This document shows positions 1 to 42,706 of a DNA stretch of 42,706 nt, piece after piece. The position numbers were made by a program, and so were the translations under genes. Within the stretch, counting starts at the first letter, position 1; every line of letters starts with the position of its first letter. The notes below the pieces were generated by a model, which worked only from the letters and a program-made list of their open reading frames with translations, was not told the DNA's origin and did no database searches. This stretch comes from Caldilineales bacterium (GTDB taxonomy: Bacteria > Chloroflexota > Anaerolineae > Caldilineales > Caldilineaceae), in the NCBI GenBank assembly GCA_038247295.1, contig JBBRVA010000001.1, forward strand, positions 1 through 42,706. Direction: 5' to 3'.

Positions 1-972
1 CTTTTGCAGATTGATCATCACTTTTTCTTCAGGGATCTTCAACTGCTTTAAGACGCTATTCTGAATAATGCGCACATTGGCCTGGTGGGGAATGATCAGA
101 TCAACATCGTCCGTTGTTAAGCCGGCACGCGCCAGCACACGCTGCGTGGCCTCGGCCATGACGCGCGTGGCAAAACGAAAGACAGCCTTGCCATCCATTT
201 GCATATAATGACCACCGTTGCCCACTGTCTCCAAACTGGCGGGCATGGCACTGCCGCCGGCCGGTATGCTCAACGCATTGGCACCCGATCCATCGCTGCC
301 CAACTCGATCGACATGATGCCGCCCGGTACATCGCTGGCAGCTACCAAGACCGCGCCGGCGCCGTCACCAAAGAGGATGCAGGTATTGCGGTCGGTCCAA
401 TCGACAAAGCGGCTCAACGTTTCTGCCCCAATCACCAACACATATTCGGCGTCACCGGCCAGGATGTGACCGCGCGCCATGCTCAATGCATAGACAAAGC
501 CCGAGCAGGCCGCGCTCAGATCAAATGCACCGGCATTCACCGCACCAAGCGCATCTTGGATGATGCAGGCGGTGGCGGGGAAAATATATTCGGGCGAACT
601 GGTGGCGCAGATGATCAAGTCTACTTTGTTGGGCGGGACATCCGCCAATTCCAATGCTTTACGCGCCGCCATCACCCCCAGCGAAGCAGAGGTCTCCTTC
701 GGATCGGCGGCAACATGGCGCTCTTCGATGCCGGTGCGGCTGCGGATCCACTCGTCATTGGTATCGACAATCTGTTCCAGATCGTGGTTCGTGATCACTT
801 TTTCCGGCACATGATAGCCCCAGCCGATGATTTGCGCATAGCGCCGACTACTTTCTGGGGCGGGCACGTCACCAATCGCTGGCGCTGGTATGCCGTTCAC
901 ACTACCGTTCGCACCGTGGCCATTGGATCCCGAATTTACTTCATGATGATATGTTCCGTTGCTTTCATTCAT
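1..972 (-). CDS. fabH: 3-oxoacyl-ACP synthase III (FabH); 3' end cut by window edge
   Basis: Absent from the ORF track because no stop lies in the window. Manual minus-strand translation from the ATG at 972-970 gives MNESNGTYHH...RRYAQIIGWGYHVPEKVITNHDLEQIVDTNDEWIRSRTGIEERH...AFDLSAACSGFVYAL...IIPHQANVRII. These are KAS III hallmarks (Cys in AACSGF, His in HQAN). An AGAGGGG Shine-Dalgarno lies about 5 nt upstream. The plus-strand ORF 199..1008 is its antisense shadow. Confidence 0.9.
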   Translation of the reverse strand, partial: MNESNGTYHHEVNSGSNGHGANGSVNGIPAPAIGDVPAPESSRRYAQIIGWGYHVPEKVITNHDLEQIVDTNDEWIRSRTGIEERHVAADPKETSASLGVMAARKALELADVPPNKVDLIICATSSPEYIFPATACIIQDALGAVNAGAFDLSAACSGFVYALSMARGHILAGDAEYVLVIGAETLSRFVDWTDRNTCILFGDGAGAVLVAASDVPGGIMSIELGSDGSGANALSIPAGGSAMPASLETVGNGGHYMQMDGKAVFRFATRVMAEATQRVLARAGLTTDDVDLIIPHQANVRIIQNSVLKQLKIPEEKVMINLQK

Positions 973-1000
973 AATGGCCCCTCTATGATAACAGTAATCG

Positions 1001-1075
1001 GTAAATAGTAAGTAGTAAGCAGTCACCGCGTCCACGGTTGACCTATTTACTAATTACTGCTTACTATTTACTAAT
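1001..1075. repeat. Heptad-periodic hairpin, class A (GTAAnnn units)
   Basis: Left arm is GTAAATA GTAAGTA GTAAGCA GTCACCG. Reverse-complemented right arm is GTAAATA GTAAGCA GTAATTA GTAAATA. Lies between the fabF stop (1082) and the fabH start (972). Confidence 0.85.
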
Positions 1076-1081
1076 AAAGCG

Positions 1082-2371
1082 CTACGCGTACTGCCGCAAC
1101 ATAATGCATGCATTATGGCCGCCAAAGCCAAAGCTGTTGCTCAACGTGACTCGCACATCCAGCGCTTGGGCATGCAAGGGCGTATAGTTCAAGTCACACT
1201 CGGGGTCAGGTGTATTCAGATTGATGGTGGGCGGGATCTTGCGGTCCTGAATTGCCTTGGCACAGACAATTGTCTCAATCGCGCCGGCGCCACTCAGGAG
1301 GTGGCCGATCATGCTTTTTGTGCTGCTAATGTGAACGTTGTAGGCATGTTCACCAAATACTTCTTTGATCGCTATCGTCTCGCCCACATCGTTGAGGCGG
1401 GTTGCTGTGCCGTGCGCATTGATGTAGTCCACTGCCTCGAGATTGACGCCATAGGCGGCAGCCTTGCGCAACGCCATCCGCATCGCATCGACGGCGCCGC
1501 GACCGCGTTGATGCGGCGCGGCCATGTGGTAGGCATCATTGCTACTGCCATAGCCGATCACCTCGGCATAGATATGCGCGCCGCGGGCCTTGGCATGTTC
1601 TTCGGTTTCCATAATCACAATCGCACTGCCTTCGCTGACCACAAAACCATCGCGGCTGTTATCAAACGGGCGACAGGCGGCGGCGGGATTTTCGTTGTGC
1701 TGGCTGAGGGCGCCCATAACATCGAAACCGGCCATAATTAATGGGGTAATCGCCGCTTCAGCGCCGCCGGCCACAATGGCATCGGCGTCGCCACGTCGCA
1801 ACGCTTCGAACGCCTCACCACAGGCAGAGGTACCGCTGGCACAGGCGCTGACAACGGCGTGATTGATCCCGTGTAAATTATATTCAATGGCAATGCGCCC
1901 TGAAGCACTGTCCACCAGCATGTTGGGCACCATAAAGGGGCTGATTTTACGCAGACCTTTTTCATTAATCAATGCCTGATTTTCCAATACAGTCTGCAGG
2001 CCACCCACGCCACTGCCGACAATTACGCCGATCCGATTGGGCTCCTCCACCGTTAGATCCAGTTTTGCATCTACGATTGCTTCTTTGGTTGCCGCTAGCG
2101 CATACTGAATATAGGGGTCCATCCGGCGTGCTTCTTTGCGGTCCATATAGTTCTGTGGGTCAAAATTGCGCACTTCGCCGGCAAAGGTCGTGCGCAGTTC
2201 GCTGGTATCGAAACGAGAAATATGATCGATACCAGAACGGCCAGCGAGCAACCCTTGCCAAGTTTCGTCCACACTAAGACCCAAGGGCGTAATGGCGCCA
2301 ATGCCCGTGATAACAACACGCATTGGTTGGTGTCCATTGCTGTAGCCATGCGAATTATTATGATTAGTCAT
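1082..2371 (-). CDS. fabF: 3-oxoacyl-ACP synthase II (FabF)
   Basis: MRVVITGIGAITPLG..., active-site ACASG, HGTAT and GHLLSGAG motifs, C-terminal SNSFGFGGHNA. Start chosen at the ATG at 2371 (MTNHNNSHGYSNGHQPMRVV). An alternative ATG at 2323 is possible. The track ORF extension to 2476 lacks support. Confidence 0.9.
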   Translation of the reverse strand: MTNHNNSHGYSNGHQPMRVVITGIGAITPLGLSVDETWQGLLAGRSGIDHISRFDTSELRTTFAGEVRNFDPQNYMDRKEARRMDPYIQYALAATKEAIVDAKLDLTVEEPNRIGVIVGSGVGGLQTVLENQALINEKGLRKISPFMVPNMLVDSASGRIAIEYNLHGINHAVVSACASGTSACGEAFEALRRGDADAIVAGGAEAAITPLIMAGFDVMGALSQHNENPAAACRPFDNSRDGFVVSEGSAIVIMETEEHAKARGAHIYAEVIGYGSSNDAYHMAAPHQRGRGAVDAMRMALRKAAAYGVNLEAVDYINAHGTATRLNDVGETIAIKEVFGEHAYNVHISSTKSMIGHLLSGAGAIETIVCAKAIQDRKIPPTINLNTPDPECDLNYTPLHAQALDVRVTLSNSFGFGGHNACIMLRQYA

Positions 2372-2584
2372 AAAATCAGTTAAGTTCCTGTATGAATGTT
2401 GATAGCACGGGGAATGCGTGCCTAATCCACTTTGATTGTGTTTTCGTAATAAGCAATAACACGAAGCGGGCAGCAAAGTTGCGCCTGAAAAAGTGATCGG
2501 ACGGTTGTTTTGTCAAGCATGGCCCTGACAATGGTTAAATCATACGGTTGAATCATATCCGGCCAGGAAGAGCGATGTCAATCC

Positions 2585-2626
2585 AAAATAGAGAAGGCGC
2601 TTCTGCCAAAGAAACGCCTTCTCTAT
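2585..2626 (-). terminator. Stem-loop downstream of the 2671..3585 gene
   Basis: 12-bp perfect stem ATAGAGAAGGCG (2588-2599) with CGCCTTCTCTAT (2615-2626). A short U run follows on the minus-strand transcript. Confidence 0.5.
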
Positions 2627-2670
2627 TGCTGTGTAATTTATATTCTGTCGTGCTTCGCCAATTGCTCGCT

Positions 2671-3585
2671 TCAGCGCTTCTCGAGCTGGCGGATGGTAAT
2701 GCTGCCAATGCCGCCCTCTACGGCCAACTCGACCTTATCTTTTGCCTGATCGTAGCTCGGCGAAATATACAGATCCTCGGTGTGCGCATAATCACCCTCG
2801 ACATCGACACTGCCCAGGCCAGCTTCGGCACGAATGCGCAAAGCCAGGGTATCGGGTGCTAAAATGGTAATTTGCCCAACCCCACCATTGATCGTCGCCG
2901 CGAATGCACCCTTGGCCGGCAGCGTGATTGTTGTTTCCCCAACGCCTGTATCCACATCGAGCGCGGTGAGCGTGAGACTTTCTAGGTCTAGCTCGGCAGA
3001 ACCGACGCCAGTGGAAATGCGCAGATCAAGCGGCGTTTGTTGATTCAACTGGAGATCCCATTGCCCGCCGCGGCCGGAAAAGCCAGAAAAAGGCAAGCCG
3101 GTGCTTTTGCTTTGTAAAGTATAGTAGGCGGTCGCCCCTTCCACCTTAAAATCGCGCTCGATCTGCTCATTGCGCAACGGCTGGATTTCGCCTTGAATCA
3201 ACTGGCCGGCGGTGAGAAAACCGCCGACGGTTAAGCGGCTGACGCCAGGTGAAATCGTAACGACTGCTTTTTCGGCATCTTCTAGATTCTGGCGAATTGT
3301 CTGGCTGGGCAGATTACCGGCATTGACATTGCCGATGCCACCGAACCAAAGACCACCGCCGGCCAAAACTAGAATGACCAGCAGCGCAATCACCGCCCCA
3401 ACGCCAGTGCGCCGGCCTAATAAAATGTCGAGCCCGGCCGCGATTAAGAGCACCGGCCAAAAGCGAAAGAGCAGTTCCCATACATCAACCGCAATCACGC
3501 CCATATTATTTAACAAGAAGAGCACGCCGAATGCAATCAATAACAGCGGCCCAAACAGGCTAACCCCTCGTCTCTCGCTATTCAT
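2671..3585 (-). CDS. Membrane protein with LiaF-type N-terminal TM helices and a C-terminal LiaF/toast-rack-like beta-rich domain
   Basis: N-terminus FGPLLLIAFGVLFLLNNMG...WPVLLIAAGLDILLGRR resembles the LiaI/LiaF-like TM module. C-terminus has repetitive G-x-G-x-hydrophobic strands (ISTGVGSAELDL, VDTGVGETTITL, INGGVGQITIL, AEAGLGSVDV). Confidence 0.7.
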   Translation of the reverse strand: MNSERRGVSLFGPLLLIAFGVLFLLNNMGVIAVDVWELLFRFWPVLLIAAGLDILLGRRTGVGAVIALLVILVLAGGGLWFGGIGNVNAGNLPSQTIRQNLEDAEKAVVTISPGVSRLTVGGFLTAGQLIQGEIQPLRNEQIERDFKVEGATAYYTLQSKSTGLPFSGFSGRGGQWDLQLNQQTPLDLRISTGVGSAELDLESLTLTALDVDTGVGETTITLPAKGAFAATINGGVGQITILAPDTLALRIRAEAGLGSVDVEGDYAHTEDLYISPSYDQAKDKVELAVEGGIGSITIRQLEKR

Positions 3586-3627
3586 GATCTACGCCTTTCA
3601 GTGTGTAAACACTGCTGTTTGTAACGG

Positions 3628-3726
3628 TTAACTTTGTTTGGCGAGCAAAGCCCGCCACAATTAGCTTTGTTTGGCGAGCAAAGCCCGCCACAATTAGCTT
3701 TGTTTGGCGAGCAAAGCCCGCCACAA
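3628..3726. repeat. Three tandem 33-bp copies of the last 10 codons plus stop of the 3694..4368 gene
   Basis: Copies at 3628-3660, 3661-3693 and 3694-3726 read TTA(A/G)CTTTGTTTGGCGAGCAAAGCCCGCCACAA. On the minus strand each reads LWRALLAKQS-stop. Copy 1 differs by one synonymous Ser change (AGC to AGT). Confidence 0.95.
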
Positions 3727-4368
3727 TAAAACTGCGCCCCCTACAATCAGGACAAATGGCCAAATGTAGCCAAGCGCGGCCTCAAATGAGACGCCGATTA
3801 GAATGCCCATGATCAGCAAAACGGCCGCTGGAATCAAGGCCCAACGGGTATTTTGCTGGTGCTGTTTGGGTAACAGCGCCACCAGGGCAAAGGTTACGCC
3901 CAGGCCGATAAAGAAGAGGCCACCGCTTTCAAAGTTAGGTAAACCTAACTCATCGACACCCGCCACCGCCGCCAGTGTGACCATAACGCCACCCGGAATG
4001 AGCGCCCACCAGTGTTCAGAATTGGCGAGATAGACGAGCACAAAACCCATGCCAATCGAGGCGAGAAAGAGCGGTCCGGTTACCGGGTCTAATGCGGCTG
4101 GACCAAATTCGCTGATCAGAGAAATCGTCGCCAGGCCCAATAAGGTGCAGCCTGGAATCGCTGCCCACCAGGCTGCCTGCCGATCGTTGAGAAAAAGATA
4201 GAGGAAGAAGAGCCCACCAGCGCCAAAAAGCACAATCCAGACAAGCGCGCTCAGGCCGCTGAAGAGCCCAAAATTTTGCAGTAGAAATAAGACACCACCG
4301 ACAATCAACAGCAGACCCCAGATCGCATTGTTGCGTTTTAGATTATTATTTTGTTCATGGTTTTGCAT
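3694..4368 (-). CDS. Polytopic membrane protein built from repeated LiaF/DUF5668-like TM hairpins
   Basis: Start moved to the ATG at 4368 (MQNHEQNNN...), which has a strong AAGGAG Shine-Dalgarno about 9 nt upstream. About 6 to 8 hydrophobic helices (WGLLLIVGGVLFLLQNFGLF etc.). Confidence 0.75.
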   Translation of the reverse strand: MQNHEQNNNLKRNNAIWGLLLIVGGVLFLLQNFGLFSGLSALVWIVLFGAGGLFFLYLFLNDRQAAWWAAIPGCTLLGLATISLISEFGPAALDPVTGPLFLASIGMGFVLVYLANSEHWWALIPGGVMVTLAAVAGVDELGLPNFESGGLFFIGLGVTFALVALLPKQHQQNTRWALIPAAVLLIMGILIGVSFEAALGYIWPFVLIVGGAVLLWRALLAKQS

Positions 4369-4579
4369 AATAAATTTTCTCCTTACCGCGCTTTCTGCCG
4401 GCATCTTTGCCCACCCGCTACGCAGAACTATCTATTAAAATGTACACCACTCTATTATGAATTCCAATCACCATTAGGCGAGATCAATTCCTAGTCATAC
4501 GACCAGTGTCTATCGGCTAAATGGCAATGTAATTAACACTACGCAACATGCAAGGAAGAGTTGCTAGTTATACTTGAAG

Positions 4580-4615
4580 AAAAAATAAACCCGAAGGGCA
4601 GCAAAACCCTTCGGG
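4580..4615 (-). terminator. Rho-independent terminator after the SH3/PA14 gene
   Basis: Stem CCCGAAGGG (4590-4598) with CCCTTCGGG (4607-4615). On the minus strand it is followed by UUUAUUUUUU. Confidence 0.8.
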
Positions 4616-4654
4616 CTGAAACAGGCGTTAGATAAGCTGGGTTAGGACGAGGGA

Positions 4655-6193
4655 CTACTGCGGTACATAGGGGGATGCTTCTTCGCGCGACCACCAAACG
4701 CGCAGCCGCCCACTGCCGCCGCGTTCATAATACTCAACCCGAATCGTATGCGTATCGGCGCCAATCCCAATGAAACGGTTGCGTGATTCTTGCGCGCCAT
4801 CACGCCAGCTATCGATCACCAATTGATCGTTGATATAGACGCGTACGCCATCATCTGAAGTGGCGCGAAAGATATAATTGCCACCATCGAAGCGAAAGCG
4901 GCCCACCCAGCGCGCCGACCAATTATCGGTCGCAATCCCCCCTGGCACTGGCGAAGCGAAGCCCCAGTTGTAGTCGATGTACGCCGCACTGCGCGGTTCT
5001 GCCTGGCTCAATACGGGTGACCCAGCTAAGCTGACGCCGTTAAAATAAGTTGCATTCCAGACCCGTTCGTCATTGTTCAATGTATAGTTGAAGCGCAGGC
5101 TGGCCAGGCCGCCCACCTCGTAATATTCGATGCGCACGGTATGATTACCAGAAAGCGCGCGTCCCACGGTATAGGTTTCGCCTGTCGTGCCATGCCATTC
5201 GTCGAACATGATTTGATCATCCAACCAGACACGCACCCCGTCATCGGCGCCAAGGTTGAAACGATAGAAGCCAGGATTAAAAAAGATAGTGCGCACCATG
5301 CGGGCGGAAAAGGAATCGCTGCTGACGGCCGGGTCGGGGCGTCCTTCGCGCCAATTAAAGTCGATCGTGTTCGCCTCGCTGATCAGCACGGGTGCACCGT
5401 CTAACTGCGTATTGTTGAAGTAAGCGATGCGCCAATAGGCACTTGGCGCCGCGGTTGGGACTGGCGTTGGCGGCACAGGTGTAGCAGTTGCGGTAGGCGT
5501 GGCGATCGCGTTCGGCGTCGCAACTGGTACGCTATTCAGGCTACCGCGCCCTTCTGCCAAACGGATGTCGATCCAACCGTTGATATTATTGGGGCAACGA
5601 ATTTGCCACCAGGTGCTCGTGCTATCCTTACCAATCAGATTACAAATCTGGTTGAGGGTTGCCTGGCCGGTGACGCCAAAGGCTGTGCTGGGACCCGCGT
5701 AAAGGTTAACTCGATCAAATTTGATGCGGACGGTGGGCGGCGTGGCTGGTGTTGCCGTCGCCACGGGGTTGCCCGGCAAAAGTTCGCTGACAACGATCAG
5801 TGGCACATCTGCCCCACTGGGGCGGATGTTGCCCCACACCTTGACCAAAATCGGCGGCTGCTGATCGCGCAGCGCTTCGATGCGTTGTTCTAACGTTGAC
5901 GTTGCGCCAACAATCCCATAGACCACATTATTGGGCGTGATCAGGTAATTACCAAACGCCTGATCGTTGGCCTGACTCATGCGGCCTAGTAGTCCGTAGA
6001 CCGCGCCGCTCTGTGGGGCGTTTTGTTCACCGGGAGAAAGCGATGGGCCACCACCAAAAACGCTGGGCAGATAAATCGTCGTGCGAGGTGGGGTGGGGGT
6101 TGGCGTCTGGGCAAAGAGCGGATCCGCCACCAGGGCGAGGAAAATGAGCAAAACAATCAGCTGAAAGCCGGATGAGCAGAACCGGTTGCGCAT
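4655..6193 (-). CDS. Secreted protein with a bacterial SH3-like domain and two PA14 domains
   Basis: Start set at the ATG at 6193 (MRNRFCSSGFQLIVLLIFLALVADPLFAQ signal peptide), 2 nt after the upstream stop. Has Thr/Pro linkers and an SH3b-like segment (VNLYAGPSTAF...WWQIRCPNNINGWID). Contains two PA14-like repeats (YFNNTQLDG...FSARMVR...DDGVRVWLDDQ...RIEYYE, and YFNGVSLAG...WSARWVG...DDGVRVYINDQ...RVEYYE). Confidence 0.8.
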   Translation of the reverse strand: MRNRFCSSGFQLIVLLIFLALVADPLFAQTPTPTPPRTTIYLPSVFGGGPSLSPGEQNAPQSGAVYGLLGRMSQANDQAFGNYLITPNNVVYGIVGATSTLEQRIEALRDQQPPILVKVWGNIRPSGADVPLIVVSELLPGNPVATATPATPPTVRIKFDRVNLYAGPSTAFGVTGQATLNQICNLIGKDSTSTWWQIRCPNNINGWIDIRLAEGRGSLNSVPVATPNAIATPTATATPVPPTPVPTAAPSAYWRIAYFNNTQLDGAPVLISEANTIDFNWREGRPDPAVSSDSFSARMVRTIFFNPGFYRFNLGADDGVRVWLDDQIMFDEWHGTTGETYTVGRALSGNHTVRIEYYEVGGLASLRFNYTLNNDERVWNATYFNGVSLAGSPVLSQAEPRSAAYIDYNWGFASPVPGGIATDNWSARWVGRFRFDGGNYIFRATSDDGVRVYINDQLVIDSWRDGAQESRNRFIGIGADTHTIRVEYYERGGSGRLRVWWSREEASPYVPQ

Positions 6194-6195
6194 AT

Positions 6196-6987
6196 TTATC
6201 CATTCCGCGTTACTTGCCAGCTTTGGATGTGATAGGGCGCTTCCAGCAGCGCCGCATGATATGTCGCCTGATCTGGAAAATAGCGCTGTGATAACAGACG
6301 GCCGTGGATACTTACCGCAAACGCATCGACTGCATAGGGCCAAGGATCAAAGTTGATCGTGGTGTCATCATAAGCCATTTGGATAGCGACGCGTGTCCCC
6401 GCATTATCTACCGGACAGTTCGCGATCAAGCGCGGCGTACCCCACGGCATGATCACCTGTAAACTGGCATTGTCACCAAATTGGAGCAGACGAGTATTGG
6501 CATCGACGACGCTATCTGCCAACGCTGCCAACATAATGGCATTAGCGGTAAATTCATGCCGAACCAGCGCTAACAACATTTGTTGATCGGCCAAGAAATC
6601 GGCGATCTGGGCGCGTAAGTCATCTGGCAGCGCGGTCAGATCACCACTTTCGTAGAGCAACGCGGCGTGCCGGCTAATCAAGACCGCAGCATAAGGCTGT
6701 TGCTCGTAGCTCTGATTTACGCCCCGTCGCCATAATTGCACCTTGGCCGACGGATCATCATCGTGAATAAAGTCCATCGGATAACCATCGGCGCGCAGTT
6801 TGGGTTGCAATTCCCATTCAAGCCAACCATTATCATGTTGGCTGATCGCCAGCATGGTCGCCGCATAAGGGTGGGGGGTGGCAAAATCACGGTTGCCCCA
6901 ATGGCGGCAAAACTCTGCCGCCATGAGCGCGTGGCTGGTTTGATGAATGCAAAGCACCCGACCATCCGGCATGTCGCGTACAATCAT
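6196..6987 (-). CDS. DUF3891-like protein with HD-type His/Asp motifs
   Basis: Start at the ATG at 6987 with a TAAGGA Shine-Dalgarno 8 nt upstream. Motifs QTSHALMAAEF and ISQHDNGWLEWE. The family assignment is from memory. Confidence 0.6.
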   Translation of the reverse strand: MIVRDMPDGRVLCIHQTSHALMAAEFCRHWGNRDFATPHPYAATMLAISQHDNGWLEWELQPKLRADGYPMDFIHDDDPSAKVQLWRRGVNQSYEQQPYAAVLISRHAALLYESGDLTALPDDLRAQIADFLADQQMLLALVRHEFTANAIMLAALADSVVDANTRLLQFGDNASLQVIMPWGTPRLIANCPVDNAGTRVAIQMAYDDTTINFDPWPYAVDAFAVSIHGRLLSQRYFPDQATYHAALLEAPYHIQSWQVTRNG

Positions 6988-7009
6988 AACAGAGATCCTT
7001 ACCGAGCCT

Positions 7010-7079
7010 GTACAACGATTTTTCAAATCGTTCGTACATTGTAGGGGACTGATACGAACGATTTGAAAAATCGTCGTAC
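7010..7079. repeat. Nested palindrome / long hairpin
   Basis: GTACAACGATTTTTCAAATCGTTCGTAC (7010-7037) matches the reverse complement of TACGAACGATTTGAAAAATCGTCGTAC (7053-7079) with one mismatch. Each arm is itself palindromic (AACGATTT with AAATCGTT). Lies directly after the stop at 7081. Confidence 0.85.
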
Positions 7080-7080
7080 A

Positions 7081-7380
7081 TTACTTCTTGTTTTGCGTTC
7101 CGATTATAAAAAGACCAGTCCCAATCAAGCCGCCCAACACTAAGCTGCCTGCCGTTTGCCAACTCTTTAGCCTTAATCCACGTTGGCCCAGCCAAAGATG
7201 ACCACTGAGCAGGGCTATGCCACTCAGCAATACTGGCGGCGGCACCGGTGCTTCGACGCCCGGTGTATTAAAAACCGCCTCCTGCATCTTATCGATCTGG
7301 TTTTCGATTTGTTGCTGGCTCCAGTGGAGATAGAATGGCAACAACAACGCGACGTAGAGCGTGCTTAGCGTAAATTTCAA
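7081..7380 (-). CDS. Small membrane protein (about 3 hydrophobic segments), function unknown
   Basis: TTG start 1 nt after the DinB stop. Hydrophobic stretches LSTLYVALLLPFYL, VLLSGIALLSGHLWL and SLVLGGLIGTGLFIIG. No recognisable family. Confidence 0.5.
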   Translation of the reverse strand: MKFTLSTLYVALLLPFYLHWSQQQIENQIDKMQEAVFNTPGVEAPVPPPVLLSGIALLSGHLWLGQRGLRLKSWQTAGSLVLGGLIGTGLFIIGTQNKK

Positions 7381-7381
7381 T

Positions 7382-7867
7382 TTATCCGCCGTTCAAAATG
7401 CGCGTGATCTGCTCCAAATGGATGCAATCGTGGCTGCCCACTTGCATCACCGCATCGGTCAAACTAAAGTGACCGCGCTCGGGATGGACACCCGCACGTT
7501 CCCATTGCTCGGCGCTCAACCCCTTAAAAAACTCGACATATTGCTGGCGCGATGCAGTTAGCGCTGCATAAGCCGCATGCAAATCTTGGTCGATGTAGGC
7601 GCGCTCAACAGCGAGTGCTTCATGATCATAGGCCGGCAACTTGGGGTATTCCTCGGCCAAGATCATTTGGGCGCGCTGCTGGAAGAAACCGTCGAAGTCG
7701 CGTAGATGGCAGACAACTTCGATGACTGTCCAGCCTTTGGGACCATCATGGCCGTCGCGCAAGGTTGTAGCAACGGCCTGGCTCACAGGCGTCAACACAT
7801 TGCCCAGAATAGCAAGCGTCGTTTGCATCAAGGCAAGATGTCTTTGGCGAATTGGGCTCAGATCCAT
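7382..7867 (-). CDS. DinB-family (DinB_2-like) metal-dependent four-helix-bundle protein
   Basis: Spaced His residues (VVCHLRDFD, VGSHDCIHLEQI) and the typical size. An AAGGAAAG Shine-Dalgarno lies upstream. Confidence 0.75.
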   Translation of the reverse strand: MDLSPIRQRHLALMQTTLAILGNVLTPVSQAVATTLRDGHDGPKGWTVIEVVCHLRDFDGFFQQRAQMILAEEYPKLPAYDHEALAVERAYIDQDLHAAYAALTASRQQYVEFFKGLSAEQWERAGVHPERGHFSLTDAVMQVGSHDCIHLEQITRILNGG

Positions 7868-7962
7868 AGTCTTTCCTTTTGGTTTATGGGCGTATCCATC
7901 AGTTTATTCCCATCTTCGTTTTTGTACGCTTGTTGGAAGCACCGCCGCGCACGAAAAGCCAA

Positions 7963-9741
7963 CTAGGTGCGACGATTAATCGGTGTCATCCGCTTCCACT
8001 GTGTGACCTGGCCGTTTGTAGCATCCAGGACGACGGCCGCGCCGTTTTCGAGCTCTTCCAGGTTGCCTTCCGCCCCGATCACGGCTGGCAACCCTATCTC
8101 CATGGCGACGACGGCGCCCAGGCTATCTAGGCCAGCTTCGCGCGTGATCAGACCACCGGCGCGCTGTAAAAGATGGAAACAAGTTTGGTCGATCCGATCC
8201 GCAAAGATAATGTCGTGGGGGCCGATCATCATTTCTTCGCCATTAAGCGGCGGTTGGATGCGCAAAATACGCCCAGCCACTTCGCGTTGACCGAGGCCAG
8301 CCCCGCGCGCCAATACCCGTTCGATCGTGCGCACAATCATTAGGTTGGTCGCGCTGCGTACACTGCCAACGGCCCCCGCCGTTAACACAATCGTGTCACC
8401 TTCGCTTACGAAGCCACGCGTGCGCGCTACGTTGATCGCATCATCGACCACTTCGTCGGTATTGTTTAAACGGCGGGTCAGCAGTGAATAGATGCCCCAA
8501 TGTAGGCACATCTGGCGTTGCACCATCGGGCTGGGCGTGACGGCCACAATGGGCACTTTGGGGCGGAAGGCCGCGATCAAGCGGGCGGTGGCGCCGCTAA
8601 CGGTTGGCGCAATAATCGCCTTCGCATGCACATCCGAAGCCGTTTGCACGGTGGCATGGCAGATGGCGCCAGCCGAAGTGAAGACGGTTGGCTGTTCGTA
8701 GACGATGCGCCACCCGGCGCGCTCACGTTCGCGCTCGGCCTCTTCGGCAATCTTAACCATTGTCTGAACCGACTGCACGGGATAGGCGCCGCTCGCCGTT
8801 TCGCCGGAGAGCATAATTGCATCACTGCCGTCAAGCACAGCATTGGCCACATCGCTGGCCTCCGCACGAGTGGGGCGTGGGTTACGGATCATCGAGTCCA
8901 GCATCTGCGTGGCTGTGATCACCGGTTTGGCCGCGGCCAAACATTTGGAGATGATCATCTTCTGCACCATCGGCACGGTTTCGGGCCGGGTTTCGATGCC
9001 CAAATCACCGCGCGCCACCATGATCGCATCTGATGCCTGGATAATGGGGTCGATATTGCGCACCGCTTCCGGTTTTTCGATCTTAGAGATGACTGGAATC
9101 GCACGGCCAAAGGTAGAATCGCGCTGAATCAGCGCTTTCAGTTCTTCGACCTCGGCCGGGCCACGCACAAAGCTCAAGGCAATCCAGTCCGCCTGACGCT
9201 CCAATGCAAATTTGACATCTTCGCGATCTTTTTCGGTGAGGGCAGGAATATCGAGCGATGCATCTGGCAGATTCATGCCCTTATTATCGCTCAGTAGGCC
9301 GCCTACCACTACGCGGGTCCTAATCTCTACTTCATTCGCCTCGACGACGACGACTTCCAAGAGTCCATCGTCGATCAAGATTGCTTCTCCAGGGCGCACC
9401 CGATTGGGCAGATCTTTATATTGAATCGGCACTCGGCCTGGTCCGCCGATGATATCTTCGCTGGTCAAGATCAATTCTTCGCCCTGCTTGAGCGGTACGC
9501 CCCCAGGTTGCATCTTGCCCACGCGCAATTTCGGGCCTTGCAAATCGGCCAGGATTGCGATTGGTTTTTGCAATTGTTCGGAGACAGCTCGCACGCGATC
9601 GATCGTTTCGCTATGATATTCATGGGTACCGTGGCTCATATTTAGCCGGGCCACATTCATGCCGGCTGTTACTAATTGGGTCAGAATTGATGTTTCACGA
9701 CTGGCAGGACCGATCGTGCAGATAATTTTAACGCGGAGCAT
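7963..9741 (-). CDS. pyk: Pyruvate kinase with a C-terminal PEP-utilizer mobile domain
   Basis: MLRVKIICTIGPAS, NMSHGTHEYH, MVARGDLGIE and ATQMLDSM motifs. The roughly 110-aa C-terminal extension ends ...GLITREAGLDSLGAVVAMEIGLPAVIG. An AGGGGGG Shine-Dalgarno is present. Confidence 0.95.
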   Translation of the reverse strand: MLRVKIICTIGPASRETSILTQLVTAGMNVARLNMSHGTHEYHSETIDRVRAVSEQLQKPIAILADLQGPKLRVGKMQPGGVPLKQGEELILTSEDIIGGPGRVPIQYKDLPNRVRPGEAILIDDGLLEVVVVEANEVEIRTRVVVGGLLSDNKGMNLPDASLDIPALTEKDREDVKFALERQADWIALSFVRGPAEVEELKALIQRDSTFGRAIPVISKIEKPEAVRNIDPIIQASDAIMVARGDLGIETRPETVPMVQKMIISKCLAAAKPVITATQMLDSMIRNPRPTRAEASDVANAVLDGSDAIMLSGETASGAYPVQSVQTMVKIAEEAERERERAGWRIVYEQPTVFTSAGAICHATVQTASDVHAKAIIAPTVSGATARLIAAFRPKVPIVAVTPSPMVQRQMCLHWGIYSLLTRRLNNTDEVVDDAINVARTRGFVSEGDTIVLTAGAVGSVRSATNLMIVRTIERVLARGAGLGQREVAGRILRIQPPLNGEEMMIGPHDIIFADRIDQTCFHLLQRAGGLITREAGLDSLGAVVAMEIGLPAVIGAEGNLEELENGAAVVLDATNGQVTQWKRMTPINRRT

Positions 9742-9890
9742 GGTCCCCCCTAAAGAAAGACACTCGCAAATTTTTTACATACAAATGTTTTATCAACGAA
9801 ATAATTCTCTTATCCTACCACAAGATCATCCAGAATAAGAAGTTTAAGGATTTTTGTGGATGCTTTATTGGATAGAGTGCTAAATCAAAA

Positions 9891-9990
9891 GGGTGTGATT
9901 CATTTGGGTTGAGGAGGCAGCGTTCTCTAACGCTGCTCTGGTCGCATTAGAGAATGCTCCCTCCTCGTTCAACTCAGATGAAACACACCC
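9891..9990. mobile_element. MITE-like 100-bp palindromic element flanked by a 9-bp direct duplication
   Basis: Termini are GGGTGTGATTCATTTGGGTTGA... and ...TCAACTCAGATGAAACACACCC. Inner arms are AGCGTTCTCTAACG and CATTAGAGAATGCT. AAATCAAAA occurs immediately left (9882-9890) and right (9991-9999). The direct match extends to 12 nt, so the exact boundary is ambiguous by 3 nt. Confidence 0.6.
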
Positions 9991-10009
9991 AAATCAAAAG
10001 GGGAAAATT

Positions 10010-10061
10010 TAGGGATTAGATATTGGGTATTACTCGCTTACTATCCAATATCTAATCCCTA
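10010..10061. repeat. Heptad-phased hairpin with a 17-bp perfect inverted repeat
   Basis: TAGGGATTAGATATTGG (10010-10026) pairs with CCAATATCTAATCCCTA (10045-10061). Reads in continuous 7-nt phase: TAGGGAT TAGATAT TGGGTAT TACTCGC TTACTAT CCAATAT CTAATCC. Confidence 0.9.
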
Positions 10062-10311
10062 TGTATGTACGGAACTTATTTGTTTACTCTGTTGTGTTGT
10101 ACGATAACCGCTACTTGTTGAACGCCGGCAGTTTTTTGGGCGGACACACAGTGGCGCGAGAAAGATGGCGAGGGCTAAACATACGGAGTGGATAGCGCAA
10201 GCTGGCTATGCACCCCGCACTATAAAAGTGGTTGACAATCAACGATCAACAACGTTGGTGATTCGCTTGTCACCGTTGTACAAGCATCGTTGTGCTCGTG
10301 ATAAGGTGCAT

Positions 10312-11388
10312 TTATAAGACCGCACTACGCTCCATTTCTCGGCCATCGACACTCTCTTGCACGCCCCGTTCTTGGGCTTCGGCCAAAGAAATTTCACCGG
10401 CATCGTGGCGGGCGCGAGACTGATGAAACTCCTCATTGGTCATGCCTAGGGGCTTTTCGTCGAGAATTAATTTGTGCAACCCCAACCGTAAGCCTTTGAG
10501 TGTGCGTTCTAAGGGCTTTTCGCTGTATATCTCGGCAAAAGTTGCCACAGCCGTATCCGGATCCAGCGGTGCTAACTCATATTCTCGCGCCAATCGCTCG
10601 CGGTGGAGCGCAATCCAGAAGTAGATATCTGCTTCTGTCCGGTTGGGAAAATGTTCAAGCAAACGATAGTGGCGGATGGCTTCAACTACGGGCATATAGA
10701 CGTTGTCATACCAACTCACAACTGCCTCTGCCCAAGTCAGACGTGTCTTGCTCCCCGTGCGCGCTAGATCTAGATTGCGCAAATAGCGATGCACTTCGAT
10801 ATGTTCTAACATCATCGCATACCGGCCCGGTTCGGTTAATGTTAAACCATGATCGGGGCGCAATTCATCTAAGTGAGTTTCATTTAAGAAATCAGTATAT
10901 TCGGCTTTAATTAGCCATTGGTCGCGTTCAAAATCATCCGCTGTCAACGGAACTTCGGTTTTTACTTCGGTCACATAGGCTTCGATATGGCTGGCATCAT
11001 TGGCGCGCGCCACACTGACGCGATGGTTGCCATCGCGCACAAAATAGACTTCACCGATTTTAAACAGTTCCACGGGCGGTACTGTTTCTAACGCATTCAT
11101 CGCCGCATCGAGCCGCGTCCAACGTTCTTGGTTGGCGCTGGCGCGGGGCAGGAACGTGCGCGTAAAGTCTCGGTAGCGTCCCACGCTGCCGACAATACGA
11201 TCCAGCCGCACCATCTGGGTGCCGCGTTCAATTTGCTGGCGCGCATTCACGCGTTTGGCTACTTCTTCAAAACTGAACAAAGTGTTCTGTTCACCGGTCA
11301 TCAGGCCCATCACATCCGACAGTTGAGCCCGGACGACACTCCGCTTAAATCTTTCTCTGGCCTCGGAAAATTGCTGTTCACTTGGCAT
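10312..11388 (-). CDS. ParB/sulfiredoxin-fold (DGNHR motif) domain protein with a long C-terminal helical region
   Basis: ELFKIGEVYFVRDGNHRVSVARAND is a ParB-like nuclease-domain signature. A GGAGAT Shine-Dalgarno lies upstream of the ATG at 11388. Confidence 0.65.
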   Translation of the reverse strand: MPSEQQFSEARERFKRSVVRAQLSDVMGLMTGEQNTLFSFEEVAKRVNARQQIERGTQMVRLDRIVGSVGRYRDFTRTFLPRASANQERWTRLDAAMNALETVPPVELFKIGEVYFVRDGNHRVSVARANDASHIEAYVTEVKTEVPLTADDFERDQWLIKAEYTDFLNETHLDELRPDHGLTLTEPGRYAMMLEHIEVHRYLRNLDLARTGSKTRLTWAEAVVSWYDNVYMPVVEAIRHYRLLEHFPNRTEADIYFWIALHRERLAREYELAPLDPDTAVATFAEIYSEKPLERTLKGLRLGLHKLILDEKPLGMTNEEFHQSRARHDAGEISLAEAQERGVQESVDGREMERSAVL

Positions 11389-11685
11389 TGGTACTATCTC
11401 CTCTAATTGCGATTCTTACATCGGATGCCGCTCGCTAAACTTCATTTAGAGCGCTACTTTGCGCAATGCGCAGCCATAAGAGCGTCTTGATGTAACCCCG
11501 CAAGTCTTGCGCGTTTCGTTCGCTTGCTAACCCATCGAAGGTGCATGCTGAACAAATACGTTTACATAGGACAGATGGATACTTTCTGCCCTCATCACCA
11601 ATTCTACTTCGCAATTCTCTCAATGTATGATTAATATTGCGTTAACAGGATATCAGTGTATATTTAACACTAATCCTCTTCCAGT

Positions 11686-11694
11686 ATTATAACA
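11686..11694 (-). promoter_or_regulatory. Extended -10 promoter candidate (TGTTATAAT on the minus strand)
   Basis: Reverse complement of 11686-11694 is TGTTATAAT. It would give a roughly 290-nt leader to the ATG at 11388. Confidence 0.35.
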
Positions 11695-11757
11695 TAGGTT
11701 TGCCAAAGATTACTGACGAGTTTGTTACAAAATTTCAGACCATTTCTATACACAATG

Positions 11758-11795
11758 CCAAAAACCGGCCTGTGGTAGAGGCCGGTTGATTTTTA
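11758..11795. terminator. Bidirectional rho-independent terminator
   Basis: Stem AACCGGCCT (11763-11771) with AGGCCGGTT (11779-11787). It is flanked by an A run upstream and a T run downstream. Lies 22 nt after the stop of the 11810..12859 gene on the minus strand. Confidence 0.8.
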
Positions 11796-11809
11796 CACTG
11801 GATCGGACC

Positions 11810-12859
11810 TTAAGCGATTGGGTTTACGGCACAACCTGCCAATGCCGTACAGATATCGGCGCGCAAACTCATGCAGTTGACACCCTGCACGACACCTTCT
11901 TTAGCCGGCACCTCCGCCGCCTGAAAGCGAATAATTTTGCCCAATTTTGAGATCACAAAAAGATCATGGTGCTCATCAACGGCGAACGCGCCCACTAGCG
12001 CATCGGTCTTCATCGCCACTTTACCACCTGCCCCTGGTGATTTATTGGCCCCAAAGCCGGCCAATAGACGAACAGTACCCTTACCATCGGCGCTTAGCAG
12101 AAAGACACCGCCATCAGCACTAGTCGCTGCGACGGCAACCACTTCATCATTGGGGTCAACGCGCATCCCTAGACAGCCGCGCACCGGCACCAAACGTTCC
12201 GAAAAGCGAATCGCCTGTCCTTGGCGTGTCGCGAGCAATAATTCATCGTTGCCAGATGTCCAACAGGCGCCGGCAGGTGGGCCACCTTCGCTGATATTGT
12301 AGAGAACGGTGCCCGGTTGCAAGCTTTTGCCTAGGTATTGGCTGCCAATCCGGCGCACCTGACCCCGTTTTGTCGCCAGCGCGACATAAGATCCGCCGCG
12401 GTCGGCAAAGGTCAGGGCTAAGTGTTCATCGGGCCGCAAAGGGAAATTTTCGAGCAGTGATTGACCACGGCTGCGCACTTCCGCCTCTGGCAATTCACTG
12501 ACGGCCAAACGAAAGGCGCGCGCTTGATTGGTAACCAGAATCAGGCCCGCGCTTTCGTCGGCGATTACCAGAAAGGCTGGTGGATCACTGGCTGCGCTGT
12601 CGAGATCAAAGACGCCCATGCCGCCCCGCCGCTGACGCGAATAGAGATGGCGGGGCGTGCGCTTGCCGATGCCGTTCGCGCTGATCGAGATAACGTTCAT
12701 CGTGGTGGGCGGCTCATTCGGCTCCATCGGAATCTCGTTGCGCGCCCCTCTATTTTCGCCATCCGCCTGGCGCAGGGTTTCTAATTCTTCTTCCAACGCT
12801 TCAATATAGGCCATCACTTCCGGGGTGATAGCACTTAAATCGGGTCTTTCTACAGCCAT
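11810..12859 (-). CDS. Stand-alone protein with GyrA/ParC C-terminal beta-pinwheel-like repeats
   Basis: Six repeats of the gyrase-CTD blade type: ISANGIGKRTP, LILVTNQARAFRL, YVALATKRGQVRRI, LLLATRQGQAIRF, VFLLSADGKGTVRL and LFVISKLGKIIRF. No gyrase N-terminal domain is present. Confidence 0.7.
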   Translation of the reverse strand: MAVERPDLSAITPEVMAYIEALEEELETLRQADGENRGARNEIPMEPNEPPTTMNVISISANGIGKRTPRHLYSRQRRGGMGVFDLDSAASDPPAFLVIADESAGLILVTNQARAFRLAVSELPEAEVRSRGQSLLENFPLRPDEHLALTFADRGGSYVALATKRGQVRRIGSQYLGKSLQPGTVLYNISEGGPPAGACWTSGNDELLLATRQGQAIRFSERLVPVRGCLGMRVDPNDEVVAVAATSADGGVFLLSADGKGTVRLLAGFGANKSPGAGGKVAMKTDALVGAFAVDEHHDLFVISKLGKIIRFQAAEVPAKEGVVQGVNCMSLRADICTALAGCAVNPIA

Positions 12860-12897
12860 AGTTTTATCCTGCTAGTTTCAAAGGTAAGTAGGTGAAT

Positions 12898-14769
12898 TTA
12901 ATTCGCGGGAAGGGTGGCCGCAATCTGCAAAATATCCAGCGCATACTGGCGGCTTTCTGGTGGCAATTCATCCCAACCCAAGCCCGCTGCCAGATGCTTC
13001 AACACCTTGTCAATGCCCCAATTATAAGCGACCAACATCCATTCGGCCTCCGGGCGTCCCTGCTTGCCAAGCATCGTGCGCAGGTAGTCCAGATAGACGG
13101 CGGCGACGAGGGCGTTGCTGTAGCTGTCAAATGGATCCGACATTTCGACGACGGGCGCCCACTCGCGCCATGTATTCGGCATAATCTGCATCAAGCCCAT
13201 CGCCCCTCCATCGCCCAGCGCGACAGAGTCGAAGCTACTTTCGATATAAGCCTGAGCCGCCAACATGCGCCAACTCAAGTCGTAACGCCGGCCGATCGCA
13301 CGAAACATCTGCTGATAGGTCAGGTGTTGCTCTGGTGCGGCCGGTTGGACATCCGCTATGGATGCCGCTGACGCTGGTTGTTCGACTGGCGCCACTGCTA
13401 GATTCGGCGCTGGATCACCGGGCGCTGAGATCTGGGCCGGCAAAACTAACGGCACCGCTGGGTCTAGCGTAGACACCGGGATTGGTTGGTTGCCGTTGTT
13501 CTGATCTGCATCTAGCGCATTGATGATAGGTGATGCCCCTGGTGCATTTGTCAACGGGTTGGGCTGATTGGCTGGCAAGTTGACCATGATCGTGATGACG
13601 GGCGGCGCAGCAACTTGATTTGTGATCGGCTGGCTAGCTGCGCTTTGGCTGGCACGCAGGACAAGAAAGCCCATCAGCAGCATTGCCCCGGCCCCAACCA
13701 GCGCCAACAGGAAAAAACTCAACAGCGCCCCCACATGCCAGGGCCGGAACAACGGTTTGCAATCAACCTCGACCGTGGCACTGCGCGCCGACCCTGGCTC
13801 ATCCATTGGTGTAATTAACATACGGACCGTGGTGGCGTTCGGTTGCAAACCAAAAAGTGACAAGTTGCGGGCGGTCACGATGACTGGCAGTTGCGCGGTC
13901 TGGCCCGGTTGCAAGGTAACAGTAGACGGTAATTTGGGTGCTGGGGCAAGCGTACGCTGCTTTGTATAATTGCGATATACAGGTCGGACGCGCCCTTTCG
14001 TGGGCGTACGGGTGACTCGTTTCGCTTTTGGTGGTTCGTGGGTGGCTACCGGCAGGCGAAATTCAACACGCAGTTGGCGACGCGTATCGGCGCCTTGCAG
14101 ACGAAAAGTTGTGGCGCAATTGCTCCGATTGGTGACGGGTACGGTCATGTGCGCTGTACGCTTAAACCAAGAGAATGTCATCGCCTGGGGTCGTGCTTGG
14201 CCTACACTAAAATCTACATAAGGTTTAATGACGAGCAGCGCGCTAAGGCGGCTAAAACGCTGTGGATATTCGGGCGCACGCACTACAACGGCAAGCGGAT
14301 GATCACCAGCGGCAACTTTGGTTGACTGCGGGGGTGTAATAATGATAGTGCGTGTGGTGCGCTCCCCTGGATGCAAAAGGGCATGCAGCGGCAAATGGGC
14401 CGGTGTGGGCTCGCCATCCCGCCCTGGCGTCGTGATCCAACGCTCATCGATCCAGCCATCGACGAAGATCTGAAAGAGCGCTGTGCGGTCGCCCTTGTTG
14501 CACAGGGTTAGCTCTAATGTGGCAGCCGTACCTGCCGCAACTGTCACGTGACGCTGATCTAGTGTGGTGACAATTACATCGTCGAGGTGATCGGGGATGG
14601 TCTGATCCTGGGGCGCGACCTGCTGCGCCGGACGTTCTTCCACCTCCGTGGCTTCGCCCTCGATTTCGATTACCTGCCAATTGCGCAGCAACGAAGGCAA
14701 GCCGGCAACGGGTGTCTCGTCAGGTTCGTAGATTGGGTTTTCTGGTTGAGATTCAGAATCGTCAAGCAT
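12898..14769 (-). CDS. Membrane-anchored protein with a C-terminal soluble lytic transglycosylase (SLT) domain
   Basis: C-terminus AQAYIESSFDSVALGDGGAMGLMQIMPNTW (catalytic ES...GLMQ motif). One central TM segment (LLSFFLLALVGAGAMLLMGFLVL). The N-terminal half has Ig-like beta-rich segments. Confidence 0.8.
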   Translation of the reverse strand: MLDDSESQPENPIYEPDETPVAGLPSLLRNWQVIEIEGEATEVEERPAQQVAPQDQTIPDHLDDVIVTTLDQRHVTVAAGTAATLELTLCNKGDRTALFQIFVDGWIDERWITTPGRDGEPTPAHLPLHALLHPGERTTRTIIITPPQSTKVAAGDHPLAVVVRAPEYPQRFSRLSALLVIKPYVDFSVGQARPQAMTFSWFKRTAHMTVPVTNRSNCATTFRLQGADTRRQLRVEFRLPVATHEPPKAKRVTRTPTKGRVRPVYRNYTKQRTLAPAPKLPSTVTLQPGQTAQLPVIVTARNLSLFGLQPNATTVRMLITPMDEPGSARSATVEVDCKPLFRPWHVGALLSFFLLALVGAGAMLLMGFLVLRASQSAASQPITNQVAAPPVITIMVNLPANQPNPLTNAPGASPIINALDADQNNGNQPIPVSTLDPAVPLVLPAQISAPGDPAPNLAVAPVEQPASAASIADVQPAAPEQHLTYQQMFRAIGRRYDLSWRMLAAQAYIESSFDSVALGDGGAMGLMQIMPNTWREWAPVVEMSDPFDSYSNALVAAVYLDYLRTMLGKQGRPEAEWMLVAYNWGIDKVLKHLAAGLGWDELPPESRQYALDILQIAATLPAN

Positions 14770-14817
14770 GGGCTAAGTTTCGCTCATTCAAAGATGGCTG
14801 TCAATTCTACGGAAAGC

Positions 14818-15273
14818 TTACCAGGTTGTGAGGAGCGCAGGCAAATCAACTGGGTAGACGGCTAGACCTACTTGCTTTGCGGTTGTCCACAATGCTTTAT
14901 CAAAGGTCGCCATCGTTACGGTTTCACCAAGCACTAGTTGCCAACTGAAGGCAGCCGAGAGATGAACTGCATCATAGCCGCGCAGTCCAAAATCCCATGC
15001 CCAAATGGCGGCTTGATTAACTACCAACTCGTTCACTTCAATGCGGTAGATATTGGCCCAATCATTTTGAAAAATGACCAAACTGTGATTTGCCTGGCTT
15101 TTCGTTGCAATGCCTGTTCGCACCGATTTGGCGAACGCCGCGGCCATTTCGGCGTACGTAATCCGTGCCGTAGCAAACACATTGAGCCTCTGGATAAGGA
15201 CGCGTATGTCTGCGCCACCAGGCTCGATCGAGTAACGTTTGATCAGTGCGCTGGTATCGAGATAGAGATTCAA
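14818..15273 (-). CDS. vapC: PIN-domain toxin (VapC family)
   Basis: MNLYLDTSALIKRY (first acidic residue), YAEM and YDAVHL motifs. 4-nt ATGA overlap with the upstream antitoxin gene. Confidence 0.85.
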   Translation of the reverse strand: MNLYLDTSALIKRYSIEPGGADIRVLIQRLNVFATARITYAEMAAAFAKSVRTGIATKSQANHSLVIFQNDWANIYRIEVNELVVNQAAIWAWDFGLRGYDAVHLSAAFSWQLVLGETVTMATFDKALWTTAKQVGLAVYPVDLPALLTTW

Positions 15274-15599
15274 TCGCGGTTTTCCAAAACAAGCTGGGCG
15301 AGGGTTTTTTCAGCATTGGGCGCTAGGTGGACCAGTTCTGATTCATCAATTGGTTGAACCTTTTTCCCGCTCCAAGAAGCAAAGCCCGCATCGATCATCT
15401 CTTGCAGGCGCTCCTCCCTCGTTTTGGGCAACGGTACAATTCGTCCAATAGGTTTGCCATGTTCCGTGATCGTTAGCGTTGCGCCGGCTTTCACTTGTTG
15501 CAAGTAAGCGCTCAATTGCGCTTTCAACTCTCTAATACCAACAGTGGTTTCTGGCAGCGCGGTTTCTGCCGCAGATGATTCTATCATTACTTGGTTCAT
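15270..15599 (-). CDS. Phd/YefM-type antitoxin
   Basis: GIRELKAQLSAYLQQVKAGATLTITEHGKPIGRIVPL is the typical prevent-host-death antitoxin N-domain. Overlaps the vapC start. Confidence 0.8.
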   Translation of the reverse strand: MNQVMIESSAAETALPETTVGIRELKAQLSAYLQQVKAGATLTITEHGKPIGRIVPLPKTREERLQEMIDAGFASWSGKKVQPIDESELVHLAPNAEKTLAQLVLENRD

Positions 15600-15644
15600 C
15601 GATTATATTTCCCCCATCGCGTCCATATACCCAATCTTTTGAGA

Positions 15645-15677
15645 CTACAATGTATCATTTGTGTCTACAATTGGCAA
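15645..15677 (-). promoter_or_regulatory. Candidate TA promoter with a direct-repeat operator
   Basis: Minus strand reads TTGCCA (15677-15672), a 17-nt spacer, then TACATT (15654-15649). ATTGTAG is repeated 20 nt apart (15671-15665 and 15651-15645), flanking the spacer and overlapping the -10 by 3 nt. Confidence 0.4.
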
Positions 15678-15678
15678 A

Positions 15679-17343
15679 TTACCGCGCAAGGTGCAGGAGC
15701 AGGTTGGCATCGATCTTTTCCAGGCTGGTGATTGTCCGATCTGGCCAGCGCACTTCCAGTTTTACCAATTGAGCCGCGGCTGGAAAGCCAAAATGCACGC
15801 GCGGTGGATCACCGGTTAGATAGCCACTGGCGGCGCGTACGTCACGCGTATAGATGCCAGTGCTGGTGTGTAGAATTAATTGTGCGCCGATGGCCTGGCG
15901 ATTTTGACTTTGCGGCCAGTCCAATTCGACTTGCAAATTGTCCCCACCACAAAGCTGATTCTCGAATAATTGGGCTGGGCTGCGCAGATTGTTGACGACA
16001 ATCTCCAGGTCACCATCGGCATCCAGATCAGCCATGCCCATGCTGCGTCCGCTGGCGGTGCTATTAAGCTGCCACTGCGGCATGGCTGTAAAGCGCCAGC
16101 CATCCTCATTGCGAAAGGCCTGGTTTTCCTCCACCAATTCGTGGTTGGGCAAATGGCCAAAAATCTTCTCTTCGATCATACCGTTGACAATGTAGAGATC
16201 GAGATAGCCATCGTTGTCCAGGTCGCCAAACCTGGCCGCCCAACTCCAGCCTGTCCCGTTGATCCCCAAACTGGCGGCCAAATTAAAATAACGACCCTGG
16301 TCATCGCGCGTCTGGAGGACATTTTCCATCACCTGCGGATCATCGACGGTATGTTCTTCCGCCATCATGTCAAGCATCATTGGCTCCCAAGCGGCCATAT
16401 CCTCAGCGGCGTACGGTTTCATGTCAGAGGCAAAAAATTCCGCGACGCCATCATTGTTGACATCGCCCTGATCGAGGCTCATGGTGCTGTGCGTCGTGTT
16501 GACAAAAGGTGTTGCCGCCGTCCAACCGCCATCGGTCTGCACCCAAGCTTGATCGCGTACAGCAAAATCGTTGCCAATCCAAATGTCGAGGCGCTGGTCG
16601 TGATTGATATCAAACAGTGCCACGGCCAGCGCCTGTGCTTCGCTGGCCAGCAAGGTAGGGTAGAAACGTCCGTCCCGATTTTCGTAATAAATGACACCGC
16701 CCCCTTGGTTGAGCAAATAACTGTTACCCAAGTCCGAGAGAAAACCAGCATCATAGGAAGCGGTGACCAGATCCAGATCGCCGTCACCATCCAAATCCCC
16801 CCAGTTCAAGGCATAGGCGGCTTTGGCTACGCCGGGCAGCACCGTCTTTTCAAAATTGCCGCCTGTGTTACGCCAATAGTTGAGCGCACCGGTATTGAGC
16901 GTCAACACAATATCGCGCCATCCGTCCGCATCAACGTCCACCACTGTGATCGCACGGGTTGGACCTTGACCAAAGGTCGTCTTGCGGAAATTTAGACCGC
17001 CCTCATTCCACAAAATCGTATTTGGTTCACGATAGCTGCCCAGAACAAGATCAAGGTCACCGTCATTGTCCAAATCGTTGATGGCCAGGCCAGCGCCATT
17101 TGCATCAAATTGGCGTATGATTCCATCAACCGTGGTTGTTGTATGGTCCAACGTATGCGTGACAAAGGTATCGGTGCAATCCGCAGGGGTGGCAAGGGGT
17201 GTCTTACGCACAAGCAGAGACGCAGTCTGTACAGGTACAGACGCAGGAGTGGCAGCGCTCTGCTGCGTTCCTGGTAGGGTGCATGCCCCGAAAATTTGAA
17301 CGAGCAAAATTAGCCCAATGACGCCAGTAGCCTTATGGCTCAT
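15679..17343 (-). CDS. CRTAC1-family lipoprotein (FG-GAP/VCBS repeats plus ASPIC/UnbV C-terminal domain)
   Basis: Lipobox LVQIFGAC. Repeated DxDGDGDLD Ca-binding loops (DLDNDGDLDLV, DVDADGWRDIV, DLDGDGDLDLV, DLDNDGYLDLY, DLDADGDLEIV). UnbV-like tail (AIGAQLILHT...RVHFGF). Confidence 0.8.
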   Translation of the reverse strand: MSHKATGVIGLILLVQIFGACTLPGTQQSAATPASVPVQTASLLVRKTPLATPADCTDTFVTHTLDHTTTTVDGIIRQFDANGAGLAINDLDNDGDLDLVLGSYREPNTILWNEGGLNFRKTTFGQGPTRAITVVDVDADGWRDIVLTLNTGALNYWRNTGGNFEKTVLPGVAKAAYALNWGDLDGDGDLDLVTASYDAGFLSDLGNSYLLNQGGGVIYYENRDGRFYPTLLASEAQALAVALFDINHDQRLDIWIGNDFAVRDQAWVQTDGGWTAATPFVNTTHSTMSLDQGDVNNDGVAEFFASDMKPYAAEDMAAWEPMMLDMMAEEHTVDDPQVMENVLQTRDDQGRYFNLAASLGINGTGWSWAARFGDLDNDGYLDLYIVNGMIEEKIFGHLPNHELVEENQAFRNEDGWRFTAMPQWQLNSTASGRSMGMADLDADGDLEIVVNNLRSPAQLFENQLCGGDNLQVELDWPQSQNRQAIGAQLILHTSTGIYTRDVRAASGYLTGDPPRVHFGFPAAAQLVKLEVRWPDRTITSLEKIDANLLLHLAR

Positions 17344-17532
17344 CCATTCACTCCCTTAACCTATCGCCTACCACCATTGATCCGCATTGGCGGGCTGTAT
17401 TCACCCTGCAAAAGCACACATTCGGAGAAATTCGCTGCCAACTCTATCCCAAGTGTAAACCTAATCACAGACTTAGTCAATCATCTCGTCATGATGGAGT
17501 AGCCGCTCTTTTACGCCTAGCTTGCTGATTTG

Positions 17533-17561
17533 TTGTGGATACACAACGCGTGCTCTATAAT
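17533..17561 (+). promoter_or_regulatory. Candidate topA promoter
   Basis: TTGTGG, a 17-nt spacer, then TATAAT (17556-17561). The -35 lies within the small palindrome TTGTGGATACACAA. It would give a roughly 235-nt structured leader. Confidence 0.3.
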
Positions 17562-17802
17562 AGCGCCGGTTTCATCCTGGAAAACGCTCGCTACAGATTA
17601 GGTGCAATTGCGCATGGCGATTGCCCAGTAAAAACTGAGCGATCTGTGATATTCTAGGCAAATCGCCAAACGAGCAATGAATTTATCGAGAAATGGTATT
17701 CATAGGATAGGCGGGCGGCTAAACAAAGCTGTGAAATCGCCGACCCCAGGTCGGACGTATCCTGTGGATAATGAAGATTAATTTGGACTTATTGAAAATC
17801 TA

Positions 17803-20514
17803 ATGACAAAACTTGTAATTGTTGAATCACCGACCAAAGCCAAAACTATCCGTAATTACTTGCCCAAAGAATATCATGTCGAAGCCAGTATGGGCCATGT
17901 GCGCGACTTGCCCGCTTCGGCCGCCGAAGTGCCGGAAGAGCACAAAGGCCAACCGTGGTCGCGCCTGGGCGTGAATGTGGAACAGGCATTCGATCCGCTC
18001 TATGTCATACCGGCGACGAAGAAGAAAGTTGTTGCCGAACTGCGCAAGGCGCTCAAAAATGCCGATGAATTAATTCTGGCGACCGACGAAGACCGCGAAG
18101 GTGAAAGCATCGGCTGGCATCTCTACGAAGTGCTCAAGCCAAAGGTGCCAGTGCGCCGCATGGTCTTTCACGAAATCACACGTGAAGCGATCCAGAAGGC
18201 GCTCAAAGAGACGCGCGCCATCGATCAAGACCTTGTGCATGCCCAAGAAACGCGCCGTATCCTCGACCGCCTTGTTGGCTATACCGTGTCACCCTTGCTC
18301 TGGAAGAAGATTGCGCGTGGCCTCTCGGCCGGGCGTGTCCAGAGCGTGGCGGTGCGGCTGCTTGTGCTGCGCGAACGCGAACGCCGCGCCTTTCGCTCGG
18401 GCACCTACTGGGACCTAAAGGCGCTGCTCAACAAGCGGCCCGACCAGCCAACTCATCGCTTTGAAGCGAATCTGATTTCGGTGGGCGGCGTGCGCGTGGC
18501 CAGCGGCAAGGACTTCGATGAAAATACCGGCCGGGTGGCAGACGCTAAAAATGTGCTGCTGCTCGATCAGCGGCAGTCCGAAGCGTTGCGCGACCGGCTA
18601 CTCAAAGGGCTCTGGCGGGTGACCGATCTGGAAGAAAAAGAGGCAACACGTTCGCCGTCGGCCCCTTTTACAACCAGTACGCTGCAACAGGAAGCCAACC
18701 GCAAGCTGGGTATGGGCGCCAAAGAGACAATGCGCGTGGCGCAGAAGCTGTATGAAGAAGGCTACATCACCTACATGCGTACCGATTCGGTTAACCTGAG
18801 TGAGCAAGCCGTGCAAGCGGCGCGCCAGCGGGTCACCGAACTGTATGGCGCCCAATATCTGAGTGATAAACCGCGCCACTATGCCACTAAAACTAAGAAC
18901 GCTCAGGAAGCGCATGAAGCGATTCGGCCCGCCGGCGACCAGATGCGCCCGGCCGACGCGCTGCCGATTTCCGGGGACGAACGCCGACTCTACGATCTGA
19001 TCTGGAAACGCACGGTTGCCACACAGATGGCCAATGCCCGGCTCAAATTTACCACCGCTACGATTGGTGTCGAAGATGCACTCTTCCGCGCCAGTGGACG
19101 CACCGTGCTCTTCGCGGGCTTCTTCCGTGCCTATGTCGAAGGGTCGGACGATCCAGAAGCAGCCCTGGAAAGCCAAGACGCACCACTGCCGCCGCTGGTT
19201 GTCGATGAGCAGGTCGATTGTCGCGATCTGGAAGCGGTGGGCCACGAAACCAAGCCGCCGGCGCGTTATACCGAAGCGACATTGGTCAAGGCGCTCGAAG
19301 CTGAGGGCATTGGCCGGCCCAGCACCTACGCGTCGATCATCGACACCATCCAGCAGCGCGGCTATGTCTTTAAACAGCGCAAGGAATTGGTGCCCACTTT
19401 TACCGCCTTCGCTGTCACCGAATTGCTGGAAGATCATTTCAACGATTTGGTTGATTTGAACTTTACGGCCACCATGGAGCAAAAGCTAGACGACATCGCC
19501 AATGGCGAAGCCGACTGGTTGGCTTATCTGCGCCAGTTTTATCAGGGCGAAGGGGGATTGGAAAACCAGGTCAAGGTCAAAGAGGCGGGCATCGACGCAC
19601 GGTTGGCCAGCGGGGTAACGCTGGAAGATCTGTCCGCCGAGGTGCGGATTGGCCAATTTGGTCCTTTCCTGGCCAAAGAGGTAAATGGCGAACGGCTGAC
19701 GGCCGGTTTGCCACCCGATTTGCCGCCGGCTGATCTGTCGGAAGCGATGGTCGAGCAGTTGTTGAGCCAAAAACTCGACGGTCCCCAAAATCTGGGTGCA
19801 GATCCGGTGACTGAACGCCCAGTTTTGCTCAAGGTCGGCCCCTACGGCCCCTATGTCCAGCTGGGCGAAGAGAGTGCGGATAGCAAAGCCAAACCGAAGC
19901 GCGTTAGTCTGCTCAAAGGCATGGAAGCGGGTAGCATCGATCTGAACATGGCGCTCCAACTCTTGAATCTGCCGCGCAGCCTGGGTGAACACCCAGAAAC
20001 CGGCAAAGAGGTCAAGGCTGGCGTAGGACGTTTTGGTCCCTACGTTGTTTATGATGGCGCCTTTGTCAGCTTGAAGGCGAGCGATAGTGTGCTCGATATT
20101 GAGCTAGACCGCGCGCTTGAATTGATTGCGAGCGCCGCTGAGCGCAAAGGTAAACGTGGCGCCAGTGGCAGTACCGGCGGCAAAAATGTGCTCAAGGTGC
20201 TGGGTGATCACCCTGATGGTGGGCCTGTGCAGGTGCTAGATGGCAAATATGGGCCGTATGTGAGCTATCAAAAGATTAACGTGACCCTGCCCAAAGAGAT
20301 GAAGCCAGAAGAGGTGACGTTGCCCCAGGCATTGGCCTGGTTGACAGAAAAGGCTGGCACGAAGCCATCCGGCAAAACCACAGCGCGCAAGAAAGTGAGC
20401 AGCGCAAAATCGCCAACAGTTGCAGCCAAGACTAAGAGCCCAGCCACGAAGAAAGCGCTTCCGTCATCTACCAAAAAAACAGCCGCCAAGACGACCAAGA
20501 AGCAGAAAGCATAA
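17803..20514 (+). CDS. topA: DNA topoisomerase I with a Cys-free GxxGPY-repeat C-terminal domain and a Lys-rich tail
   Basis: [16 protein letters not shown] (Toprim), [15 protein letters not shown] (active-site Tyr). Four Topo_C repeats ([28 protein letters not shown]). No CxxC zinc ribbons. Tail is [29 protein letters not shown]. Confidence 0.95.
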
Positions 20515-20515
20515 G

Positions 20516-20566
20516 CTCATCTGGCAAAGTGCGCAAACCGGTGTTTTGCGCACTTTGCCAGATGAG
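20516..20566. terminator. 22-bp perfect hairpin immediately after the topA stop
   Basis: CTCATCTGGCAAAGTGCGCAAA (20516-20537) pairs with TTTGCGCACTTTGCCAGATGAG (20545-20566). No U tract directly follows on the plus strand, so termination may rely on the next hairpin. Confidence 0.55.
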
Positions 20567-20567
20567 T

Positions 20568-20609
20568 AAAAAACATAAAGAAAGCGCTCTAGTGTTAGAG
20601 CGCTTTCTT
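20568..20609 (-). terminator. Rho-independent terminator of the HNH gene
   Basis: 14-bp perfect stem AAGAAAGCGCTCTA (20578-20591) with TAGAGCGCTTTCTT (20596-20609). It overlaps the HNH stop codon. A UUUUUU run follows on the minus strand. Confidence 0.75.
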
Positions 20610-21144
20610 ATATCTCCAGATAAATTTTCCATGCCTTAGGCACTTCGCCCGACGCCACCAGATAGTCTACGCGCGGTGTCTTGGGTTCCCAGTGCATCGG
20701 CATACCCGCCTCATGGGGTGTGCGATCACCCTTGCGCTGGTTGCAGTGCGGGCAAGCGCAGGCCGTATTGCCCCAGGTGTTGCGCCCACCCCGCGAACGT
20801 GGAATGACATGGTCAATCGTAAAATCACTCTTCATCAGCAACTTGCCGTGCTGTTGTTCACCGGCGCGCGTATTACAATAGACACAGCAGTAGTTGTCGC
20901 GCTGCAAGACACCGCGTCGGCTCCAGCGCACGCCGCGGCGGGGCACCTTCACATAGCGCCGCAAGCGGATTACCGTTGGGATCGAAAGCGAGTTGGTAAT
21001 GCCCGCGATGGTTAATGTCTCGTCCGTCACCGCGTCGACACCGCCGCGTAATAACAGCGAAACGGCTCGGCGCTGCGGGATAACCGCCAGCGGTTCATAC
21101 GTTGCATTCAGCAGTAATACAGCCTCCACGAAAGCCTCCATCAT
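20608..21144 (-). CDS. Stand-alone HNH endonuclease (COG1403-type)
   Basis: AVLLLNATYEPL N-domain. HNH core CVYC...DHVIPRSRGGRNTWGNTACACPHCNQRKG. Start ambiguous between the tandem ATGs at 21144 and 21141. Confidence 0.85.
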   Translation of the reverse strand: MMEAFVEAVLLLNATYEPLAVIPQRRAVSLLLRGGVDAVTDETLTIAGITNSLSIPTVIRLRRYVKVPRRGVRWSRRGVLQRDNYCCVYCNTRAGEQQHGKLLMKSDFTIDHVIPRSRGGRNTWGNTACACPHCNQRKGDRTPHEAGMPMHWEPKTPRVDYLVASGEVPKAWKIYLEI

Positions 21145-21256
21145 GCTCCGGCTATGCTTGCAGGGCAACACTGCACGGTTCTACACAATGTACCCTACAA
21201 AAATCAGGGCTGTGTAGTGCGTGGTCTACCCCACGTAACCTAGCATATCTATGTAT

Positions 21257-21265
21257 ATTATACCA
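21257..21265 (-). promoter_or_regulatory. Extended -10 promoter candidate for the HNH gene
   Basis: Reverse complement of 21257-21265 is TGGTATAAT. A weak TTGTGT -35 lies 16 nt upstream. Confidence 0.4.
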
Positions 21266-21412
21266 GGGGATATGCAATACACAAGACTACGCAAACACGC
21301 ACTACACTAGCTGTTGATAAATTCCTACGTCATTGTCCATCCATTTTGTGCAACGAACACATCGTTTACCCCATAATACACTTTCTATATTAAAGAACGA
21401 TTAATTACTTGT

Positions 21413-22225
21413 TCACAGATTTATAGGAACAAGGTTGAGCAATTGGGTGACAGGGGAATCATCCAAATCTTCGTGCAGACCAAATGTGAGCCAACCGGCG
21501 GGCGTATGCGCGCGGGGCGTTGTCAAGTGCAAGGTGGGATGAAGCTGAAAAGTTAATTCGACACAAGCCATTGGGCACTCGATTGCCGTAACGCAGCTTT
21601 CGCCATCGCCCTGGCGCGCATGCCCATCACCAATCGAGAAGAGCCCACCCGGCACCGCAATTGGTAAATAGAGCGTACTGCCCGCCACCAATTCTTTACA
21701 ATCCAAGTTGCCGCCGGTCACACGCGGCGGCACTGTGGAATGTAACCCAGGTTCGGCGGGGGGCATCCCCATAACCCCCATAAACGGTTGCAATGCCACG
21801 CTTTGTCCGTATTGATTTTGACCGCGTAACCGGGTTATGTCGAGCGTCCACAGTAAATAGGTGCCTTGATCCGCCACACGTAGCCGCATATTCACCTGAT
21901 GCGGCCAGCCCCCAACCGCGGTAAAGCCCCACTGCCCTGGCTTTACTCTGTTTATTTGCACGGCCAGGGTCATTCCAGGCTCTGCTCCGTTAATGGCGAC
22001 GGGACCATACAAGGCATGACCATTTTCTTGGCCAGCGGGGCGAGGGGTAAATTGGGCCGGGGGCTGATCGTAGCGCGTAGACTGGCGTGGGGCAAGGTTC
22101 CAATCTGCATCCAATGTGCGAAAACGAACCGTATCACCCGATTCGATGGTTAGGATGGGGGCAATATCACGCGAGAAGGCGCCATGTAGCGTCCGTTGCT
22201 CTGCTTCAACCGTGTATAATGGCAT
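21413..22225 (-). CDS. Acetamidase/formamidase-family amidohydrolase
   Basis: GDTVRFRTLDA, HALYGPVAINGAEPG, GGNLDCKELVAGSTLYLPI and FSIGDGHARQGDGE are typical FmdA/AmdA motifs. Confidence 0.8.
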   Translation of the reverse strand: MPLYTVEAEQRTLHGAFSRDIAPILTIESGDTVRFRTLDADWNLAPRQSTRYDQPPAQFTPRPAGQENGHALYGPVAINGAEPGMTLAVQINRVKPGQWGFTAVGGWPHQVNMRLRVADQGTYLLWTLDITRLRGQNQYGQSVALQPFMGVMGMPPAEPGLHSTVPPRVTGGNLDCKELVAGSTLYLPIAVPGGLFSIGDGHARQGDGESCVTAIECPMACVELTFQLHPTLHLTTPRAHTPAGWLTFGLHEDLDDSPVTQLLNLVPINL

Positions 22226-22298
22226 AAGATTTCCCCATTAGTAGATTAACTGATGATTAACATATTATTAATTGTCAGCCCAATGTAAGGGTTCAAGC

Positions 22299-22327
22299 TT
22301 GAATTGGATCCGTTTTTACCCTATTAT
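22299..22327 (+). promoter_or_regulatory. Sigma-70-like promoter candidate with no downstream annotated ORF
   Basis: TTGAAT (22299-22304), a 17-nt spacer, then TATTAT (22322-22327). Confidence 0.3.
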
Positions 22328-22334
22328 CCTATTA

Positions 22335-22570
22335 ATCTTCCTTACTAGAGCCCACTTTGCTGCTCCACGTAGATTAAAAAGTGGGTGGTGAGGCTTGTTT
22401 TAGACCGATCTATGCTGGGGTAGCCCCCTGGTCTTCACTTTACAATCTACTTCTCAAAAAACTACGACAGTTTTTAAGATCCACAGCTTATGTCCGACGA
22501 GGGAGTCGGGCTCGGCCTTTGGTCGCAGCCACTCCTTCGTCGGGCGTCATCTGTGGCTTAAAATTTTAAT
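22335..22570 (+). ncRNA. Candidate roughly 235-nt structured RNA or leader ending in a long hairpin
   Basis: No ORF on either strand. 3' hairpin: CCACAG (22481-22486) with CTGTGG (22551-22556), plus a 15-bp stem GTCCGACGAGGGAGT (22492-22506) with ACTCCTTCGTCGGGC (22531-22545). The two non-Watson-Crick positions are G-U only on the plus-strand RNA. Followed by CUUAAAAUUUUAAUU. Not matched by eye to any known RNA family. Confidence 0.25.
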
Positions 22571-22649
22571 TCATTTATTCTCATTGCGACCCAGTCGACG
22601 CAGCTTTGATGCCAACATTGATGGTATTGGGCGTGGGGACAACGAAACC

Positions 22650-22763
22650 ATGTCGAGCACACAACGGATTTACCGAGCGCTTACGTTATTGGCCGTGGGA
22701 GTTTTCACAATTATGGTCGCAGCCAAGATTTTGATGTTATTTGCCAAGTTGGTCGGATTATAG
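22650..22763 (+). CDS. Possible 37-aa hydrophobic peptide
   Basis: MSSTQRIYRALTLLAVGVFTIMVAAKILMLFAKLVGL. It has a single TM helix with flanking basic residues. A weak GGGGA Shine-Dalgarno lies about 10 nt upstream. Below the ORF-track size cutoff. Confidence 0.3.
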   Translation: MSSTQRIYRALTLLAVGVFTIMVAAKILMLFAKLVGL

Positions 22764-22804
22764 TCACAATGCGTTCTTCTTGTCTATCAGATTGTCAGCG
22801 TTTA

Positions 22805-22813
22805 TGCTATAAT
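22805..22813 (+). promoter_or_regulatory. Extended -10 promoter candidate
   Basis: TGCTATAAT is a perfect TGnTATAAT, about 150 nt upstream of the 22962 ORF. Confidence 0.4.
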
Positions 22814-22961
22814 TGCCACCATCAGGGACCGGACGTAGACACTTTGGGAGAAGAGCTGAAAATTACAGACCTTTCTCTGAAGCGGCCGCGATCGGGGAAA
22901 TCGGCCTGATTTTGATTTTCATGATTCTAGTCGCCCGCGTGGCGCAAAGAAGGGCGCTGCT

Positions 22962-23870
22962 TTGTTTCCACAACCGAATGAGCCGTACGAGATCGAGCCG
23001 TTGCCCGCTGCGCGCATGGACCGTTTCTCCCCTTTGGCGCGTCGCCGATATGCCTTACTCCGCGAAACCCAACGTTCTGATCGCCAATTTCCTTATGCGT
23101 TGCTCATCGTCATTCTCTTTCAAACGATGCTGATGGGCTGCGCCATTCTCTTTTTGGCTACGCTCGTCTTCTTCAACGTCGCCGAATTCTTTTTTCGCAG
23201 CCAAGAAGTTGATCGTTTATCGGTGGCTCTGTTGCAAATAACGCCCTCTGTATCGGAAGCCTTGGCGTCGCCAACCGAGGAACTGTCGCCTACAGCTACC
23301 CTGGAAGCAGCATCAATCCCCGTCTCCACATCTGTTTTAATGGATGCAACGCCGACTCTCGATCCTGCAGCCATCGGTTCGCCTCTAGCGCTGTCAACAC
23401 CTTTTGCGCCGCCAACCGCGCTGCCCTTCCCGACCGAGACACCCTTTGTCGCCCCACCGGCGCAACCTGCCATCTCGCCGGATCTGCAAGCGTACGTGGC
23501 TCAGGTTTTCACGCCAGCCGACAATTTAGCAACCGCCGTCAATACGTTGGCCCAACTAGTTCAAAATCCAAATTTGAATGATCAGGCATGGATCGATAGC
23601 GCCAACTTCCAACTTGGTGTGCTGCAGAGCTCGCTCAGCGCGCTCGAATTCGTTCAGCCATTACCTGGGGCTGTTGATATCCATAATGCGCTGATTGGCG
23701 CGTTGGTTGATTGTCGTACCGCGGTAAGCTTCCTGACTGAAGTTATCAATAATCGCGATCCTAATCAGTTGAGTAATGCGACAGTATATGTCCAAAGCTG
23801 CAACACAATGGTTGCTCAACCCGCCCAGCAGATTCGCGCATACTTTGGGACGGCGCCGACAAGCCCGTAA
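22962..23870 (+). CDS. Single-pass membrane protein with an Ala/Pro/Thr-rich linker and a helical C-terminal domain; function unknown
   Basis: TTG start at 22962, with an alternative ATG at 23016 (MDRFSPL). TM segment LLIVILFQTMLMGCAILFLATLVFF. No recognisable family. Confidence 0.6.
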   Translation: MFPQPNEPYEIEPLPAARMDRFSPLARRRYALLRETQRSDRQFPYALLIVILFQTMLMGCAILFLATLVFFNVAEFFFRSQEVDRLSVALLQITPSVSEALASPTEELSPTATLEAASIPVSTSVLMDATPTLDPAAIGSPLALSTPFAPPTALPFPTETPFVAPPAQPAISPDLQAYVAQVFTPADNLATAVNTLAQLVQNPNLNDQAWIDSANFQLGVLQSSLSALEFVQPLPGAVDIHNALIGALVDCRTAVSFLTEVINNRDPNQLSNATVYVQSCNTMVAQPAQQIRAYFGTAPTSP

Positions 23871-23898
23871 TATCCCGCAAAATTGGCCACATCGGTTC

Positions 23899-24375
23899 TC
23901 ACTGAGTCTGGAATAAATCGCAGGTGAGTTGAATGTGCCCGAGGTGGGTTGCACTATGTTCTACCACATGCAGCAAACAATCGCGCCGGGTCAACGTTTC
24001 CGCACCCAGCCCACCCGTCATGCGAAATTCCGCCGGTGGTTCGGCTCGCTCATCTAGCGCGCTAGCCGGCAGCTCGTCCAACACAGTATGCACGTCATCG
24101 ATCCATTGTTGATAACGCACCAGCAATGCTGGGCCTGATCCCTGGGCGCGAAACTCGGCGGCGCGATTACGCGCAATCGTGCGCCCACCTACCAACGCTA
24201 ATACCCAAAATTCACCCATCCCAACCGTGTGCATTGCTAGGGCGTAGATTGTATTCGCATCGGGCACGGGCATGGGCCGGTTTAACACTTCGTCGGTCAA
24301 GTTTTCGATTTTTACAACGATGTCACGCGCGATTCGTTCGATTACGCTCGCGATTTGGGCGGCTTCGCTTTGCAT
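23899..24375 (-). CDS. DinB-family protein
   Basis: His triad spacing (LAMHTVGMGEF, VVEHSATHLGHIQL). A perfect AAGGAGG Shine-Dalgarno lies upstream. Confidence 0.75.
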   Translation of the reverse strand: MQSEAAQIASVIERIARDIVVKIENLTDEVLNRPMPVPDANTIYALAMHTVGMGEFWVLALVGGRTIARNRAAEFRAQGSGPALLVRYQQWIDDVHTVLDELPASALDERAEPPAEFRMTGGLGAETLTRRDCLLHVVEHSATHLGHIQLTCDLFQTQ

Positions 24376-24547
24376 GAATATACCTCCTTACCCTCTGTTT
24401 TATCTCGTTGTAGGCCACCAATTGAAGTTTCATGAATCAATTTAAAATAATTCCAGCTAATTGTATGCTTCTCTACCAGACTTTGAGCAAAATTACACCC
24501 CAATAGATCAATTTTAAGACTTCACGCCGCCATCATTATTCGGCTTT

Positions 24548-24558
24548 TATGATAAAAT
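24548..24558 (+). promoter_or_regulatory. Overlapping -10 candidates very close to the helicase start codon
   Basis: TATGAT (24548-24553) and TGATAAAAT (24550-24558). The ATG at 24569 has no Shine-Dalgarno, so the mRNA may be leaderless or nearly so. Confidence 0.3.
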
Positions 24559-24568
24559 ATCGGTATCT

Positions 24569-26824
24569 ATGATGGCTGTTTCCAGCGGTACAAAACTAAC
24601 CGACCAACAACGGGCAATCGTTGCTCACAATCATGGACCAGCCCTGGTCTTTGCTGTCGCTGGCGCGGGTAAGACCACGGCAATGGTTCATCGCATCGAA
24701 CGCTTGGTGCGTGAGCGCATCTTTGCGCCCGAACAGATTTTGGCAACCTCCTTTAACAAAGCGGCGAATGATGAGATTCAGGCTGCTTTACGCCGTTGGC
24801 CGCCTTGCAGTGGCGTTCAAGTAAAAACCTTGCACGCCCTTGGTTTCCAGATTATCCGTCAGGCCGCCAAAGCGGGGCATCTGCCCTACATCCAAGTTAA
24901 CAAAATCAAAAACCATGTCGAAGGGCTAGACCGCCAACTGCTTTATAGCACCTTGGCTCGGGCGCGCCAATTGCATGTGCGCTATGTCGGCGAATTGAAT
25001 AACTTGGATCATGATGATTTTCTCACCTATGTGGGTGCATGTAAAGGCAATCTGCATTATGCGAATCTGGCCCAAGCCGGCTTGTCGGTTTCGGCGCGTA
25101 AAGTGGCAAAGCAGGCCGTTGCCCCCAAAGGACTTTCCTGGTATCTCGATCTTTACCGTATCTTTGAAGAAGTGCGCCGCGAACAGGGCGTGATCAGCTT
25201 CGACGATATGTTGATGACCGGCTGGGAAGTAATGGTCCAACAGGAAACGCTCTTAACCACGCTTCGTCGCCAATATCAGTCTGTGCTCGTCGACGAGTTT
25301 CAGGATATTAACCTGGCGCAGGCAGAAATTTTGGACCTGCTTACTGCACCGCACCATAATTACATGGCAATCGGTGATGATGATCAAACCATCTATGAAT
25401 GGCGCGGTGCGAACCCGGGCTTCATCCTTAATTTTGAAAAACGGTATAAGGCGAAAGTCTATTTTATGACAGATAACTTTCGCTGCAAGGCCGCCCATAT
25501 TGCGCGGGCCAATGGCGTGATCCAGCATAACCGGACCCGACAGCCCAAGCAGATGCGTTTGACGCAGGGTTTTGATGGGGGCGCATCCCTGCACATGGCC
25601 GCCGACGCCGAGCAGATGGCGCAACAACTTCTCGCTGACCTGGGCAACGCCTTGCACACCGGCTATACACCTGGTGATGCGGCGATCCTAGTGCGTATTT
25701 ATGCCCAAACGCCACCCATTGAGCAAGGGTTGATCGCCGCGCAGATTCCCTACACGATCGTGGGCAGCGAACCATTTTATCAACGCCCAGAAGTGCTCAC
25801 TCTGCTCGATTATTGCCACTTGGGCCAGACGGAAGCGACCTTGCAAACTGGCGGCGCGCTTGATGCTGACGCCCTGCACAACTTCGGGCGTGCTTGGGCC
25901 AGCGTCTACAACCGGCCGACACGTTACCTTTCCCGCGCCATGGCCGACAAGGTGGCCGAATTCGTCACTTTCGACCACATGCCGATTAGCCGCGCGTTAC
26001 TGCGCGTCAGCACCACGGCAGCCGAACGCATGGCGGAACCGCTCGCTAAATTTGCGGCCGATTTGCAGTGGCTGGCCGCCGCCCTGCGTTCGCAGCGGGC
26101 GACAGAACGCGCCGCCGGGGAATTATTGCGCCAATTAGAGGAACGACTTCAGTACAAGAATTATCTGAAAGCCAGCAGCGGTTTCCCAGAAACGGGAGCG
26201 GCCAAAGCCGCCAATGTGGCAGCCTTCATTGCTTATGCACGCAACAAGGGCAATGTTGAGCAACTCTTCCATCATTTGGCAGAACTGGCCGCCATTCGCC
26301 AGACGATCAGTAGCCCCGAACAGCCAATGGTAACGATCACAACCATGTTCCGCGCCAAAGGGTTGGAATGGCCGCTGGTTTTTGTACCGCACTGTAATCA
26401 AGGCACGATGCCCTATGAACGCGCTGAACGGTTGGAAGAAGAGCGCCGCCTCCTGTATGTGGCAATTACACGCGCCCAACAATTTCTCTATCTCTATGCC
26501 TTGAAGACCCAGCCCCTTTCCCAATTTCTAAGTGAAGCCCAGTGTGGACAGACGTTGGCTGCCGTACAGGCCATCACGCGGGCGCTACAAAGTGATCCAA
26601 CCACCTGGCGCAAAGAAGAAATGCTTGGCCTGGCGGTGGATGCGCGCCGATTGGGTTTGGAGAGCTATTTTAGCGAATGGTGGGATGTCGCACCTGCCAA
26701 AAAAGCACAAATTGCAACCACAGTGCTCCGCATTCTAGATAACATTGAACGCCGTGGCTGGCAAAAATCGCTTGGCATAAGTAAAGATGCAGCGAGTGGC
26801 TGGCAAACATTATTGCAACGCTAG
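24569..26824 (+). CDS. UvrD/Rep/PcrA-family (SF1A) DNA helicase
   Basis: Walker A AVAGAGKTT, LVDEFQDIN, FRC..., and C-terminal TTMFRAKGLEWPLVFVP plus RRLLYVAITRAQ. Confidence 0.9.
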   Translation: MMAVSSGTKLTDQQRAIVAHNHGPALVFAVAGAGKTTAMVHRIERLVRERIFAPEQILATSFNKAANDEIQAALRRWPPCSGVQVKTLHALGFQIIRQAAKAGHLPYIQVNKIKNHVEGLDRQLLYSTLARARQLHVRYVGELNNLDHDDFLTYVGACKGNLHYANLAQAGLSVSARKVAKQAVAPKGLSWYLDLYRIFEEVRREQGVISFDDMLMTGWEVMVQQETLLTTLRRQYQSVLVDEFQDINLAQAEILDLLTAPHHNYMAIGDDDQTIYEWRGANPGFILNFEKRYKAKVYFMTDNFRCKAAHIARANGVIQHNRTRQPKQMRLTQGFDGGASLHMAADAEQMAQQLLADLGNALHTGYTPGDAAILVRIYAQTPPIEQGLIAAQIPYTIVGSEPFYQRPEVLTLLDYCHLGQTEATLQTGGALDADALHNFGRAWASVYNRPTRYLSRAMADKVAEFVTFDHMPISRALLRVSTTAAERMAEPLAKFAADLQWLAAALRSQRATERAAGELLRQLEERLQYKNYLKASSGFPETGAAKAANVAAFIAYARNKGNVEQLFHHLAELAAIRQTISSPEQPMVTITTMFRAKGLEWPLVFVPHCNQGTMPYERAERLEEERRLLYVAITRAQQFLYLYALKTQPLSQFLSEAQCGQTLAAVQAITRALQSDPTTWRKEEMLGLAVDARRLGLESYFSEWWDVAPAKKAQIATTVLRILDNIERRGWQKSLGISKDAASGWQTLLQR

Positions 26825-27007
26825 CCCATAAGCTTGCTATCCACTCAATATTCCACTAATACCGGATCACTTCTCCGAATCACCGTTACTTTTTTGGCCC
26901 TTTTTCGTCTTCTTACTATAAGAAACGTTTTCTCTTCGGATATACAAGGGGAGAGAACAATCCTTCGGTTATATTTTGTAGCGTTTTCGATTTTCAGGAG
27001 AGGAAAT

Positions 27008-27538
27008 ATGCGAGCTAAGCCCTCACAGTTGCCCTTTTTGCGTCGTTCTTTATTTATCACTTTGTTTGCCGCCCTGGTGGCGCTGGCCGGCATCAGCCTG
27101 ATCAGTCCCCAAGTAAACGCCGGTGACACTATCCCTGGGGGCACAGTGCCACCTGGAACACTACCTCCGCCTGGTCCGTCAGGTCAGGGCCAGGTTAATG
27201 TGATTCATCTGGCGCCCTTTGACCCCGTCATTGCCAATACGGCGGTGGATATCTGCACCGAAGCCGGCACCCCGGTTACGGGCGCCACCAACTTGCATTA
27301 TTTGGAACAGAGCGGTTACCTGCTTTTACCCCAAGGGAATTATGATTGGAAAGTCATGACCCCTGGTTGCAGTTCTCTTATTGTGAATCTAGAGCCTTTT
27401 ACACTCTTCGATCAAGCAGTTTTGAGCGTGCTGATTATCGGCGACGGCGTTAACCAGCCGTTTGATTCGGTCCTCATAGTCCAGGATAGGGGTATTTCGC
27501 TCAAAAAGTATTTCCCTCTCATTTTTAATCAGCCTTAA
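27008..27538 (+). CDS. Secreted DUF4397-like protein
   Basis: ATG at 27008 has a GGAGAGGA Shine-Dalgarno. Signal peptide LFITLFAALVALAGISLISPQVNAG. VNVIHLAPFDP...VDIC pattern resembles DUF4397. The track extension back to 26834 is rejected. Confidence 0.7.
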   Translation: MRAKPSQLPFLRRSLFITLFAALVALAGISLISPQVNAGDTIPGGTVPPGTLPPPGPSGQGQVNVIHLAPFDPVIANTAVDICTEAGTPVTGATNLHYLEQSGYLLLPQGNYDWKVMTPGCSSLIVNLEPFTLFDQAVLSVLIIGDGVNQPFDSVLIVQDRGISLKKYFPLIFNQP

Positions 27539-27556
27539 AGGAATGTGGGCAACAGA

Positions 27557-27596
27557 AAACGGGATACAGATTTCTACTGTATCCCGTTTCTTTTCC
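27557..27596. terminator. Bidirectional rho-independent terminator between convergent genes
   Basis: Stem AAACGGGATACAG (27557-27569) with CTGTATCCCGTTT (27577-27589). Followed by CTTTTCC on the plus strand and UUUUCUGUU on the minus strand. Confidence 0.85.
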
Positions 27597-27626
27597 CGTA
27601 TTCTCTTTTGCCCAGCCTTCGAGAAT

Positions 27627-27893
27627 TTAGCCGCCGCTCAGCGCAGGAATAAAATGTACTTCACTGGGCTCTGTCAGGCGATGGCGCAAGCCACGATGGC
27701 TTACTTCACCATTTACGGCAACGGCAATGTTGGGTCGCAGCTTGCCATCTTCCGACAAACGCGTCTCAAAGCCAGGATAGCGCGCTTCCAATTGGGTAAC
27801 CACCGCACCAACCGTATCCCCTTCTACCTGCACTATCTCGACCCCACCGGTTAAGTCGCGGTGAAGCGCCGGGATCCAAACTTCGTGCTGCAT
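27627..27893 (-). CDS. MoaD/ThiS-family ubiquitin-like sulfur-carrier protein
   Basis: 88 aa ending in ...FIPALSGG-stop (C-terminal Gly-Gly). An AAGGAGA Shine-Dalgarno lies upstream. Confidence 0.8.
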   Translation of the reverse strand: MQHEVWIPALHRDLTGGVEIVQVEGDTVGAVVTQLEARYPGFETRLSEDGKLRPNIAVAVNGEVSHRGLRHRLTEPSEVHFIPALSGG

Positions 27894-27932
27894 GGGCTAC
27901 ATTTCTCCTTGTCAGACAATAGCTGAACCAAC

Positions 27933-27966
27933 CGTCGTCGTTCGCCTATCGTCGTTCGTCGTTACG
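27933..27966. repeat. Heptad array, class B (CGTCGTT type) abutting the coxS-like stop codon
   Basis: TCGTTCG CCTATCG TCGTTCG TCGTTAC. The 26 nt at 27938-27963 match 34259-34284 at 24 of 26 positions by eye. Confidence 0.8.
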
Positions 27967-28450
27967 CCACACTCTGCATTTCAGGGCGATCGGCTGCATC
28001 TAACACGGCGCGAATGATCTTGTCGTAGCCTGTACAGCGACACAAATTACCTGCCAACCAGAGCCGTACCTCTTGCTCGGTGGGATCGGGGTTTTTGTCG
28101 AGCAGCGCCTTGGCCGAGACCAAAAAGCCGGGCGTGCAGATCCCGCACTGTAAGGCGGCATGCTCGAGGAATTTCTGCTGCAATGGATGCAGTTTTTCTG
28201 GGCCGGCCAATCCTTCGACGGTTGTCACCGTGGCGCCGTTCGCTTCCACGGCTAGTACCAAGCAGGAATTGACCAACACGCCATTCAAGATTACATTACA
28301 GGCGCCGCAGTTGCCATTGTTGCAACCTTCCTTGACGCCAGTGATCAACAATTCTTCGCGTAACACTTCGAGCAAGCTCTGGCGTGGTTCGCACAGAAAC
28401 TGCAAGTTTTGGTTATTGATTTTAGCCTCTACAACCACTTTTTTTGACAT
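27962..28450 (-). CDS. [2Fe-2S]-binding small subunit of a xanthine-dehydrogenase/CO-dehydrogenase-family enzyme (CoxS-like)
   Basis: GCNNGNCGACNV and CGICTPGF...CRCTGY cluster motifs. Confidence 0.9.
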   Translation of the reverse strand: MSKKVVVEAKINNQNLQFLCEPRQSLLEVLREELLITGVKEGCNNGNCGACNVILNGVLVNSCLVLAVEANGATVTTVEGLAGPEKLHPLQQKFLEHAALQCGICTPGFLVSAKALLDKNPDPTEQEVRLWLAGNLCRCTGYDKIIRAVLDAADRPEMQSVA

Positions 28451-28476
28451 TGGACAGTCTCCGTTCTGGTTTGTTG

Positions 28477-28575
28477 GTAAGAGGGTAAATAGTAATTAGT
28501 AAATAGTAAGTGGTAAGCGTTCATTGACGCTCCTAACCAATGACTATTTACTAATGACTATTTACCAATGACCAA
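28477..28575. repeat. Heptad-periodic hairpin, class A
   Basis: GTAAATA GTAATTA GTAAATA GTAAGTG GTAAGCG, loop, then TGACTAT TTACTAA TGACTAT TTACCAA TGACCAA. Phase is kept through the loop. Lies between the coxM-like stop and the coxS-like start. Confidence 0.85.
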
Positions 28576-28599
28576 TCTTTTTATATTTCCAATCGCCAT

Positions 28600-29475
28600 T
28601 TAACTAGCGCGCGCACGCTCGATGGCTTTTTCCAGCGTGCGGCGGGTGATAACACCCACCATGTGTTTACGATATTCCGCCGTGCCGCGCATATCGCTGA
28701 TCGGTGTGGCCGCCGCCTGAGCAATTTGGGCGGCTTGGGCGATCGACTCGGCATTGACGAGTTGACCGACTAGGGCATCGCCGGCAGCTGGCACAAAGAG
28801 TGGCTTAGGCGCTACAGCCCCCAAGGCAATACGGGCGGAGACGAAACGGCTGCGGCTCTCGTCTAGCTGAACCGATGCGCCGACACCCACCACGGCAATG
28901 TCCATTTCGTTGCGGGGAATGAAGCGTAGGTAGGCGGCGCCAAACCCAGGCTGCGGTGCAGGAATGTGCAGCGCAACCAAAAACTCGCCGGGCTGCAATA
29001 CGGTGCGCCCGGGCGCAATACAGAACTCTTCTACCGGCACTTCGCGCCGGCCACTGGGGCCTGCAATCTGGCAGATGGCATGGTGCGCGATCAACGACGG
29101 AATCGAGTCTGCTGCAGGTGAGGCATTGCAGAGGTTGCCGCCCATGCTGGCGCGTCCCTGAATCTGCACACCACCAATCAGACCGGCGGAATCGATTAAG
29201 CTGGGGTAGGCCGCCACAATGGCCTTATCATCATACATACGGTGGCAGGGAACTGCTGCCCCCAAGGTCAGGCCGCTTTGGGGGTTGTAGGACAGCTCGG
29301 TGGTTTCGGGAATGCGCTTAACATCGATAACCAGTTCCGCCTTGCGCCTTCCTTCGCGCAGCGCTACCAGCAGATCGGTGCCGCCACACATGACGCGCGC
29401 CTGATCGCCTTTTTCTTTCAGCAGCGCTACGACCTCATCAACAGTGGTCGCGGATGCAAAATCAAATGCTTGCAA
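28600..29475 (-). CDS. FAD-binding medium subunit of a xanthine-dehydrogenase/CO-dehydrogenase-family enzyme (CoxM-like)
   Basis: MQAFDFASATTVDEVVALL, MCGGTDLLV and GGNLCNASPAADS motifs. C-terminal CO-dehydrogenase flavoprotein domain with GTAEYRKHM. Confidence 0.85.
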   Translation of the reverse strand: MQAFDFASATTVDEVVALLKEKGDQARVMCGGTDLLVALREGRRKAELVIDVKRIPETTELSYNPQSGLTLGAAVPCHRMYDDKAIVAAYPSLIDSAGLIGGVQIQGRASMGGNLCNASPAADSIPSLIAHHAICQIAGPSGRREVPVEEFCIAPGRTVLQPGEFLVALHIPAPQPGFGAAYLRFIPRNEMDIAVVGVGASVQLDESRSRFVSARIALGAVAPKPLFVPAAGDALVGQLVNAESIAQAAQIAQAAATPISDMRGTAEYRKHMVGVITRRTLEKAIERARAS

Positions 29476-29590
29476 TGGAATGCCTCCTTTAGGCTAACGG
29501 GTGAATAGTAGGATGCGCTTTTGCTCTATACAAGTGTACAGCAAAAGCAGGGTCTACGTCAAAGCACTTTCATGCAGATGGGCAATACGG

Positions 29591-29626
29591 GTAGATGACG
29601 AACGACAAACGATGAATGACGATTTC
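29591..29626. repeat. Heptad array, class B in the opposite orientation (AACGACG type)
   Basis: GTAGATG ACGAACG ACAAACG ATGAATG ACGATTT. The reverse complement is related to the 27938-27963 motif. Confidence 0.7.
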
Positions 29627-29672
29627 TAACCACCAGCATCTAGCAGAGGCTCACTCAGGTTCAAAATTGGCT

Positions 29673-29701
29673 TTGACGCAGTGCGCCATGTATGTTATGA
29701 T
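29673..29701 (+). promoter_or_regulatory. Near-consensus sigma-70 promoter for the phaR-like/patatin operon
   Basis: TTGACG (29673-29678), a 17-nt spacer, then TATGAT (29696-29701). Confidence 0.5.
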
Positions 29702-29710
29702 TGTACCAGA

Positions 29711-29751
29711 GTAGACGATGGACGACAACTGGACGATAACTCATTGTCTAC
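29711..29751. repeat. Class B-like heptad hairpin in the 5' leader
   Basis: GTAGACG ATGGACG ACAACTG GACGATA ACTCATT GTCTAC. Terminal 10-nt arms GTAGACGATG and CATTGTCTAC pair with one mismatch. Confidence 0.7.
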
Positions 29752-29781
29752 CAGCTTGCTTCCCGAAGAAAGTTAACCACC

Positions 29782-30327
29782 ATGCCAGTGATCAAACGCT
29801 ACCCCAATCGTAAATTATACGACACAGAGGCCAAAAGCTACATTACGTTAGAGCAGATCACCGAATTAATCAAACAGGGCGTCGATGTGCACGTGATCGA
29901 TCACGAAAGCGGCGAAGACCTGACCAGCCTGACCCTGACCCAGATTATTTTGGAACAAGAGAAAAAGCGGGCGGGCTTTTTGCCGCGCAATGTGCTCACC
30001 AACCTGATCCGCAGCGGGGGTAACACGCTCGAAGGGATGCTGCAAAGCCTGGGCAGCGGGTTAAGTCTGCGCGCTAGCGGCCAGGAATTGGAAGCGCAAT
30101 TGGAGAAATTGATCGATCAAGGCAAGCTTTCGCTAGAACAGGTGCAAGAATTGCTCGATGTCGACGCCCGTGTAAGCGATATGCTCCACCGTTTGAATGT
30201 GCCAACGCATGGCGATATCGAGCAGTTACATACGCAACTTGCCGCATTAAATGAAAAACTAGCCACCCTAATTGCCGTGCAGACCCATTCATCGGTTAGT
30301 AACGAAACAGATAGGGCGCAATCGTGA
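29782..30327 (+). CDS. PHA-accumulation-regulator N-domain (PhaR-like) protein with a phasin-like coiled-coil tail
   Basis: [31 protein letters not shown] is the PHB_acc_N DNA-binding signature. The C-terminal half is coiled coil ([22 protein letters not shown]). Confidence 0.75.
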
Positions 30328-31556
30328 CAAAACGCAACAAAACAGCGCTCGTATTAGCCAGTGGCGGGCTGACTGGGGCAGTTTATGAAGTGGGTGCGCT
30401 GCGCGCCATCAATGCAATGTTGGTCGGCCATACGGTCAATGATTTCGATATTTACGTGGGCACGAGCGCCGGCGCGTTGATCAATGCATTTGTCGCCAGC
30501 GGCTTTACGCCCGATGCCATTATGCAGGTGCTCGACAACCGCCATCCCGAATTGCGTAGCTTTGGTGTCGGCGATCTCTTTCGGCTGAACCGTGGGGAGA
30601 TGGCTCGGCGCCTAACCCGGTTACCGCGTGCCTTGTGGTCGATTGGGCGAGGAACGCTCCGTGCGGGCCGGGAGTTAGCGCTCTCGGATCTGCTCTGGGA
30701 ATTGGCGCAAATTTTGCCCGGTGGCTTTTATGATGGCGCCGCTATCGAGGCGTACGTGCGCACTATCCTGACTACGGCCGGTTGTTCTAACCGGTTTGAC
30801 GCACTGACTAAAGAACTCTATGTTGTAGCGACCGAATTAGATGCTGGCGCACGCGCCGTCTTCAGTCGCGCCAGCCAAGAACAAGAAACGGTGCCGATCA
30901 GCCTGGCTGTCGCCGCTAGCAGTGCGGTGCCGGTGCTCTACCAGCCTGTACAAATCTACGACCGTGATTATATCGATGGGGGGCTACACGGGGCCGCAAG
31001 CCTGGACCTGGCCATCGAAGCGGGTGCCAAACTGATTGTCTGCATCAACCCCATGATGCCGCTGGATGCCACCCAACATTATGCGGCTCAGCACTACATC
31101 CGCAAACGTGGTTTTCAGGCCATCATCAACCAATCTGTGCGCACCTTGCTCTATTCCAATGTGCGCTATCATGTCAAAAGCTTGCGCTTGAAATATCCCG
31201 ATGTAGACATTATCTTGATTCAGCCTCAGCCAGACGACTACGTTATGTTTGCCTATAACCCCATGCACTACCACCAGCGGCTGACGGTAGCGGAACATGG
31301 TTATCGCAGTGTTACCGAAGGGTTACAGGCGAATCTTACCTATTTTCAGTCGATACTTCAGCGGCATGGTATTTCACTGCGTATTGATGGGGCAACTAGG
31401 TGGTTAAAACGTGGAACGAATCCGCCGGCCACAAGTCAATTGATCTGGCCCGGCCTGGTAACGCCGCAGCCGGCGCGCAAACAATTGTGCGCCGAGTTGG
31501 ATGCCGGCCTGGATCAGTTGTCGGCGCTCGTCATGTGCGAGAACCCCAAACTATAA
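30324..31556 (+). CDS. Patatin-like phospholipase
   Basis: [17 protein letters not shown] (oxyanion GGxxG), GTSAG (GxSxG nucleophile) and YIDGG (catalytic Asp). GTG start overlaps the upstream stop (GTGA). Confidence 0.85.
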
Positions 31557-31752
31557 AGGCCAAAATTTATGTCACCTTTTAACTAGCAGACTGATCGTTT
31601 AGATTTTTATTTTTGTACACGGATTTCACAGATGAACACGGATAAAAACTGAAAAACCGCGTGCAAAATAAACTGGTCAGTCTATTCGTTGCTTGTATTT
31701 ATTACGTTTTATCCAGCATTATCTTTTACCCCAAGTATCTCCCTACCCGCGT

Positions 31753-32958
31753 ATGAGAATTGAAAACCGCACAATCCGTATTGTTATCCGTGCTGCGCTG
31801 GCGCTAGTGCTACTTTCACTGCTTGCCTTGTTGCTGATCTATCTGCTCGAACCAGAGTGGTCGCCTTTTCTGGAAGAAGAAGAGGATGTTGAGGAGACCT
31901 TGATCCCGGGTGAGGAGGGCTTTGTCCATCATCAGCGCTCTGCCTATTTGACGCATCTTGCCATGGACGACATTGGCGTTGCCCCTTTGCCGGCTCCTTA
32001 TTCACTCGGTTGGCGCACGGGGATCGGCATCCCAGATCTGGATCCGATGTGGTTTAAATGGCCAGCCCCCCGCCCTGGTTGGTATTTAAACTGGTCGACC
32101 AATCGGGTCGAACAACGGCGCTTTTTTGGGCTTTGGCGTACGGTGCACATGGCACTGCCCGACGAAGACTTGGGGATGGAGTTTGTGCCGATGGTGCGCA
32201 TTCGCCGAAATCGCCTATTGCCGCGTGCCACTGATCTGCGACGAATGGCGGCGCAAAACCCGGGCCGCACCTGGTTAATTGGCAATGAACCAGATGTGCG
32301 CTGGCAAGACAATGTGCGGCCAGAGCGCTATGCGGAGCTCTATTACGATGCGTACACTGCGATCAAAAGGGGCGACCCTACGGCGCAAGTTGCGATTGGC
32401 GGCCTCAGCCAGATAACACCCTTGCGCCTCGTCTATTTGGATCGCGTCTGGGCGGCCTATCAAGCCGAATATGGCGAACCCATGCCGGTGGATGTGTGGA
32501 ACATGCATGCCTTTGTGCTGCGCGAGGAGCGCGGCAACTGGGGCGTAGGCATGCCGCCTGGTTTCACGACCGAACAACTAGGCATGCTCTGGGATATTGA
32601 TGATCATGCTGATCTGCGCCTGGTAGAAGAGCAAATTCGCCGTTTGCGCCAGTGGATGGCGGAACACGATCAGCAGGCAAAGCCACTTTGGATTACCGAA
32701 TATGGCATCCTGATGCCGGAGAGTTACGGTTTTCCACCAGCCGTGGTGCAAGATTTCATGCTGGGCAGCTTCGAGCTTTTCGATAGCTTGCGCGATCCAC
32801 AACTGGGTTATGCCGCCGATGAGAACCGGCTTGTCCAGCGTTGGGTCTGGTTTAGCACGCTCTATAACCCTTACCCGGCCGGCAATCTTTTTAATATTAG
32901 TGGCCGGCCTAAAGTGTTGATGCGGGCGTGGAGCGAGTATTTGGCGGAGCGGGAGTAG
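31753..32958 (+). CDS. Membrane-anchored clan GH-A-like glycoside hydrolase
   Basis: ATG at 31753 (MRIENRTIRIV...) followed by a TM segment. WLIGNEPDV (acid/base NEP) and LWITEYG (nucleophile Glu) motifs. The specific GH family is not determinable here. Confidence 0.65.
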   Translation: MRIENRTIRIVIRAALALVLLSLLALLLIYLLEPEWSPFLEEEEDVEETLIPGEEGFVHHQRSAYLTHLAMDDIGVAPLPAPYSLGWRTGIGIPDLDPMWFKWPAPRPGWYLNWSTNRVEQRRFFGLWRTVHMALPDEDLGMEFVPMVRIRRNRLLPRATDLRRMAAQNPGRTWLIGNEPDVRWQDNVRPERYAELYYDAYTAIKRGDPTAQVAIGGLSQITPLRLVYLDRVWAAYQAEYGEPMPVDVWNMHAFVLREERGNWGVGMPPGFTTEQLGMLWDIDDHADLRLVEEQIRRLRQWMAEHDQQAKPLWITEYGILMPESYGFPPAVVQDFMLGSFELFDSLRDPQLGYAADENRLVQRWVWFSTLYNPYPAGNLFNISGRPKVLMRAWSEYLAERE

Positions 32959-32964
32959 AAAGGC

Positions 32965-33036
32965 GTAAGTGGTAAGTGGTAAATTAGTAATTGGTCGCAC
33001 CAGCTGCTACTTACCACTTACTAATTTACTACTTAC
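32965..33036. repeat. Heptad-periodic hairpin, class A, between convergent genes
   Basis: GTAAGTG GTAAGTG GTAAATT AGTAATT, loop, then CTACTTA CCACTTA CTAATTT ACTACTT AC. Lies 7 nt after the plus-strand stop and 5 nt before the minus-strand stop. Confidence 0.85.
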
Positions 33037-33041
33037 TGTTT

Positions 33042-34208
33042 TCACTCCCCCACTTGCCGCTTATCTTTCAACAAAAAACTGGCAATCGATTCGACAATGT
33101 CAAAGGTTGCCTGGGCGCGTCCTAGTTGGCGGGCATTTTGGGCGAAGCGCTGCATCGTGGCCTGCTCTGGTCCAAACCAGCGGCGCACCAGACGGGCAAT
33201 TTCTACCGGGTCTTCGCAGTGGACACCGACCTGGTTCTGGACAACATAGGGCACATTGCCTTCTTCCTGTCCAGGGATAAAGCTGCTGAGGATAATCGGC
33301 AGGCCGCAGATCAGTGCTTCGGCAATCGTGCCGGGGCCGGCCTTGGTGACGATGCAATCCGTGGCCGTCATCCACTCGGGCATGTTATCGACAAAACCAT
33401 GCACTTGCATGGGTACAGGCCAGTGTTGTGCGTTGAGTTTTTCCACCAGTTTGCGGTTGCGCCCACAGATGACGACTAATTGGCCGATGGCTTTGCCCTT
33501 TTCACGTAGCCGCACGGCCAATTGCGCGGCGATATCGGCCACGCGCCCAAAGCCTTCCCCACCGCCCACTAATAGCACGGCCGGCAGATCGGCATGCATG
33601 CCCAGCGCTTGGCGCAGCACCGGTTTGGGGTGGGCGGGCAAGGCAAAGGCGGGCCGCACTGGTAGCCCAAATTGGTGAAGTTGCGCCGGCTGAAGCCCAG
33701 CCTGCAAGGCGCGTTGATATGCTTCATCACTGGCGACATAACAGGCATCGACGCGCGGGTGAAACCAGAGCGGATGCGTGGATGCCAGATCGGTGACGAC
33801 GGTAACAAAGGGAACCCGCCGGCGTAGCCGCGTGAGTGGGCGCAGGGTGATTTCGTGGACCAGTGGGTGAACGGAAATAATCAAGTCTGGCGAAAAGCGC
33901 TTGAGCATCTTGTAGACCGATTTAGCCGTCAGACGCGGGATGATCTCGCCCAGAAATTGGAGCAGACCTGGATTGTCGCCCGTTTCCCACAAGAGTTTCC
34001 AAAGCCAGGTGGCATCGTTGACGAGGAATGAGTAGCTCTTGGGCAATTCGCTCAACGGCCGGGGCAAGTGATCGATCAACAGATCGACAATGTCGACCTG
34101 AAATTGATCGCCATACTGCTGGATAAACCCGGCCTTTAACGCTTCGGCGCTGGCGCGATGACCACCGCCAGTATTACTCATTAAGATTAGAATTTTTTTG
34201 GGTTGCAT
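33042..34208 (-). CDS. GT28 glycosyltransferase, MGDG-synthase / diacylglycerol glycosyltransferase-like
   Basis: KILILMSNTGGGHRASAEAL is the MGDG_synth N-domain signature. The C-terminal half is GT-B (KAGPGTIAEAL...PGQEEGN). Confidence 0.8.
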   Translation of the reverse strand: MQPKKILILMSNTGGGHRASAEALKAGFIQQYGDQFQVDIVDLLIDHLPRPLSELPKSYSFLVNDATWLWKLLWETGDNPGLLQFLGEIIPRLTAKSVYKMLKRFSPDLIISVHPLVHEITLRPLTRLRRRVPFVTVVTDLASTHPLWFHPRVDACYVASDEAYQRALQAGLQPAQLHQFGLPVRPAFALPAHPKPVLRQALGMHADLPAVLLVGGGEGFGRVADIAAQLAVRLREKGKAIGQLVVICGRNRKLVEKLNAQHWPVPMQVHGFVDNMPEWMTATDCIVTKAGPGTIAEALICGLPIILSSFIPGQEEGNVPYVVQNQVGVHCEDPVEIARLVRRWFGPEQATMQRFAQNARQLGRAQATFDIVESIASFLLKDKRQVGE

Positions 34209-34218
34209 AGGGGTGGTT

Positions 34219-34288
34219 GGTAGACGGTAGGCGGTAGTCAGTAAACGGTAAGCAGTGATCGTTCGTCTATCGTCGTTAGTCGTTGTTC
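34219..34288. repeat. Ten strictly phased heptads (composite class A-like plus class B)
   Basis: GGTAGAC GGTAGGC GGTAGTC AGTAAAC GGTAAGC AGTGATC GTTCGTC TATCGTC GTTAGTC GTTGTTC. Position 3 is T and position 7 is C in all ten units. Confidence 0.9.
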
Positions 34289-35810
34289 AATATGCGCCTC
34301 GTCCCCGTAACACAGCGGGGATGGAGCGCAGAAGAATGCCAAAATCTAAGGCCAGGCTCCAATTTTCTATGTAGTAAATATCTAACAGCACCATTTCGTC
34401 GAAGGTCAACTCGCTGCGTCCACTCACCTGCCACAGGCCAGTCATACCCGGGCTGGCTGAGAGCCGTTTCTTGTGCCATTCATGGTAGTGTGCCACCTCT
34501 TGCGGCAGGTTTGGACGTGGGCCGATCAAGCTCATTTCACCGAGGAAGACGTTGTACAACTGCGGTAATTCATCCAGGCTGTAGCGGCGCAAAATACGGC
34601 CTACTCTTGTCTGGCGTGGGTCATCACGCACCTTAAAAAGTGGCCCGCTAGCCTGGTTGAGATCGGCTACCGTGTGCAGTAGCTCATGCGCCCCCTGCAC
34701 CATCGAGCGAAATTTGTGACACTGAAACAGCTTACCATTGCGGCCAACGCGAGTTTGTGAGTAGAAGAGTGGCCCCGGCGAATCTAACCGAATCGCCAAC
34801 GCAATCAGCGCCACAAGCGGTAACGCCAACAAGCTAAAGCAGACCGTCAGTATCAGATCCGATATACGCTTGAGAATCAAATTCCAACCTTGGATTGAAA
34901 CCTCGCGCGTGCTGATCAGCGGAATGCCATTTAATTCCTCTACGGCAAGCTGGTTTTTCGTCAACTGGAAGAAATCTGGCACGACTTGGGCGCGCACGCT
35001 AAACTGTTCGCAAGTGCGCAGCAAACGTTGAATGGTGCGATGGCTTTGCCAGGGCAGACAGACAATCACGCGGTCGACGCTGCCCTTCTCCAAAATCTGC
35101 GCTACATTTCCGATCGAACCGAGCGCTTTGAAGCGCCCAATATCGTTGTTGCCCTTGTTTGGGTCGTCATCAATAAATCCGACCAATTGGTAGCCTAGAT
35201 CGGGCCGCGCTGCCACTGTGCGCATCACCATACGGCCAACATCACCGGCCCCCACCAGCAAGACGCGCACGACGCCAATGCCGTAATGGCGTAAGTGCTC
35301 GCGCCCCAATGTAATGATAAAGCGGCTGATGCCCAGCAAAATGGTCACCAAAATGGCTGTATACAGAAAAATCAGGCGGCTATAGAGCAATTGACTAAAT
35401 ATCAGGTTGAAGGCGATCAAGACGACCACACTCGCTGTTGCTGCCGTGCCAATCAAATAGACTTCTTCCACCAGGTTGCGACCGTAACGGTAGGGGTAAA
35501 CACCAGAGAAACGCAGCGAGAAGAGGCTGACAATGACCAGAACCAGGGCGAATGGCGCATAAGCCCACAAACTCAACTGGAAGGCTGGGTCGACACTGCG
35601 AAACCATTGCAGTTGATAACGCAAATAGTAAGCGCCCAGAAACCCGATGAGAATGAGCACACCATCCGTCAACACCAGTAAATATTTCCACGCATCCGGG
35701 GGCACGCGACGCGCAAGCTTGGCCAAGCGACTATCTTGGTGTGGATTTGCGCCCGCCGTCCGTGCCGCTATCGCGGCGTGGGCAAGGTTGATCTGATCAG
35801 CTGTTGACAT
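34287..35810 (-). CDS. Polyprenyl-phosphate hexose-1-phosphate transferase (bacterial sugar transferase, WcaJ/EpsL-like)
   Basis: N-terminal TM helices and a central Rossmann-like segment (LLVGAGDVG). C-terminal KRISDLILT...LDSPGPLFYSQTRVG...KFRSM...DELPQLYNVFLGEMSLIGPRP. Confidence 0.9.
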   Translation of the reverse strand: MSTADQINLAHAAIAARTAGANPHQDSRLAKLARRVPPDAWKYLLVLTDGVLILIGFLGAYYLRYQLQWFRSVDPAFQLSLWAYAPFALVLVIVSLFSLRFSGVYPYRYGRNLVEEVYLIGTAATASVVVLIAFNLIFSQLLYSRLIFLYTAILVTILLGISRFIITLGREHLRHYGIGVVRVLLVGAGDVGRMVMRTVAARPDLGYQLVGFIDDDPNKGNNDIGRFKALGSIGNVAQILEKGSVDRVIVCLPWQSHRTIQRLLRTCEQFSVRAQVVPDFFQLTKNQLAVEELNGIPLISTREVSIQGWNLILKRISDLILTVCFSLLALPLVALIALAIRLDSPGPLFYSQTRVGRNGKLFQCHKFRSMVQGAHELLHTVADLNQASGPLFKVRDDPRQTRVGRILRRYSLDELPQLYNVFLGEMSLIGPRPNLPQEVAHYHEWHKKRLSASPGMTGLWQVSGRSELTFDEMVLLDIYYIENWSLALDFGILLRSIPAVLRGRGAY

Positions 35811-35908
35811 AGATTAACAACCTTTTGTAGACAATGTATTGCACATCACCTTAGTTTACCACAACAACCTTAAATTGAATACAATATAATTTTCCAAGTT
35901 TGGGTTTT

Positions 35909-36046
35909 GGTAGATAGGTAAATAGGGAGATAGGTAAACAGGGAGATAGGGAGACCGCGCAGAACTGACTTGTGTACCTTGGGTCGGCCACCCTTGACGG
36001 TGTTACCGGGAAGAGTACCTGTCTACTTGTGTACCTGTCTATCGAC
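35909..36046. repeat. Octad array plus partially complementary direct repeats
   Basis: GGTAGAT then AGGTAAAT AGGGAGAT AGGTAAAC AGGGAGAT AGGGAGAC (35916-35955). Downstream, ACTTGTGTACCT occurs at 35969-35980 and 36025-36036, and GTACCTGTCTA occurs twice (36015-36025 and 36031-36041). The latter is partly complementary to the left array. Confidence 0.7.
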
Positions 36047-36051
36047 ACCAT

Positions 36052-37200
36052 TTAACCCCGCGCCGCTTCGTAGACGGCAATCGTTGCCTGTGCCGTATTG
36101 CGCCAAGTGAATTGCCTGGCCTGCACCAATCCTTTGGCGCGCAGATCCGCACGCAACGCCGGTTGGCCGGTTAGTCGGGCTAATCCGGCAGCCAGTTCCT
36201 CTTCGCTGTGCGAGGGAAAGGTCAGCGTGCTTGTCCCGACAATTTCCAAAAGGCTGCTCGCCTGGCTGCATAACACCGGCGTGCCACAAGCCATCGCCTC
36301 TAGCACGGGCAAGCCAAAGCCTTCGAAGCGACTGGGATACACAAAACCTTCGGCGGCTTGATACCAATGCGGCAATTCATTCTCAGCAATAAAACCAGGA
36401 AAGAGCACGCTTTGTTCCAGATCCAACGCATTTACCAGCTGGAAAATTTCCGTATAGAACCAACCTTTGCCCCCCGCCAGCACTAGCTTGATTTGGCGTT
36501 CATCCGCACGCGCTTGATTGCGCCAACGGGCAAAGGCTTTGAGCAACAATTCCAGGTTTTTGCGCGGCTCAAGTGTGCCCAAATAGAGCAAAAAACGCGC
36601 TGGTAGATTTTTGGTCTGGCGAAATGCAGCTGTTGTAATCGGATCACCCGGTACAAAACTGGCGGCAACGCCGTTATGGACCACGCTGATTTTGGCGGCC
36701 GGGATGTCAAAATAGTGCATCACATCATCGGCGGTCTGGCGGCTGACGGCAATCACATGCGCGGCGCGCTGCACACTGGCTTGGCATAAACGCGTCAGAT
36801 AGGTGCGGCGGGCAACGGTTAAGCTTTCGGGCATGCGCATAAAGCTTAGATCATGTACCGTGACGACGCCAGGCACGCGGGTTGTCAGTGGCAGCACATT
36901 CACCAACCCATGTACCAGATCGGCGCGCAGTTGTTGTAATTGCAACGGCAATCGGCTCTGCTCCCAAATGATCCGGGCTAATGGTCGCTGCAAGGGCCAG
37001 CGCGTTCGCTGAATGTGGATGCCGGCAGTTTCCGCGTGGCTCGTATTGACAAAGGCAGTAAAGCGATGGCCCGTACTGCCATCTTCCACAAGCTCACCTA
37101 AGCTAGCCAGCAGGTGACGACTATAATTGCTAACGCCGGCTCCCCGGTAACTCTGCTGATCACTTAGCAATTGGGCGTTGATGGCGATGTGCATAATCAT
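36052..37200 (-). CDS. GT4-family glycosyltransferase
   Basis: GT-B fold with the EGFGLPVLEAMACGTPV (E-x7-E) motif. Confidence 0.85.
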   Translation of the reverse strand: MIMHIAINAQLLSDQQSYRGAGVSNYSRHLLASLGELVEDGSTGHRFTAFVNTSHAETAGIHIQRTRWPLQRPLARIIWEQSRLPLQLQQLRADLVHGLVNVLPLTTRVPGVVTVHDLSFMRMPESLTVARRTYLTRLCQASVQRAAHVIAVSRQTADDVMHYFDIPAAKISVVHNGVAASFVPGDPITTAAFRQTKNLPARFLLYLGTLEPRKNLELLLKAFARWRNQARADERQIKLVLAGGKGWFYTEIFQLVNALDLEQSVLFPGFIAENELPHWYQAAEGFVYPSRFEGFGLPVLEAMACGTPVLCSQASSLLEIVGTSTLTFPSHSEEELAAGLARLTGQPALRADLRAKGLVQARQFTWRNTAQATIAVYEAARG

Positions 37201-37258
37201 TGTGAATGGCGAATTATTAATTTGTGACCACCGATCTTGTTGACGGAAAATTAACTAT

Positions 37259-37375
37259 TAATTAATAACTCATGTTACGCACCTGGGAGCGCCGCCATCT
37301 CTGGCGGCTGCCGGCAGGATGCCGGCGTTCCCAGGAGAGACTGAGGAGAGACTGCGTAACATGAGTTATTAATTA
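37259..37375. repeat. 22-bp perfect AT-rich inverted repeat enclosing a GC-rich Y-shaped structure
   Basis: TAATTAATAACTCATGTTACGC (37259-37280) pairs with GCGTAACATGAGTTATTAATTA (37354-37375). Inside, CCTGGGA pairs with TCCCAGG, and there are two small hairpins: GCCGCCA-TCTC-TGGCGGC and GCCGGCA-GGA-TGCCGGC. These are followed by a direct repeat GAGAGACTG x2. Confidence 0.85.
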
Positions 37376-37418
37376 TTCACAATTCATTATTCCTCCGATT
37401 TCTTTGCCATTATTTTTC

Positions 37419-37497
37419 GCTCATCAGCCGAAAGTGTGCAAACACAAGATTTTGCCCAACAGCAAAACATCGGTTTGCACACTTTTCACAGATGAGC
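37419..37497. other. Long interrupted hairpin overlapping the last 4 codons of the GT4 gene
   Basis: Outer stem GCTCATC (37419-37425) with GATGAGC (37491-37497). Inner stem AAGTGTGCAAAC (37432-37443) with GTTTGCACACTT (37473-37484). Apical stem TTTTGC with GCAAAA. No U tract follows on the minus strand. Confidence 0.6.
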
Positions 37498-38595
37498 CAA
37501 TTTTTCATAGACTGCCACCGTCTGCTGGGCCACGCTCACCATCGTGTAGCAATCAAGCGCGCGTTGGCGCCCTAACTGGCCCAAGCGGATGCGCTCGGCG
37601 GGCTGATCAAGCAATTGTTGCAAATGGTGGCCGAGCGCCGTCGCATCGCCCTCCGCAAAGATTCGTCCCGCCGCACCGATCACATGCGGGATCTCGCCGC
37701 TGTCGCTGCCGACCACCGCAACGCCACAGGCCATGGCCTCGGCGAGCACACGGCCAAATTGTTCCTTCCAGTTTGCCCGTGTGCGGCTGGGTAAGACGAG
37801 TACATCTAATGCACGATAATATTCTGGCATGGCTTCACTGTTGAGGCGAGGACCAAAAGTAACTTTTTCGGCAATTTGAAGCCGGTTGGCCAACTGTTGC
37901 AGCGCAGCCCGTTCACTGCCTTCGCCAACAATGTGCAAATGCCATGCACCGTGCAGACCAGCGCACGCCTGCAAGAGCAGATCGATACCTTTTTCTAGGA
38001 GCAGGCCACCGGCATAGCCAATCTGCAAGGGAGTGGCCGCGTTAACTTGGTTCTGCACACTTGGGGGGTGAAAAAATTCTGGATCGACGCCAAATTGCGG
38101 GATCACGGCGATGTCGCCCGCATAGCCTTTGCGCCGTAAAACAGTCGCCGCATCTTGATTACCGGCCAGGGCAACCAACGCTTGCCGATAGTTGGCCTGC
38201 TCCAGCCAGCGAAAAGGCGGCGGATAGCGCCGGTACAAGTTTTGCCAGGTGAAAAAGAGGCTCCTTGCCCCCACCCGCTGTGCGGCGCGTAGCCCGAGCC
38301 AGGTTGCCAGATTATACGGTTCTTCGTCCATGTGCACAATATCGGGAGAAAGAGTAGCCAGGGTGCGGCTGAGTGTCGGATAGAAGTGCAGGTGATAATT
38401 GCCATTGAAACGGATGGGAATCACGCGCAATTCGTAGCCCTGGGTGTGGCATCGTTCCGTGACCTGATTGCCGCGCCGATCCTGCCAGGCCGGCGGCGCC
38501 AACACCGTCAACTCGACCCCTAAGCGGGCGATTGCTTCGGCTTTACGCTGATAGGCGCCCACCACTAACGCTTTACTGACCATGACAACTCGCAT
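37486..38595 (-). CDS. GT4-family glycosyltransferase
   Basis: Start at the ATG at 38595 (MRVVMVSKALVVGAYQRK). C-terminal EQFGRVLAEAMACGVAVVGS motif. Confidence 0.85.
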   Translation of the reverse strand: MRVVMVSKALVVGAYQRKAEAIARLGVELTVLAPPAWQDRRGNQVTERCHTQGYELRVIPIRFNGNYHLHFYPTLSRTLATLSPDIVHMDEEPYNLATWLGLRAAQRVGARSLFFTWQNLYRRYPPPFRWLEQANYRQALVALAGNQDAATVLRRKGYAGDIAVIPQFGVDPEFFHPPSVQNQVNAATPLQIGYAGGLLLEKGIDLLLQACAGLHGAWHLHIVGEGSERAALQQLANRLQIAEKVTFGPRLNSEAMPEYYRALDVLVLPSRTRANWKEQFGRVLAEAMACGVAVVGSDSGEIPHVIGAAGRIFAEGDATALGHHLQQLLDQPAERIRLGQLGRQRALDCYTMVSVAQQTVAVYEKLAHL

Positions 38596-38703
38596 GCGGG
38601 CTATTATACTTGGGGCATGGCCTTTTTCCAAGTACAATAGGGGTAACAAAATTACCGACTAACGAGAAAAGACCAACTAACGAACGGCCAGGTCGAGGCA
38701 ATT

Positions 38704-39345
38704 ATGAGCACACAACTTGACAATTTACCCGAAGCGTCGCATGCACCCTTGCAAGCGGCCGATATGCCGGCGAATCCGTTTGATCTATTTACCATCTGGT
38801 TTTCCGAGGTGCTGGCTGCGGACATCCATGAACCAGCCGCCATGACCCTGGCAACTGCCACGCCGCAAGGTCGCCCGTCGGCACGCGTGGTGCTGATGCG
38901 CGGGTTTGATCAACAAGGCTTCTGTTTCTACACTAACTATCAAAGCCGCAAAGGGCAAGAGCTAGCCGCAAATCCGTGGGCGGCGCTGGATTTTTGGTGG
39001 GGCAAACTGGGGCGTCAGGTGCGCATTGAGGGCCGTGTTGCCAAGTTGACGGCAGCGGAATCGGACGCTTACTTTAACAGCCGACCACTGGGCAGTCGTC
39101 TGAGCGCGCTTGTCTCGGCGCAAAGCCAGGTGATCGCCAGCCGCGAGGTGCTGGAGGAAGCGTTGCACGCCTTGGCGGCCCAAAGCGCAGATGGCTCCCC
39201 GTCGCGTCCTGCCCACTGGGGTGGCTACCGTGTGGCACCTGTGACGATTGAGTTTTGGCAACATGGCCCCCATCGGCTGCACGACCGGCTACGCTATACG
39301 CGCCAGGCTGACAGTAATTGGGTGATGGCGCGGTTAGCGCCGTAA
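38704..39345 (+). CDS. pdxH: Pyridoxamine 5'-phosphate oxidase
   Basis: [52 protein letters not shown] and [17 protein letters not shown] motifs. Confidence 0.95.
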
Positions 39346-39361
39346 AGCGAATGCGTATCTC

Positions 39362-39898
39362 ATGAGCATAATTAAATATAGAGCAATCAGTAATGACCAG
39401 CTGGCAAACGAATTACAGGCTCAGGGCATTCACTTTCTTGGTGTGGCCCAGCCGAGCAACTGCGTTCCTCTGCTTGCACCAACCGATCTCATTGTCGGCC
39501 TGGCGCAGAGCAGTGAAGCGCGTCTACGTCTGGCGCTGATCCCACTCTTTTTGCGCCGTCCAGATTTTGCCCAATTTGTGGTCGCTAGCCGTCAATCAAT
39601 GGAACCACCATCATCGATCACATTGAACTGTTATTACAGTGCCGCTGTAGTGTTGCAACAGAAGTATAAGGATGATTTCGCGCGTTTTGGCTATTTGCCA
39701 GATTTGTTTACCAAGGAACTAAACATTCCTCAAGCGGGTTCACCGGCGCTGCGTCTAAGCCAATTAGCCCAACGGCACGCCGAACTGAGTGGGGATGCGA
39801 TTAACTGGCTAGGCACCTATGAGCACGCTGCACAACGCCTACGCAAGTATTTACAACAAGAGATGAATAATCAAAGGGTGCTTCAGAAGATCGTATGA
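39362..39898 (+). CDS. Hypothetical helical protein, translationally coupled to the downstream nucleotidyltransferase-fold gene
   Basis: 178 aa with no family recognised. Its stop overlaps the next start (ATGA at 39895-39898). Confidence 0.6.
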   Translation: MSIIKYRAISNDQLANELQAQGIHFLGVAQPSNCVPLLAPTDLIVGLAQSSEARLRLALIPLFLRRPDFAQFVVASRQSMEPPSSITLNCYYSAAVVLQQKYKDDFARFGYLPDLFTKELNIPQAGSPALRLSQLAQRHAELSGDAINWLGTYEHAAQRLRKYLQQEMNNQRVLQKIV

Positions 39899-40428
39899 TC
39901 AACTTAAACGCTGATGTCGTGCGCGATTTTCTCGTTCGTCTTGGCCAGCGTTATGACGAACCCGCCAATTTGTATCTGGTTGGCGGTGCCGCGCTCTGTT
40001 TGCTGGGCAGTCTGCGTCCAACCCTTGATCTAGATTATGTAGGCAGTGACATTCGAAAAGATGCGCTGCAACAGGCCATTGACGCGTTGGCAACCGAAAT
40101 GCAGCTAGATGTGGAAGCGGTGCCACTAGAGCAGATGATTCCGTTGCCGGTTGGCGCAGAGCAACGCAGTCAGTTGATTGGTCAGTTTGGCAATATCACC
40201 GCCAGCATCTTCGACCCATACAGTATTGCCTTTAGCAAGTTGGCGCGCGGCTTTGATACCGATATCGACGATGTGGTTTTTCTCCTGCATCACGGCTTGC
40301 TCACCTTGCCCCAATTAGAAAGTGTCGTCAATCATGGCATGCGCGACGGACAAAAGTTCGATATTATGCCCAGCGAACTGCGCAATAACTGGCGGGCATT
40401 GCAGCAGCGGTTGTCGCGTGCGCAATAA
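39895..40428 (+). CDS. Minimal nucleotidyltransferase-fold protein (AbiEii/DUF6036-like motif)
   Basis: [25 protein letters not shown] matches the GG..x..G..R.T.DxD NTase signature. A later acidic cluster is [12 protein letters not shown]. Confidence 0.6.
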
Positions 40429-40451
40429 GCGCTCTACTTTTATCATCGATC

Positions 40452-42706
40452 ATGGCTCTTTCCGAAGTTCTCGCCGATCTCCGTTCTGACGCTCAGTTTA
40501 TGAGCAATGTGGTCGCTTGGCGCACCATGCCGGCGCGGCCGGCGCGCTATATGCCAATTCCAACGGCGCTGCATCCGGCATTGCACACGGTCTTGGCGCA
40601 ACGTGATATCTATCAGCTCTATAGCCACCAGGTCGAGGCGGTAGAGCTAGCCTTACAAGGCCAGCACGTTGTGATCGTAACGCCAACAGCGAGCGGCAAA
40701 ACCCTCTGTTACAACTTACCGGTTTTGCACCATCTGCTTACCGATCCGTCTGCGCGCGCCCTCTATCTTTTTCCCACCAAAGCGTTGGCGCACGACCAGT
40801 TGGATGAGATTGGAGATTGGGGATTGGAGATTGAGCATCTTATCCCCAATCTCCAATCCCCAATCTCCACTATTTATCCCGCCACCTACGACGGTGACAC
40901 GCCAGCCGGCGAACGCACCCGTATCCGCAAAGAAGCGCGCCTGATTTTGAGCAACCCCGATATGTTGCACGCCGGGATTTTGCCCTATCACACCACCTGG
41001 GCCGAGTTCTTCGCCGGTCTGCAATTTGTAATCATCGACGAGATGCACACCTATCGCGGCGTCTTTGGCAGCCATGTTGCCAATGTATTGCGTCGCTTGC
41101 AGCGCATCTGTGCCTTTTACGGCAGCCGGCCCCAGTTTATCTGTACCAGCGCTACAATTGCCAATCCCGGTCCGTTGGCGGAGCGGCTTGTGGAGCAACC
41201 GGTTACTGTTGTCACTGAAAACGGTGCGCCCAGCGGCGAAAAACAGATCATTCTTTACAATCCCCCGCTTTTCGATCCCGAACGCGGTCTGCGCCGCAGC
41301 GCCACGTTGGAAGCCCAAGCATTGGCCGCCCGCTGCATTTTGGGCGATGTGCAGACAATTGTGTTTGGGCGCTCTAGATTGACGACGGAGGTATTGCTGA
41401 CCTATCTGCGCGAGCGGGTTGGAGCGGATGCGCGGGAGAAGATTGAGAGATTAGGAGATTGGGAGATTGGGCGTGCATCCCCGCTGAATCCACAACTGGC
41501 GATTCGTGGCTATCGGGGGGGCTATTTGCCGACCGAGCGGCGCGCGATCGAGGCTGGTTTGCGCAGCGGTACGGTGCGCGGGGTGGTGGCGACCAATGCG
41601 CTGGAACTGGGCATCGATATTGGCCAATTGCAAGCAGCCATCCTTTGCGGCTATCCCGGCAGCATCGCCAGCACCTGGCAACAGATCGGCCGCGCCGGCC
41701 GCACCCGCGAGGCTGCATTGGCCTTGTTGGTTGCCACCGGTGGCGCCCTTGACCAGTATATTATCCGACATCCTGAATTTATCTTTGAGCGTTCGCCCGA
41801 ACATGCGCTGATTAACCCCGACAACCTGATGTTGTTGGTTGACCAGGTGCGTTGCGCGGCTTTCGAATTGCCTTTTCAGGCCGACGAACCGTTTGGCGCT
41901 TCACTATTTACGGGTGATGTTTTGCATCTCTTGGCCGAGCAGGGTGATTTGCAACAGCATGGTGCGCGCTTTTTCTGGAGTGGCGATGGCTATCCGGCGC
42001 GCCAGGTCAGCTTACGTAGCGCCGGTAGTGATACGGTGGCGATTCAGGTAGGGGAGACAGGGCGACAAGGGTCAGCACGGATTATTGGCGAGATTGACCA
42101 TGCGAGCGCGCCTTTGTTGGTGCATGATGGGGCGATCTATCTGCATGAGGGCCAGAGTTATCGAGTCGATAGTTTGGACATGGCGAACAGTTTGGCCCAG
42201 GTGACGCCCGTGGAGGTCGATTATTATACGCAAGTGGCCGCCGAAACAACGATTGAGGTGTTAGCCGAGCATGAACAGCGCGCTACCCCAGGCGCTTTGG
42301 TGGCACATGGGGACTTGCAGGTCAGTGCGCAGGTAATCGGCTTCCGACGGATTAAGCGCTACACGCATGAAAATTTAGGCGTCTTCCCCTTAGATTATCC
42401 ACCGCAGGTGATCGAAACTAGCGGCTACTGGTTCAGCATTTTGCCCACGGTGCAGCGACAGCTGGAAGCGACCGGACAATGGTACGATTCGATCAACGAT
42501 TATGGACCAAACTGGCAAGCGCAGCGCACGCTAGTGCGGGCGCGCGATCATTACCGCTGTGCCCGTTGCGGCGCGGTAGAAGCGCCAGGCCGCCAACACG
42601 ATGTCCATCACTTGATCCCATTTCGCACCTTTGGCTACGTCCCTGGTCTAAATGAGCACTACAAACTGGCCAACCAATTGAGTAATCTAATCCTCGTCTG
42701 CCGCAC
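40452..42706 (+). CDS. DEAD/DEAH-box helicase with a C-terminal DUF1998 zinc module (MrfA/YprA-like); 3' end beyond the window
   Basis: Not in the ORF track (no stop in the window). Manual translation from the ATG at 40452 is open to the end. Motifs: TPTASGKT (motif I), [14 protein letters not shown] (motif II), [17 protein letters not shown] and QQIGRAGR. The DUF1998 part contains HYRCARCG...HHLIPF. Confidence 0.9.
40808..40868. repeat. Heptad-periodic palindrome (class C, GATTGGR) inside the helicase reading frame
   Basis: GATTGGA GATTGGG GATTGGA GATTGAG CATCTTA TCCCCAA TCTCCAA TCCCCAA TCTCC. Contains a 22-bp perfect inverted repeat. Translated as [22 protein letters not shown]. Confidence 0.9.
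41441..41472. repeat. Octad array (GATTGAGA GATTAGGA GATTGGGA GATTGGGC) inside the helicase reading frame
   Basis: Four phased 8-nt units translated as [12 protein letters not shown]. The complementary arm downstream is only vestigial. Confidence 0.8.

Follow-up and report, generated by a model that had tools for sequence, protein, structure and literature searches.

The window, by which we mean the whole stretch of DNA analysed (42.7 kb), ends inside a gene for a MrfA/YprA-like DEAD/DEAH helicase, whose open reading frame leaves the window stop-free at residue 735 (Table 1). Full-length homologues of this helicase are about 911 aa long and contain HNH and MZB/DUF1998 domains in addition; two of them, P0001 and P0002, have 911 aa and are 99% identical to the host protein, and PF09369 (MZB) and PF01844 (HNH) were found in the full-length P0001. 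The host protein itself matched the Pfam domains DEAD, Helicase_C and WHD_HRQ1 and PDB entry 6znp (E = 7.6e-193 over residues 2-648), and its best NCBIfam match, TIGR03817, scored 651.7 bits, below the cut-off of 874.1. Judged by its sequence, the gene has the features expected of MrfA/YprA, namely an SF2 core, a winged helix, a C-terminal MZB domain and similarity to B. subtilis YprA, and the 6znp match and the Pfam domains agree with the initial annotation, which had placed a palindromic heptad element within such a gene. The element is indeed flanked by conserved helicase motifs, one of them ATYDGDTP, but the preceding motif had been labelled Ib and is motif Ia (PTRELA-like) in DEAD-box nomenclature. 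A role of the helicase in anti-phage defence was rejected, PADLOC having given generic helicase-core matches only.

Table 1. Positions of the helicase gene, its heptad arrays and the intergenic hairpins in the window
Feature	Position	Strand	Composition or context
Intergenic heptad hairpin	1001..1071	.	GTAAATA/GTAAGTA; between two convergent genes
Intergenic heptad hairpin	28484..28566	.	GTAAATA/GTAATTA..., 31-nt arms; just downstream of minus-strand gene 28600-29475
Intergenic heptad hairpin	32972..33036	.	GTAAGTG/GTAAATT; between two convergent genes
Host gene, MrfA/YprA-like DEAD/DEAH helicase	40500..42706	+
Hairpin element, whole	40806..40869	+	64 nt
Left array	40806..40833	+	GAGATTG GAGATTG GGGATTG GAGATTG; period 7, 4.0 copies
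Spacer	40834..40841	+	AGCATCTT; separates both arrays; hypervariable among orthologues
Right array	40842..40869	+	ATCCCCA ATCTCCA ATCCCCA ATCTCCA; reverse-complement heptads
Hairpin proper	40811..40869	+	23-bp perfect stem; 40811-40833 pairs with 40847-40869
Site 2, second array of same motif in helicase gene	41437..41471	+	AGATTGAG AGATTAGG AGATTGGG AGATTGGG; encodes 12 aa
Possible remnant of unrelated heptad array	41475..41495	+	GCATCCC..; weakly supported

The hairpin element and its reading frame

In the element, four GAGATTG/GGGATTG units and four units of the reverse complement are separated by an 8-nt spacer. In the perfect-stem fold 13 bases (40834-40846) are unpaired, and an alternative reading with arms of 28 nt, 93% complementary to each other and separated by a 3-nt loop, is equally valid; the earlier description of a 61-nt element with a 22-bp perfect repeat and a one-heptad loop thus came near to the 64 nt, 23 bp and 13 unpaired bases found here without being exact. 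The presence of the element far beyond chance is confirmed: GATTGGRGATTGG with at most one mismatch occurs 5 times against a mean of 0.13 in shuffles (0 of 100 shuffles reached 5), and neither the RNA fold (-48.3 kcal/mol, z = -8.6) nor the DNA fold (-26.6 kcal/mol, z = -8.0) was equalled in any of 200 shuffles. The element also occurs, with 1-3 substitutions, on two contigs that come from other metagenome samples and are 98-99% identical, and an assembly artefact is therefore ruled out.

No Rfam family matched the element at threshold; a permissive run gave generic hairpin matches only, and as these were miRNA precursor models scoring 32-34 bits where the gathering scores are 97-100, a known RNA family was rejected. 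Nothing was flagged at the element by a scan for intrinsic terminators and promoters limited to loops of 3-8 nt. The flanks (...CAGTTGGAT / element / CTATTTATCC...) show no target-site duplication and no terminal inverted repeat beyond the arrays; the inverted repeat is the entire element. A G-quadruplex formed by the G-rich arm might also be considered, given that the element belongs to the repeat family for which a quadruplex has been proposed (GGGNATC) and arrays of four units are preferred (PMC4692102). However, the G-tracts alternate between GG and GGGG, with left-arm runs of 2, 4 and 2 (GATTGGAGATTGGGGATTGGAGATTG) instead of the four runs of at least 3 G of the quadruplex criterion, and a perfectly complementary arm lies 8-13 nt away and favours the hairpin; on the G-run lengths we rejected this structure, which has hardly any chance of being the right one.

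As the initial annotation stated, the element can be read through in frame, the reading frame from 40500 being open across it. Both GAGATTG and GGGATTG are stop-free in all six frames, and arrays of them can therefore be read through, whereas the intergenic GTAAATA-family heptads of the window contain TAA or TAG, although this comparison of genic with intergenic heptads is partly circular. Roughly every second heptad lacks stops in all six frames, which excludes a strong filter of this kind, and short in-gene arrays of fewer than 3 units are sometimes built of stop-containing heptads (AATTGAC in locus L097); the stop-codon filter on in-gene heptads is real, but weak.

The palindrome lies in codon register (e.g., ATT at 40830 pairs with AAT at 40848), so that the two arms of the peptide mirror each other as I/N, E/L, L/Q, G/S, W/P and D/I. 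The left array encodes EIGDWGLEI(E), with a 7-aa amphipathic repeat EIGDW[GR]L in frame, and overlays the native helix pattern L-x-E-[LI]-x-x-W-x-x-x-[LI] after motif Ia, Trp included; Trp also stands at position 7 in several sequences from different phyla with the 19-aa segment that forms the baseline length in 57 of 113 loci. The right array encodes the proline-rich IPNLQSPIS. AlphaFold2 predicted a continuous helix at residues 94-114, with the left arm as its end, followed by a loop at 115-126, and pLDDT in 10-residue blocks averaged 71 over 111-120 and 80 over 121-130; the right arm would accordingly encode an extra loop, modelled with low confidence. The view of the palindrome as a tolerated surface loop therefore suits the spacer and right arm, predicted as the extra loop, but not the left arm, predicted as helix. 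Relative to the baseline, the net gain is 10 aa (spacer and right arm) and not the whole 61-69 nt, and a gap of 7+3 residues falls exactly at the element in the comparison with B. subtilis MrfA; of the lineage-specific insertion of roughly 10 to 20 aa that had been expected here, a gain of 10 aa stands, while about 20 aa and the lineage specificity do not.

Selection on the peptide itself, with an EIGDWRL helix extension and a Pro-rich linker PNLQSPIS forming a possible protein-interaction or regulatory surface, would account for the native hydrophobic and Trp pattern in the predicted helical left arm and for the conservation of the peptide in two clades. It is very unlikely, as unrelated peptides encoded by other heptads fill the same loops elsewhere or the insert is missing altogether, confidence in the AlphaFold2 model of this region is lowest for the right-arm loop, and the third-codon positions of the arms are conserved (see below), which peptide selection alone does not require. 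An artificial peptide probe for further host proteins (EIGDWRL.../NLQSPIS...) retrieved only hypothetical ORFs of 31-95 aa lying over arrays and was uninformative on large proteins.

Conservation and decay among orthologues

In orthologues whose proteins are 65-79% identical and whose synonymous sites are saturated, the hairpin sits at the identical position in a segment of 87 nt, a length shared by six sequences; at 4-fold degenerate sites, four distant orthologues (L161-L164) are identical to the window in a proportion of only 0.34-0.41. Arm nucleotides are nevertheless kept, with identity among orthologues of 23-28/28 (82-100%) in the left arm, 17-26/28 in the right arm and 61-100% in the arms overall, against 1-6/13 in the spacer, and L162 matches the window at 17 of the 19 third-codon positions of the arms (P about 2e-5 at p = 0.41). 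At the protein level, P0058 (66% identity) has a 29-aa peptide at the element position, as have P0004, P0005 and P0006. A homologous peptide of the same length in distant orthologues was the very observation that the initial annotation had named as contradicting its reading. On these alignments the hairpin is, in all appearance, a long-resident or recurrent feature that distant relatives also carry, and not an insertion acquired recently in one lineage.

The reading thus contradicted, i.e. recent and independent insertion of a mobile palindromic element (MITE- or RPE-like) into a permissive surface loop in each lineage, would fit a segment longer than in MrfA and the 19-aa baseline, as well as the presence of different heptads at the same site in other lineages (AATTGAC in L097, TTTCATC in L018 and CAGAGAC in L166). 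It would also fit two GAGATTG clades that share the same 29-aa design and are not neighbours in a neighbour-joining tree, and Rickettsia palindromic elements (RPEs) offer a precedent for in-frame palindromes (PMC10969869). We consider it quite unlikely because orthologues that are saturated at synonymous sites agree in position, in the 87-nt length and in the array boundary, because the net gain is just 30 nt for an element of 64-69 nt whose left arm overlays native helix codons, and because copies at different loci lack a common full-length consensus. The terminal inverted repeats and target-site duplication that characterize MITEs are absent, as the flanks described above show.

The hairpin also decays and changes by slippage. 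L161 holds a decaying copy (6 mismatches in 27), close strains differ by uncompensated single changes, and L083-L085 and L091 have the 19-aa baseline and no hairpin; in L164 the left array gained 7 nt and the right array lost 7 nt, leaving the total length unchanged. Seemingly 'compensatory changes' in the peptide of P0005 were discarded, the DNA showing plain decay (6 mismatches in 27). Between L162 and L163 the right arm and tail are identical at 38 of 40 positions although the genes are saturated, and strong constraint, conversion or transfer is therefore needed. Both sides have changed in three stem pairs, and pairing is kept in 94.9% of cells; such changes are also expected from selection for pairing, but could equally be swaps of the common variants GGAGATT and GGGGATT. 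In 11 imperfect in-gene stems the mismatches comprise 13 sense-strand G·U and 15 A·C (P = 0.85), without sense bias. The effect of an mRNA hairpin that had been suggested for this element finds no sign of selection in these counts, and upkeep of the hairpin therefore looks to be at the DNA level rather than through selection on mRNA structure.

Heptad arrays within and outside the helicase gene

A second array of the motif in the window (site 2) is decayed, with no complementary partner left, and falls in a 19-aa gap relative to B. subtilis MrfA. In L162, sites 1 and 2 both have 4+4 units and a 13-nt spacer, and the site-2 arms of L165 are identical to those of L162, with 5/13 of the spacer the same (count by eye). 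At the place of the possible remnant next to site 2, L163 and L164 have GCATTCC/GCACTCC arrays and L086 a CCGCATT hairpin arm. The helicase gene is a hot spot for heptad arrays, of which 39 fall within 73.6 kb of helicase ORF and 9 in the remainder of the 254 kb that is not helicase, and with repeat-encoded peptides in 37/120 homologues against 0/120 UvrD-like controls; within the gene, the arrays are concentrated at four hot spots, all of them loops.

Within the 42.7-kb window, GATTGG arrays occur in the helicase gene only. The design of the element had been equated with that of the window's intergenic hairpins, which holds for the design but not for the heptads, the latter being GTAAATA, GTAAGTA and GTAAGTG there. 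Related genomes contain intergenic GAGATTG-type arrays or hairpins (L001, L002, L013, L162, L167 and L168), with intergenic GAGATTG hairpins in other Chloroflexota in L002 (at 18070), L167 and L168, and many tiny ORFs have been called over such arrays, in Chloroflexi and Nostoc where the source names the organism.

The concentration at four hot spots, the arm nucleotides conserved across saturated divergence around a free spacer, the recurrence of one design at both sites of L162 together with the identical site-2 arms of L165, the stem pairs changed on both sides and the fold energy of -48.3 kcal/mol would all suit arrays and hairpins selected as cis-regulatory or contingency devices of the helicase gene. 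In the regulatory form, a perfect mRNA stem of 23-29 bp would limit the helicase-nuclease via RNase III cleavage or stalling of ribosome or RNA polymerase; in the contingency form, slippage by ±1 heptad, a frameshift, would turn the repair gene off and on, and the +7/-7 event shows that slippage happens. Against such devices speak the unbiased G·U mismatches, the decay in L161 and at site 2 of the window itself, the hairpin-free baseline in L083-L085 and L091, the lack of a flagged terminator-like tail, the alternative explanation of both-sided changes as variant swaps and, for contingency, the four units per arm, short for a fast phase-variation tract; on balance we regard these devices as unlikely.

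Relation to known repeats and a proposed passenger interpretation

Although heptamer repeats have been known since 1990 (STRR and GGGNATC are examples), we know of no accepted origin or function for them. The GGGNATC/GGGGAYT heptamers we take to be the STRR1 repeats of cyanobacteria (Mazel et al. 1990). Rehm et al. (2015, PMC4692102) describe heptameric G-rich repeats of two or more tandem units (Xanthomonas GGGAATC; Nostoc PCC 7120 GGGGA(C/T)T) as scattered copies that lie mainly between genes, close to gene 3' ends, the share lying within genes being 7-11% for Xanthomonas and roughly one third for Nostoc; of 186 repeat patterns in X. campestris pv. campestris, 70 are convergent inverted pairs able to form stem-loops. 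With convergent inverted pairs and intragenic copies on record there, the initial annotation, which knew of no described equivalent, needs correction on this point. Compared with these repeats, the element shares the core GGRGATT, its units being GGAGATT/GGGGATT (one of four is exactly GGGGATT and the rest have G to A), and it likewise has 4+4 convergent units; its host, in contrast to Xanthomonas and Nostoc, belongs to Chloroflexota (Caldilineaceae-like). In-frame translation, orthologous retention and concentration in one gene are analysed here and do not figure in the sections of PMC4692102 consulted.

RPEs lie in frame within unrelated protein genes and are thought to be tolerated at fold-compatible sites (PMC10969869). 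The element, judging by sequence, likewise lies in frame in an otherwise conserved protein gene; however, RPEs are about 150 bp long (100-150), have a family consensus and a conserved peptide and are confined to Rickettsia, whereas the element has 64 nt of 7-nt units, part of it stands in for native helix codons and is not pure insert, and the other copies of the heptad-hairpin design in the window are unrelated in sequence. REP/REPIN sequences, mobilised by RAYT, are inverted doublets forming hairpins of about 60-110 nt with arms conserved around a less conserved spacer; REPs are extragenic, have one sequence per family and typically lie at gene 3' ends. The window's intergenic heptad hairpins resemble them in lying at gene 3' ends, but the helicase element is intragenic and several different heptads occur among the heptad hairpins of a single genome. 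TAACTGA heptamer direct repeats occur in Beggiatoaceae, Cyanobacteria and Bacteroidetes, many just upstream of start codons and few within ORFs, where only the stop-free orientation is readable (MacGregor 2015, PMC4679880). Like these dispersed 7-nt tandem repeats, arrays of CCAATCT lie directly against start codons in L162, L013 and L168; TAACTGA repeats, however, are almost always direct, use another heptad and lie at protein termini when in ORFs, whereas the element is inverted and in an internal loop.

Taken together, we give an even chance to the explanation that the element is a resident passenger copy of dispersed heptad hairpins, with upkeep at the DNA level and a filter at the protein level, and not an mRNA-structure device. 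It would be one of the dispersed heptanucleotide inverted pairs, with a unit as in the Nostoc/Xanthomonas GGGGATT/GGGNATC repeats, occupying a length-variable segment of a MrfA-like helicase. The arms may be kept alike by slippage within the arrays, by arm-to-arm templated correction on extrusion of the palindrome and/or by conversion from other copies, a homogenising mechanism that we infer, and would decay neutrally between such resets; the spacer would turn over fast because it is the unpaired tip, and the open reading frame would limit change to length-neutral events such as +7/-7. A pure passenger model explains neither the same 29-aa design in two non-neighbour clades nor the concentration of arrays in this one gene that the counts given above show. 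Functional coupling of the heptad repeats with the MrfA-like helicase-HNH gene, beyond mere co-location, seems quite improbable: arrays within the gene and immediately upstream of it could act as a self-regulating or phase-variable switch on the repair helicase-nuclease, or the helicase-nuclease could belong to the hairpin machinery, making, maintaining or resolving heptad hairpins genome-wide, and the repeats would therefore gather at its gene as REPs do around RAYT genes.

Orthologous copies of one heptad hairpin can be followed here across deep divergence, and the orthologues make it readable that arm nucleotides are kept while the spacer scrambles, that compensated slippage (+7/-7) saves the reading frame, and that a 7-nt DNA repeat turns into a 7-aa amphipathic helix able to replace a native helix. 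The helicase element is a concrete case of selfish or mutational repeats remodelling proteins outside Rickettsia, and if the concentration of arrays at four helicase loops exceeds what tolerance would give, it could point to a long-missing factor connected with heptad repeats.

The site-1 hairpin in the helicase reading frame

The site-1 hairpin consists of two facing arrays of four heptads, for which Tandem Repeats Finder gave a period of 7 and 4.0 copies on either side of the spacer. A repeat finder reported arms of 28 nt with 93% complementarity and a 3-nt loop, and our own scan delimited a perfect stem of 23 bp (40811-40833 with 40847-40869) with 13 unpaired bases. The heptad motif occurs five times in the window versus 0.13 expected by chance, and the strand reaches a folding energy of -48.3 kcal/mol (z = -8.6) for RNA and -26.6 kcal/mol (z = -8.0) for DNA. 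The element recurs with 1-3 substitutions in two 98-99% identical contigs that come from different metagenome samples, the site-1 differences between close strains being uncompensated changes. Translation of the ORF that begins at 40500 continues through the hairpin without a stop, giving a 29-aa segment. The arrays, the stem and this read-through confirm the in-frame heptad palindrome that the initial annotation had described inside the helicase gene. As the palindrome lies in codon register, the arms of the peptide are codon-by-codon reverse complements.

The host protein is MrfA/YprA-like (match to 6znp, E = 7.6e-193, in agreement with Pfam), and homologue names place the host in Caldilineaceae, Chloroflexota. 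The 10-aa motif upstream of the hairpin, previously labelled motif Ib, is what we take to be motif Ia in DEAD-box nomenclature. In Caldilineaceae MrfA-like helicases the winged-helix and MZB domains are separated by an HNH nuclease domain (PF01844), located at residues ~690-760 of P0001, a 99%-identical full-length homologue, and from 42570 onward in the window; matches to Bacillota homologues stop short of this domain, near residue 647. Two small ORFs (39362-39898 and 39895-40428) that overlap by 4 nt immediately precede the helicase gene; they had no match in PADLOC or NCBIfam. The same pair occupies the same place in two related loci (L164 and L166), where one member is DUF6036, and it may be toxin-antitoxin-like.

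The initial annotation had regarded the palindrome as a probable insertion tolerated as a surface loop. Between the anchors P[TS]K[AS]L..DQ and YDGDT, measured in 113 loci, the segment is 19 aa long in 57 and 18 aa in 10 more, the 19-aa group including Bacillota and other non-Chloroflexota loci. Given the 29 aa of the window and a gap of 7+3 residues versus B. subtilis MrfA, the 64-nt element brings a net gain of 10 aa. The left-arm peptide (11 aa) fits a pattern of the native sequence, L-x-E-[LI]-x-x-W-x-x-x-[LI], found in 19-aa sequences as LAELSAWQTAL (L083), LVELHGWVESL (L007) and VAELMAWSDEL (L068). AlphaFold2 (mean pLDDT 83) predicted a continuous helix 94-114 across the left arm and a loop 115-126 across the right arm. 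The 7-nt repeat in frame yields a 7-aa repeat, EIGDWRL, and a repeat of this type takes the place of the native amphipathic helix; the additional sequence is confined to the spacer and the Pro-rich right arm. The translated palindrome and its extra loop are thus upheld, but the left arm is a replacement and not added sequence.

Age and maintenance of the hairpin

Among 120 aligned homologues (62-99% identity), the site-1 segment of full-length proteins ranges from 19 to 68 aa, and mirror peptides like that of the window are found in many distant proteins. In DNA comparisons of syntenic orthologues of the helicase gene, exactly 87 nt separate the anchors in the window and in L082, L163, L161, L164 and L162, and all six share the position of the hairpin. 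Since distant orthologues match the window in having a homologous peptide of equal length, the lineage-specific insertion proposed earlier does not hold. Fourfold degenerate third positions are 0.34-0.41 identical between the window and the distant L161-L164, so that synonymous sites are saturated. Against the distant orthologues, the left arm is nonetheless identical at 23-28 of 28 positions and the right arm at 17-26 of 28, whereas the 13-nt spacer is identical at just 1-6 of 13. At arm third-codon positions, 17 of 19 are identical with L162 (67% protein identity; P about 2e-5).

The hairpin itself varies among these loci: the (GAGATTG)4 stem of L162 is perfect over 29 bp, that of L161 is decaying (6 mismatches in 27), and L164 has one heptad more on the left and one fewer on the right, retaining 87 nt. 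Other heptads form the site-1 hairpin in L166 (CAGAGAC/GGTCTCC, 38 aa), L097 (AATTGAC) and L018 (TTTCATC), and L087 has a long GGGGATT array there. In a neighbour-joining tree the GAGATTG hairpin appears in two non-adjacent clades, and L162 and L163 agree at 38 of 40 positions across right arm and tail. Stem cells of a 7-sequence alignment are 94.9% paired, with three pairs changed on both sides; these are swaps between the common unit variants GGAGATT and GGGGATT.

Selection for an mRNA hairpin should favour G·U, but mismatches in 11 imperfect in-gene stems comprise 13 sense-strand G·U versus 15 A·C (P = 0.85), which gives no evidence for such selection. In some lineages the stem has been left to decay. 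Long-term conservation of the arms against a scrambled spacer is best fitted by periodic resetting at the DNA level, a reading whose chances we judge to be about even. Resetting could proceed by slippage within the arrays, by arm-to-arm templated correction in the extruded palindrome or by conversion from other copies, and change would putatively be filtered by the need to keep the frame open and the left arm compatible with a helix.

Relation to known heptamer repeats

Repeats, arrays and palindromes in the window and related loci
Feature	Record	Position	Strand	Description
Site-1 left array	window	40806-40833	+	four tandem heptads read from the sequence: GAGATTG, GAGATTG, GGGATTG, GAGATTG
Site-1 spacer	window	40834-40841	+	8 nt, AGCATCTT, between left and right arrays
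Site-1 right array	window	40842-40869	+	four reverse-complement heptads: ATCCCCA, ATCTCCA, ATCCCCA, ATCTCCA
Site 2	window	41437-41471	+	AGATTGAG AGATTAGG AGATTGGG AGATTGGG; four units, period 7-8, GATTGG type
Intergenic heptad hairpin	window	1001-1071		GTAAATA-type, design as site 1
Intergenic heptad hairpin	window	28484-28566		GTAAATA-type, design as site 1
Intergenic heptad hairpin	window	32972-33036		GTAAATA-type, design as site 1
Intergenic heptad hairpin	window	10010-10061		listed with hairpins of GTAAATA/GTAAGTA-type or TAGGGAT units
CCAATCT array	L162	773-785		helicase ATG at 788
CCAATCT array	L013	5318-5330		before start codon or ribosome-binding site
CCAATCT array	L001	22038-22050		before start codon or ribosome-binding site
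CCAATCT array	L168	~2650-2715		before start codon or ribosome-binding site
Intergenic array	window	34219-34290; 35909-36045		7-nt (GGTAGAC...) and 8-nt (GGTAGATA/AGGGAGAT) periods
33-nt array	window	3628-3727		TTAGCTTTGTTTGGCGAGCAAAGCCCGCCACAA x3, 98% identity; small stem GCTTTG...CAAAGC in each unit
Palindrome	window	7009-7080		perfect, non-heptad, 28-bp stem
Palindrome	window	20516-20566		perfect, non-heptad, 22-bp stem
Palindrome	window	20578-20609		perfect, non-heptad, 14-bp stem

The intergenic hairpins of the window have about four units per arm. Those at 1001, 28484 and 32972 lie at gene 3' ends, two of the three between convergent genes, and these positions are terminator- or REP-like. 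GTAAATA-type heptads contain stop codons, and none of the six frames of GAGATTG or GGGATTG includes one; a stop-free heptad is necessary for residence in an ORF, yet about half of all heptads qualify. GAGATTG hairpins are also intergenic in other Chloroflexota, and arrays of this type account for numerous short ORFs that are spurious calls, assigned to Chloroflexi and Nostoc in those cases where the organism is named. Rfam, terminator and defence-system signatures gave no applicable match for the site-1 element or its host gene.

A published report describes GGGAATC repeats in Xanthomonas and GGGGA(C/T)T repeats in Nostoc, with four units favoured, convergent inverted pairs in 70 of 186 repeat patterns of X. 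campestris pv. campestris, and a minority of intragenic copies (PMC4692102). The site-1 element thus belongs to a heptamer repeat class already in the literature; TAACTGA heptamers are another such family (PMC4679880), and Rickettsia palindromic elements provide a precedent for in-frame palindromes (PMC10969869). In several Chloroflexota loci, C-rich CCAATCT arrays stop directly before a start codon or ribosome-binding site, recalling the TAACTGA repeats of Beggiatoaceae, which lie upstream of start codons.

The window holds further repeats. The partner arrays at 34219 and 35909 are complementary in part only, and resemble degenerate or nested versions of the heptad hairpins. The 33-nt array is at the 3' end of a minus-strand ORF (3694-4404), and the 22-bp palindrome, which begins right behind the stop codon that closes the topoisomerase I gene (17803-20514), is probably a terminator.

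Site 2 and the helicase gene as an array hot spot

The site-2 array of the same gene codes for a 12-aa peptide within a 19-aa gap versus B. subtilis MrfA, the baseline outside Caldilineaceae being 7-8 aa; no complementary partner arm is left. In relatives the site is occupied by full hairpins or other heptad arrays. The hairpin of L162 is almost identical to its own site-1 hairpin, and L165 matches L162 throughout the site-2 arms and, by our own count, at only 5 of 13 spacer bases. In two Anaerolineae loci (L115 and L116) the site-2 array is of CCAATCT units and has one arm. Bases 41475-41495, following site 2, resemble decayed GCATTCC heptads, a unit present here in relatives.

Strict period-7 arrays with a minimum length of 24 nt were counted in 28 Caldilineaceae-like loci (L001-L005, L023, L083-L100, L161-L166 and the window). 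The 73.6 kb of helicase ORF hold 39 arrays, of which orthologous ones are not independent events, versus about 2.6 expected at the background rate; five lie at most 400 bp upstream of the gene and nine in the remaining part of the 254 kb of non-helicase sequence. The arrays in the helicase ORF are built of many different heptads and concentrate in four variable loops, at about residues 100-160, 310-390, 560-590 and 800-915. Of 120 MrfA-like homologues, 37 contain peptide 8-mers that DNA of perfect period 7 could encode, versus 0 of 120 homologues of the UvrD/PcrA-like helicase of the window (Fisher P = 5e-13), a control set that is taxonomically broader and includes Thermaceae. The only clear in-frame array noticed outside the MrfA-like gene is a CAATCTT array of L001 (15317-15342, peptide HTQSSIFNLS), in a linker between domains of a 1306-aa ORF (13762-17682) whose product is presumably the transcription-repair coupling factor Mfd, a DNA-repair helicase.

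Tolerance of the four loops together with inheritance may explain both the hot spot and the shared arms, and a functional coupling of the helicase gene with heptad repeats is possible, at a low probability. The site-1 element is a translated-frame repeat palindrome of a described class, old and partly replacing native sequence, and it is the orthologous conservation and the hot-spot behaviour that add interest to it.
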